From a virus, in UHGV virus genome UHGV-0090138: a stretch of DNA of 17,705 nt; one strand, given 5' to 3'. The translations under genes were made by a program, and so were the position numbers. Numbering within the stretch: position 1 is the first letter of the stretch; every line of letters begins with the position of its first letter. The notes beneath the pieces were generated by a model. The model had not been told where the DNA came from. It worked only from the letters and a program-made list of their open reading frames with translations, and did no database searches. Shown here piece after piece: positions 1-17,705 of this stretch.

Positions 1-298
1 GGAGAACACCGGCAAGTCCCATAACCGCCATGAGGCGCGCCACTGTACATCTGGCCACCCTGATTCCTTCCCGTAACAACTGGCGCCAGACTTTACGCAC
101 ACCGTACACCTGATGATTTTCATCGTATACGCGCTGTATCTCTCTCTTCAGCCAGTCATCGCGCTGTGCATGTGCACTGCGTTTATCAGGATGATGTCTC
201 TGTTGCTGACAGTGGTAATACGTTGACGGGGCAATATGCAGTTCACTGCATACCGGTCCGACCCCGTACTGCTCACGCAGCTTATCCAGCAGTGGCAT
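1..298 (-). CDS. IS3-family transposase OrfB, N-terminal ~99 codons (continues beyond window start)
   Basis: ATG at 298..296 overlaps the OrfA stop (ATGA); frame stays open to position 1; translation [29 protein letters not shown]... matches IS629-type OrfB from memory. Confidence 0.7.
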   Translation of the reverse strand, partial: MPLLDKLREQYGVGPVCSELHIAPSTYYHCQQQRHHPDKRSAHAQRDDWLKREIQRVYDENHQVYGVRKVWRQLLREGIRVARCTVARLMAVMGLAGVL

Positions 299-624
299 CA
301 TTTTTTCCAGAGGCGGTCGAACTCCGCCTTCGCAAAATAAGCGGAAGCCTGGCGAAGGATATCGTTACTGCGGCGCAGTTCACGATTTTCACGTTCCAGC
401 TCTTTCAGACGCTGACGTTCAGCGGTGGTGAGCCCTCCATCACCGCCCCCGGTATCCCGCTCATGCTGGCGAACCCAGACACGCAGAGTCTCCGGCGTAC
501 AGCCAATCTTTGGGGCAATGGAACAAATTGCCGCCCACTGTGAGTCATATTCATCCTGACTTTCCAGAACCATACGGACTGCCCGTTGACGGACTTCGGG
601 GGAAAAACGAGTATTTTTAGTCAT
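298..624 (-). CDS. IS3-family transposase OrfA (HTH/leucine-zipper subunit), 108 aa
   Basis: ORF-track translation [57 protein letters not shown]...[34 protein letters not shown] recognised as IS629/IS1203 OrfA. Confidence 0.9.
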
Positions 625-649
625 CCTGTTTACCTCTTTCTCAGGAAGT

Positions 650-1024
650 TTAGTCTCCAGGATTCCCGGGGCGGTTCAGTTCAGCATCTGCTGTAAGTCT
701 TGGGCTTTCTCCATCGCCCATGCTGCTGGCTCCGGTCTTTGACTTTGCACAGGAGGCGGCGACTTGCAGCCGCTTACGCCCAGCAGAAACATCATCACGG
801 AGACTTTCGATAGTCGCGTTAGCATCAGCAAGCTCCTTTGTATATCTGGCATCGAGTTCTGCTACGTCACGTTGACGCTTCTGCATGTCAGCGATGATGG
901 ATGTGGCTTTGTCGCGCTGTTCTTTGTAGGTCATGGCGTTATCACGGTAATGATTAACAGCCCATGACAGGCAGACGATGATGCAGATAACCAGAGCGGA
1001 GATAATCGCGGTTACTCTGTTCAT
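650..1024 (-). pseudogene. Rz: Rz i-spanin, C-terminally truncated by the IS insertion (phage-derived codons 679..1024; last 9 codons and stop are IS sequence)
   Basis: [30 protein letters not shown]...YTKELADA... matches lambda-family Rz; ATG 1024 overlaps the endolysin stop (ATGA); frame runs into the IS terminus at 678 after ~115 of ~153 expected codons. Confidence 0.75.
676..825 (-). CDS. Rz1: Rz1 o-spanin lipoprotein embedded in Rz (+1 frame); its stop codon is supplied by the IS terminus, so probably truncated
   Basis: My translation [49 protein letters not shown]: signal peptide plus lipobox (VSGC) followed by a proline-rich mature segment, inside Rz; TGA at 678..676 lies in IS-derived sequence. 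Confidence 0.45.
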
Positions 1025-1518
1025 TGCTGACCCCACAAACAGATTTCACGCTCAATCTCACGACGAGTCATGAGACCTTTCCATTGCTTACCGCCAGCAT
1101 ATGTCCAGCGACGTAGCTGATCACATGCGCCTTTGATATCGCCCTGGTTTATTTTGCGAAGAAGCGTCGATGTTCTGAAATTGCCAGCACCCACGTTGTA
1201 AACGAATGAGTAAAGAGCGCCGCGCATTGTTTCCGGTATATCGACTTTGATGTACGGGTTAATTTGTCTGGCGACCGTGGCAAGGTCTTTATTCAGGAGG
1301 GCTTTGCATTCTGCTTTGGTATACGTTTTACCGAGCATGATGTCTTTTCCTGTATGCCCGTGACATACAGTCCATACACCAACAATATCTTTGTATGGTA
1401 TGTAGCTGACACCTTCCAGACCATCGTTACCACTTGGGCCAGTAATTAACACTGATGCTATAGCAATTGCTCCGCCACCAATAGCAGCAGCAACGGCTTT
1501 TCGTAATGATGGAGGCAT
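1021..1518 (-). CDS. R: SAR endolysin (phage-21-type lysozyme R), 165 aa
   Basis: N-terminal signal-anchor-release segment ([20 protein letters not shown]) followed by a lysozyme domain; overlaps the holin stop and Rz start as in lambdoid lysis cassettes. Confidence 0.9.
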
Positions 1519-1733
1519 TATTCACCTCTCGCAGCCTTGCGCTTATCTTCTTTAATCTTGAAATAAAGGTTTGTCAGGTACGTCAGCAGGCCAAATACCA
1601 GGCTACCCAGCACACCTATTGCTGCCCACTGTGAGGGCGTGACTTTATCGAGCAGCTGTAAAAACCAGTAACCGGCACTACCTGCTGAGGTGCCATAGGC
1701 GACACCCGTTGTTAACTTATCCATGGATTTCAT
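1518..1733 (-). CDS. S: Pinholin S (phage-21-type), dual-start MKSM motif, 71 aa
   Basis: [28 protein letters not shown]...[17 protein letters not shown] resembles S21 pinholin; start refined from the ORF-track start (1778) to the MKSM motif; RBS-like GAGGTGGGG upstream; stop overlaps the R start. Confidence 0.85.
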
Positions 1734-2321
1734 AACCCCACCTCGCAGACAAAGCGGGTGTAAATTGAGGGAATACAACGTATCGCAAAAAAGCAGAAAC
1801 GTAACAGACTCGGAGTCAGTGAATAACTCAGGTATTGAGTTATCAGCTAATATCGAGACTCAAAAAATGGAAAAACCAGCTCGACGGCGGGTTTAAGCTG
1901 TGTGACGAAGTAACCACTCTTAACAGCATAACCAATTTTTTACGTACGTAAACCACTGAATGATATTTATGAGAATGCTACCGAGTGTTCAAAACTCCAC
2001 CACAAATACATAAGAAAACCTCAACAAATAACCAATAAATAATTTCAGACGTTATTTTTAGTTGATTTAAATTAAACTGCCGAATTATAGAACCCCCATA
2101 AATAACAGCCATTAATATAAATTAGCTAATAGGTTTATTTTTGTTCAAATAAGAGCCATAAATAGGTTTCGATAGAAAAAGTTCAGATAAAAATAGAGAT
2201 CTACTTCACAAATTAAATGAGAAACTAAAACTTACATCTTGAAATAATCACATTGATTAGATGAATATTTATCGCGCAGTGACATCATTTTTTAATAATA
2301 GTTCAAAAAAAAGGGCTCACG

Positions 2322-3404
2322 ATGAAAAAATTAACAGTGGCAATTTCTGCTGTAGCTGCATCAGTACTGATGGCGATGTCTGCTCAGGCAGCTGAAATTT
2401 ATAATAAAGACAGTAACAAGCTGGATCTGTACGGGAAAGTTAATGCTAAGCACTACTTCTCCTCTAATGATGCAGATGATGGTGATACTACTTATGCCCG
2501 TCTTGGCTTCAAAGGTGAAACCCAAATCAACGATCAACTGACTGGTTTCGGTCAGTGGGAATATGAATTCAAAGGCAACCGCGCTGAATCTCAAGGTTCC
2601 TCCAAAGACAAAACCCGTCTTGCATTTGCAGGCCTGAAATTCGGTGACTACGGCTCAATCGATTACGGCCGTAACTACGGTGTAGCATACGACATCGGTG
2701 CGTGGACTGACGTTCTGCCAGAATTCGGTGGCGATACCTGGACCCAAACAGATGTATTCATGACTGGTCGCACCACAGGTGTTGCAACTTATCGTAACAA
2801 CGACTTCTTTGGTCTGGTTGATGGCCTGAACTTTGCAGCTCAGTATCAGGGCAAAAATGACCGAAATGAAGTAACTGAAGCTAATGGCGATGGTTTCGGT
2901 TTCTCAACTACTTATGAGTATGAAGGATTCGGCGTGGGTGCAACCTATGCTAAATCTGATCGCACTAATAATCAGGTTATCTACGGTAACAACGGTCTGA
3001 ATGCTTCTGGTCAAAATGCTGAAGTATGGGCAGCTGGTCTGAAATATGATGCGAACAACATCTATCTGGCCACCACCTATTCTGAAACCCAGAACATGAC
3101 TGTTTTTGGTAATAACCATATTGCCAACAAAGCACAAAACTTCGAAGCTGTTGCACAATATCAGTTCGACTTCGGCCTGCGTCCATCCGTTGCTTACCTG
3201 CATTCTAAAGGAAAAGACTTGGGTGTTTGGGGTGATCAGGACCTGGTTGAATATGTTGATGTAGGTGCAACCTATTACTTCAACAAAAATATGTCCACTT
3301 TTGTTGACTACAAAATCAACCTGATTGATAAGAGCGATTTCACGAAAGCATCTGGCGTTGCTACCGATGATATCGTTGCTGTAGGTATGGTTTACCAGTT
3401 CTAA
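2322..3404 (+). CDS. OmpC/OmpF-family outer-membrane porin (prophage moron, NmpC/Lc-like), 360 aa with signal peptide
   Basis: Signal peptide [30 protein letters not shown], porin motifs ([13 protein letters not shown]..., C-terminal ...VAVGMVYQF); on the strand opposite Q and the lysis genes, as for nmpC in DLP12. Confidence 0.85.
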
Positions 3405-3419
3405 TTTGATTACTAAAAG

Positions 3420-3500
3420 ATATGTTGTGGGAGGCTTTGCCTCCCCAACATATAAGTGGCTCCCTCAAGCCACTTCCTTTAGAAGCACAACCTTGCTTCT
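3420..3500. other. Cluster of three consecutive stem-loops just downstream of the porin stop
   Basis: Inverted repeats atatgttgtgggaggc/gcctccccaacatat (3420..3454), aagtggct/agccactt (3454..3475) and agaagca/tgcttct (3481..3500); none is followed by a clear U-run. Confidence 0.5.
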
Positions 3501-3540
3501 AACTATACAAACCTTCTGTTATATATTACCCTTTATTTTT

Positions 3541-3566
3541 GGGGGCGTTTCAACGCCCCATTTTTA
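3541..3566 (+). terminator. Rho-independent terminator (likely porin terminator)
   Basis: GC stem ggggcg-tttcaa-cgcccc followed by attttt on the plus strand. Confidence 0.6.
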
Positions 3567-3592
3567 ATAACTTTTAGTAAATAATTGGCGTA

Positions 3593-3976
3593 TTAATTAG
3601 AGTTATTAACAACGATATCCATCTCTAACCGGATATCTAATGCCATTAACATCCCTTCAATTATGCCCTCAGCCTTCTGTAACCTTTTCCCGATATAACC
3701 ATCAGAGCAGCAATGCTTACCTGCCAGTGACATGAATGTCATACCGACTACATAATAATCTACTAATAAATCGTGCAAATCGCTGTTGTTCTTTTTCAGA
3801 CGGGCCATGCACCCGCAAATGATCATCGCGTCATCGTCACAACATTGCGGGCGAGATTTTACTTTTGAAGTAATTAATCCCTTAAAACCGGCGGCAATGG
3901 ACGACCAGGTCACATCTTCATGATTATTAGCCGCCCACGCTCCCCAACGCTCAAGAACCATCTGAATATCACGCAT
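3593..3976 (-). CDS. Q: Late-gene antiterminator Q (QuuD-like), 127 aa
   Basis: [34 protein letters not shown]... recognised as DLP12-type Q; start refined from the ORF-track start (3991) to the MRDIQ methionine. Confidence 0.85.
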
Positions 3977-4061
3977 CAACTTACTCCACAAAAATCAGAC
4001 CAGAACGCCAATTACAAGCAAAAATCAACAAAACAGTATTAGTTGATTGTTATCTCTGACT

Positions 4062-4202
4062 TCATACTCCTGCTCCTGTCAGTGTTTTGGCGTAATTCTT
4101 CAGTATTCGGTAATCGGTCAAAACAGAACCGGGGAAACGATATAAGCGCAGGCGCACCCAGCGGCGGCGAAGACGCTCTGCCATATAAGACTCAAACATC
4201 AT
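4062..4202 (-). CDS. ylcG: Small protein YlcG-like, 46 aa
   Basis: My translation [46 protein letters not shown]; start overlaps the rusA stop; position between rusA and Q matches DLP12 gene order; identity from memory only. Confidence 0.45.
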
Positions 4203-4561
4203 TCATCTCCCAGTTCGGTGATGGTCAGTTCCAGCCTCCCACCTTTGGTAACAGGCATCTTCACAACGCGGTAATCAACGACCTGAGCATCATCCAGCCA
4301 GAAACCTGCTTTAGTGAGTGCGTCAAAAGCGGCTTTTTGCAGATTATCCAGGTCACGGCGACGGCGATCCGGCATGTGGCACTCAATACGGATTTTCACT
4401 GGCATAGCCAGGCCGACATCCAGCATTGCGTTTTTAATGATTCGGGTGACGTTATCGCGGTATGCCTGCCCTTCTGCGCTGATGTGCGTGCGCCCGCGAT
4501 TATGCCGGTAGTAGCGGTTATTGCTCGGAGGCCAGGGTAATGTGATGCTGTAGGTATTCAC
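4199..4561 (-). CDS. rusA: RusA Holliday-junction resolvase, 120 aa (GTG start)
   Basis: [26 protein letters not shown]...[28 protein letters not shown]... recognised as RusA; start codon reads GTG and overlaps the stop of the upstream frame. Confidence 0.9.
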
Positions 4562-4686
4562 GCCTTAATAACCCCCTCTTTCAGCCAGATAACCTGTGTT
4601 CTCGCCATACCTTCCAGCGCGCATTCTTTTGCATATGCAGCATCGACTTGCTTGGCATGCCCTTTACCGGCAATCTTCTGTATGCG
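4558..4686 (-). pseudogene. ybcO: ybcO-like (DUF1364) gene remnant: C-terminal ~42 codons only, no start codon
   Basis: Frame abutting rusA translates ...[28 protein letters not shown], matching the C-terminus of YbcO-like nin-region proteins from memory; an in-frame TAG at 4687..4689 closes the frame and no ATG/GTG lies upstream. Confidence 0.4.
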
Positions 4687-4767
4687 CTAAACCTAGATAG
4701 AATCCACTCTGTGCACATTGAAGCCCGCTCTATGCTTCCTTTCAGGTATTGAAGGGATTGAGATGGG

Positions 4768-5115
4768 CTAAGCATTATTGGCCTCCTGCATCAGGAGAAA
4801 GACAATCATGGCGGCGCGGAGAGGTCTGGTATCAAATATTGGGCTTACGCCTTTTGCATCCACACACCATTCAGTTAACTGGTCTAAGATAGAAATCCTG
4901 TATTTCTCAATAATCGGCCATGAAGCGCTCGGATCATTGCAGTAGTCAGGCAAATGATTTAATGGCTCAAAAGTTGTATCAGCATTTCCGTAATACCATT
5001 TGTTGGTGTTATTCCCTGATGTTTCCGGTTTACTTGCCCAAAGGCCTTTAAAAATTATGTCTCCTACCATTCTGTTAATTTCAAAATCACTTAACTGTGA
5101 ATAATCCATTGTCAT
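4768..5115 (-). CDS. Hypothetical nin-region protein, ~115 aa
   Basis: ORF-track frame; start set at MTMDYSQL..., whose ATG overlaps the ninE stop (ATGA), suggesting translational coupling; family not recognised. Confidence 0.55.
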
Positions 5116-5288
5116 TTCCTCGCACGATATCTTAGCCACCGGATATCCCACAGGTGAGCTGTGTAATTGAAGGTTTTTACGTCAGATTCTTTTGGGATTG
5201 GCTTGCGTTTATTTCTGGAGCGTTTCGTTGGAAGGTATTTGCAGTTTTCGCAGATGATGTCGGTGAAACTTCGTCGCTGTCGCCTCAT
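5112..5288 (-). CDS. ninE: NinE, 58 aa
   Basis: [58 protein letters not shown] matches lambda NinE; AGGAGG RBS upstream; start overlaps the methyltransferase stop. Confidence 0.85.
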
Positions 5289-5812
5289 GCCGCCCTCCTG
5301 ACGCCCTGCCCGATCGCCATCAATGCCGCTTTGGATACGGTAGTAAACATCCGTCGAGGACTGATGAACGGTCGCCAAATCAGCAGCATGGAGCCTTTGC
5401 TGTTTCCCTTCTTCTCCAGCCCTGTCGATGGTTCGATAAAATTAATCCGTCCATCAGTGATAATGCGAACTTCGTCGACACTCTCCAGAGCCTTGCTGAA
5501 CCATCCGACTGACATATCCTCTGGCACAAGCATAACTACCGTCTGTCGCTGTTGTATGCACTGCTCAGCGGCTTTTTCCACCCACGGCCTGATATTGCTG
5601 TACGGTGGGTTATTCCAGATTGCACCGTGGCTTACCCACTCAGAATTGAGCGCGTCGTCGGCCTCAGTTAGCCAGTGAGCACACAGAGCATTTTTGTCGC
5701 TCGCTGCCGAATCCAGCCAGAATCCAAACTCAATATCCAGTGCATCAAAAAGCCAAAGCGGCGTTTGCCAGCAGTCCTTGTCGTGTGCTGGCGTATTTGA
5801 TTTGATAGTCAT
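5285..5812 (-). CDS. Phage Dam-type DNA N6-adenine methyltransferase (orphan), ~175 aa
   Basis: N-terminal [19 protein letters not shown] motif and catalytic NPPY motif (AIWNNPPYS); start taken as MTIKS (ATGA overlap with ninB stop), an upstream Met at 5830 is an alternative; no adjacent restriction endonuclease. Confidence 0.8.
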
Positions 5813-6249
5813 GCAGCCCGATCTCCCCATCTCGCTTTCCACTCCAGAGCCAGTCTCGCTTCGTCTGACCACTTAACGCCACGCTCTGTACCGAATGCCT
5901 GTATAAGCTCTAATAGCTCCGCAAATTCGCCTACACGCATCCTGCTGGTTGACTGGCCTATTACCACAAAGCCATTCCCGGCAAGGTTAGGAACAACATC
6001 CTGCTGCTTTAATGCTGCGGTAAACACACACTTCCAGCTTTCTGCATCCAGCCAGCGACCATGCCATTCAACCTGACGAGAGACGTCACCTAAGCAGGCC
6101 CATAGCTTCCTGTTTTGGTCTAAGCTGCGGTTGCGTTCCTGAATGGTTACTACGATTGGTTTGGTTGGGTCTGGAAGGATTTGCTGTACTGCGTGAATAG
6201 CGTTTTGCTGATGTGCTGGAGATCGAATTTCAAAGGTTAGTTTTTTCAT
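5809..6249 (-). CDS. ninB: NinB (Orf-family recombination mediator), 146 aa
   Basis: MKKLTFEIRSPAHQQNAIHAVQQILPDPTKPIVVTIQERNRSLDQNRKLWACLGD... matches lambda NinB; GGAG RBS. Confidence 0.92.
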   Translation of the reverse strand: MKKLTFEIRSPAHQQNAIHAVQQILPDPTKPIVVTIQERNRSLDQNRKLWACLGDVSRQVEWHGRWLDAESWKCVFTAALKQQDVVPNLAGNGFVVIGQSTSRMRVGEFAELLELIQAFGTERGVKWSDEARLALEWKARWGDRAA

Positions 6250-6322
6250 GACTTCCCTCTCCCCCAAATAAAAAGGCCTGCGATTACCAGCAGGCCTGTT
6301 ATTAGCTCAGTAATGTAGATGG

Positions 6323-6613
6323 TCATCTTTTAACTCCATATACCGCCAATACCCGTTTCATCGCGGCACTCTGGCGACACTCCTTAAAAATCAGGTTCGT
6401 GCTCATCTTTCCTTCCCGTTCTTCCCTAGTAGCAAACCGGTAATACACCGTTCGCCAGACCTTACCTTCGATAACCAGAAGACCTGCCCGTGCCATTTTA
6501 GCCGCGGCCTGATTTATGCTGGTTACTGTTGCGCCTGTTAGCGCGGCAACGTCCGGCGCACAGAAGCTATTATGCGTCCCCAGGTAATGAATAATTGCCT
6601 CTTTGCCCGTCAT
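6323..6613 (-). CDS. ren: Ren, 96 aa
   Basis: MTGKEAIIHYLGTHNSFCAPDVAALTGATVTSINQAAAKMARAGLLVIEGKVWRTVYYRF... matches lambda Ren. Confidence 0.92.
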   Translation of the reverse strand: MTGKEAIIHYLGTHNSFCAPDVAALTGATVTSINQAAAKMARAGLLVIEGKVWRTVYYRFATREEREGKMSTNLIFKECRQSAAMKRVLAVYGVKR

Positions 6614-7311
6614 ACACTTGCTCCTTTCAGTCCGAACTTAGCTTTAATTTCTGCGATCTTCGCCAGAGCCTGTGCACGATTTAGAGGTCTACCGCCCATA
6701 ACAGGAAGTTGTTTTACTGGTTCAGGTATCGTCTCACCACGGTTAATTCGCGCTGTCATACAGGTCAGTTCATCGGCAGCCTTGCGCCGTAATTCCGCAT
6801 CAGTAAGCGCATTGGCCCGCATGTTCTGATACAGGTTGGTAACCAGCCAGTAGTGCGCGTTTGATTTCCACGGATAAGACTCCGCATCCGGATACAGGCC
6901 TCGCTTCCGGCAATACTCGTAAACCATATCAACCAGCTCGCTGACGTTTGGCAGTCCGGCGATAACGGATGCTTCTTCCCGGCACCATGCAACAAACTGC
7001 CCGGGTGATGGCAGAAATGGTCGATTCTGCCGACGGGCTACGCGCATTCCTGCGTTAACCTGTTCCATCGTGGTGATCCCGTTTTCCCGAAAAGCCAGAA
7101 CCCACTGGCGACGGATTTCGTTCACTTCGTTCTGGTCACGGTTAGCCAGGCTCGCCGGGAAAGTTGCCAGTAACTGGCTGAACACACCGTTGATGATCTG
7201 CGCTACCTGCTGTACCTGCGGCTTTTCGTCGTACTGTTCCGGCATGTTGTTGGCGATCCGACGCATCTGCTCACGGTCAAAGTTAACCATCTGTGCGGCG
7301 ATGTTTTTCAT
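6610..7311 (-). CDS. P: Replication protein P (DnaB loader), 233 aa
   Basis: MKNIAAQMVNFDREQMRRIANNMPEQYDEKPQVQQVAQIINGVFSQLLATFPASLANRDQ... matches lambda P. Confidence 0.95.
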   Translation of the reverse strand: MKNIAAQMVNFDREQMRRIANNMPEQYDEKPQVQQVAQIINGVFSQLLATFPASLANRDQNEVNEIRRQWVLAFRENGITTMEQVNAGMRVARRQNRPFLPSPGQFVAWCREEASVIAGLPNVSELVDMVYEYCRKRGLYPDAESYPWKSNAHYWLVTNLYQNMRANALTDAELRRKAADELTCMTARINRGETIPEPVKQLPVMGGRPLNRAQALAKIAEIKAKFGLKGASV

Positions 7312-8207
7312 AGATCCACCCCGTAAATCCAGTCAGTGTTTGTCAGGTCGAGTTTTGGTTTTCCGGCTGTCACGCCAGCCTGTTGCTTGTTACGGTTGAT
7401 TTCGAGCTGGGTCCACTTGTCGCGGAGTTTGGCCGGACTCAGCACGTTACCGGACCAGAAGTTGTCCTGGCAGGCCCAGCGGAAAAGCACACACATATCG
7501 CGGTGGTTACGTCCGTCACGTTCACGCATCAGGCGGATATCGTTAGCCCACCCAGCAAAATTCGGTTTTCTGGCTGATGGCGCGATGGTCTTCACCATGT
7601 CAAACATCCACTCTGCGGCGGTCAGGTCTTCTGCTGTTCCCCACTTACTGCCGCTCTGAATTGCAGCATCCGGTTTAACCACAGAAAGATCGTTTTCTGG
7701 CTGGTCAGAGGATTCGCCAGAATTCTCGGACGAATAATCTTTTCTTTTTTCTTTTGTAATAGTGTCTTTTGTGTCCCCCTGTTTTGAGGGATAGCAATCC
7801 CCCAATTTGAGGGATGTTTTATCCCTCGTTTTAGGGGATTTTCCCTCGTTTTGAGGGATACACCATTCTGAGATGTTTTTATTTGGTCCAAACATGCCGC
7901 CTTGCTGCTTGATAATATTCATTCTGACGAGTTCTAACTTGGCTTCATTGCACCGTTTGACAGGTAACTTTGTAATCTCGCTAAGTTGAGAATCGGTGAT
8001 TCTGTCCATTGGTTTATTCCACCCATAGGTTTTACGCAGAATGGCAAGCAGCACTTTAAACTGTCGCTTGGTCAGATCTGCGCCTGAATAAGCCTCAAGC
8101 AGCATATTTGATAGTCTGGCGTAACCATCATCGAGATCTGCCACATTACGCTCCTGTTTGGCAAAGTTACCTCTGCAGAAGTTGAGTATTTTGGCTGTAT
8201 TTGTCAT
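7308..8207 (-). CDS. O: Replication initiator O, 299 aa
   Basis: MTNTAKILNFCRGNFAKQERNVADLDDGYARLSNMLLEAYSGADLTKRQFKVLLAILRKTYGWNKPMDRITDSQ... matches lambda O; contains the ori iterons. Confidence 0.95.
   Translation of the reverse strand: MTNTAKILNFCRGNFAKQERNVADLDDGYARLSNMLLEAYSGADLTKRQFKVLLAILRKTYGWNKPMDRITDSQLSEITKLPVKRCNEAKLELVRMNIIKQQGGMFGPNKNISEWCIPQNEGKSPKTRDKTSLKLGDCYPSKQGDTKDTITKEKRKDYSSENSGESSDQPENDLSVVKPDAAIQSGSKWGTAEDLTAAEWMFDMVKTIAPSARKPNFAGWANDIRLMRERDGRNHRDMCVLFRWACQDNFWSGNVLSPAKLRDKWTQLEINRNKQQAGVTAGKPKLDLTNTDWIYGVDL
7735..7860. repeat. Lambda-type replication origin: four ~18-bp iterons plus adjacent AT-rich region, inside O
   Basis: Four tandem copies of tccctc-N-gaggga-type iterons (about 7774..7791, 7798..7814, 7822..7838, 7842..7858) with AT-rich tttcttttttcttttgtaat beside them, as in ori-lambda. 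Confidence 0.9.
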
Positions 8208-8239
8208 AATGCCCCCTGTAGATTGATCCAGTAATTCCC

Positions 8240-8536
8240 TCAGAATTGCATATCAATTTGCTTAAAATCCTCGGTGGCGGCCGGGGATTTTTTCTTTGTG
8301 ATTTCAGCAAGCGCATACTTAAAAGCCCTGCTAATCGGACTGATGTCTGATGCCATTCCGAAAGCACACAAGACCGAAGCAATAAATCTCCAGTCCGTTC
8401 TGCTTATCTTCGATTCATGACAGCCAATCATCTTTGCCAGACCGCGCTGGGTAAGCGTTGATAGGTTGATGAGTAAATCTGTTTCTGCGCGATCAACGTC
8501 ACGCTGTGATAGTTTGCTGTAACTTGTTCGTTCCAT
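8240..8536 (-). CDS. cII: CII-family transcriptional activator, 98 aa
   Basis: Same size and position as lambda CII; C-terminus ...KKKSPAATEDFKQIDMQF parallels lambda CII ...KKRPAATERSEQIQMEF; divergent N-terminal DNA-binding part. Confidence 0.75.
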   Translation of the reverse strand: MERTSYSKLSQRDVDRAETDLLINLSTLTQRGLAKMIGCHESKISRTDWRFIASVLCAFGMASDISPISRAFKYALAEITKKKSPAATEDFKQIDMQF

Positions 8537-8575
8537 TTCTTAAGATTTCCAATAGTGAATAGTTAGTTGAAAGGT

Positions 8576-8591
8576 ATGCGTGGAAACGCAT
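8576..8591 (-). terminator. Candidate tR1-like hairpin between nutR and cII
   Basis: Palindrome atgcgt-ggaa-acgcat in the cro-cII spacer; no strong U-run, so weak call. Confidence 0.3.
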
Positions 8592-8620
8592 ATGGCCTTA
8601 GTTGGTCAGATATCTTGGGA

Positions 8621-8667
8621 CTCGCTTTTCAGCGACGTAGGACGAATGTCCGTTATTACAAAGAGCG
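8621..8667 (-). promoter_or_regulatory. nutR: boxA (CGCTCTTTG) plus boxB hairpin (TCGCTGAAAAGCGA)
   Basis: On the minus strand downstream of cro: boxA-like CGCTCTTTG, then ~25 nt later a short stem with GAAAA-containing loop; near-identical arrangement at nutL. Confidence 0.7.
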
Positions 8668-8677
8668 GCTCCGCTTA

Positions 8678-8893
8678 TTAAGCAGCTTTGTGCTCCGGCG
8701 GGAACACATCATCAAGACTTACTTTTGCGCCTAACTTGTTTAGACACGCAACAAGAGCACGGCATGTTTTAAGGTCTGGGAAGCGACGACCAGATTCCCA
8801 ATGTCCGATAGCTCCCTGTGTGCATCCAACTGCCTTAGCAAGTGTTGTTTGAGAGATATTCAGTGACTCTCGATATTTTCGTAGGTTGCTCAT
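8678..8893 (-). CDS. cro: Cro-like repressor (HTH, XRE-type), 71 aa
   Basis: HTH motif [23 protein letters not shown]; first gene of the minus-strand operon, divergent from cI; GGAGGG RBS. Confidence 0.85.
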
Positions 8894-9004
8894 ATGCCCT
8901 CCATAGTAACCACAAATAAAAAATACAATATGTACTCATTAAACACAAGCAAAAAATACACATTGTGCATGGATGGTTCCAGTACAGAGCGTAATAATAA
9001 GGAC
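8894..9004. promoter_or_regulatory. OR operator / PR-PRM divergent promoter region
   Basis: 111-bp cro-cI spacer with three related ~15-bp operator-like sites (8923..8937, 8955..8969, 8981..8995) resembling AGTACATAT(C/T)GTA(C/T)T; the same motif recurs at OL. Confidence 0.6.
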
Positions 9005-9664
9005 ATGAAAATGAAATGGTATGAACTGGCTAGATCCAGAATGAAAGAGCTCGGCATAACTCAAGAGAAGTTAGCCGAAGAGCTAGGTATGACGCAGGGT
9101 GGAATTGGACACTGGTTGCGCGGATCTCGTCATCCATCTCTTAGTGATATTGGTGTGGTGTTTAAATACCTTGGTATTGATAACATATCATTCAACCACG
9201 ACGGGACATTTTCACCTGTTGGCGAATACTCATCGGCCCCAGTTAAAAAACAATATGAGTACCCTGTTTTTTCTCATGTTCAGGCTGGGATGTTCTCTCC
9301 AGAACTCAGAACCTTTACCAAAGGCGATGCGGAGAGATTGGTAAGCACAACCAAAAAAGCCAGTGACTCTGCATTCTGGCTTGAGGTTGAAGGTAACTCA
9401 ATGACCGCACCAACAGGTTCCAAACCTAGTTTTCCTGACGGGATGTTAATTCTGGTTGACCCAGAGCAAGCTGTTGAGCCCGGCGATTTCTGCATAGCCA
9501 GACTTGGTGGTGATGAGTTTACCTTCAAGAAACTGATCAGGGATAGCGGTCAGGTGTTTCTACAGCCACTAAACCCACAATACCCAATGATCCCATGCAA
9601 TGAGAGTTGTTCCGTTGTGGGGAAAGTTATCGCTAGTCAGTGGCCTGAAGAGACGTTTGGGTAG
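9005..9664 (+). CDS. cI: CI repressor (N-terminal HTH + C-terminal LexA-like S24 autopeptidase domain), ~219 aa
   Basis: [26 protein letters not shown]; C-terminal [10 protein letters not shown]... and ...FTFKKL (Ser/Lys dyad); the ORF-track start 8894 is rejected because it would leave no operator region; start at ATG 9005 or 9011. Confidence 0.88.
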
Positions 9665-9852
9665 AGGCGAAGCAGCAATTGGTTTGATTTGGTATTGCTA
9701 TTTTTTCTCTAAAGTTGTTGAGCATTTTTCCGTTAGATAAAAATAGACGCAAATTTACATGATTTTTTTGTGCTGTATTGCTTGCTGAAAGCTAGGTTTT
9801 GCGTAAACTTCAATTACTCAAATTAGAGTAAACAACATATAGGACACCCCAC

Positions 9853-10074
9853 ATGAAAAAATCTGCAAAGCACTTTTTCAGCGCTATGGGCTCTATCCTT
9901 GACCTTTGCCCAGCAGGTAGCTACAGCGAGTATCATTCAAATGCTACAGACATCGACCTTATCAACTCAGATTGGGTTAAGGTAGGTAGTTACGTTAGAG
10001 ACGCTGTAACTGATAATGAGCAGAAAAAAATCCCAAAGAAAGCTTCAAACCGCCGCCCCGAGAAATCTTGTTAA
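9853..10074 (+). CDS. Hypothetical small hydrophilic protein, 73 aa (first gene of accessory locus in the rexAB position)
   Basis: ORF-track frame with AGGA RBS 8 nt upstream of the ATG; no recognisable motif; 3' end overlaps the next ORF by 59 nt across an A7 tract. Confidence 0.5.
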   Translation: MKKSAKHFFSAMGSILDLCPAGSYSEYHSNATDIDLINSDWVKVGSYVRDAVTDNEQKKIPKKASNRRPEKSC

Positions 10075-10549
10075 CCAACCAACTCCGTTAGGGCGAGTTC
10101 AAGACGGTAAAACCGAACTGCTTATAAATGAGGTCGCAAAGAACCCTCAAGTTCTTGAGCGCCTCATGGACAGGCCAGATCTAGCTGGCATCATGATGCA
10201 GGTGACTCACACTAGATCAGGGCCACTCCCAGACGCTGACGAATTAGCTAAGTACGAAAGAATATCTCCAGGATTCGCTCGCGAAATAATGGACATGGCT
10301 AAGGCTGAGCAAAAACACAGACACGAGTATTACAAAGCAGGACAGAGGGGAGCAATTTGGCGAGATCGACTCGGACAGATCTTTGCGATGACTTCTGTCT
10401 TTGTTTTCGCAGGAATTGCTTACAAGATGATTCAGCACGAGGCTTATGGCTGGGCTACCGGGCTTCTTGGTGCTGAGTTAGTTGCTTTAACTAGCGTGTT
10501 TATAATTGGAAGAAGAGACAAACCGAATCCAAAGCAAACTAAAAAATGA
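10016..10549 (+). CDS. Small membrane protein, 177 aa (possibly DUF2335-like): basic N-terminus, conserved central motif, two C-terminal transmembrane helices
   Basis: Motif PLPDADELAKYERISPGFAREIMDMAKAEQKHRHEY followed by hydrophobic IFAMTSVFVFAGIAY and WATGLLGAELVALTSVFIIG and basic tail RRDKPNPKQTKK; no convincing RBS before ATG 10016; DUF2335 assignment is from memory. Confidence 0.6.
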   Translation: MSRKKSQRKLQTAAPRNLVNQPTPLGRVQDGKTELLINEVAKNPQVLERLMDRPDLAGIMMQVTHTRSGPLPDADELAKYERISPGFAREIMDMAKAEQKHRHEYYKAGQRGAIWRDRLGQIFAMTSVFVFAGIAYKMIQHEAYGWATGLLGAELVALTSVFIIGRRDKPNPKQTKK

Positions 10550-10554
10550 GACAA

Positions 10555-10580
10555 CCCGGCTTCCGCGCCGGGTTTTCTTT
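10555..10580 (+). terminator. Rho-independent terminator ending the cI-accessory transcript
   Basis: cccggc-ttccgc-gccggg stem-loop followed by ttttcttt, 6 nt after the ORF stop. Confidence 0.75.
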
Positions 10581-10714
10581 GCCTAACGCCCCCAAAAAAA
10601 CACATAACCAATTGTATTTATTTTAAAATTAATAGATACAACTCACTAAACAACGCAATTCTGATCTCTCCCTACATCGCCGAGGCAATACACCCACGCT
10701 AAAAAACAACACTA

Positions 10715-10795
10715 TTAAATACAAAGCGTTGTAAAAAACCACCCCTCAATAGAACAAATCGTATTGACCAGATAAAGTACATATCGTACTATTTA
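10715..10795 (+). promoter_or_regulatory. PL promoter with OL operators
   Basis: -35 TTGACC (10765..10770), 17-bp spacer, -10 TACTAT (10788..10793); operator-like inverted repeats AGTACATATCGTACT (10777..10791, over the spacer/-10) and TACAAAGCGTTGTA (10720..10733). Confidence 0.65.
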
Positions 10796-10838
10796 ATCAT
10801 CAGCAGGACGCTGGAAGCCAAATGGAACAGACTGGCAG

Positions 10839-10884
10839 GCTCTTTAAACAACGTCGAACACTCGACTACGTGGCTGAAAAGCCA
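10839..10884 (+). promoter_or_regulatory. nutL: boxA (GCTCTTTA) plus boxB hairpin (GGCTGAAAAGCC)
   Basis: Between PL and N; same boxA/boxB sequences and spacing as nutR. Confidence 0.7.
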
Positions 10885-10982
10885 GACCACCCAACCACAT
10901 AAGCTGTGGGATGCAATGCCGAAGCAACCGGCTCAGGAGGAGCTTCGAGATTGCATCGCCAAAGTTTATTCGGGAGGAATCT

Positions 10983-11255
10983 ATGTCCAGAAAAACAGAA
11001 TTTAAAGGCACCGCAGCTTCTCGCCGTAGAGCTCGTCGTGCAAACCTGCAAAGTCAGGAGGCGATCAGCTCTGACAAACTACACAGGCCAACCCCTTCAC
11101 GAGTGGTCTTACAATGCAAACGCAAACCAGTAATGAGAGCAGAAGTAATAACACTGACAACGTTGACCAGAAAATATGAAGGCTCAACTTGTCTTCCAAA
11201 TGTAGCCATTTACGCGGCAGGCTACAGGAAATCCAAACAGCTGACAGCAAGATGA
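10983..11255 (+). CDS. N: N antiterminator (short arginine-rich-motif type, H-19B/933W-like), 90 aa
   Basis: N-terminal ARM MSRKTEFKGTAASRRRARRANLQS and C-terminus ...CLPNVAIYAAGYRKSKQLTAR; GGGAGG RBS 5 nt upstream; start refined from the ORF-track start 10911. Confidence 0.8.
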   Translation: MSRKTEFKGTAASRRRARRANLQSQEAISSDKLHRPTPSRVVLQCKRKPVMRAEVITLTTLTRKYEGSTCLPNVAIYAAGYRKSKQLTAR

Positions 11256-11313
11256 CTTGTGTTGGTCGCCAGAAAATGAAATTAGGCAGCAAACCACTTA
11301 TTTGAGGTGAGAT

Positions 11314-11400
11314 ATGGAAGAAGAATTTGAAGAGTTCGAAGAGCATCCTCAGGATGTGATGGAACAATACCAGGACTATCCGTATGACTGCGACTATTGA
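11314..11400 (+). CDS. Small acidic ORF (lambda orf28-like), 28 aa
   Basis: GAGGTG RBS then ATG; translation MEEEFEEFEEHPQDVMEQYQDYPYDCDY; same length and position as the small ORF between N and ral in lambda (from memory). Confidence 0.4.
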   Translation: MEEEFEEFEEHPQDVMEQYQDYPYDCDY

Positions 11401-11481
11401 TAAGAATCAATGGTGTGGGCAATACGAACGACGGCAATGATTGTCAGAGAACTTGGTAAACAGAACAACAAAGCTGCCTGA
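11384..11481 (+). pseudogene. ral: ral (restriction alleviation) remnant with internal deletion/frameshift
   Basis: Reads MTATIDKNQWCGQ then stops after 18 codons; the Ral C-terminus AMIVRELGKQNNKAA is present downstream in another frame; ~30 central codons appear missing relative to lambda Ral as I remember it (66 aa). Confidence 0.45.
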
Positions 11482-11617
11482 TAGTGGCCTTTATTTTTGG
11501 CATAAATAACAGAATAAACACTGCACTGTGTATTCATTCCAACGAGTGAATACACGGAGCAATGTCGCTCGTAACTAAACAGGAGCCGACTTGTTCTGAT
11601 TATTGGAAATCTTCTTT

Positions 11618-11644
11618 GCCCTCCAGTGTGAGGGCGATTTTTTA
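11618..11644 (+). terminator. Rho-independent terminator upstream of ea10
   Basis: gccctc-cagtgt-gagggc stem-loop followed by gatttttta. Confidence 0.6.
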
Positions 11645-11663
11645 TCTGTGAGGATATGAATAG

Positions 11664-12032
11664 ATGTCAAACATCAAAAAATACATCATTAATTACGACT
11701 GGAAAGCATCAATAGAAATTGAAATCGACCATGACGTAATGACAGAGGAAAAACTTCACCAGATTAATAATTTCTGGTCAGACTCTGAATACCGACTCAA
11801 TAAACACGGCTCTGTATTAAATGCTGTATTAATCATGCTGGCGCAACATGCTCTGCTTATAGCAATTTCAAGCGACTTAAATGCATATGGTGTTGTGTGT
11901 GAGTTCGACTGGAATGATGGAAATGGTCAGGAAGGATGGCCTCCAATGGATGGTAGCGAAGGAATAAGAATTACCGATATCGATACATCAGGAATATTTG
12001 ATCCAGATGATATGACTATCAAAGCCGCCTGA
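11664..12032 (+). CDS. ea10: Ea10-like early protein, 122 aa
   Basis: ORF-track frame with GAGGA RBS; same size and position (between ral and cIII) as lambda ea10; sequence identity from memory is uncertain. Confidence 0.6.
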   Translation: MSNIKKYIINYDWKASIEIEIDHDVMTEEKLHQINNFWSDSEYRLNKHGSVLNAVLIMLAQHALLIAISSDLNAYGVVCEFDWNDGNGQEGWPPMDGSEGIRITDIDTSGIFDPDDMTIKAA

Positions 12033-12104
12033 GCGCGGCGTTACCGCATACCAATTACGCTTCACTCGAGGCGTTTTTCGTTATGTATAAATAAGGAGCA
12101 CACC

Positions 12105-12269
12105 ATGCAATATGCCATTGCAGGGTGGCCTGTTGCTGGCTGCCCTTCCGAATCTTTACTTGAACGAATCACCCGTAAATTACGTGACGGATGGAAACGC
12201 CTTATCGACATACTTAATCAGCCAGGAGTCCCGAAAAATGGATCAAACAATTATGGCTATCCAGACTAA
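12105..12269 (+). CDS. cIII: CIII (FtsH inhibitor stabilising CII), 54 aa
   Basis: My translation [54 protein letters not shown] matches lambda CIII; AAGGAG RBS 6 nt upstream; below the ORF-track size cutoff. Confidence 0.9.
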   Translation: MQYAIAGWPVAGCPSESLLERITRKLRDGWKRLIDILNQPGVPKNGSNNYGYPD

Positions 12270-12381
12270 ATTCACTATCGCCACTTTTATTGGCGATGAA
12301 AAGATGTTTCGTGAGGCCGTCGACGCTTATAAAAAATGGATATTAATACAGAAACTGAGATCAAGCAAAAGCATTCACTAA
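12238..12381 (+). CDS. kil: Kil (FtsZ-targeting host-killing protein), 47 aa
   Basis: [47 protein letters not shown] matches lambda Kil; overlaps the cIII 3' end in another frame; the ORF-track N-terminal extension from 12112 is rejected. Confidence 0.85.
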
Positions 12382-12456
12382 CCCCCTTTCCTGTTTTCCT
12401 AATCAGCCTGGCATTTCGCGGGCGATATTTTCACAGCCATTTTCAGGAGTTCAGCC

Positions 12457-12753
12457 ATGAACGCTTATTACATTCAGGATCGTCTTGAGGCTCAGAGCTG
12501 GGCGCGTCACTACCAGCAGATCGCCCGTGAAGAGAAAGAGGCAGAACTGGCAGACGACATGGAAAAAGGCCTGCCCCAGCACCTGTTTGAATCGCTATGC
12601 ATCGATCATTTGCAACGCCACGGGGCCAGCAAAAAAGCCATTACCCGTGCGTTTGATGACGATGTTGAGTTTCAGGAGCGCATAGCAGAACACATCCGGT
12701 ACATGGTTGAAACCATTGCTCACCACCAGGTTGATATTGATTCAGAGGTATAA
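12457..12753 (+). CDS. gam: Gam (RecBCD inhibitor), short GamS form, 98 aa
   Basis: [60 protein letters not shown]... matches lambda Gam. Confidence 0.95.
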
Positions 12754-12758
12754 AACGG

Positions 12759-13544
12759 ATGAGTACAGCACTCGCAACGCTGGCTGGGAAGCTGGCTGAA
12801 CGTGTCGGCATGGATTCTGTCGACCCACAGGAACTGATCACCACTCTTCGCCAGACGGCATTTAAAGGTGATGCCAGCGATGCGCAGTTCATCGCATTAC
12901 TGATCGTTGCCAACCAGTACGGCCTTAATCCGTGGACGAAAGAAATTTACGCCTTTCCTGATAAGCAGAATGGCATCGTTCCGGTGGTGAGCGTTGATGG
13001 CTGGTCCCGCATCATCAATGAAAACCAGCAGTTTGATGGCATGGACTTTGAGCAGGACAATGAATCCTGTACATGCCGGATTTACCGCAAGGACCGTAAT
13101 CATCCGATCTGCGTTACCGAGTGGATGGATGAATGCCGCCGCGAACCATTCAAAACCCGCGAAGGCAGAGAAATCACCGGACCGTGGCAGTCGCATCCCA
13201 AACGGATGTTACGGCATAAAGCCATGATTCAGTGTGCCCGTCTGGCCTTCGGATTTGCTGGTATCTATGACAAGGATGAAGCCGAGCGCATTGTCGAAAA
13301 TACTGCATACACTGCAGAACGTCAGCCGGAACGCGACATCACTCCGGTTAACGATGAAACCATGCAGGAGATTAACACTCTGCTGATCGCCCTGGATAAA
13401 ACATGGGATGACGACTTATTGCTGCTCTGTTCCCAGATATTTCGCCGCGACATTCGCGCATCGTCAGAACTGACACAGGCCGAAGCAGTGAAAGCTCTTG
13501 GATTCCTGAAACAGAAAGCCACTGAGCAGAAGGTGGCAGCATGA
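12759..13544 (+). CDS. bet: Bet (Red-beta single-strand annealing protein), 261 aa
   Basis: [66 protein letters not shown]... matches lambda Bet. Confidence 0.97.
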
Positions 13545-14221
13545 CACCGGACATTATCCTGCAGCGTACCGGGATCGACGTGAGAGCTGTCGAACAGGGG
13601 GATGATGCATGGCACAAATTACGGCTCGGCGTCATCACCACTTCAGAAGTTCACAACGTGATAGCAAAGCCCCGATCAGGAAAGAAGTGGCCTGACATGA
13701 AAATGTCCTACTTCCACACCCTGCTAGCTGAGGTTTGCACCGGTGTGGCTCCGGAAGTTAACGCTAAAGCGCTGGCCTGGGGAAAACAGTACGAGAACGA
13801 CGCCAGAACCCTGTTTGAGTTCACTTCCGGCGTAAATGTTATTGAATCCCCGATCATCTATCGCGACGAAAGTATGCGCACCGCCTGCTCTCCCGATGGT
13901 TTATGCAGTGACGGCAATGGCCTTGAGCTGAAATGCCCGTTTACCTCCCGGGATTTCATGAAATTCCGGCTCGGTGGTTTCGAGGCCATAAAGTCGGCTT
14001 ACATGGCCCAGGTGCAGTACAGCATGTGGGTGACGCGAAAAGATGCCTGGTACTTTGCCAACTATGACCCGCGTATGAAGCGTGAAGGCCTGCATTATGT
14101 CGTGATTGAGCGGAATGAAAAGTATATAGCGAGTTTTGACGAGATGGTGCCGGAGTTCATCGAAAAAATGGACGAGGCACTGGCTGAAATTGGTTTTGTA
14201 TTTGGGGAGCAATGGCGATGA
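13541..14221 (+). CDS. exo: Exo (lambda exonuclease, Red-alpha), 226 aa
   Basis: [65 protein letters not shown]... matches lambda Exo; ATGA overlap with the bet stop. Confidence 0.97.
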
Positions 14222-14400
14222 AACATCCTCACGATAATATCCGCGTAGGCACGATCACTTTCGTCTACTCCGTTACAAAGCGAGGCTGGGTATTTACCGG
14301 CCTTTCTGTTATCCGAAATCCCCTGAAAGCACAGCGGCTGGCTGAGGAGATAAATAATAAACGGGGAGCTGTATGCACAAAGCATCTCCCGTTGAGTTAA
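14218..14400 (+). CDS. Lambda orf60a-like protein, 60 aa
   Basis: [60 protein letters not shown]; ATG overlaps the exo stop (ATGA). Confidence 0.8.
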
Positions 14401-14564
14401 GAACGAGTATCGAGATGGCACATAGCCTCGCTCAAATTGGAGTCAGGTTTGTGCCAATACCAGTAGAAACAGACGAAGAATTTCATACGTTAGCCGCATC
14501 CCTTTCACAAAAGCTGGAAATGATGGTGGCGAAAGCAGAAGCAGATGAGAGAGACCAGGTATGA
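14373..14564 (+). CDS. Lambda orf63-like protein, 63 aa
   Basis: [63 protein letters not shown]. Confidence 0.8.
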   Translation: MHKASPVELRTSIEMAHSLAQIGVRFVPIPVETDEEFHTLAASLSQKLEMMVAKAEADERDQV

Positions 14565-14644
14565 CAACCACGGAATGCATTTTTCTGGCAGCGGGCTTCA
14601 TATTCTGTGTGCTTATGCTTGCCGACATGGGACTTGTTCAATGA
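14561..14644 (+). CDS. Tiny hydrophobic ORF, 27 aa, translationally coupled on both sides
   Basis: My translation MTTTECIFLAAGFIFCVLMLADMGLVQ; ATG overlaps the orf63 stop and its TGA overlaps the next ATG (two ATGA junctions). Confidence 0.35.
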   Translation: MTTTECIFLAAGFIFCVLMLADMGLVQ

Positions 14645-14856
14645 CACCTCAGCAGGAAAACGCCCTTCGCAGCATTGCCCGTCAGGCTAATTCTGAAATC
14701 AAAAAAGCCAGACAGCAGTTTCCGGATAAAAACGTCGATGACATTTGCCGTAGCGTACTGAAGAAGCACCGCGAAACGGTAACGCTGATGGGATTCACAC
14801 CGACTCATTTAAGCCTGGCAATCGGCATGTTAAACGGCGTCTTTAAGGAACGATGA
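14641..14856 (+). CDS. Lambda orf61-like protein, 71 aa
   Basis: MTPQQENALRSIARQANSEIKKARQQFPDKNVDDICRSVLKKHRETVTLMGFTPTHLSLAIGMLNGVFKER; start refined from the ORF-track start 14545 to the internal ATG. Confidence 0.7.
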   Translation: MTPQQENALRSIARQANSEIKKARQQFPDKNVDDICRSVLKKHRETVTLMGFTPTHLSLAIGMLNGVFKER

Positions 14857-14879
14857 ACATGAAAAGCAAAATCATCAGG

Positions 14880-14900
14880 GAGCTACAGGCTCCTTTTTTA
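14880..14900 (+). terminator. Weak candidate intrinsic terminator after orf61
   Basis: Short GC stem ggagc-tacag-gctcc followed by tttttt. Confidence 0.35.
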
Positions 14901-14954
14901 TTATTCGCATTCACCCTCAAGCGTATTAACCAACAATTCAGGGATTAATGGAAG

Positions 14955-15176
14955 ATGGCAGACATCATTGATTCAGCATCAGAAATTGAAGAATTACAGC
15001 GCAACACAGCAATAAAAATGCGCCGCCTGAACCACCAGGCTATATCTGCCACTCATTGTTGTGAGTGTGGCGATCCGATAGATGAACGAAGACGCCTGGT
15101 CGTTCAGGGTTGTCGGACTTGTGCAAGTTGCCAGGAGGATCTGGAGCTTATCAGTAAACAGAGAGGTTCGAAGTGA
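14955..15176 (+). CDS. TraR/DksA-family C4 zinc-finger protein (lambda orf73-like), 73 aa
   Basis: Cys-x2-Cys ... Cys-x2-Cys (CCECGDPIDERRRLVVQGCRTCASC), size and motif typical of phage TraR-like proteins. Confidence 0.8.
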   Translation: MADIIDSASEIEELQRNTAIKMRRLNHQAISATHCCECGDPIDERRRLVVQGCRTCASCQEDLELISKQRGSK

Positions 15177-15386
15177 GCGAAATTAACTAGAAGCCAAAGA
15201 TAAAATCATCGCTGAGCAGGAGAAAATCGCTAACGGAGAAAAGACAGTAAGTCAGTATATGAAAACCGCATGATATCATCAGATAAAAATCGGTCGTAAA
15301 GCGAAATATTAATACCAGAACAAACGAGTCGAGGTAAATTATATTACCTCGATAAATTAACTAAAACTTGCCCGCTATATACTATA

Positions 15387-15989
15387 TCATTCAGTATCAT
15401 CACGCGCGGTCTGTGCATATGTCACTACCGCACCTAATATATTAATTTTCTTTTCAACATAGATAATATTATCGTACTCATAATTGCCATACGGATAGCA
15501 AATGCGAATATTCTCATGTAGTTCGGGGTCATCCACCTCAGCTCCAGAACAACTTTTTGAACTACCGGAAGTATACCGATACGGTGCAACATAAGACGAT
15601 GTCTCTCCAGGCAAAAAATAAGTTAGTGTCGTAAGGGGTATAATCAGAAAAAATCCAGCAAATATGCACATCCCTGCATAAACCTTAAGGTATGCTGACA
15701 GACTCTTCCAGCCTCTTTGTTTTACTATCCCCTTCTTAACCCAAAACAGAGATAACAGAAAAGCTATTCCCATGCTAAACAGAATGTAATAGTGGGATAT
15801 ACTCTGATTAAGAAACGTGACCCTGTAGATATCTGCCCGCCACCAGAAGAAAAGGAAAATAAAGATCAGCCCTGAAACTGTCATGCAAATCAAATAAGGA
15901 TACGAATCTTTTTTCATGTTTAGCGCCCATAAAATTTTTCCTGACCCGGACAAATTTACCATCCATTTTTTGCGCAGAAAATAGCTCAT
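15387..15989 (-). CDS. Hypothetical integral membrane protein (3-4 predicted TM helices plus ~80-aa C-terminal soluble domain), up to 200 aa; AT-rich moron on the opposite strand
   Basis: ORF-track frame; hydrophobic segments LICMTVSGLIFIFLFFWW, YYILFSMGIAFLLSLFWV, VYAGMCIFAGFFLIIPLTTLTYF; AT-rich codon usage unlike flanking lambda-like genes; start ambiguous (Met 1, 10 or 25), no clear SD. Confidence 0.6.
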   Translation of the reverse strand: MSYFLRKKWMVNLSGSGKILWALNMKKDSYPYLICMTVSGLIFIFLFFWWRADIYRVTFLNQSISHYYILFSMGIAFLLSLFWVKKGIVKQRGWKSLSAYLKVYAGMCIFAGFFLIIPLTTLTYFLPGETSSYVAPYRYTSGSSKSCSGAEVDDPELHENIRICYPYGNYEYDNIIYVEKKINILGAVVTYAQTARDDTE

Positions 15990-16231
15990 TACTTACTGCA
16001 CAATAATACACAAAATTGCGTAAATTTTTTGCATGGATTTTAGCTCTTTCAGCCGAAATTTAAGGGGTAAATAGCATTTCCTAAAAGCAACTGCACCAAC
16101 CCAACAGAATGGGCTACCGCTTACGTTGAGAGCAAAAAAGTGTATAGCAGCAATGAACAGCATCCTCGCACTGACGAGGATTTCTTTTATCTGAACTCGC
16201 TACGGCGGGTTTTGTTTTATGGAGATGATAA

Positions 16232-16399
16232 ATGCACTTCCGAGTCACAGGTGAATGGAATGGAGAACCATTCAACAGAGTTATCGAAGCCGAGAACATC
16301 AGCGACTGCTATGACCACTGGATGCTGTGGGCGCAGATAGCACATGCAGACGTAACCAATATTCGAATTGAAGAACTGAAAGAACACCAAGCCGCCTGA
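16232..16399 (+). CDS. Small protein (orf55-like) upstream of xis, 55 aa
   Basis: GGAG RBS 7 nt upstream of ATG; my translation MHFRVTGEWNGEPFNRVIEAENISDCYDHWMLWAQIAHADVTNIRIEELKEHQAA; stop codon sits inside the terminator hairpin. Confidence 0.5.
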   Translation: MHFRVTGEWNGEPFNRVIEAENISDCYDHWMLWAQIAHADVTNIRIEELKEHQAA

Positions 16400-16412
16400 T
16401 GGCGGTTTTTTC
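16389..16412 (+). terminator. Rho-independent terminator between the orf55-like ORF and xis
   Basis: gccgcc-tgat-ggcgg stem-loop followed by tttttt. Confidence 0.65.
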
Positions 16413-16438
16413 TTGCGTGTAATTGCGGAGACTTTGCG

Positions 16439-16657
16439 ATGTACTTGACACTTCAGGAGTGGAACGCACGCCAGCGACGCCCAAGAAGCCTTGAAACAGT
16501 TCGTCGATGGGTACGCGAGTGCAGGATATTCCCTCCTCCGGTTAAGGATGGAAGAGAGTATCTGTTCCACGAATCAGCGGTAAAGGTTGACTTAAATCGA
16601 CCAGTAACAGGTAGCCTTTTGAAGAGGATCAGAAATGGGAAGAAGGCGAAGTCATGA
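16439..16657 (+). CDS. xis: Excisionase Xis, 72 aa
   Basis: MYLTLQEWNARQRRPRSLETVRRWVRECRIFPPPVKDGREYLFHESAVKVDLNRPVTGSLLKRIRNGKKAKS matches lambda Xis. Confidence 0.97.
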   Translation: MYLTLQEWNARQRRPRSLETVRRWVRECRIFPPPVKDGREYLFHESAVKVDLNRPVTGSLLKRIRNGKKAKS

Positions 16658-17705
16658 GCGCCGGGATTTACCCCCTAACCTTTATATAAGAAACAATGGA
16701 TATTACTGCTACAGGGACCCAAGGACGGGTAAAGAGTTTGGATTAGGCAGAGACAGGCGAATCGCAATCACTGAAGCCATACAGGCCAACATTGAGTTAT
16801 TTTCAGGACACAAACACAAGCCTCTGACAGCGAGAATCAACAGTGATAATTCCGTTACGTTACATTCATGGCTTGATCGCTACGAAAAAATCCTGGCCAG
16901 CAGAGGAATCAAGCAGAAGACACTCATAAATTACATGAGCAAAATTAAAGCAATAAGGAGGGGTCTGCCTGATGCTCCACTTGAAGACATCACCACAAAA
17001 GAAATTGCGGCAATGCTCAATGGATACATAGACGAGGGCAAGGCGGCGTCAGCCAAGTTAATCAGATCAACACTGAGCGATGCATTCCGAGAGGCAATAG
17101 CTGAAGGCCATATAACAACAAACCCTGTCGCTGCCACTCGCGCAGCAAAATCAGAGGTAAGGAGATCAAGACTTACGGCTGACGAATACCTGAAAATTTA
17201 TCAAGCAGCAGAATCATCACCATGTTGGCTCAGACTTGCAATGGAACTGGCTGTTGTTACCGGGCAACGAGTTGGTGATTTATGCGAAATGAAGTGGTCT
17301 GATATCGTAGATGGATATCTTTATGTCGAGCAAAGCAAAACAGGCGTAAAAATTGCCATCCCAACAGCATTGCATGTTGATGCTCTCGGAATATCAATGA
17401 AGGAAACACTTGATAAATGCAAAGAGATTCTTGGCGGAGAAACCATAATTGCATCTACTCGTCGCGAACCGCTTTCATCCGGCACAGTATCAAGGTATTT
17501 TATGCGCGCACGAAAAGCATCAGGTCTTTCCTTCGAAGGGGATCCGCCTACCTTTCACGAGTTGCGCAGTTTGTCTGCAAGACTCTATGAGAAGCAGATA
17601 AGCGATAAGTTTGCTCAACATCTTCTCGGGCATAAGTCGGACACCATGGCATCACAGTATCGTGATGACAGAGGCAGGGAGTGGGACAAAATTGAAATCA
17701 AATAA
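16635..17705 (+). CDS. int: Tyrosine integrase Int (lambda-type), 356 aa, complete
   Basis: MGRRRSHERRDLPPNLYIRNNGYYCYRDPRTGKEFGLGRDRRIAITEAIQ... through ...LGHKSDTMASQYRDDRGREWDKIEIK matches lambda Int; overlaps the xis 3' end; stop is the last codon of the window. Confidence 0.97.
   Translation: MGRRRSHERRDLPPNLYIRNNGYYCYRDPRTGKEFGLGRDRRIAITEAIQANIELFSGHKHKPLTARINSDNSVTLHSWLDRYEKILASRGIKQKTLINYMSKIKAIRRGLPDAPLEDITTKEIAAMLNGYIDEGKAASAKLIRSTLSDAFREAIAEGHITTNPVAATRAAKSEVRRSRLTADEYLKIYQAAESSPCWLRLAMELAVVTGQRVGDLCEMKWSDIVDGYLYVEQSKTGVKIAIPTALHVDALGISMKETLDKCKEILGGETIIASTRREPLSSGTVSRYFMRARKASGLSFEGDPPTFHELRSLSARLYEKQISDKFAQHLLGHKSDTMASQYRDDRGREWDKIEIK

Follow-up and report, generated by a model that had tools for sequence, protein, structure and literature searches.

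An IS629/IS1203-type insertion sequence truncates the embedded spanin genes Rz and Rz1 of a putative lambda-like Escherichia coli prophage

Our analysis concerned a window of 17,705 nucleotides (virus genome UHGV-0090138) in which one end of an insertion sequence (IS) is joined to a phage lysis module. Reading along the minus strand toward the junction, this module includes the late antiterminator gene Q (127 aa, 3593..3976; PF06530, matched on an identical contig), a holin gene of the S21 type (71 aa, 1518..1733; PF04971, E = 2e-35) and an endolysin gene of the phage-21 (R21) type (165 aa, 1021..1518; PF00959, E = 1.3e-45 over the full-length profile). All three are intact, as is the gene of a 360-aa porin, and the four proteins are 100% identical to those of Escherichia phage ev099 (NC_049953). 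The holin covers positions 1-63 of the 64 in the 'Bacteriophage P21 holin S' profile and has Met1 and Met4 (MKSM...), the dual start expected of S21-family proteins of about 71 aa. The endolysin has a Gly/Ala-rich N-terminal segment of 18 residues, which resembles a SAR segment, and Glu35, Asp44 and Thr50 can be read from its sequence. The original prediction of an intact holin and endolysin, in a cassette of the phage-21 type, was therefore borne out. They are followed, on the same strand, by the truncated i-spanin gene Rz (650..1024), by the truncated o-spanin gene Rz1 (676..825), which lies within Rz in the +1 frame, and by the IS (1..678).

The order of these genes is a familiar one. In the cryptic prophage DLP12 of E. 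coli K-12, Q and the porin gene nmpC precede essD/rrrD/rzpD, and IS5 interrupts the porin gene while the lysis genes are intact. The module of the window presumably follows the same plan, with Q, an opposite-strand porin, an S21-type holin, an R21-type endolysin, Rz/Rz1 and an IS within the module, but here it is the porin that is intact and the spanins that are interrupted. A scan of positions 1-4100 for promoters and terminators gave nothing above the shuffled expectation, and PADLOC returned no matches for the accessory open reading frames.

The phage side of the junction provides an intact allele for comparison. Positions 679-1520 (842 bp) are 100% identical to ev099, a DNA match far beyond chance (E = 0), and in that phage Rz runs uninterrupted for another 92 bases past the junction, encoding 145 aa, with an Rz1 of 61 aa embedded in its +1 frame. 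At least 74 complete E. coli records contain the whole Rz region with an identity of 99% or more. The original prediction had proposed a comparison with intact Rz/Rz1 and had considered that related phages might end both frames at this very point; ev099 and these E. coli records continue instead. We extended the comparison with ev099 to the modules common to the window (int, xis, exo, bet, gam, kil, O, P, ren, the nin genes, RusA, Q, porin, holin and endolysin), and found the ev099 proteins to be present at full length, with 89-100% identity, with the sole exception of Rz (residues 1-117 of 145). The immunity and N regions are unlike those of ev099, which is the usual mosaicism of such phages. 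The integrase is identical to integrases that many E. coli genomes carry beside ybhC, the lambda attachment site. It is because of this identity that we call the element a prophage, the window itself holding no host DNA.

Positions 1..678 are one end of an IS3-family element of the IS629/IS1203 type. An end-to-end alignment places all 678 bp on positions 1201-1878 of a complete E. coli copy (L008) with 98.5% identity. This copy is 1,310 bp long (569-1878), and its 25-bp inverted repeats, which begin with TGAACCGCCCCGGG, are 92% complementary and form the imperfect 5'-TG...CA-3' ends of the IS3 family; one of these ends lies in the window. The last IS base is 678, and the left terminal inverted repeat, IRL (654..678, TGAACCGCCCCGGGAATCCTGGAGA on the minus strand), matches the arm at 1854-1878 of that copy. 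The IS thus ends exactly where the original prediction had placed its terminus, and the boundary is not to be sought elsewhere, an eventuality which that prediction had also named.

The coding content of the IS is that of its family. The first frame, orfA (108 aa, 298..624, minus strand), encodes a helix-turn-helix transposase N-terminal protein (PF01527 HTH_Tnp_1, E = 1.8e-12), and the N-terminal part of orfB occupies 2..301 on the same strand (PF13276 HTH_21, E = 3e-18). The programmed -1 frameshift region contains an ALIL pseudoknot (227..343, minus strand; Rfam RF01497, 122 bits, model positions 1-117 of 117), which spans the A6 run at the orfA stop codon, in the orfA/orfB layout of the IS3 family. 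The DDE part of orfB falls outside the window, past its start; the complete relatives L020, L026 and L028 carry the rve (DDE catalytic) domain. Copies that RefSeq labels as 'IS3-like element IS1203 family' are 96-97% identical to the IS of the window (97.05% for the copy L019). In ISfinder practice, isoforms share at least 95% nucleotide identity with the named element, and this level is reached here in the comparison with the RefSeq-labelled IS1203 copy. Such elements are abundant: related copies occur in most complete E. coli genomes, and the exact orfA protein is found on at least 1,000 contigs. The IS points in the same direction as the phage late operon, and orfA begins 25 nt downstream of the stop codon at which the truncated Rz ends.

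At the junction both spanin frames run from phage DNA into the IS. The start codon of Rz is the ATG at 1024, which shares bases with the endolysin stop codon as ATGA; the GTG at 1036, the right-hand coordinate of the original prediction, is only the start of the mechanically delimited open reading frame. Phage DNA supplies codons 1-115, the junction runs through codon 116, and residues 116-117 (L, N) agree with the intact protein by coincidence. The IS then encodes the tail RPGNPGD and a stop codon at 650-652, giving a product of 124 aa. Accordingly, a tblastn search with ev099 Rz matched residues 1-117 of 145 at 100%, and PF03245 (E = 6.8e-25) was covered at positions 6-97 of 126, compared with 7-125 in ev099. 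The earlier statement that Rz is cut after about 115 of about 153 codons was right about the cut, at codon 115/116, but not about the expected length, which is 145 as in ev099, 153 being the length of the lambda protein. Rz1 retains 49 of its 61 codons and stops at the TGA at 678-676, which is the first three bases of IRL on the minus strand, so that its stop codon is indeed supplied by the IS, as had been proposed. It matches positions 1-32 of the 41 in PF06085 (E = 7.9e-14), compared with 1-41 in ev099. PHROGs profiles of Rz and Rz1 are cut off likewise, in agreement with Pfam.

The remaining parts of both proteins are recognizably those of spanins. PF03245 and PF06085 assign Rz to the i-spanins and Rz1 to the embedded o-spanins, the first 30 N-terminal residues of Rz are nearly invariant relative to lambda, and Rz1 has an intact signal peptide and lipobox (VSGC), its Cys20 aligning to C20 of lambda. 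What is missing are the full-length periplasmic C-termini of the Rz-Rz1 complex. Rz is without its 28 C-terminal residues (118-145), among them the C-terminal Cys and the greater part of the second coiled coil, and Rz1 is without its last 12 (SIITVSEVESTG). Since the insertion lies in the stretch of Rz that embeds Rz1, a single event truncates both spanin subunits. We take the truncated genes to be homologues of Rz and Rz1 by descent that have probably become pseudogenes.

An abrupt change of sequence in a metagenome contig demands some caution. The window is the reverse complement of an ENA metagenome contig (ERZ1741640 NODE_304) of low coverage (6.3) that stops inside the IS, a repeat, which leaves some room for a chimeric assembly of a phage contig with an unrelated IS. 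Yet the junction is 100% identical in contigs from five independent assemblies from ENA and Logan, that of the window included, and four other contigs break 30-54 nt into the IS, as short-read assemblies do at repeats. These contigs are among 13 that encode the exact 124-aa chimeric Rz protein. Furthermore, the two sides are joined at the canonical IS tip and their similarity across the junction amounts to only 5 nt (GTTCA/GTTCA), far below any assembler k-mer, so that a chimera is very unlikely. Even harder to credit is the idea that these Rz and Rz1 genes are naturally short, functional alleles that end here. The only point in its favour is that each frame stays open as far as a stop codon. 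Against it, the IS provides the last codons and the stops, ev099 shares the sequence as far as 679 and then continues, both Pfam profiles are cut off, and stops as late as 151 and 152 already abolish the function of lambda Rz.

Searches for the same junction in 5,426 complete E. coli genomes, the GTDB species representatives, IMG/VR and the JGI metagenomes found no copy, and a relaxed junction pattern gave no matches in IMG/VR or in the GTDB representatives. It is therefore new to the collections searched. We also considered two 'partial' proteins at the ends of NCBI draft contigs, P0008 (Rz residues 1-115) and P0031 (116-145), as the two sides of this insertion. Both were dismissed: the P0031 contigs come from many unrelated phage types and are free of IS bases, their first letters being AACTCAATT, ACTCAATT or CTCAATT, 19-21 nt upstream of a cluster of SNPs. 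This pattern is that of a k = 21 assembly-graph fork between co-resident prophages, and for this reason it was not counted as evidence.

Elements of this type are known residents of lambdoid prophages. IS629/IS1203 in the prophages of O157 and other STEC has the same length (1,310 bp), the same 25-bp inverted repeats, orfA/orfB and frameshift pseudoknot; we regard the present copy as the same IS type, given 96-98.5% nucleotide identity and the same habit of sitting in prophages. In O157 genomes, 62% of IS629 copies are located in prophages (PMC3271280). Sister prophages at the lambda attachment site have IS629-type insertions in cro and exo. In the O157 strain 28RC1, an IS629-type copy lies just downstream of Rz and bor, that is, beside the cassette, unlike the IS of the window, which lies inside Rz/Rz1. 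Two further independent IS629-type insertions within Rz were found in RefSeq, in AP042519 (OkiPb01684) and AP042673 (OkiPb01711). As in the window, the 3' third of Rz is cut and the TGA of the IS tip serves as a stop codon. The junction in AP042519 is 1 nt from that of the window, at a site that resembles the IS tip, but its IS has the opposite orientation, the Rz allele and the lysis cassette are different, there is no target duplication, and the far flank is an early region. The insertion in AP042673 lies 69 nt further downstream, has a clean TAC duplication and removes only the last few codons of Rz. Our literature searches on IS629 and spanins, on interrupted spanins and on ev099 found nothing relevant.

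What would the truncations do to lysis? The best guide is the lambda system, which shares with the window the PF03245 and PF06085 families and the embedded architecture; its alleles are 62% (Rz) and 43% (Rz1) identical to ours, and its spanins lie behind S105/R, whereas those of the window lie behind a pinholin/SAR-endolysin pair. By alignment, Rz is cut near lambda residue 126, and the lost part corresponds to lambda residues of about 127-153, so that CC2 (121-150) is largely missing together with the C-terminal Cys. In the periplasmic domain of lambda Rz, nonsense mutations at 34 positions were all lysis-defective, as were engineered stops at 151 and 152, only R153 being dispensable (Cahill et al. 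2017, PMC5295617). With data carried over to an allele of 62% identity, we nevertheless have high confidence that the truncated Rz would be dead.

The position of Rz1 is less clear-cut. Its truncation is equivalent to lambda G52X, which falls between W46X, which is defective, and S55X, which is functional; the missense changes L50P, L50R and I54N are defective (PMC5295617). In lambda, the Rz change C152S is tolerated only if the C29 of Rz1, and hence its disulphide, is kept (PMC5295617). Alignment to lambda reveals that the Rz1 allele of the window is without the second Cys; the Cys lost from Rz was thus probably the only source of a distal disulphide, and probably a necessary one. We conclude that Rz1 is probably dead too, its truncation alone not amounting to proof. 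Taken as a whole, these comparisons strongly suggest a spanin-null, lysis-defective phenotype. The closest models are lambda nonsense mutants such as RzQ100am, Rz1W38am and those of Cahill et al. (2017), in which the periplasmic domains are also truncated from the C-terminus and lysis would likewise be expected to arrest at the outer membrane. Unlike these mutants, the prophage of the window owes its truncations to an IS, which affects both genes at once and leaves a foreign tail of 7 residues on Rz.

A lysis defect need not always matter. The requirement for spanins in lambda is conditional on stabilisation of the outer membrane, in line with the original prediction, which spoke of a block under many conditions, and natural shear might render them dispensable. 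Also, where an E. coli genome has a matching Rz region, the median number of such places is two, so that another lambdoid prophage, if co-induced, could supply Rz/Rz1 in trans. We nonetheless consider it unlikely that the truncated spanins are harmless, since the late genes of other prophages need their own Q and their own induction.

A more substantial alternative concerns what lies beyond the IS. With a contig that ends inside the element, a simple insertion and a rearrangement junction are both compatible with the data. The IS may be the scar of an IS-mediated deletion, or of recombination between two IS copies. The remainder of Rz would then be gone or moved, along with the head and tail genes, and the element would be a prophage remnant. 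The fact that the window contig stops inside the IS leaves room for such a history, and there are precedents. The IS of AP042519 (L038), joined 1 nt from the present site, has no target duplication and its far flank is the early region with ral/Nmad5; the copy in the sister prophage L028 adjoins a 2-kb deletion; and, in O157 genomes, Rump et al. (2011, PMC3271280) found target duplications at only 21 of 47 IS629 sites. On the other hand, clean insertions with 3-bp duplications were just as easy to find among the relatives, with GTT in L019, TAA in cro (L020), GTG in exo (L026) and TAC within Rz itself (L039), and everything visible in 17 kb is intact, which argues against an old and heavily decayed remnant. 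We regard a rearrangement as a sizeable minority possibility. The caution of the original prediction, that structural genes may have been displaced or deleted, was in this sense justified, and such a loss is a serious prospect even if it is not the expected one. The truncation of the spanins holds in either case, so that a rearrangement would refine, and not exclude, the explanation by insertion.

A simple insertion makes precise predictions. IS629 duplicates 3-4 bp of its target (PMC3271280), and by analogy with the relatives we predict a 3-bp duplication at 679..681 (GTT on the plus strand, AAC in the orientation of the genes), of which one copy is visible. After such an insertion, the sequence read from the endolysin gene across the IS would lead into ...GAGACGGTAATAATTGAGTT/TGAACCGCCCC, with KilA-N and terminase genes to follow, and with a GTT duplication the left junction would read ...CGGAGACGGTAATAATTGAGTT/TGAACCGCCCCGGGTTTCC. 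The other junction, sought as GAGACGGTAATAATTGA followed by 0-8 nt and TGAACCGCCCCGGG, had no matches in IMG/VR or in the JGI metagenomes. In the left junction built in silico, no frame yields an open reading frame with a start codon across the remainder of Rz, and protein look-ups thus cannot reach contigs with this junction; nine guessed edge fragments of it were absent from the protein collection.

We think it very probable that the locus arose when an IS629/IS1203-type element jumped into a lambda-like E. coli prophage, where it struck the 3' third of Rz and hit Rz and Rz1 together. The element would have arrived by the copy-out/paste-in transposition usual in the IS3 family, making a 3-bp duplication (GTT). 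After such a transposition, Q would drive transcription of S-R-Rz and presumably onward into the IS, which the Q-modified polymerase is expected to read through. Upon induction, the pinholin would trigger and the SAR endolysin would degrade the cell wall, so that the cell would die. The inner and outer membranes would however not be fused, because the Rz/Rz1 bridge could not form, and cells should then become spherical and retain their virions as long as the outer membrane was not sheared or destabilised. Packaging should not be limiting if the insertion is simple, because the genome of ev099 (47,224 bp) plus 1,310 bp is close in size to that of lambda (48,502 bp).

Some features of the locus are mildly notable: two independent insertions lie 1 nt apart, the IS tip repeatedly provides a stop codon, and the co-directional layout exposes the transposase genes to late transcription. 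In Rz1, the conserved Leu-Asn codons (GCTGAAC) resemble the IS629 tip, TGAACC. It is conceivable, though we consider it rather improbable, that these codons make a preferred landing site by mimicking the tip, that the spanin genes are a recurrent weak point, and that late transcription elicits a burst of transposase. If so, E. coli lineages rich in IS629 would recurrently lose the release of lambdoid virions at the spanin genes, and co-directional late transcription into orfA would couple transposase synthesis to prophage induction.

Overall, the case is one of routine IS-driven prophage decay, and the presence of IS629/IS1203 in lambdoid E. coli prophages is already very well known. It nevertheless exemplifies how a single insertion can disable two embedded genes, with the TGA of the IS tip acting as a ready-made stop codon. 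By gene counts, this prophage lineage, found in several gut-type metagenome assemblies, would be scored as having a complete lysis cassette, yet it probably achieves no normal release of particles, which bears on the prediction of prophage inducibility and of phage-mediated gene transfer.

The 3' third of Rz has received three independent IS629-type insertions, one in the window and one in each of two other Rz loci. In the window the element meets the phage within 674-683, where the junction reads GCTGAAC|TGAACC. The second insertion (L035 3700-3720; L038, E. coli genome AP042519, 3078-4387) lies in a different Rz allele and cassette, only 1 nt from the position of the window junction and with the element in the opposite orientation, giving GCTGAA|TGAACC. 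The third, in L039 (AP042673, 2147-3456), lies 69 nt downstream of the window site and is flanked by a clean TAC duplication. Published work has not reported a sequence-specific target for IS629. The similarity of the target GCTGAAC to TGAACC at the IS tip may point to a local hot spot for elements of this type.

In all three insertions a truncated spanin frame terminates on the first three IS bases, TGA: Rz1 in the window (676-678), and Rz in the other two (L036, about 2044-2046; L039, 2147-2149). In the window, the truncated Rz stops at 650-652, 25 nt upstream of the start of the IS gene orfA (622-624) and on the same strand. Given this spacing and shared strand, we infer that Q-dependent late transcription should run straight into the transposase genes upon induction.

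Numerous NCBI draft assemblies might be thought to add further cases, because they break at most 2 nt from the window Rz position, either as contig starts (L040-L049) or as contig ends (L031-L034), and yield "partial" proteins sharing an end residue. We rejected these proteins as signs of insertion: the contigs carry no IS bases, and their breaks lie 19-21 nt from a cluster of SNPs. The breaks appear to be caused by graph forks between co-resident prophages, and a common end residue is therefore not evidence for insertion.

Insertion sequences are also frequent elsewhere in this prophage backbone. Sister prophages at the lambda attachment site of other strains (L020, L021, L026 and L028), about 99.3% identical to window 5921-17705, carry many of them, including IS629-type elements in cro and in exo, an IS21-type element in ninB, and IS1 near gam, as well as one 2-kb deletion adjoining an IS. 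The late region of these strains differs from that of the window, with LpxR and another Q.

Relative to the uninterrupted phage ev099, the window is mosaic at 8302-11512 and 15189-16150. Its immunity type differs in repressor, cro and the N region, where the C-terminal peptidase half of the repressor is the only part that matches (95.6% DNA identity). The mechanical ORFs of cro (8678-8893, minus strand) and repressor (8894-9664, plus strand) adjoin without a gap; the repressor probably begins some 75 nt further downstream, at the start called in L020 and L024 (231 aa). At 12092-12150, on the plus strand, lies the lambda cIII thermoregulator RNA element (Rfam RF01804, 88.5 bits, full model).

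Several accessory genes accompany these modules. Between Q and holin, on the opposite strand from them, an intact porin of the OmpC/OmpD type (2322-3404, plus strand, 360 aa) is 100% identical to "porin OmpD" of ev099; it is a moron of the lysogenic-conversion type, comparable to nmpC of DLP12. Where ev099 has LprI and Ea22 genes, the window has a 200-aa ORF in the b-region (15387-15989, minus strand) that runs antisense to the early-left operon. This ORF falls in phrog_1416 (unknown function) and has a 176-aa form in the sister prophages; PADLOC gave no match, and the identical product in related loci has no Pfam family on record. Finally, at the repressor-N position occupied by rex in lambda, the window has a 73-aa ORF overlapping a 177-aa DUF2335 membrane protein (9853-10549, plus strand). 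PADLOC found no match for this pair; the membrane protein matches phrog_3996, of category "moron", and the collection lists the exact protein from this region in 2,078 blocks, among phages with differing neighbour modules. The region may hold a superinfection-exclusion gene.

Follow-up and report, generated by a model that had tools for sequence, protein, structure and literature searches.

Related short sequences recur in the spacer between the divergent cro and cI genes of a lambda-like prophage and again at its predicted leftward promoter, raising the question of whether they are the operators of a lysis/lysogeny switch and, if so, which immunity specificity they define. The stretch of DNA analyzed here, referred to as the window, is 17,705 nucleotides in length and represents a lambda-like Escherichia coli prophage in reverse orientation that contains no stx within the window. 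A sequence-only reading had described three sites of ∼15 bp in the cro-cI spacer, a fourth at PL, and a further TACA-N6-TGTA palindrome, and had proposed that this operator set, shared between OR and OL, defines a distinct, non-lambda immunity specificity. Our analysis indicates that the sites are very probably the operators (OR1-3 and OL1-3) of a switch between lysis and lysogeny that is organized as in lambda, has VT2-Sakai (Sp5) immunity, and is carried by a lambda-like prophage that lacks stx. This assignment draws on the presence of the sites, how far they exceed chance, where they lie, and how well they are conserved, all of which were observed, as were the identities of the two regulatory proteins.

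Results

Genetic Setting of the Switch Region

The coordinates of the relevant features are collected in Table 1. Over the whole window length, the nearest phages are the lambda-like PhiR11_1, mEp332, and ev099, and segment 8600-10900 has 100% matches to E. coli chromosomes (e.g. NZ_CP148483). In several otherwise 100%-identical E. coli prophages (e.g. NZ_CP017631), an IS3-family insertion splits the match to this segment in two.

Table 1. Features of the window that are relevant to the CI/Cro switch
Feature	Position	Strand	Description
P	6610-7311	-	ORF; lambda-type P
O	7308-8207	-	ORF; lambda-type O
cII	8240-8536	-	ORF
cro	8678-8893	-	71 aa, HTH_3, variant "cro4"; from ORF list and Pfam
PR (predicted)	8920-8948	-	-35 TTGTGT 8943-8948, 17-bp spacer, -10 TATTTT 8920-8925; from sequence reading
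OR1	8921-8937		AAATACAATATGTACTC; weight-matrix score 17.2, second best in window
OR2	8954-8970		AAATACACATTGTGCAT; leave-one-out rank 7 of 17,689
PRM (predicted)	8970-8998	+	weak -35 TGGATG, 17-bp spacer, -10 AATAAT; from sequence reading
OR3	8980-8996		CAGTACAGAGCGTAATA; leave-one-out rank 7
cI	9011-9664 (in-frame ATG also at 9005)	+	217 aa; Pfam HTH_3 and Peptidase_S24
DUF2335 membrane-protein gene	10016-10549	+	predicted, 177 aa
OL3	10717-10733		AAATACAAAGCGTTGTA; leave-one-out rank 6; the TACA-N6-TGTA palindrome described earlier
OL2	10750-10766		TAGAACAAATCGTATTG; leave-one-out rank 4; 25-bp-spaced direct repeat of OL1
PL (predicted)	10764-10792	+	TTGACC, 17-bp spacer, TACTAT; from promoter scan
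OL1	10775-10791		AAGTACATATCGTACTA; best weight-matrix score in window, 18.6
N	downstream of DUF2335 gene	+	gene order cI, 73-aa ORF, DUF2335, PL, N

Between cI and OL, at the position of rexA/rexB in lambda, the interval 9853-10549 is instead occupied by a 73-amino acid ORF, for which a Pfam search gave no match, and by the DUF2335 gene. A strong terminator hairpin is present at 10553-10574, 3' of the latter gene. In homoimmune phages, the corresponding cargo may be absent, DUF1828, or other hypothetical genes, and the slot is therefore an exchange site for accessory genes that are expressed from the prophage.

Two further elements have annotated counterparts in VT2-Sakai. A TTGC-N6-TTGT sequence at 8514-8527, within the start of cII, is equivalent to the features annotated there as PRE and "CII protein binding site." Downstream of PL, a nutL-like element (10839-10866) comprises a boxA-like GCTCTTTAA at 10839-10847 and a boxB-like hairpin, GTCGAACACTCGAC, at 10853-10866; the hairpin was detected by the terminator scan, and the element as a whole has the VT2-Sakai annotation N-utilisation leftward.

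Six 17-bp Sites Form Two Clusters

Scoring with a symmetric weight matrix placed the six 17-mers of Table 1 above all other sites among 17,689 positions in the window. When each site was scored with a matrix derived from the other five, all were recovered within the top 7 of the same 17,689 positions. The 12 half-sites yield the consensus nA(G/A)TAC(A/G)n, in which A2 is present in 11 half-sites and both A5 and C6 are present in all 12. Dyad symmetry of the single sites is moderate, extending to 3-5 of 8 positions. The sites are spaced by 33 bp (OR1-OR2) and 26 bp (OR2-OR3) in the right cluster and by 33 and 25 bp in the left.

Simpler patterns gave the same picture. The degenerate core ARWACANNNYGT occurs 9 times in the 17.7-kb window, as compared with 1.23 occurrences expected, and none of 200 shuffles reached this number; 7 of the 9 matches fall inside the two operator clusters. 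Core matches at 8759-8770 (inside cro) and 14016-14027 were attributed to chance, by which ∼1.2 would be expected. The 15-mer AGTACATATYGTAYT of the sequence-only reading has perfect matches at 10776-10790 and, on the minus strand, at 8922-8936; the sites at 10751-10765 and 8981-8995 match it with 2 and 3 mismatches, respectively, and no further matches occur across the 17.7-kb window. The middle OR site (8955-8969) has 4 mismatches to this 15-mer and was found by the five-site weight matrix, at rank 7.

The related sites that the sequence-only reading had placed in the cro-cI spacer and at PL therefore all exist, to within 1-2 bp of the positions it gave, and its proposal of an operator set common to OR and OL is borne out, although OL contains three sites, of which OL2 had been overlooked. 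What had been described as ∼15-bp sites are 17-mers that share one register across all six, and the palindrome at 10720-10733, previously listed as a separate element, is OL3 in this register. OL3 was assigned to this register and not read as TACA-N6-TGTA because TGTA is replaced by TATA in three homoimmune phages, a change that would hit an invariant core C under the N6 reading but falls at a degenerate position under the 17-bp register.

Other candidates were rejected. The pattern ARTACA-N5-GTAMT has zero matches, its spacing being wrong, and the 17-bp register fits instead. A possible seventh site, CATAACCAATTGTATTT at 10603-10619 (score 11.3), lies in a terminator-proximal flank that is nearly unchanged in the heteroimmune phages lambda, 434, and HK97, and at that score it is missing from the homoimmune phages 720R6, phi458, and ev017. 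Given that this 17-mer is also found in lambda, it is probably not an operator.

Placement of the Sites at Predicted Promoters

The three promoters are consensus-level predictions that agree with "putative" promoter features in GenBank. In AP000422, the counterpart of PR is the "putative major rightward promoter" (annotated in AP005153 as well), that of PRM is the "putative maintenance promoter for cI," and that of PL is the "putative major leftward promoter." A generic promoter scan of the window detected PL but not PR or PRM.

OR1 lies over PR and OL1 over PL in the same geometry, such that the promoter spacer and bases 1-5 of the -10 element are covered in each case. OR2 is positioned 5 bp upstream of the PR -35 element and abuts the -35 element of PRM, whereas OR3 covers the predicted spacer and -10 element of PRM. 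At the left cluster, OL2 extends over the initial 3 bp of the PL -35 element. Divergent cI and cro genes, a tripartite operator over PR/PRM, and a second cluster over PL together constitute the architecture of a lambdoid switch.

With the predicted -10 element of PRM at 8993-8998 (AATAAT), transcription would begin at about the first base of the in-frame ATG at 9005, and the cI mRNA may thus be leaderless, as it is in lambda. A Shine-Dalgarno-like AAGGA at 8999-9003, which would serve the ATG at 9011, would then be present on longer (PRE) transcripts only.

Conservation and Distribution of the Module

The segment comprising cro, OR, and the cI region for the N-terminal domain was found in ∼100 phage records and in 776 of 5426 complete E. 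coli genomes. For analysis of conservation, the window was compared with VT2-Sakai, 2G7b, ev017, 720R6, and phi458. These belong to different virus genera, with short-tailed Stx phages, lambda-like siphoviruses, and a P22-like Lederbergvirus represented, and their cI-OL intervals range from no annotated gene to ∼1.3 kb of genes. All retain the six sites, 33 and 26 bp apart in OR and 33 and 25 bp apart in OL, an arrangement seen in five or six homoimmune phages overall. Only 4 of 72 columns vary within the site cores, defined as positions 2-7 and 11-16 of each 17-mer, as compared with 44 of 107 in the spacers (Fisher p = 3.6e-8), and the rare changes within sites are mostly at degenerate or central positions.

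Homology to lambda, 434, and HK97 continues through the terminator at 10553-10574 up to ∼10669 and then ends, which marks the left edge of the immunity-specific segment. The stretch at 10597-10669, which follows the cI-operon terminator, shows ∼90% identity with lambda, 434, HK97, HK106, and others.

These data bear on whether the repeats could be promoter-associated or AT-rich repeats, or the sites of another factor, with CI binding elsewhere. Such an origin would be compatible with the moderate symmetry of each site and with the AT-rich regions concerned, but it would not explain why the motif occurs three times at each early promoter and essentially nowhere else in the window, why it is inherited together with the cI/cro pair across phages that otherwise differ in their modules, why the sites are selectively conserved relative to the flanking spacers, or why the motif stops at the point from which sequence is shared with heteroimmune phages such as lambda. 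We consider this explanation highly improbable, and the sites are treated below as putative operators of CI and Cro.

Domain Structure of CI and Cro

Pfam searches identified an HTH_3 N-terminal domain and a Peptidase_S24 C-terminal domain (E 1e-28) in CI. Residues 82-217 are identical to residues 101-236 of lambda CI at 135 of 136 positions. By contrast with this near identity, the N-terminal domain is about a third identical to that of lambda CI: residues 9-56 align weakly with lambda residues 24-70, and the domain alone matches lambda CI 1-92 with an E value of 0.0026. The N-terminal ∼80 residues are specific to this immunity type. The union of a type-specific N-terminal part with a lambda C-terminal part makes CI a natural chimera, with a recombination junction inside cI at the linker, near 9250. 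Since the alignment begins at lambda residue 24, a lambda-like N-terminal arm is probably absent. A lambda CI carboxy terminus was previously described as common to cI2c repressors (Smith et al. 2012; PMC3430580).

Inspection of the CI polypeptide sequence reveals that Ala92-Gly93, Ser130, and Lys173 align with Ala111-Gly112, Ser149, and Lys192 of lambda CI. In lambda and LexA-family repressors, the Ala-Gly bond is the cleavage site, and the Ser and Lys residues form the catalytic dyad. CI of the window thus has both the Ala-Gly site and the Ser/Lys dyad of a LexA-like self-cleaving repressor.

Cro is a 71-amino acid HTH_3 protein (Pfam E 4e-12) for which Pfam reported no lambda Cro family. 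Its identity with the N-terminal domain of CI is 35%, and the recognition-helix motif TQG(G/A)IGHW is common to both proteins, which fits competition of CI and Cro for a single operator set. A close relative of Cro with a solved structure is the 82-amino acid "lambda repressor-like protein" (PDB 28tn; E 4.5e-17 over residues 1-69). As the sequence-only reading had noted, both Cro and the N-terminal part of CI diverge from their lambda counterparts, and this is evident from Pfam and from alignment.

The Putative Operators Match Those of VT2-Sakai

The cro-OR-cI segment is 98.4-98.6% identical to those of VT2-Sakai (Sp5), the Stx1-converting phage, Stx2 II, 1717, YYZ-2008, and Nil2, and a VT2-Sakai-type immunity region is present in PA/PST1 phages too. 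Cro is identical to VT2-Sakai Cro at 71 of 71 residues. CI is identical at 216 of 217, the sole difference being at residue 209 in the C-terminal domain, such that the N-terminal domains are 100% identical.

The GenBank entries AP000422 (VT2-Sakai) and AP005153 (Stx1-converting phage) contain six "putative operators," three at OR and three at OL, that correspond one-to-one with the sites in the window; putative PR, PRM, and PL features accompany them in both entries. The VT2-Sakai 17-mers have also been tabulated (PMC10742460 Table S1). OR2, OR3, OL1, and OL3 are identical to those of VT2-Sakai, both as annotated in GenBank and as listed in that table. OR1 and OL2 are each 1 nt different, in both cases at degenerate positions, the OR1 difference being at position 17. 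Operator order and spacing (33/26 and 33/25 bp) are as in VT2-Sakai, as is the placement of PR, PRM, and PL. The repressor has been typed as cI2c and Cro as cro4 (Smith et al. 2012; PMC3430580), and OR1-3 and OL1-3 have been predicted in Sakai-type (PST1) phages (Yin et al. 2015; PMC4587872).

Judged by sequence, the putative operators are those of the known VT2-Sakai (Sp5) immunity type, cI2c/cro4, and not of a new one. The operator observation that began this analysis is confirmed and slightly extended, to six sites, and was right in kind. The distinct specificity proposed with it, by implication uncharacterized, does not stand, the six sites having already been annotated in AP000422, AP005153, and PMC10742460 Table S1. 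That the sites match a known immunity group, with CI and Cro essentially identical to those of VT2-Sakai, is an outcome that the sequence-only reading had itself named as counting against its proposal.

The relationship is confined to the immunity module. VT2-Sakai is a short-tailed Stx phage, whereas the prophage analyzed here is lambda-like, has O and P of the lambda type, and contains no stx in the window. The cI-OL interval contains the DUF2335 gene in the window and other content in VT2-Sakai, which accounts for an OR-OL distance of 1.8 kb in the former and 2.2 kb in the latter.

A literature search that included full-text queries with the operator 17-mers, and that some key older papers lay beyond, returned no paper containing these 17-mers. 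In the accessible literature, neither footprinting nor gel-shift data were found for the cognate CI or Cro at the six putative operators.

Discussion

Descriptions of this immunity type, with its operators and chimeric CI, date from around 1999-2000, and re-annotation has been frequent since, so the discovery value is small. From sequence, homoimmunity is predicted between this non-Stx prophage and Sp5-type Stx2a phages, which is of some practical value: the prophage could accordingly block lysogenization or lytic growth of such phages in its host or recombine with them. The module is common in E. coli.

For the binding of CI and Cro, the order of occupancy, cooperativity, and activation of PRM, we infer the following scheme. 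CI dimers would read the 17-bp pseudo-palindromes, with half-site nARTACRn, through the HTH N-terminal domain. CI bound at OR1 would occlude PR, and CI bound at OL1/OL2 would occlude PL. From OR2, which abuts the weak -35 element of PRM, CI would probably activate cI transcription, whereas occupancy of OR3, over PRM, would allow negative autoregulation by CI and shut-off of PRM by Cro. Since the C-terminal domain of CI is essentially that of lambda, dimerization, pairwise cooperativity, OL-OR looping, and RecA-stimulated self-cleavage are expected as in lambda. The exact boundaries of the predicted operators could shift, given that footprinted operators of the Stx phage BAA2326, which has a different immunity type, were weakly symmetric and hard to predict (PMC5977221).

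In the window as in lambda, each of the two early promoters has a tripartite operator of 17-bp sites, and PR and PRM are divergent. As in lambda, OR1 and OL1 lie over the promoter spacer and -10 element, and OR2 lies beside the -35 element of PRM. Half-site positions A2, A5, and C6 are the same in the two systems, as is the 17-bp length. The inter-operator spacings in lambda are 24/23 and 24/20 bp, as compared with 33/26 and 25/33 bp in the window. In view of an OR1-OR2 spacing of 33 bp, longer than the 24 bp of lambda, lambda-like cooperativity between OR1 and OR2 is not guaranteed, and the identity of the cooperative pair is something that we infer. It is conceivable, if rather unlikely, that the pair at OR is OR2-OR3 and not OR1-OR2 and that CI assembles with lambda CI into mixed dimers, tetramers, or octamers in double lysogens. 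The former would amount to a differently wired switch. The latter would link switches that are otherwise heteroimmune, and it might account for the cross-immunity of VT2-Sakai and lambda that PMC10742460 ascribes to Fattah et al. 2000.

The operators themselves differ clearly from those of lambda. The half-site is nARTACRn in the window and TATCACCG in lambda, with T/A at position 4 in the former and an invariant C in the latter. Under a lambda weight matrix, the window sites score from -12.6 to -1.6 and lambda's own sites score 13.5-22.4; conversely, lambda sites reach at most 6.2 under the window matrix, with which the window's own sites score 14.5-19.4. No site with the lambda consensus TATCACCGC..GGTGATA was found in the immunity region, and the sole match in the window with ≤3 mismatches, at 438-454, is at chance level. 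The earlier statement that the sites do not match lambda operators is thus upheld by both position 4 and the matrix scores. Neither the lambda CI N-terminal domain nor a lambda-type Cro is present, Cro being an all-helical HTH_3 protein in the window, whereas the C-terminal oligomerization and cleavage domain of lambda CI is retained at 135 of 136 residues.

Designation of the switch as non-lambda is therefore sound with respect to the operators, but full heteroimmunity is called into question by the report of Fattah et al. 2000, in the form in which PMC10742460 cites it. Lambda CI bound all six VT2-Sakai operators with apparent KD values of 3.7-6.4 μM, as compared with 0.2-3 μM for lambda's own sites (PMC10742460). 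Together with the near identity of the C-terminal domains and with the A2, A5, and C6 positions common to both half-site sets, this could mean that specificity is partly shared with lambda, the two CI proteins cross-reacting through weak operator recognition or mixed oligomers to give partial cross-immunity. The micromolar affinities are, however, ∼10-30-fold weaker than those for lambda OR1/OL1 in the same assay (PMC10742460), and they fall in the range of non-specific binding by the 933W repressor, 6.1 μM (PMC3317979); the difference at position 4 and the gulf between the lambda-matrix scores of the two sets of sites also argue against recognition. Being so near the non-specific range, these affinities lead us to regard sequence-specific cross-recognition as unproven, and partly shared specificity appears doubtful. 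Cross-talk between lambda CI and the CI of the window through their common C-terminal domain might occur.

The preferred assignment, a switch of the VT2-Sakai type, also distinguishes the window from other lambdoid immunity groups. Operators of the 434 type (ACAA-N6-TTGT) have 0 matches in the window, which is therefore not imm434. Phages 933W and Phi24B, whose immunity type provides the most thoroughly studied switch of any Stx phage, resemble the window in having a lambdoid CI/Cro switch over PR and PL in a Stx-associated phage background, but they are of type cI1b/cro3 and not cI2c/cro4 (PMC3430580). Phage 933W has two OL sites only and a repressor that lacks cooperative binding (PMC3064807; PMC3317979). 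The module in the window, by contrast, combines three OL sites with a cooperativity domain of the lambda type.

Follow-up and report, generated by a model that had tools for sequence, protein, structure and literature searches.

The window that we analyzed is a 17,705-nt stretch of viral DNA (UHGV-0090138). On its plus strand, at 8894..9664, lies a cI-type repressor in which Pfam recognizes an HTH_3 domain (E = 2.4e-10) and a Peptidase_S24 domain (E = 1.4e-28), and which PGAP labels a LexA family protein. Downstream of it, and in the same orientation, are an AT-rich region, a 73-aa open reading frame (ORF1), an overlapping 177-aa open reading frame (ORF2), and an intrinsic terminator. The initial annotation had picked out these elements from the DNA and proposed that they make up an exclusion module of the lysogen; each of the elements that it listed is present where it had been placed, or a few bases away.

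ORF1 (plus strand, 9853..10074) encodes a small protein that matches PHROG 26284 (E = 1.5e-39). It had been described as hydrophilic and as having a good ribosome-binding site, and both descriptions hold, with a highest 19-residue Kyte-Doolittle mean of 0.64 and a Shine-Dalgarno sequence, AGGA, at 9841-9844, 8 nt before the ATG, which is conserved in homologs. The basic, amphipathic N-terminus carries the motif MGSILD..P...Y, and the C-terminal helix carries DW..VG.Y.R.A. Judging from the family alignment, ORF1 is unlikely to be a lipoprotein, a secreted protein or a membrane protein; Cys19 is not conserved beyond close relatives, and the N-terminal segment resembles a membrane helix in just 5 of 43 family members.

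RefSeq/PGAP calls only the DUF2335 gene (ORF2) at this locus and leaves ORF1 out, and ORF1 has no match among Pfam, NCBIfam, PADLOC, or PDB sequence profiles. It could therefore be argued that ORF1 is spurious, and that the unit is a single DUF2335 gene with a long leader. However, ORF1 homologs form 23 clusters, mostly of 73 aa, and the frame is kept open down to ~40% identity within a length range of only 65-76 aa. Synonymous sites are saturated (pS 0.53-1.0), versus a pN of 0.14-0.42, and dN/dS is 0.14-0.42 wherever it can be computed. The alignment has twelve invariant columns in addition to the conserved Shine-Dalgarno sequence, and a profile search of distant phages places an ORF1-like gene at the same spot and nowhere else in the same viral loci. 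These observations effectively refute a spurious reading frame, an explanation to which we now give almost no credence. ORF1 is a real gene under purifying selection, and one that is systematically overlooked by standard annotation in E. coli.

ORF2 (plus strand, 10016..10549; WP_000087627 in PGAP) encodes a DUF2335 protein that is predicted to reside in the inner membrane. It matches PF10097 with 63.8 bits (cut-off 25; E = 1.4e-17) over the whole 50-position model, at aa 72-121 (10229..10378), and also matches PHROG 3996, a “membrane protein” in the moron category (E = 9.4e-43). The central motif that had been quoted as conserved-looking is the Pfam DUF2335 domain itself (SGPLPxPxxLxxYExxxPGxAxxIxxMAxxEQxHRH), so that the earlier suggestion to include DUF2335 in a profile search was a correct guess. 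With ~7800 clusters at 50% identity (E ≤ 1e-3), its family is a very large one that is conserved across phyla. In an alignment of 142 diverse relatives, the ORF2 columns conserved at ≥90% are G69, P70, P72, Y80, A88, I91, R102, G120, and F162, among which R102 is the sole charged residue. Because no Asp, Glu, His, Cys, or Ser reaches ≥90% conservation, ORF2 lacks an obvious catalytic set and, as far as the alignment can tell, is a non-enzymatic-looking member of its family.

A basic N-terminus, two C-terminal transmembrane helices, and a basic tail had all been assigned to ORF2, and its isoelectric point, charge distribution, and structural model agree. Residues 1-30 have a pI of 12.0, the hydrophobic helices span about aa 120-140 (TM1) and about aa 147-166 (TM2) with the 6-residue loop HEAYGW between them, and the C-terminal tail has a net charge of +4. 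The resulting transmembrane hairpin (plus strand, 10373..10513) is delimited by the charge distribution and by an AlphaFold2 model built upon the 142-sequence alignment, which has a mean pLDDT of 81.8 with block means >90 over approximately residues 70-160, and which consists of a continuous helix at 87-140 followed by a helix at 144-167. An earlier AlphaFold2 model, based on 22 close homologs, was poor (pLDDT 56.8) and was set aside. The predicted topology is N-in/C-in, in keeping with the positive-inside rule, because the loop lacks K and R, and basic residues are instead found in the flank RDRLGQ and in the tail (+4). The ~120 N-terminal residues would thus be cytoplasmic, with the long helix running into the membrane hairpin, and only about 6 residues are predicted to be exposed to the periplasm. 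The same layout, with the motif and two C-terminal membrane helices in a small protein, is common to the 142 diverse relatives. A Foldseek search of the model gave no match in the PDB, and only two unnamed, probably homologous proteins in BFVD.

The start codon of ORF2 lies within the 3′ end of ORF1, and the two frames overlap by 59 nt in the +1 frame, in agreement with the overlap noted at the outset. This +1-frame overlap is kept in all eight diverged homologs compared. The ORF2 ATG is located 38-65 nt inside ORF1 and is not preceded by a canonical ribosome-binding site. All 33 enterobacterial loci, which represent 17 distinct variants of ORF2, have an ORF1 homolog immediately in front of ORF2. 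Among viral contigs, 50 DUF2335 loci extend far enough to include upstream sequence, and 49 of them have an ORF1-like gene in this position, which usually overlaps the DUF2335 gene. Viral-contig scans with single distant relatives mostly returned no match, and the 142-sequence alignment was too diverse to serve as the seed for such a scan. We conclude that ORF1 and ORF2 are both real genes that form a conserved overlapping pair, and that their association is ancient. The DUF2335 family descriptions that we found make no mention of an obligatory small upstream partner. DUF2335 genes without ORF1 do occur in non-phage settings; in Saccharibacteria such a gene adjoins glyA, and in a Bacillota MAG it follows an amidase-like gene. 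We also considered a fusion of ORF1 and ORF2 by frameshifting or slippage at the A7 run at 10024-10030, and rejected it; ORF2 is in the +1 frame, the protein alignment suggests that the run is interrupted in homologs whose ORF2 starts with MSRRK, and none of 211 family proteins is an ORF1-DUF2335 fusion.

The region between the repressor and ORF1 (9665-9852) is indeed AT-rich, as had been reported, with a G + C content of 34% versus 46% for the window. Alignment of eight distinct upstream regions revealed a conserved non-coding block on the plus strand (9771..9809), in which TGCTGT, CTTG.TG, and TTTTGCGTA.ACT are invariant, even though the synonymous sites of ORF1 are saturated between the same loci. 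The block contains a candidate sigma-70 promoter, comprising TTGCTG (9782-9787), a 16-nt spacer, and TAAACT (9804-9809), which matches the consensus at 8/12 positions and is below the threshold of the promoter scanner. Just downstream of the candidate -10 element, the plus strand reads as an inverted repeat, TTACTC-AAATTA-GAGTAA (9814..9831), that could be a 5′-terminal mRNA hairpin or an operator, albeit on weak evidence. In each of the other seven upstream regions, an inverted repeat of 4-6 bp lies at about the same place, with other arms (ACTCA/TGAGT, TCAAC/GTTGA) and in a shifted register, and Rfam gave no match over 9600-10700, the inverted repeat included. No convincing terminator separates ORF1 from cI; a hairpin at ~9662-9711 was rejected as one, being no better than shuffled sequence (z = -0.91). 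The small RNA svsR, which maps to the 3′ end of the cI gene of a different lambdoid prophage, was likewise considered and is not part of the ORF1/ORF2 module.

Downstream of the pair, a terminator scan identified an intrinsic terminator (plus strand, 10553..10582) with a stem at 10553-10574 of eight pairs, six of them G-C, followed by the T-rich tail TTCTTTGCCT; the scan scores this terminator on either strand. The strong terminator that had been called at 10555..10580 is thus real, with its stem starting slightly earlier. It is homologous to the lambda-type immunity-operon terminator, and the homologous hairpin is labeled Timm in the annotation of phage CL707. The 3′ end of the window cI matches that of CL707, the terminator together with ~130 nt downstream is roughly 90-95% identical to the CL707 immunity region, with few mismatches, and the flank downstream of the pair is 94.2% identical to it over 120 nt. 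These matches at both ends bear out the claim that the pair occupies a position equivalent to that of rexAB, co-oriented with cI. Between the same flanks, CL707 carries BstA (PADLOC E = 1.3e-105), as do ev099 and 2B8, and in lambda the corresponding position holds rexA/rexB. The Timm-side flank is also found in Stx phages, HK97, mEp332, and mEp234, and further cargoes of the slot, whose functions are likewise not known, are HK97 gp48/gp49, VT2-Sakai orf22, and mEp332_04. The cI-N interval has been described as a mosaic hotspot that shares the highly transcribed repressor promoter, with BstA typically located downstream of prophage repressors (Owen et al., 2021; PMC8585504).

The segment 9634..10588 (plus strand) is 99.4% identical in an E. 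coli prophage (positions 35-989 of the query 9600-10650) whose neighboring cI is different (WP_000250473, versus WP_001302016), and this delimits a mobile cassette from which cI is excluded except for its last ~30 nt. In all, 12 different types of cI occur beside the pair, four of them beside the E. coli copy with the identical ORF2. The pair is nevertheless rare in E. coli, being present in 21 of 5426 complete genomes. It is annotated in cultured temperate phages of Klebsiella, E. coli, Staphylococcus, Pseudomonas, and Arthrobacter and, on weak evidence, in those of Streptococcus and Porphyromonas, and occurs in at least the Pseudomonadota, Bacillota, and Actinomycetota, with weak evidence for the Bacteroidota. 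Other sites include positions beside integrases, at prophage ends, beside a tailspike gene, and between tail genes, and within late or tail operons the pair has the same orientation as the structural genes; some relatives adjoin lysis genes, and in Serratia microhaemolytica the pair stands alone in the chromosome between uvrB and dusA. No fixed third partner accompanies it across these contexts. The expectation that homologs would recur next to cI-like repressors was therefore correct, but they are not peculiar to lambdoid immunity regions. The window pair belongs to a very large set of such gene pairs that extends across phyla, and it moves between phages as a unit, together with the ~190 nt upstream of it and the conserved promoter-like block that they contain. 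The region is best explained as an autonomous accessory cassette of two genes (a moron) that was exchanged into the cI-to-Timm slot of a lambdoid prophage of E. coli.

What might such a cassette do? Based upon position and architecture, we tentatively propose that the pair is a candidate exclusion or abortive-infection module expressed in the lysogen, a proposal in which our confidence stops just short of the halfway mark. The pair would be transcribed in the lysogen by read-through from PRM/PRE, from its own promoter, or both. Because the ORF2 ATG lies inside ORF1 and lacks a canonical ribosome-binding site, translation of ORF2 is probably coupled to that of ORF1, which would hold the membrane protein at a low and fixed stoichiometry. 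The two proteins would then form an inner-membrane complex that, we would guess, guards the lysogen against other phages. Such a complex might stop incoming genomes at the inner membrane (superinfection exclusion). Alternatively, it might act as a Rex-like device for abortive infection, with ORF1 as the sensor or restraint and the ORF2 hairpin oligomerizing to disturb the membrane. A still more tentative extension is that ORF1-like and DUF2335 proteins together represent an unrecognized, cross-phylum family of two-protein membrane systems by which temperate phages guard their lysogens through exclusion or abortive infection. If so, the window copy would be its lambdoid representative, allelic to RexAB and BstA.

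The defense reading draws support from the slot, which holds BstA, whose role in abortive infection is validated, between identical flanks and rexAB at the lambda position; since the other cargoes of the slot lack a known function, this argument rests on two known cases. Also in its favor are the conserved pairing, the mobile and patchy distribution of the pair, the transcription signals around it (the promoter-like block, the lack of a convincing terminator after cI, and Timm behind ORF2), the predicted membrane topology, and the lack of an obvious catalytic set. The reading is weakened by the absence of similarity to any PADLOC model or characterized protein, and by a candidate promoter that agrees with the consensus at just 8/12 positions. 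In addition, a periplasmic loop of 6 residues offers a poor surface for blocking a phage from the outside, and a DUF2335 core that is shared across phyla, sometimes without ORF1, is no less compatible with a general membrane role than with a fast-evolving defense gene. Along these lines, the pair may serve the temperate life cycle or the physiology of the host in a way unrelated to defense, for example as a membrane-anchored regulator or scaffold that affects prophage induction, the timing of lysis, or the tolerance of envelope stress (lysogenic conversion). We regard this as unlikely but as deserving serious consideration, given the strongly conserved core motif in a very large family, the occurrence of the pair in nearly every kind of temperate phage sampled, late and tail operons included, the relatives that adjoin lysis genes, and the DUF2335 genes in non-phage chromosomal contexts. 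However, the E. coli cassette is rare, and its place can be taken by BstA or, at the equivalent position in lambda, by RexAB; it is therefore dispensable for the phage. Furthermore, the window pair lies outside the lysis cassette (about 650-1518), and the sites that the pair occupies are the classic accessory ones (att, int, and repressor neighborhoods) and not the interior of conserved functional modules.

Alternatively, the pair could be an addiction module resembling a toxin-antitoxin system, in which ORF2 is a membrane-damaging toxin that ORF1 restrains, with persistence ensured by the cost of losing the pair and any anti-phage effect being secondary. A small upstream gene that overlaps a larger downstream gene throughout the family is what would be expected of such a system, as are the basic flanks of the membrane hairpin and an autonomous, highly mobile unit that resides in prophages and once stands alone, in S. 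microhaemolytica. Yet neither protein has a detectable DNA-binding domain or belongs to a known toxin or antitoxin family, ORF1 shows no helix-turn-helix or ribbon-helix-helix signature for autoregulation, and a lethal toxin should not tolerate the genomes that carry DUF2335 without ORF1. We consider this explanation improbable.

Should the pair prove to act in defense or exclusion, a very widespread family, counted in the thousands of DUF2335 clusters mentioned above and present in temperate phages of both Gram-negative and Gram-positive hosts, would be added to the catalog, and the cI-to-Timm slot of lambdoid phages, which holds at least three further cargoes without a known function, would be supported as a discovery hotspot. 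Even if it does not, an obligatorily paired and conserved membrane module that numerous temperate phages bring along as cargo is an unexplained part of lysogeny biology. The pair is covered neither in the defense catalogs that we queried nor in the literature that we found. PADLOC models, the BstA model included, gave no match for either ORF; DUF2335, PF10097, and WP_000087627 are absent from the DefensePredictor supplements; and our comparisons found no similarity to any characterized protein. We also found no paper on genuine DUF2335. Papers on T6SS and T4SS that name “DUF2335” describe a Tle1-like phospholipase (lipase) and, since ORF2 is a small helical membrane protein, almost certainly mean DUF2235.

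Among families of known systems, ORF2 is a bona fide member of PF10097/PHROG 3996, which has no assigned function. With two membrane helices, a predicted N-in/C-in topology, and a charged C-terminus, it resembles a class II holin, but differs in having a 120-aa cytoplasmic domain and in lying outside the lysis cassette; the lysis genes of the window (lysozyme, 1021-1518; Rz, 650-1036) are 8.5 kb from ORF2 and on the opposite strand. Type II and type IV toxin-antitoxin systems gave no match in Pfam, NCBIfam, or PADLOC, whether to a toxin or antitoxin family or to a DNA-binding antitoxin. P22 SieA, T4 Imm, and HK97 gp15 are small inner-membrane proteins of phages or prophages that block genome entry, and provide a mechanistic model for the exclusion branch of our proposal. 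They have no sequence or fold match to the pair, however, and are single proteins, whereas the window system has a conserved soluble partner and would expose almost nothing to the periplasm.

The parallel with RexAB is one of position and design. Both systems follow cI in the same orientation and precede the immunity-operon terminator, both consist of one soluble and one membrane protein, and expression in the lysogen is expected of both. They have no sequence relationship, and the initial remark that neither ORF resembles RexA, RexB, or SieB stands: a Pfam scan at E ≤ 1, which includes a SieB model, returned DUF2335 alone for ORF2 and nothing for ORF1, and hhalign gave probabilities of 0.6% against RexB and 0.1% against RexA. 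RexA has 279 aa, in contrast to the 73 aa of ORF1, the window genes differ from rexAB in overlapping by 59 nt, and RexB is usually described as a four-helix channel, whereas ORF2 has two membrane helices and the cytoplasmic domain. RexB is treated as an ion channel in the study that describes BstA (PMC8585504). BstA, a prophage-encoded abortive-infection protein (Owen et al., 2021), shares with the pair the very same slot and flanking DNA, but is a single soluble protein of ~300 aa, and neither window ORF fits its model.

Three further comparisons concern paired or mobile genes. HK97 gp49/gp48, which are also uncharacterized, form an overlapping pair of a small (87 aa) and a larger (215 aa) protein in the same cI-Timm slot, but are unrelated to the window pair by Pfam and PADLOC and were missed by tblastn with ORF2. 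As with morons in the sense of Hendrix and colleagues (PMC3594210), the pair sits between genes that, in related phages, enclose different cargo, and it ends at a terminator, although Timm is a conserved flank and not cargo; with regard to an own promoter, the conserved TTGCTG-16-TAAACT travels with the cassette while matching just 8/12 consensus positions. Finally, gp30 and gp31 of mycobacteriophage Butters (PMC7542560) are not homologous to the pair (the DUF2335 profile against gp31 gave a probability of 0.4%), and gp30, at ~400 aa, is far larger than the ~70-aa ORF1. They are, nevertheless, prophage-encoded, adjacent, and slightly overlapping genes for a cytoplasmic and a membrane protein, located in the central lysogeny region, and their products have been reported to act together against heterotypic phages (PMC7542560).

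The window is an E. coli prophage of the lambdoid type. When queried, positions 9600-10650 were 100% identical to prophages of strain SLK172 and of other strains, and in the SLK172 copy the prophage integrase adjoins ybhC. The order around the pair is cro (8678-8893, minus strand), a cI-type repressor gene with HTH_3 and Peptidase_S24 domains (8894-9664, plus strand), an AT-rich spacer of 188 nt (34% G+C vs 46% for the window), the small-protein gene ORF1 (73 aa; 9853-10074, plus strand), the membrane-protein gene ORF2 (177 aa; 10016-10549, plus strand), an intrinsic terminator (stem at 10553-10574), an OL/PL-like region and an N-type antiterminator gene (10911-11255). All features described in the initial annotation were found, at or within a few bases of where it had placed them. 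Its claim that the pair sits in the rexAB position also holds, since the flanks of this slot carry BstA in phage CL707 and the corresponding position in lambda is occupied by rexA-rexB. The cI gene matches CL707 over its final ~70 nt, and the terminator and ~130 nt beyond it show few mismatches against the CL707 immunity region annotated by Degnan et al., in which the hairpin is named Timm, the terminator of the PRM/PRE transcripts. Between these flanks, CL707 encodes a 301-aa protein, BstA (PADLOC PDLC02356, E=1.3e-105), as do ev099 and 2B8. BstA, validated by experiment as an abortive-infection protein of prophages, is usually sited downstream of repressors (PMC8585504). The Timm flank is common to Stx phages, HK97, mEp332, and mEp234, and the cargo next to it comprises gp49 (87 aa) overlapping gp48 (215 aa) in HK97 (comparison locus L130, 610-1514), orf22 (172 aa) in VT2-Sakai (L129, 1078-1599), and mEp332_04 (345 aa) in mEp332 (L131, 1457-2494). 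None of these had a Pfam or PADLOC match, and they are further defence candidates by position. The cI-to-Timm slot is a cargo hotspot, in which known defences account for two of the six cargo types examined.

Elsewhere in the prophage, a full-length Gram-negative porin gene (2322-3404, plus strand; Porin_1, E=3.6e-152) is situated between the gene for the Q antiterminator (3593-3991) and those for lysis (lysozyme at 1021-1518 and Rz at 650-1036), all of which are on the minus strand and thus opposite to it. It resembles the lysogenic-conversion porins known in lambdoid prophages. Just upstream of xis/int, a 200-aa ORF opposed to its neighbours (15387-15989, minus strand; hypothetical according to PGAP) matched nothing in Pfam or PADLOC; it is a further orphan among the accessory genes of this prophage. 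The otherwise identical SLK172 prophage carries an IS3-family element between cro and cII (locus L001, 6865-8078), an insertion that the window lacks at that position, and an IS100 copy beside a truncated ninB; this copy is likely defective.

PGAP labels ORF2 a DUF2335 protein (WP_000087627), and the profile search proposed in the initial annotation agreed (Pfam PF10097, 63.8 bits, cut-off 25); neither protein matched anything in PADLOC 2.0. We found no paper on genuine DUF2335. The name is applied to a Tle1-like phospholipase effector domain in three reports (PMC6267618; bioRxiv 10.1101/2023.07.16.549128; PMC13600407), probably as a slip for DUF2235, because PF10097 is a motif of ~50 residues in small membrane proteins. 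ORF1 is not annotated in RefSeq, and its homologues form 23 clusters, 73 aa long in most. When codons 1-54, the part without ORF2 overlap, were compared with eight homologues of about 40-63% identity, synonymous differences were saturated (pS 0.53-1.0), pN (0.14-0.42) was far below pS, and dN/dS was 0.14-0.42 wherever computable. A Shine-Dalgarno sequence (AGGA or GGAGG) is kept 6-9 nt 5' of the ATG, and twelve residues are invariant among 19 sequences. ORF1 is a real gene despite the missing RefSeq annotation; that it is a spurious reading frame is vanishingly improbable, and effectively refuted.

In eight diverged loci, the ORF2 ATG always lies within the 3' end of ORF1, in the +1 frame and with an overlap of 38-65 nt. 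No canonical ribosome-binding site is present 5-10 nt upstream of it; there is only a purine-rich stretch at -13 to -19, whose bases also encode conserved ORF1 residues. Given the position of the ATG and the lack of a canonical site, we infer that translation of ORF2 is coupled to that of ORF1, with low ORF2 output. The overlap also contains a run of seven A's (10024-10030), and deletion of a single A would join the two genes in one frame. Such a fusion was absent among 211 family proteins, and the run seems to be broken in homologues in which ORF2 starts with MSRRK, so it is probably incidental.

There is no significant hairpin between cI and ORF1, and read-through into the pair from PRM/PRE is therefore plausible. 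Eight distinct upstream regions share the invariant blocks TGCTGT...CTTG.TG...TTTTGCGTA.ACT, which can be read as a candidate promoter comprising TTGCTG (9782-9787), a 16-nt spacer, and TAAACT (9804-9809). It agrees only modestly with consensus (8/12) and was missed by a simple scanner. Because these loci differ to saturation at synonymous sites, the invariance of this non-coding block argues that it is functional. TGCTG occurs twice, 11 nt apart, within or just 5' of the candidate -35 (9771-9775 and 9783-9787), and is invariant in the eight diverged regions; the duplication could be a regulator binding site, rather than promoter elements only. A short inverted repeat lies 3' of the candidate promoter (9814-9831). 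Repeats with other arm sequences occur at a similar place in the other upstream regions, in a shifted register that makes covariation uncountable, and Rfam gave no match.

An AlphaFold2 model of ORF2, built on a 142-sequence alignment, had a mean pLDDT of 81.8, with block means >90 from about residue 70 to 160. It comprises a basic disordered N-terminus, two short helices (31-52) that form the widely conserved NPxxLERxL segment, a Pro-rich loop (SGPLPxP), a short helix (74-83), a single continuous helix (87-140) running from the cytoplasm into the membrane, and a return helix (144-167). The two C-terminal membrane helices of the initial annotation are thus modelled, and their predicted topology is N-in/C-in, since the connecting loop, HEAYGW, has no basic residue and both flanks are basic. 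The residues conserved in ≥90% of 142 diverse relatives (G69, P70, P72, Y80, A88, I91, R102, G120, F162) include no obvious catalytic residue, which suggests a structural or interaction protein, not an enzyme. ORF1 is hydrophilic overall, with an acidic segment at residues 1-54 (pI 5.4) and a basic tail where it overlaps ORF2; hydrophobicity of its N-terminal segment is only moderate across the family.

Positions 9634-10588, including the 188-nt spacer, recur at 99.4% identity in an E. coli prophage with a different repressor, which shows that the cassette moves as a unit with its upstream spacer. Our survey covered 33 enterobacterial-type loci in E. coli, Enterobacter, Kluyvera, Cronobacter, Pectobacterium, Symbiopectobacterium, Photorhabdus, Yersinia, and Serratia, which between them hold 17 distinct ORF2 variants. 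ORF1 is immediately upstream of ORF2 in every one (33/33), and the pair lies directly downstream of an S24 repressor, co-oriented, in 25 loci (12 of the 17 variants), so that homologues do recur beside cI-like repressors. These repressors are of 12 types, with mutual identities mostly of 20-60%, and an identical E. coli ORF2 adjoins four of them. Among the other loci, Yersinia and Serratia marcescens have the pair amid tail or baseplate genes, and Serratia microhaemolytica has it alone in a 1.3-kb gap between uvrB and a dusA-like gene (locus L010, 3805-4558; ORF2 identity 42%). No phage genes are present in that 8.5-kb locus, and its pair may be a remnant or a free-standing insertion. Among complete E. 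coli genomes, 21 of 5426 carry the pair, and no close copy (>60% identity) was found in any sequenced phage isolate. A contig of 3.5 kb (JAJXBQ010000280.1), assigned to a Segatella copri MAG, encodes ORF1, ORF2, and a cI-type repressor; both proteins are 100% identical to those of the E. coli cassette, the cI profile score equals that of the window cI, and the contig is almost certainly a fragment of an E. coli prophage that was mis-binned.

At E≤1e-3, a profile of ORF2 homologues matched 7800 clusters (counted as 50%-identity representatives); at E≤1e-10 it matched 1015. All of these are small proteins of the same layout. We examined viral contigs (80 loci fetched with a distant-relative profile, plus one earlier) with an ORF1 profile iterated three times. 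An ORF1-like gene lies directly upstream of the DUF2335 gene, usually overlapping it, in 49 loci; of the 32 without one, 31 begin at the DUF2335 gene, with no upstream sequence, and one is a true exception. No ORF1-like match occurred elsewhere in these loci. According to GenBank annotation, cultured temperate phages carry the same overlapping small and larger genes in typical accessory positions: facing away from an adjoining tailspike gene (Klebsiella BUCT711 and E. coli EC.W1-9, Uetakevirus), between tail genes (Klebsiella RAH1), between amidase and integrase (Staphylococcus epidermidis E72), beside the integrase (Pseudomonas MD8), between two integrases (Arthrobacter Gusanita), and after holin-lysin at the prophage end (Streptococcus Javan433); Porphyromonas phage023a also has an annotated pair. 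The small proteins of RAH1, MD8, E72, BUCT711, and Gusanita score 85.7 to 21.6 bits with the ORF1 profile, that of EC.W1-9 is weak (16.1 bits), and those of Porphyromonas (8 bits) and Streptococcus (5 bits) are marginal. A helix motif at the C-terminus, D(W/F)..(V/I)G.D(I/L/F)(R/K).A, forms the shared core of the small proteins, and in most of them GS(I/V)(L/M)D..P...Y comes before it. Genes near the distant pairs encode terminases, capsid and tail proteins, antirepressors, an Ltp lipoprotein, and HTH proteins, among others, and no third gene recurs. Our main new result is that the pair is ancient and widespread, and conserved across phyla.

In a few non-viral MAG contexts, the DUF2335 core has no detectable ORF1: it adjoins glyA in Saccharibacteria, and overlaps the end of an amidase-like ORF in a Bacillota MAG (L012, 2782-4100). 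In Gram-positive contexts (L012; L122, from E72; L124, from Javan433), the DUF2335 gene is often just past an amidase or lysin gene, which may reflect either a connection with lysis or merely the accessory region at prophage ends.

The pair forms a mobile cassette of two overlapping, conserved genes that occupies accessory positions in temperate phages, and in the window it lies inside the immunity transcription unit, in a slot held elsewhere by BstA. It would be expressed in the lysogen with coupled translation, and may form a membrane complex of a small cytoplasmic partner and a hairpin-anchored protein. The initial annotation had proposed an undescribed defence or exclusion system; the position, the architecture, and the absence of known homology stand, whereas the role is a guess. 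That the pair excludes phages or aborts infection is a tentative reading, to which we give a little less than an even chance. Conservation across phyla and the chromosomal copies without ORF1 speak for a non-defence role in the membrane or in lysogeny, which we nonetheless consider rather unlikely; a toxin-antitoxin-like module is more doubtful still. The pair is a strong and cheap experimental candidate, not a demonstrated surprise.

Both proteins belong to families without assigned function (Pfam DUF2335 and PHROG 3996/26284). The pair is an undescribed type of cargo within a known kind, the prophage accessory or exclusion cassettes, and it sits in a known hotspot; its conservation across phyla is the added finding. 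It can be likened to the SieA- and Imm-type inner-membrane exclusion proteins, although it matches neither, and its likeness to BstA is limited to the shared slot. Butters gp30/gp31 follow a similar two-component logic without homology, and RexAB, although not homologous either, shares with the pair both the slot and the combination of a soluble with a membrane protein.

Follow-up and report, generated by a model that had tools for sequence, protein, structure and literature searches.

A candidate 27-codon gene for a small hydrophobic peptide, tied by ATGA overlaps to both of its neighbors, in the early-left operon of lambdoid phages

Introduction

The closest described counterparts of the locus considered here are genes of phage and bacterial operons that are coupled by an AUGA overlap. 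The short open reading frame (ORF) that is our subject, referred to below as the micro-ORF, likewise shares four bases with a same-strand neighbor, in this case at both ends; it lies in an early operon, the genes around it use the same ATGA overlap, and the gene downstream of it, orf61, likewise has a weak ribosome-binding site. As known here from sequence, it differs in being unusually short, and in being overlapped on both sides, so that it would form a link in a chain of genes.

The E. coli small membrane proteins AcrZ, MgrB and YohP, all shorter than 50 residues, were found by ribosome profiling or conservation. The micro-ORF resembles this class in size, in encoding a single hydrophobic core of helix length, in its coding-type substitutions and in having been missed by gene callers through its shortness. 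Its product, MTTTECIFLAAGFIFCVLMLADMGLVQ, differs in resembling no family in Pfam, PHROGs, NCBIfam, PADLOC or the PDB, in being net acidic and in lacking basic residues beside its core, and the likeness is drawn from sequence alone. A second class of small hydrophobic products comprises the type I toxins Hok, Ldr, Ibs, ShoB and DinQ, of 19–50 residues. The peptide is similar to these in length and hydrophobic character, whereas the micro-ORF has no promoter of its own, no antisense RNA gene, no Rfam match and no sequence similarity to them, and sits inside a polycistronic operon.

The same DNA has also been read as part of lambda orf61 and of the Stx phage Orf61 labelled ZapA, the 61-, 93- and 103-aa forms of which include 14545–14640. 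The micro-ORF lies in a different frame, and the variants at the locus follow the micro-ORF frame. Here we present evidence that, on the likeliest account, these 84 nt are a genuine coding gene of the pL operon of lambdoid phages. It is not a new kind of system; if real, it is an overlooked gene beside a mis-started neighbor, in the most studied phage and in the Stx phages.

Results

Setting and anatomy of the micro-ORF

The window, by which we mean the whole 17,705-nt stretch that was analyzed, is a lambdoid prophage oriented in the direction of the early-left (pL) operon. Its micro-ORF region is about 98% identical to lambda, which carries the identical ORF, and the surrounding 800 bases are 97.8–99% identical to lambda, ev243, HK630 and many Stx phages. 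Of the 5426 complete genomes of E. coli scanned, 3217 contain the segment. Pfam matches and the ORF listing identified Kil, Xis and Int in the window, together with the first six features below and the last.

8894–9664, CI-type repressor
12457–12753, Gam
12759–13544, Bet
13541–14221, Exo
14218, ATG of orf60a, overlapping exo
14373–14564, plus strand, orf63 (63 aa, DUF1382), the upstream gene, with a TGA stop at 14562–14564
14547–14553, plus strand, purine run GAGAGAG, a moderate Shine-Dalgarno-like site with 7-nt spacing to the ATG of the micro-ORF
14561–14564, plus strand, ATGA overlap of the orf63 stop and the micro-ORF start
14561–14644, plus strand, micro-ORF, with an ATG start, 27 sense codons and a TGA stop at 14642–14644; predicted product MTTTECIFLAAGFIFCVLMLADMGLVQ
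14641–14644, plus strand, ATGA overlap of the micro-ORF stop and the orf61 ATG (71-aa reading)
14641–14856, plus strand, orf61 read as 71 aa (MTPQQENALRS...), the downstream gene
14853–14948, plus strand, short ORF after orf61, of 31 aa from ATG 14853 or 29 aa from ATG 14859
14877–14903, plus strand, intrinsic-terminator-like hairpin followed by a T run, inside the 31-aa ORF and downstream of orf61
14955–15176, orf73, a TraR/DksA zinc-finger protein

The gene order in the pL operon of the window is kil-gam-bet-exo-orf60a-orf63-[micro-ORF]-orf61-orf73. Further ATGA overlaps join bet to exo, exo to orf60a (at the 14218 ATG) and orf61 to the 31-aa ORF, whose ATG overlaps the orf61 stop so that the chain of overlaps continues downstream, and the micro-ORF thus fits a series of coupled genes. 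By a rough, post-hoc estimate, an ORF joined through ATGA to the genes on either side of a gap like this one has a prior of about 0.0015. The original prediction, made by inspection of the window, had the ATG of the micro-ORF overlapping the orf63 stop, which is what we find at 14561–14564. It also described the ORF as lying between orf63 and orf61 with its TGA over the orf61 ATG; the overlap is present at 14641–14644, but "between" holds only for the 71-aa start of orf61, since the lambda (14545) and Stx (14575) annotations of that gene cover the micro-ORF in another frame.

Annotation of the micro-ORF and of orf61

The start of orf61 has been annotated in at least three ways, at positions equivalent to 14545, 14575 and 14641. 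In the lambda reference it is the ATG equivalent to 14545, giving a 20-nt overlap with orf63, and in Stx2 II and 2G7a it is 14575, giving a 93-aa product labelled ZapA. That label reflects a Pfam match that scores 16 bits, short of the curated cut-off of 23.8. The 71-aa start at 14641 is used by ev243, phage 21, PhiR30_1 and the five RefSeq E. coli loci that we opened, and these records leave a 76-nt unannotated gap after orf63. Lambda carries a run of seven A residues where the window and ev243 have six (about 14701–14706 in the window), a difference that shifts the frame of lambda orf61 and yields its 61-aa product; lambda Orf61 has been described as looking truncated (PMC8614690).

The micro-ORF had been put forward as unannotated. 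This stands for lambda, for every phage feature table opened and for the five RefSeq E. coli loci, all of which omit it, but not for sequence databases as a whole: the exact 27-aa peptide is entered as a "hypothetical protein" in UniRef (A0A0A2SGE8_ECOLX) and in some E. coli submissions to GenBank, and the collection has it on 981 contigs. A full-text literature search for the peptide sequence gave no match, and we found no mention of the 27-codon ORF in the exo-xis literature. According to a 2021 review (PMC8614690), ribosome profiling of lambda bore out the exo-xis ORFs already annotated and revealed two further peptides, one of 7 and one of 31 aa. No 27-aa ORF stands among the extra ORFs that the review cites for the region, and we count this against reading the micro-ORF as a translated gene. 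Lambda footprints over the micro-ORF would probably have been credited to the overlying annotated orf61.

Integrity across related loci

To follow the ORF through its relatives, we assembled an integrity set from two non-overlapping scans, comprising 119 IMG/VR and 106 metagenome loci (225 in all). The 27-codon ORF is intact in 201 of these loci; in 4 a Q27-to-stop change leaves 26 codons, 19 are SfI-type loci without the segment, and 1 has an indel. The ORF and its ATGA start are therefore intact in 201 of 205 segment-carrying loci, the other four losing the last codon only. The single indel among the 206 segment-carrying scan loci is a one-base deletion in a contig of 1.3x coverage. The start ATGA is present in every one of the 201 intact loci, and exactly the peptide of the window is encoded by 179 of them. 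At 14641 the overlap is ATGA in 164 of 201 loci and GTGA in the remaining 37. Conservation of the ORF and of its coupling overlap in lambda and its relatives, proposed as a check on the original prediction, is thus what these loci display.

Variants and the frame under selection

Intactness in a closely related family can partly reflect shared ancestry, and the family at hand is narrow. A scan of 185,579 species genomes with an Orf61 protein pattern yielded nothing beyond copies of the E. coli type and contaminating lambda DNA, and a search of 5.8 billion proteins returned only copies of roughly 70% identity or more. Three apparent distant matches were rejected: two at 51–52% came from frameshift-ridden assemblies (L235, L236), and the third was an IS-disrupted copy (L237). 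Because there are no distant relatives and all homologues share at least about 91% DNA identity, we turned to variants within the family. The variant set comprised approximately 330 loci with a conserved orf61 anchor, drawn from IMG/VR, the metagenome scan, GTDB genomes, GenBank phages and RefSeq E. coli, and each distinct combination of site and allele was counted once. The results, with variants at codon positions 1, 2 and 3 given in that order, were as follows.

14564–14640, micro-ORF frame: 25 variants (7, 4, 14); 13 synonymous, 6.96 expected; pN/pS 0.28
14564–14640, orf61 frame: 25 variants (14, 7, 4); 4 synonymous, 6.36 expected; pN/pS 1.53
14578–14640, orf61 frame (93-aa extension alone): 19 variants; 3 synonymous; pN/pS 1.72
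orf61 core, own frame: 54 variants (8, 16, 30); 25 synonymous, 15.9 expected; pN/pS 0.33
orf63, own frame: 45 variants (13, 15, 17); 14 synonymous, 11.8 expected; pN/pS 0.60

The excess of synonymous changes in the micro-ORF frame is significant by permutation (p = 0.009), as is the placement of 14 of 25 variants at codon position 3 (binomial p = 0.016). When only variants seen in at least two loci are considered, 12 of 19 fall at the third position of the micro-ORF frame (p = 0.007), and among those seen in at least ten loci, 7 of 8 are synonymous in the micro-ORF frame and none of the 8 in the orf61 frame. No signal emerged from the polymorphism tests in either of the remaining sense frames over the micro-ORF. 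The commonest variant, 14572 G>T, creates a TGA stop in the orf61 frame. The phase of the substitutions switches at the micro-ORF stop, beyond which 14655 G>A, present in 96 loci, is synonymous in orf61. Purifying selection acts on the micro-ORF frame, to an extent (pN/pS 0.28) comparable with that on the neighboring orf61 core (0.33). The signal comes from 25 variants, at p of about 0.01, rather than from deep conservation. Absence of a synonymous-site pattern across homologues had been named as the outcome that would speak against the ORF; the pattern is present.

Mosaic junctions

Recombination junctions in lambdoid phages usually fall at gene borders, and we examined where they fall at this locus. 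In PhiR30_1 and at least 40 other loci, a Dam-type methyltransferase replaces orf63 and homology to the window starts exactly at 14561. The stop codon of the methyltransferase gene overlaps the micro-ORF ATG, again as ATGA, and this time behind GGGAGG. In SfI-type phages the order is an unrelated gene, GAGG and then an ATG, with Orf61 beginning at the 14641-equivalent Met and no micro-ORF. The junctions sit at exactly 14561 and about 14641, so that the micro-ORF behaves as a mosaic module of its own, bounded by a junction on each side, and it travels with orf61 and not with orf63.

A counter-example was found outside the two integrity scans. Escherichia sp. E1V33 (L093) carries yet another upstream gene, together with a 14-nt deletion that removes the micro-ORF start. 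An ATGA-coupled ATG behind GGAGG reads into the orf61 frame, and the micro-ORF frame has no ATG. Relative to the window, the retained bases show two changes that are synonymous in the micro-ORF frame and one A-to-V change, all of them non-synonymous in the orf61 frame. The same arrangement was sought in 5426 E. coli genomes and 50,697 phage records and occurred in none. We read this locus as a lineage-specific loss or fusion. The deletion, and the fact that SfI-type phages manage without the ORF, are both counted against the micro-ORF as a gene.

Properties of the predicted peptide

The peptide MTTTECIFLAAGFIFCVLMLADMGLVQ has an uninterrupted hydrophobic run of 15 residues, C6–A20, which extends to 21 (C6–V26) if D21 is tolerated. 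Its best 19-residue Kyte-Doolittle mean is 2.33, which ranks first among the 115 ATG-initiated ORFs of 20–60 aa in the six frames of the window. The non-synonymous variants (T3A, T3I, E5K, C6S, F8L, A11G, G12D, I14K, F15L, C16Y, A20S, D21N, D21G and V26I) are all rare, and most preserve the hydrophobic character. For the peptide, no usable family, defense-system or solved-structure match came from Pfam, PHROGs, NCBIfam, PADLOC or the PDB.

The peptide contains no Lys or Arg and has two acidic residues, E5 and D21, which make it net acidic. It therefore lacks the basic residues that flank the helix of a single-pass membrane protein by the positive-inside criterion, and the positive-inside rule gives no orientation for it. 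The shortness of the hydrophobic run, at just 15 residues, and the lack of basic residues are two observations that we count against the peptide-gene reading.

Translation signals and probable coupling

The strength of Shine-Dalgarno sites was estimated as the duplex energy with the 3′ end of 16S rRNA, in kcal/mol.

Micro-ORF start in the orf63 context: −5.6 (GAGAGAG, 7-nt spacing)
Micro-ORF start in the methyltransferase context: −10.3 (GGGAGG)
14575, the 93-aa start: −3.8 (badly placed)
14641, the orf61 start: −3.9 (weak)
SfI orf61 start: −5.6 (GAGG)

Taken with the substitution pattern, the integrity of the ORF in 201 of 205 loci and its modularity, which support the genuine small hydrophobic peptide gene originally proposed, these signals suggest how the locus might work. 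We think it probable that the 27 codons of the micro-ORF form a gene that is translated, is coupled to both neighbors and specifies a small hydrophobic peptide, and that this gene also supplies ribosomes to an Orf61 of 71 aa. Ribosomes ending orf63 at UGA 14562–14564 would restart at the overlapping AUG 14561, helped by the upstream purine run; in some phages the restarting ribosomes would come off the Dam-type methyltransferase that replaces orf63. The resulting 27-residue peptide, with its hydrophobic core of 15–21 residues, would probably reside in the inner membrane or be bound to a hydrophobic partner. Ribosomes would then stop at UGA 14642–14644, over the orf61 AUG (or GUG), and be handed to orf61, a handover that fits the weak ribosome-binding site of that gene. 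Translation, termination–reinitiation, membrane location and an effect on the host are all things that we infer.

A rival reading is a pure relay. The ORF might be translated only to carry ribosomes from orf63 to orf61 by two termination–reinitiation steps, its peptide being functionless. Such a relay would have ATGA at both ends, as the micro-ORF does, and it agrees with the weak orf61 site, with the GTG start of orf61 in 37 loci, with the better orf61 site of SfI-type phages, which lack the micro-ORF, and with a peptide that matches no family, structure or defense system. Yet it would leave the amino-acid sequence unconstrained, whereas pN/pS is 0.28 and 179 of the 201 intact loci encode an identical peptide, and a direct orf63/orf61 overlap would relay ribosomes without the 78 extra bases. 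We regard a pure relay as unlikely.

The alternative of an N-terminal extension of Orf61

The same bases could instead encode the N-terminus of Orf61, which would then start at ATG 14575 (93 aa) or ATG 14545 (103 aa), and the 27-codon frame would be accidental. Annotation speaks for this: the extension frame is open, and has been annotated as such, in lambda, Stx2 II and 2G7a, and PHROG 303 and PHROG 26061 are built on orf61 forms of the 93/103-aa type. The variants speak against it, with pN/pS of 1.53 in the extension frame (1.72 for the 93-aa extension alone) and 14 of 25 variants at its first codon position. Nor is the longer form maintained: reading from ATG 14545 in the orf61 frame is possible in just 38 of the 201 loci, and in the other 163 that ATG is lost or followed by TGA at 14572. 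ATG 14575, in contrast, is present in 201 of 201 loci, but it would be retained in any case because codons E5–C6 of the micro-ORF frame fix those bases, and it is without a usable Shine-Dalgarno site.

Other loci bear on the same question. The E1V33 locus, where the coupled ATG behind a strong GGAGG enters the extension frame, is the one arrangement of the kind that favors an extended Orf61, and its absence from the 5426 E. coli genomes and 50,697 phage records counts on the other side. The Orf61 of the 19 SfI-type loci has no extension and starts at the 14641-equivalent Met, the five RefSeq E. coli loci use the 71-aa start, and residues 1–23 of the published 93-aa Phi24B Orf61 model are not placed consistently (PMC8614690). 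We judge that 14545–14640 is not coding in the orf61 frame, and consider an Orf61 extension to be quite improbable as an account of this DNA.

Possible non-coding and antisense features

We looked for features other than a sense-strand gene. Within 14000–15300 there is no Rfam family match, and no promoter or terminator was found inside the micro-ORF, nor any promoter-like site adjoining it. The RNA of the micro-ORF folds less stably than shuffled sequence (z = +1.85). On these grounds, and with a fold that is not unusual, we rejected an RNA element.

On the other strand, an antisense ORF of 61 codons (14443–14628) shares its third codon positions with the micro-ORF frame. Of 21 variants, 8 are synonymous in the antisense ORF versus 11 in the micro-ORF frame; that the antisense ORF fits only somewhat worse is counted against the coupled peptide gene. 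In 11 loci the change 14626 C>T destroys its start codon. A search of the antisense strand over 14200–15200 for promoters gave one site only (14900–14929), which matches chance expectation, and to our knowledge no transcription is known on that strand there. With its worse fit and the loss of its start in some loci, we rejected the antisense ORF as a gene and regard it as a shadow of the sense frame.

A non-coding spacer or an other-strand feature such as this ORF, with the frame, overlaps and hydrophobicity coincidental in a young segment, could draw on the narrow and recent family (at least about 91% identity), which makes intactness partly a matter of shared ancestry, on the shared third positions and the 8 of 21 synonymous variants of the antisense ORF, and on statistics (p about 0.01) that are not overwhelming, but we hold it very improbable given the third-position and synonymous excess in the sense frame, the one indel among 206 segment loci, in a 1.3x-coverage contig (the E1V33 locus lying outside the scans), the antisense start lost in 11 loci with no promoter beyond chance, the mosaic junctions at exactly 14561 and about 14641, the lack of an Rfam match and a fold weaker than that of shuffled sequence.

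Discussion

If the coupled peptide gene is real, lambda, the reference temperate phage, would gain one early gene, at complement 30925..31008 of J02459 (coordinates from the match plus the stop codon). Orf61 would be a protein of 71 aa starting at 14641, and its 61-, 93- and 103-aa annotations would have a spurious N-terminus. Structural models built on the 93-aa form (PMC8614690) would then include about 22 residues foreign to the protein.

The correction would also reach the genetics of the exo-xis block, which is carried by Shiga-toxin phages and E. coli prophages. Published orf61 deletion mutants replaced the orf61 nucleotide sequence as annotated, and their phenotypes include changes in the frequency of lysogeny, the timing of induction and the adsorption of Phi24B (PMC6213356). 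Although their precise end points are not stated, these deletions probably took out the micro-ORF as well, wholly or for the most part, in which case the phenotypes could not be assigned to Orf61 alone. As the annotated gene that was replaced contains the micro-ORF, and as lambda orf61 is itself frameshifted, we raise as a tentative possibility that the peptide is an unrecognized functional early effector of lambda and Stx phages, behind part of the orf61 or exo-xis phenotypes.

The approach may be of use elsewhere, since the phase of variants together with the positions of mosaic junctions can validate an ORF too short for gene callers in a family that has barely diverged.

The short ORF on the other side of orf61 has been noticed before. 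Its 29-aa form is annotated in phage 21, in SfI and in one lambda record, and the ORF at 14853–14948 appears to be the 31-aa ORF that PMC8614690 cites from lambda ribosome profiling. A terminator has been predicted between orf61 and orf73 (PMC4195576), and the terminator-like hairpin and T run that we found at 14877–14903 lie inside this ORF.

The orf61 frame in lambda and in public assemblies

In the window, positions 14701-14706 within orf61 hold a run of six adenines (A6), which is also found in ev243, and the corresponding run in lambda has seven (A7; NC_001416, about 30865-30871). As a result of the extra A, orf61 is out of frame in the lambda reference, and the 61-aa product annotated there consists of approximately 32 out-of-frame residues, approximately 22 real Orf61 residues and a frameshifted tail. 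The A7 allele is that of the laboratory strain, and it recurs in a set of genome contig matches (L094-L107) that consist of lambda DNA. The assemblies in question are labelled as Shewanella, Bradyrhizobium, Pseudomonas, Paenibacillus, Kitasatospora, Oceanobacillus and others, and several of the matched contigs are about 48.4-48.5 kb long. The set has the appearance of lambda contamination or spike-in within public genomes.

When Orf61 from the window (14641-14853) was compared with Pfam ZapA, it scored 16 bits, which is below the curated cut-off of 23.8 bits, and an NCBIfam search returned no match. Many records name Orf61 'cell division protein ZapA', a designation whose basis is this sub-cut-off Pfam match.

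Alternative modules upstream of orf61

Two alternative modules, a methyltransferase type and an SfI type, lie upstream of orf61 in related loci. In the first, represented by PhiR30_1 (locus L086, 347-904) and at least 40 further loci, a Dam-type N6-adenine methyltransferase gene occupies the place of orf63, and the 27-codon micro-ORF that precedes orf61 is retained. In SfI (locus L087, 123-875), neither orf63 nor the micro-ORF is present, and their place is taken by a gene whose annotation reads queuine tRNA-ribosyltransferase. A further arrangement was found in Escherichia sp. E1V33 (L093; NZ_RHJI01000010.1), with a variant site approximately 100 nt upstream of the conserved orf61 stretch used to collect these loci. 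Here a different upstream gene is accompanied by a 14-nt deletion that removes the micro-ORF start and joins an ATGA-coupled ATG, preceded by GGAGG, to the orf61 frame. The arrangement, a unique variant, occurred in 0 of 5426 E. coli genomes and 0 of 50,697 phage records.

The NMR structure of the orf63 product has been solved, according to the literature. Variants in orf63 (14373-14560) number 13, 15 and 17 at the three successive codon positions, with a pN/pS of 0.60, a coding-type pattern weaker than that of the micro-ORF. Part of this weakness may stem from the 28-nt overlap with orf60a or from incompletely masked mosaic segments.

Other ORFs in the window

Immediately downstream, a short ORF overlaps the orf61 stop codon by ATGA and contains a terminator-like element:

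14853-14948, + strand: 31-codon ORF (29 codons from its second ATG)
14877-14903, inside that ORF: intrinsic-terminator-like hairpin followed by a T run

This is probably the 31-aa ORF that lambda ribosome profiling is reported to have added; records of phage 21, SfI and one lambda entry give it as 29 aa.

One ORF and one gene lie further away:

15387-15989, - strand: 200-codon ORF with several hydrophobic segments, between orf73 and xis
2322-3404: Gram-negative porin gene, 360 aa

The 200-codon ORF had no match in Pfam or PADLOC. It sits in a low-GC island (36-40%, versus about 47-53% in the surroundings), in an interval that holds ea22 and ea8.5 in lambda, and looks like an acquired gene in the opposite orientation. 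The porin gene, within the prophage window, matches Pfam Porin_1 with an E value of 4e-152.

What the first reader, a model, noticed from the sequence alone, without database searches (positions are those of the whole stretch)
15177..16231. Opposite-strand AT-rich membrane-protein moron replacing the lambda ea8.5/ea22 segment
Between the TraR-like orf73 and the orf55-like/xis genes, where lambda carries ea22/ea8.5, there is a single minus-strand gene (15387..15989) encoding a ~200-aa integral membrane protein with three or four hydrophobic helices and a Tyr/Cys-rich C-terminal domain (…CYPYGNYEYDNIIYVEKKINILG…). It is flanked by AT-rich non-coding DNA on both sides, including an inverted repeat cgaggtaat/attacctcg (15329..15351) just past its 3' end. 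Its codon usage is markedly more AT-rich than the lambda-like genes around it, and it is convergent with the PL operon, implying its own promoter and expression in the lysogen. This is typical of lysogenic-conversion or defence morons; I do not recognise the protein.
Basis: partly seen in the sequence, partly recalled or inferred. Interest (0 to 1): 0.7.

Follow-up and report, generated by a model that had tools for sequence, protein, structure and literature searches.

The report
Uncharacterised membrane-protein moron of phage 434
A self-contained, AT-rich gene cassette for a small inner-membrane protein of unknown function replaces lambda's ea22/ea8.5 genes in this prophage; the same gene is common cargo in the defence hotspot of P2-like prophages, so it is a good but untested candidate for blocking rival phages.

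Summary
A minus-strand ORF (15387..15989) lies in a 973-bp, 35-40% GC segment (15189-16161). That segment replaces lambda 29356-30379 (ea8.5 and almost all of ea22) between 98%-identical lambda flanks.

- The real start is almost certainly M25 (ATG at 15917, 176 aa).
- There are three TM helices.
- The C-terminal domain has only two, invariant, cysteines.

What the gene is:
- It is under purifying selection (dN/dS about 0.1-0.17).
- It belongs to a small family restricted to Enterobacterales. It has no Pfam, NCBIfam or PADLOC match and no meaningful structural match.
- It is already present, unstudied, in phages 434, mEp332 and 2B8, and in 981 of 5426 complete E. coli genomes.
- A 51%-identical homologue is listed as the fourth most frequent system ("3 TM") of the P2 gpA-gpQ hotspot in Rousset et al. 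2022. I did not find it among the systems they tested.
- A ~760-bp cassette (upstream region, gene, terminator hairpin) is shared with a P2-hotspot copy.
- Chromosomal orthologues exist in Enterobacter and other genera.

Best guess (about 0.4): a stand-alone inner-membrane protein whose periplasmic beta-barrel blocks genome entry of competing phages. This function is not demonstrated. Interest is moderate.

The parts
15189..16161 (.). Segment that replaces lambda 29356-30379 (ea8.5 and nearly all of ea22). GC about 0.38.
   Evidence: blastn of the window against lambda NC_001416: homology stops at 15188 and resumes at 16162. Composition.
15297..16054 (-). Mobile cassette shared with an E. coli P2-hotspot copy: upstream control region, gene and terminator hairpin.
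   Evidence: 76.5% identity over 762 bp with L021 (NZ_CP028110, between portal and gpA). Salmonella P2 loci L004 and L005 share window 16013/16050 to 15419.
15387..15917 (-). Most likely CDS: 176 aa starting MKKDSYPYL. Three TM helices plus a C-terminal beta domain.
   Evidence: The start is conserved in all 22 homologues. The extension is broken by stop codons in L021. dN/dS is 0.10-0.17. AF2 mean pLDDT is 86.6.
15918..15989 (-). Probably untranslated leader or promoter DNA.
   Evidence: Not conserved as coding sequence: ATG-TAG in L004 and two stops in L021.
15831..15905 (-). TM helix 1 (residues 5-29 of the 176-aa protein).
   Evidence: AF2 helix; Kyte-Doolittle peaks.
15735..15806 (-). TM helix 2 (residues 38-61).
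15615..15710 (-). TM helix 3 (residues 70-101).
15390..15608 (-). C-terminal five-stranded beta domain (residues 104-176), predicted periplasmic. Carries two invariant Cys and the motifs CSGAxVxxPxL and IxICxPxGxY.
15329..15352 (-). Terminator-like hairpin 35 nt downstream of the stop codon, followed by CTCGTTTGTTCT.
   Evidence: It is retained in L021 with one compensatory A-T to G-C change and one mismatch.
15953..15961 (-). Candidate extended -10 promoter element TGGTAAATT. It would place the transcription start about 30 nt upstream of ATG 15917.
   Evidence: TGnTAAATTT is invariant in the window and three P2-hotspot copies (alignment A6). It was read by eye and is not called by the consensus scan.
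16000..16013 (-). TTGT-N6-TTGT direct repeat, annotated as a CII-site consensus in the phage 434 record.
   Evidence: 10-bp-phased TTGT(GCA) repeats are conserved in four loci. The pattern itself is not enriched in the window, 6 found against 4.3 expected.
15993..16163 (-). 56-aa ORF (434 CPT_434_35; 'ORF-22+' of M60848). Probably not a gene.
   Evidence: Annotated. Homology with the P2 copies ends near 16054, and the ORF's start codon lies at the lambda junction.
16162..16189 (+). Plus-strand terminator-like hairpin (tL4 of the 434 record M60848). It marks the right junction with lambda-homologous DNA.
15173..15190 (+). Remnant of the ea22 start: GTGAGCGAAATTAAC followed by TAG. It marks the left junction.
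   Evidence: Sequence, translation, lambda homology ending at 15188.

Best explanation
The region is a self-contained moron cassette of about 760 bp within a 973-bp substitution. It encodes a 176-aa inner-membrane protein.

Predicted topology: the N-terminus is in the cytoplasm and three TM helices follow. The only globular part is a ~75-residue beta-barrel, probably carrying a disulfide, that faces the periplasm together with the conserved TM1-TM2 loop.

Expression: the gene is transcribed from its own upstream region, antisense to the PL operon, and stops at its own hairpin. It can therefore be made when PL is repressed.

Most likely function: the protein needs no partner gene and acts at the cell envelope in competition between phages. 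Its periplasmic domain would interfere with genome entry of superinfecting phages. It could do so by binding the incoming tail-tip, tape-measure or ejection proteins, or by occupying an inner-membrane host factor they need. This is superinfection exclusion in the manner of P22 SieA or HK97 gp15, carried out by an unrelated protein.

Shown here: the cassette anatomy, a real coding gene, the membrane architecture (as a prediction), mobility between lambdoid and P2 accessory loci, and the absence of any known family.

Inferred: topology, disulfide, promoter, expression in the lysogen, and the exclusion function itself.
For: - Junctions with lambda are sharp and the composition is foreign.
- The cassette, including 137 bp upstream and the hairpin, is shared with a P2-hotspot copy.
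- Purifying selection: dN/dS 0.10-0.17.
- AF2 gives three helices plus a beta domain, pLDDT 86.6 for the full protein and 91.2 for the domain.
- The K+R bias fits N-in/C-out. The two Cys are invariant even in the most distant members.
- Cytoplasmic parts are only a few residues, so any recognition must occur in the membrane or periplasm.
- Of 80 IMG/VR viral contigs, 64 have the gene in the lambdoid exo-xis position and 16 have it between the P2 portal and gpA. The same P2 position is seen in Salmonella, Klebsiella and Enterobacter hormaechei prophages.
- That P2 locus is the old/tin defence hotspot. A 51%-identical homologue is its system #4, with 470 occurrences (PMC9122126 Table S5B).
- The gene stays intact in a decayed O157:H7 prophage.
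- Orphan single-gene copies in unrelated chromosomal loci show that it works without a partner.
- 981 of 5426 complete E. coli genomes carry it.
Against: - There is no experimental evidence of any kind. I did not find it among the systems Rousset et al. cloned.
- No PADLOC hit and no homology to P22 SieA (hhalign probability 0.2%).
- The P2 hotspot also carries non-defence cargo such as partition systems and toxins.
- Six Enterobacter species have a syntenic chromosomal orthologue with host-like GC. That pattern suits a cellular envelope function better than variable defence cargo.
- The periplasmic domain is the most conserved part. That argues against an arms race with diverse phage proteins, but it would fit a conserved host target.
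- The promoter is unverified. The upstream TTGT repeats could mean CII-dependent, transient expression rather than expression in the lysogen.
Confidence: 0.4

Rival explanations
1. Host-fitness or lysogenic-conversion factor unrelated to phage exclusion. The protein would be an envelope protein borrowed from Enterobacteriaceae chromosomes that alters envelope physiology. Examples are stress tolerance, signalling at the inner membrane, or immunity to a bacteriocin or contact-dependent toxin acting in the periplasm or membrane. The prophage would carry it because it benefits the lysogen.
For: - Syntenic chromosomal orthologues in six Enterobacter species next to a HAMP-GGDEF gene and an AI-2E transporter, with host-like GC of 0.52.
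- Orphan chromosomal copies in Citrobacter, Pseudescherichia, Klebsiella and Cedecea, none in a prophage.
- Strong conservation of the periplasmic domain.
- The same prophage carries another envelope moron, a porin.
- The P2 hotspot also holds virulence and maintenance cargo.
Against: - In viral contigs the gene is found only in the two accessory loci, one of which is a validated defence hotspot (PMC9122126).
- No similarity to any known immunity or stress family.
- No toxin or partner gene is consistently adjacent.
Confidence: 0.25
2. Abortive-infection type effector. The periplasmic domain senses an incoming phage component or envelope damage. The three-helix membrane part then depolarises or permeabilises the inner membrane and kills or arrests the infected cell.
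For: - Transmembrane proteins in known systems are often suicide effectors (discussion in PMC9122126).
- The gene is single and stand-alone, sits in a defence hotspot, and is AT-rich foreign DNA.
Against: - There is no cytoplasmic sensor domain.
- Only three helices with no evident pore-lining polar face; this is read from the sequence and was not analysed further.
- Stable chromosomal orthologues and 18% prevalence in E. coli suggest low toxicity.
- No known precedent for periplasm-triggered single-protein abortive infection (own knowledge).
Confidence: 0.12
3. A function in the phage's own life cycle. The gene would be switched on by CII (or another regulator binding the TTGT repeats) during establishment of lysogeny. 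It might transiently modify the membrane, lysis timing or secondary infection, rather than serve the established lysogen.
For: - A TTGT-N6-TTGT repeat lies upstream at 16000-16013 and was annotated as a CII consensus by the 434 annotators.
- 10-bp-phased TTGT(GCA) repeats are conserved in four copies.
- It lies in the exo-xis region, whose genes modulate the lysis-lysogeny decision (PMC10789677).
Against: - The pattern is no more frequent than chance in the window.
- The repeats are also conserved in P2-like prophages, which have no lambda-type CII (own knowledge).
- The gene persists intact in a decayed prophage that has lost its immunity region, in O157:H7, and in chromosomes without any phage.
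Confidence: 0.1
4. Not a functional gene: a chance ORF or decaying remnant in AT-rich junk DNA.
For: - No family assignment.
- RefSeq marks one P2 copy as frameshifted.
Against: - dN/dS is 0.10-0.17 with saturated synonymous sites.
- Length and architecture are conserved down to 33-45% identity.
- The AF2 model is confident.
- The 'frameshift' is an artefact of the over-long reference start.
Confidence: 0.02

Closest known systems
Rousset et al. 2022 (Cell Host Microbe, PMC9122126), Table S5B: P2 gpA-gpQ hotspot system #4, '3 TM', no Pfam, 470 occurrences
   Same: Homologous protein: 51% identity over 168 residues, E = 7e-56. Same length, three TM helices, the same CSGA...ICYPxG motifs, single gene.
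   Different: That copy sits in P2-like prophages, whereas this one is in the lambdoid exo-xis region. It is only catalogued there, with no name and no function. I did not find it among the cloned systems in Tables S2A/S2B.
Phage 434 CPT_434_36 'putative membrane protein' (OL657226); also mEp332 and 2B8; RefSeq WP_000120064.1 and WP_000120056.1 'hypothetical protein'
   Same: Same gene in the same position, 98.6-99.6% nucleotide identity over the whole finding.
   Different: The annotated start codons differ (188 aa in 434, 200 aa in RefSeq) from the conserved 176-aa start. No function is attached to any of these records.
P22 SieA (inner-membrane superinfection exclusion protein; Leavitt et al. 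2024, PMC10883804)
   Same: Similar size (164 aa) and a prophage-borne single gene with its own promoter on the opposite strand to its neighbours. [quoted passage not shown] This is the working model proposed here.
   Different: No detectable homology (hhalign probability 0.2%). SieA has no C-terminal beta-barrel that I know of (own knowledge). No exclusion phenotype is known for the present protein.
Lambda Ea22 and Ea8.5 (exo-xis region genes)
   Same: They occupy exactly the same slot between orf73 and the tL4-like hairpin/orf55.
   Different: They are transcribed from PL on the other strand, are soluble proteins, and are unrelated in sequence. Here only 5 codons of ea22 remain.
P2 old and tin (phage exclusion genes of the gpA-gpQ locus)
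   Same: Homologues of the present gene occupy the same hotspot in P2-like prophages.
   Different: Old and Tin are cytoplasmic proteins (own knowledge) and are unrelated in sequence. Only the location is shared.

Membership tests
Moron (independent transcription unit added to a phage genome) | Nucleotide composition distinct from the flanking phage genes | tested here: met
   GC 0.39 (GC3 0.38-0.40) against 0.45-0.52 (GC3 0.41-0.61) in neighbours.
Moron (independent transcription unit added to a phage genome) | Own terminator | tested here: met
   9-bp hairpin plus a T-rich tail 35 nt after the stop codon. Terminator-like by scan, dG -12.9 kcal/mol, z = -3.3. Retained in the P2 copy with one compensatory change. 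Termination itself was not measured.
Moron (independent transcription unit added to a phage genome) | Own promoter, active in the prophage | tested here: inconclusive
   137 bp upstream travels with the gene, and TGnTAAATTT plus the TTGT repeats are conserved. The consensus scan finds no sigma-70 site upstream of the start. No transcription-start data could be mapped to the gene.
Moron (independent transcription unit added to a phage genome) | Lies between genes that are adjacent in related phages (a pure insertion) | tested here: not met
   It is a replacement of ea8.5 and ea22 (973 bp in place of 1024 bp), not a simple insertion.
Uncharacterised '3 TM' family (Rousset hotspot system #4; C-terminal part = phrog_1416) | Sequence homology over the full length | tested here: met
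   51% identity, E = 7e-56. phrog_1416 E = 1.2e-50 on residues 113-200. The profile search finds 61 cluster representatives, all of this architecture.
Uncharacterised '3 TM' family (Rousset hotspot system #4; C-terminal part = phrog_1416) | Three TM helices plus a C-terminal domain with two invariant Cys | tested here: met
P22 SieA-type superinfection exclusion proteins | Homology to one of the SieA sequence types | tested here: not met
   hhalign of the family profile against P22 SieA: probability 0.2%. Only the P22 type was tested.
P22 SieA-type superinfection exclusion proteins | Inner-membrane location | tested here: inconclusive
   Predicted only: three hydrophobic helices and a positive-inside bias.
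P22 SieA-type superinfection exclusion proteins | Blocks DNA injection of superinfecting phage | not testable with these tools
   Needs infection assays.
Known anti-phage defence systems (PADLOC-DB 2.0.0, including PDC candidates) | Match to a model of a known or candidate defence protein | tested here: not met
   No hit at E <= 10 for this protein, and none at E <= 1 for the Salmonella and Klebsiella homologues. It is also unrelated to the '3TM' partner of the Rousset Hydrolase+3TM system, by inspection of the sequence in Table S2A.
Pfam, NCBIfam and solved structures | Any curated family or solved homologue | tested here: not met
   [not shown]

The most novel reading that the evidence does not exclude
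The protein founds a new single-gene anti-phage family that works entirely from the periplasmic face of the inner membrane. It would be shared by two unrelated temperate-phage lineages (the lambdoid exo-xis region and the P2 old/tin hotspot) and derived from a chromosomal Enterobacter envelope protein. Its mechanism would be either a block of the phage DNA conduit or periplasm-triggered membrane collapse. No described system would account for it.
Probability: 0.35. Interest if true: 0.65.

Novelty: new variant of a known kind. Interest (0 to 1): 0.45.

Why it matters
If the protein excludes phages, it explains one of the commonest unassigned cargos of the P2 defence hotspot. It also explains a gene present in about 18% of complete E. 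coli genomes, including O104:H4 and O157:H7 lineages. That would add a membrane or periplasm-acting family that current defence-finding databases miss.

It sits in phage 434, a classical laboratory phage, so the test is simple: a deletion in the lysogen and the cassette on a plasmid.

The work also corrects the start codon used in RefSeq. That over-long start makes at least one intact P2-hotspot copy look like a frameshifted pseudogene.

If the protein is instead an envelope-physiology factor, it is one more ordinary lysogenic-conversion gene.

Tried and rejected
- Family scans (Pfam, NCBIfam, PADLOC, PHROGs): only phrog_1416, of unknown function.
- PDB sequence profile: nothing.
- Exhaustive profile search: only 61 cluster representatives. 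The one long hit, P0124, is a low-complexity repeat protein and was rejected as spurious.
- I suspected the Salmonella P2 loci might represent Rousset's 'Hydrolase + 3TM' or 'three hypothetical proteins' systems, because a small DxDGV-containing ORF lies upstream. I dropped the idea. There were no PADLOC or Pfam hits for the neighbours, the published 3TM partner has an unrelated sequence, and the neighbours are absent from the lambdoid and other P2 copies.
- Homology to P22 SieA: rejected.
- CII-site reading: the pattern is not enriched, so it is kept only as a minor rival.
- Rfam: no RNA family in 14800-16600.
- Literature searches by accession, phage name, locus tags and topic found no study of this gene.
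- A lipoprotein signal was rejected. Cys11 is not preceded by a lipobox and is not conserved (read from the alignment).

Full report
**Observation.**
The minus-strand ORF 15387..15989 (200 aa) is present. The region is compositionally distinct. The gene has GC 0.39, the left spacer (15177-15386) 0.35 and the right spacer (15990-16231) 0.40. The neighbouring lambda-like genes are 0.45-0.52, and GC3 is 0.38-0.40 against 0.41-0.61. The inverted repeat is TCGAGGTAA/TTACCTCGA at 15329-15337 and 15344-15352. On the minus strand it is followed by CTCGTTTGTTCT and is called terminator-like. It folds at -12.9 kcal/mol, better than all 200 shuffles. No Rfam family matches the region.

**Relation to lambda.**
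blastn against lambda NC_001416 shows 98% identity for window 12068-15188 (lambda 33500-30380). It shows 98.7% for window 16162-17705 (lambda 29355-27812), with nothing in between. So 15189-16161 (973 bp) replaces lambda 29356-30379, which is ea8.5 and all of ea22 except its first five codons. Those codons survive as GTGAGCGAAATTAAC-TAG at 15173-15190. The right junction coincides with the plus-strand hairpin annotated tL4 in the old phage 434 record M60848. In 933W-type and P22-like phages the equivalent slot holds same-strand early genes, so an opposite-strand gene here is unusual.

**The gene is already in databases but unstudied.**
- The whole finding is 98.6-99.6% identical to phages 434 (CPT_434_36, 'putative membrane protein'), 2B8 and mEp332.
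- It is 100% identical to lambda-like prophages at ybhC in E. coli 55989, E24377A and O104:H4 strains (WP_000120064.1, 'hypothetical protein').
- With the gene alone as query, 981 of 5426 complete E. coli genomes have a copy, none on a plasmid.
- In O157:H7 it sits intact in a decayed prophage whose int is frameshifted and whose immunity region is lost.
- Literature searches by accession, phage, locus tag and topic found no functional study.

**Start codon and coding status.**
All homologues at 43-78% identity begin at the position of M25 (MKKxSYP...). In Salmonella P2-like loci the upstream frame reads ATG-TAG. In an E. coli P2-hotspot copy the extension has two in-frame stops while the 176-aa ORF is intact. 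RefSeq labels that copy 'frameshifted' for this reason. The CDS is therefore most likely 15387..15917. Pairwise dN/dS is 0.10-0.17 with synonymous sites near saturation, so this is a real, constrained gene. The 56-aa ORF at 15993-16163, annotated in the 434 records, loses conservation beyond about 16054 and starts at the lambda junction. It is probably spurious.

**Protein.**
- AlphaFold2 with 23 sequences gives mean pLDDT 86.6. It shows helices at residues 5-29, 38-61 and 70-101, a short strand in the TM1-TM2 loop, and a five-stranded C-terminal beta domain.
- The domain alone gives pLDDT 91.2.
- Hydropathy shows three peaks.
- K+R residues are concentrated at the N-terminus and in loop 2, not in loop 1. 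By the positive-inside rule this gives N-in/C-out topology. That places the conserved loop 1 and the beta domain together in the periplasm. This is an inference.
- Two cysteines (C123 and C140 of the 176-aa protein) are invariant even in the most divergent members. That fits a periplasmic disulfide, which is again an inference.
- The cytoplasmic parts are only a few residues.
- There is no Pfam, NCBIfam or PADLOC match. PHROGs gives only phrog_1416, of unknown function, on the C-terminal half.

**Family and contexts.**
A profile search of 1.84 billion cluster representatives finds only 61 members. The named ones are all Enterobacterales: Escherichia, Shigella, Salmonella, Klebsiella, Enterobacter, Phytobacter, Citrobacter, Cedecea, Erwinia and Providencia. 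All are labelled 'hypothetical'.

- The Salmonella homologues (70% and 59% identity), the Klebsiella michiganensis homologue and the Enterobacter hormaechei homologue lie in P2-like prophages between the portal gene and gpA.
- Of 80 IMG/VR viral contigs carrying the family, 64 are lambdoid with exo, orf73 and xis around the gene. The other 16 are P2-like with the gene between portal and gpA.
- That P2 locus is the old/tin hotspot of Rousset et al. 2022. Their Table S5B lists, as system #4 (470 occurrences, no Pfam, '3 TM'), a protein 51% identical to ours.
- Its sequence motifs do not occur in their tables of cloned systems, so it appears not to have been tested.
- The family is also chromosomal. 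Six Enterobacter species share a syntenic copy next to a HAMP-GGDEF gene and an AI-2E transporter, with host-like GC of 0.52.
- Single orphan copies lie in unrelated chromosomal loci of Citrobacter portucalensis, Pseudescherichia vulneris, Klebsiella sp. R390 and Cedecea neteri.

**The mobile unit.**
The E. coli P2-hotspot copy (L021) aligns with window 16054..15297 at 76.5% identity. That covers 137 bp upstream of ATG 15917, the gene, and 90 bp downstream including the hairpin. The hairpin keeps its stem through one compensatory A-T to G-C change, with one mismatch. Upstream, four copies share 10-bp-phased TTGT(GCA) repeats (window 16000-16013) and an invariant TGnTAAATTT (TG at 15961-15960, TAAATT at 15958-15953). 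I read the latter as a candidate extended -10 promoter. It would exclude the upstream ATGs from the mRNA. The simple consensus scan finds no canonical promoter there. The CII-type pattern is not enriched in the window. The promoter is therefore unproven.

**Mechanism.**
What is shown:
- A self-contained, horizontally mobile cassette.
- A constrained gene for a predicted three-helix inner-membrane protein.
- A protein whose only globular part is extracytoplasmic.
- Carriage in accessory loci of two unrelated temperate-phage lineages.
- Function without a fixed partner gene.

Recognition can only occur in the membrane or periplasm, and the P2 locus is a validated defence hotspot. The most economical explanation is therefore superinfection exclusion at the genome-entry step. 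[quoted passage not shown] The protein is not homologous to SieA. I put this at about 0.4.

The main rival (0.25) is an envelope or host-fitness function unrelated to phages. It is favoured by the conserved chromosomal orthologues and by the high conservation of the periplasmic domain. Periplasm-triggered abortive infection (0.12) and a CII-linked role in the phage's own cycle (0.1) remain possible. A non-functional ORF is essentially excluded (0.02).

**Novelty and verdict.**
It is not new as a sequence: it is in phage 434, in RefSeq and in Rousset Table S5B. Its function is unknown, and no known family, defence database or structure accounts for it. If it is an exclusion protein, it is a new, non-homologous variant of a known kind of system. 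Interest is moderate. The gene is abundant, sits in a classical laboratory phage and is easily testable, but nothing here is mechanistically surprising yet.

Noticed in passing
window 2322-3404 (+), with AT-rich DNA at 1951-2400: A second opposite-strand moron: a 360-aa Gram-negative porin (PF00267, E = 4e-152). It lies between the Q antiterminator gene (3593-3991, -) and the lysis genes (lysozyme 1021-1518, Rz 650-1036, -). It is preceded by DNA of only 27-30% GC. From memory it looks like the Lc/NmpC-type phage porin.
   Followed up: partly
window 10016-10549 (+): A 177-aa DUF2335 predicted membrane protein lies between the CI-like repressor (8894-9664) and N (10911-11255). That is the position where lambda has rexAB and other phages have sieB or hex.
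   Followed up: no
L021 (NZ_CP028110.1 4499990-4500565): RefSeq marks the P2-hotspot copy as a frameshifted pseudogene. The 176-aa ORF from the conserved start is intact, and the 'frameshift' comes from an over-long reference start. A truncated ead/Ea22-like gene lies just 3' of this copy. That mirrors the ea22 remnant in the window and hints at transfer from a lambdoid exo-xis region into the P2 hotspot.
   Followed up: partly
L027 (JARKOR010000073.1, 'Candidatus Nanosynbacter' MAG): This 3.6-kb contig is 98-100% identical at protein level to the E. coli lambdoid exo, bet and orf73 genes and to this gene. It is almost certainly contamination of the MAG.
   Followed up: partly
L029-L032, L036, L037 (Enterobacter species); L007-L009: Six Enterobacter species carry a syntenic chromosomal orthologue (36-45% identity, GC 0.52 in E. 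mori). It is convergent with a HAMP-GGDEF gene and lies near an AI-2E transporter. In several species it sits directly after a LysR gene. Its cellular role is unknown.
   Followed up: partly
window 15189-15296: 108 bp between the ea22 remnant and the conserved cassette. It matches neither lambda nor the P2 copies and has no long ORF. Its origin is unknown.
   Followed up: no
[not shown]
   Followed up: partly
L001 (phage 434, OL657226, beyond attP): The 434 record annotates an NleC-like type III effector metalloprotease next to attP, outside the part homologous to this window.
   Followed up: no
L013-L015 (Klebsiella michiganensis P2-like hotspot): In the same hotspot as the homologue there is a 790-aa STAND-type NTPase (AAA_16/NB-ARC) with a 279-aa partner. 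It is likely a separate defence system, and no PADLOC model matches it.
   Followed up: no
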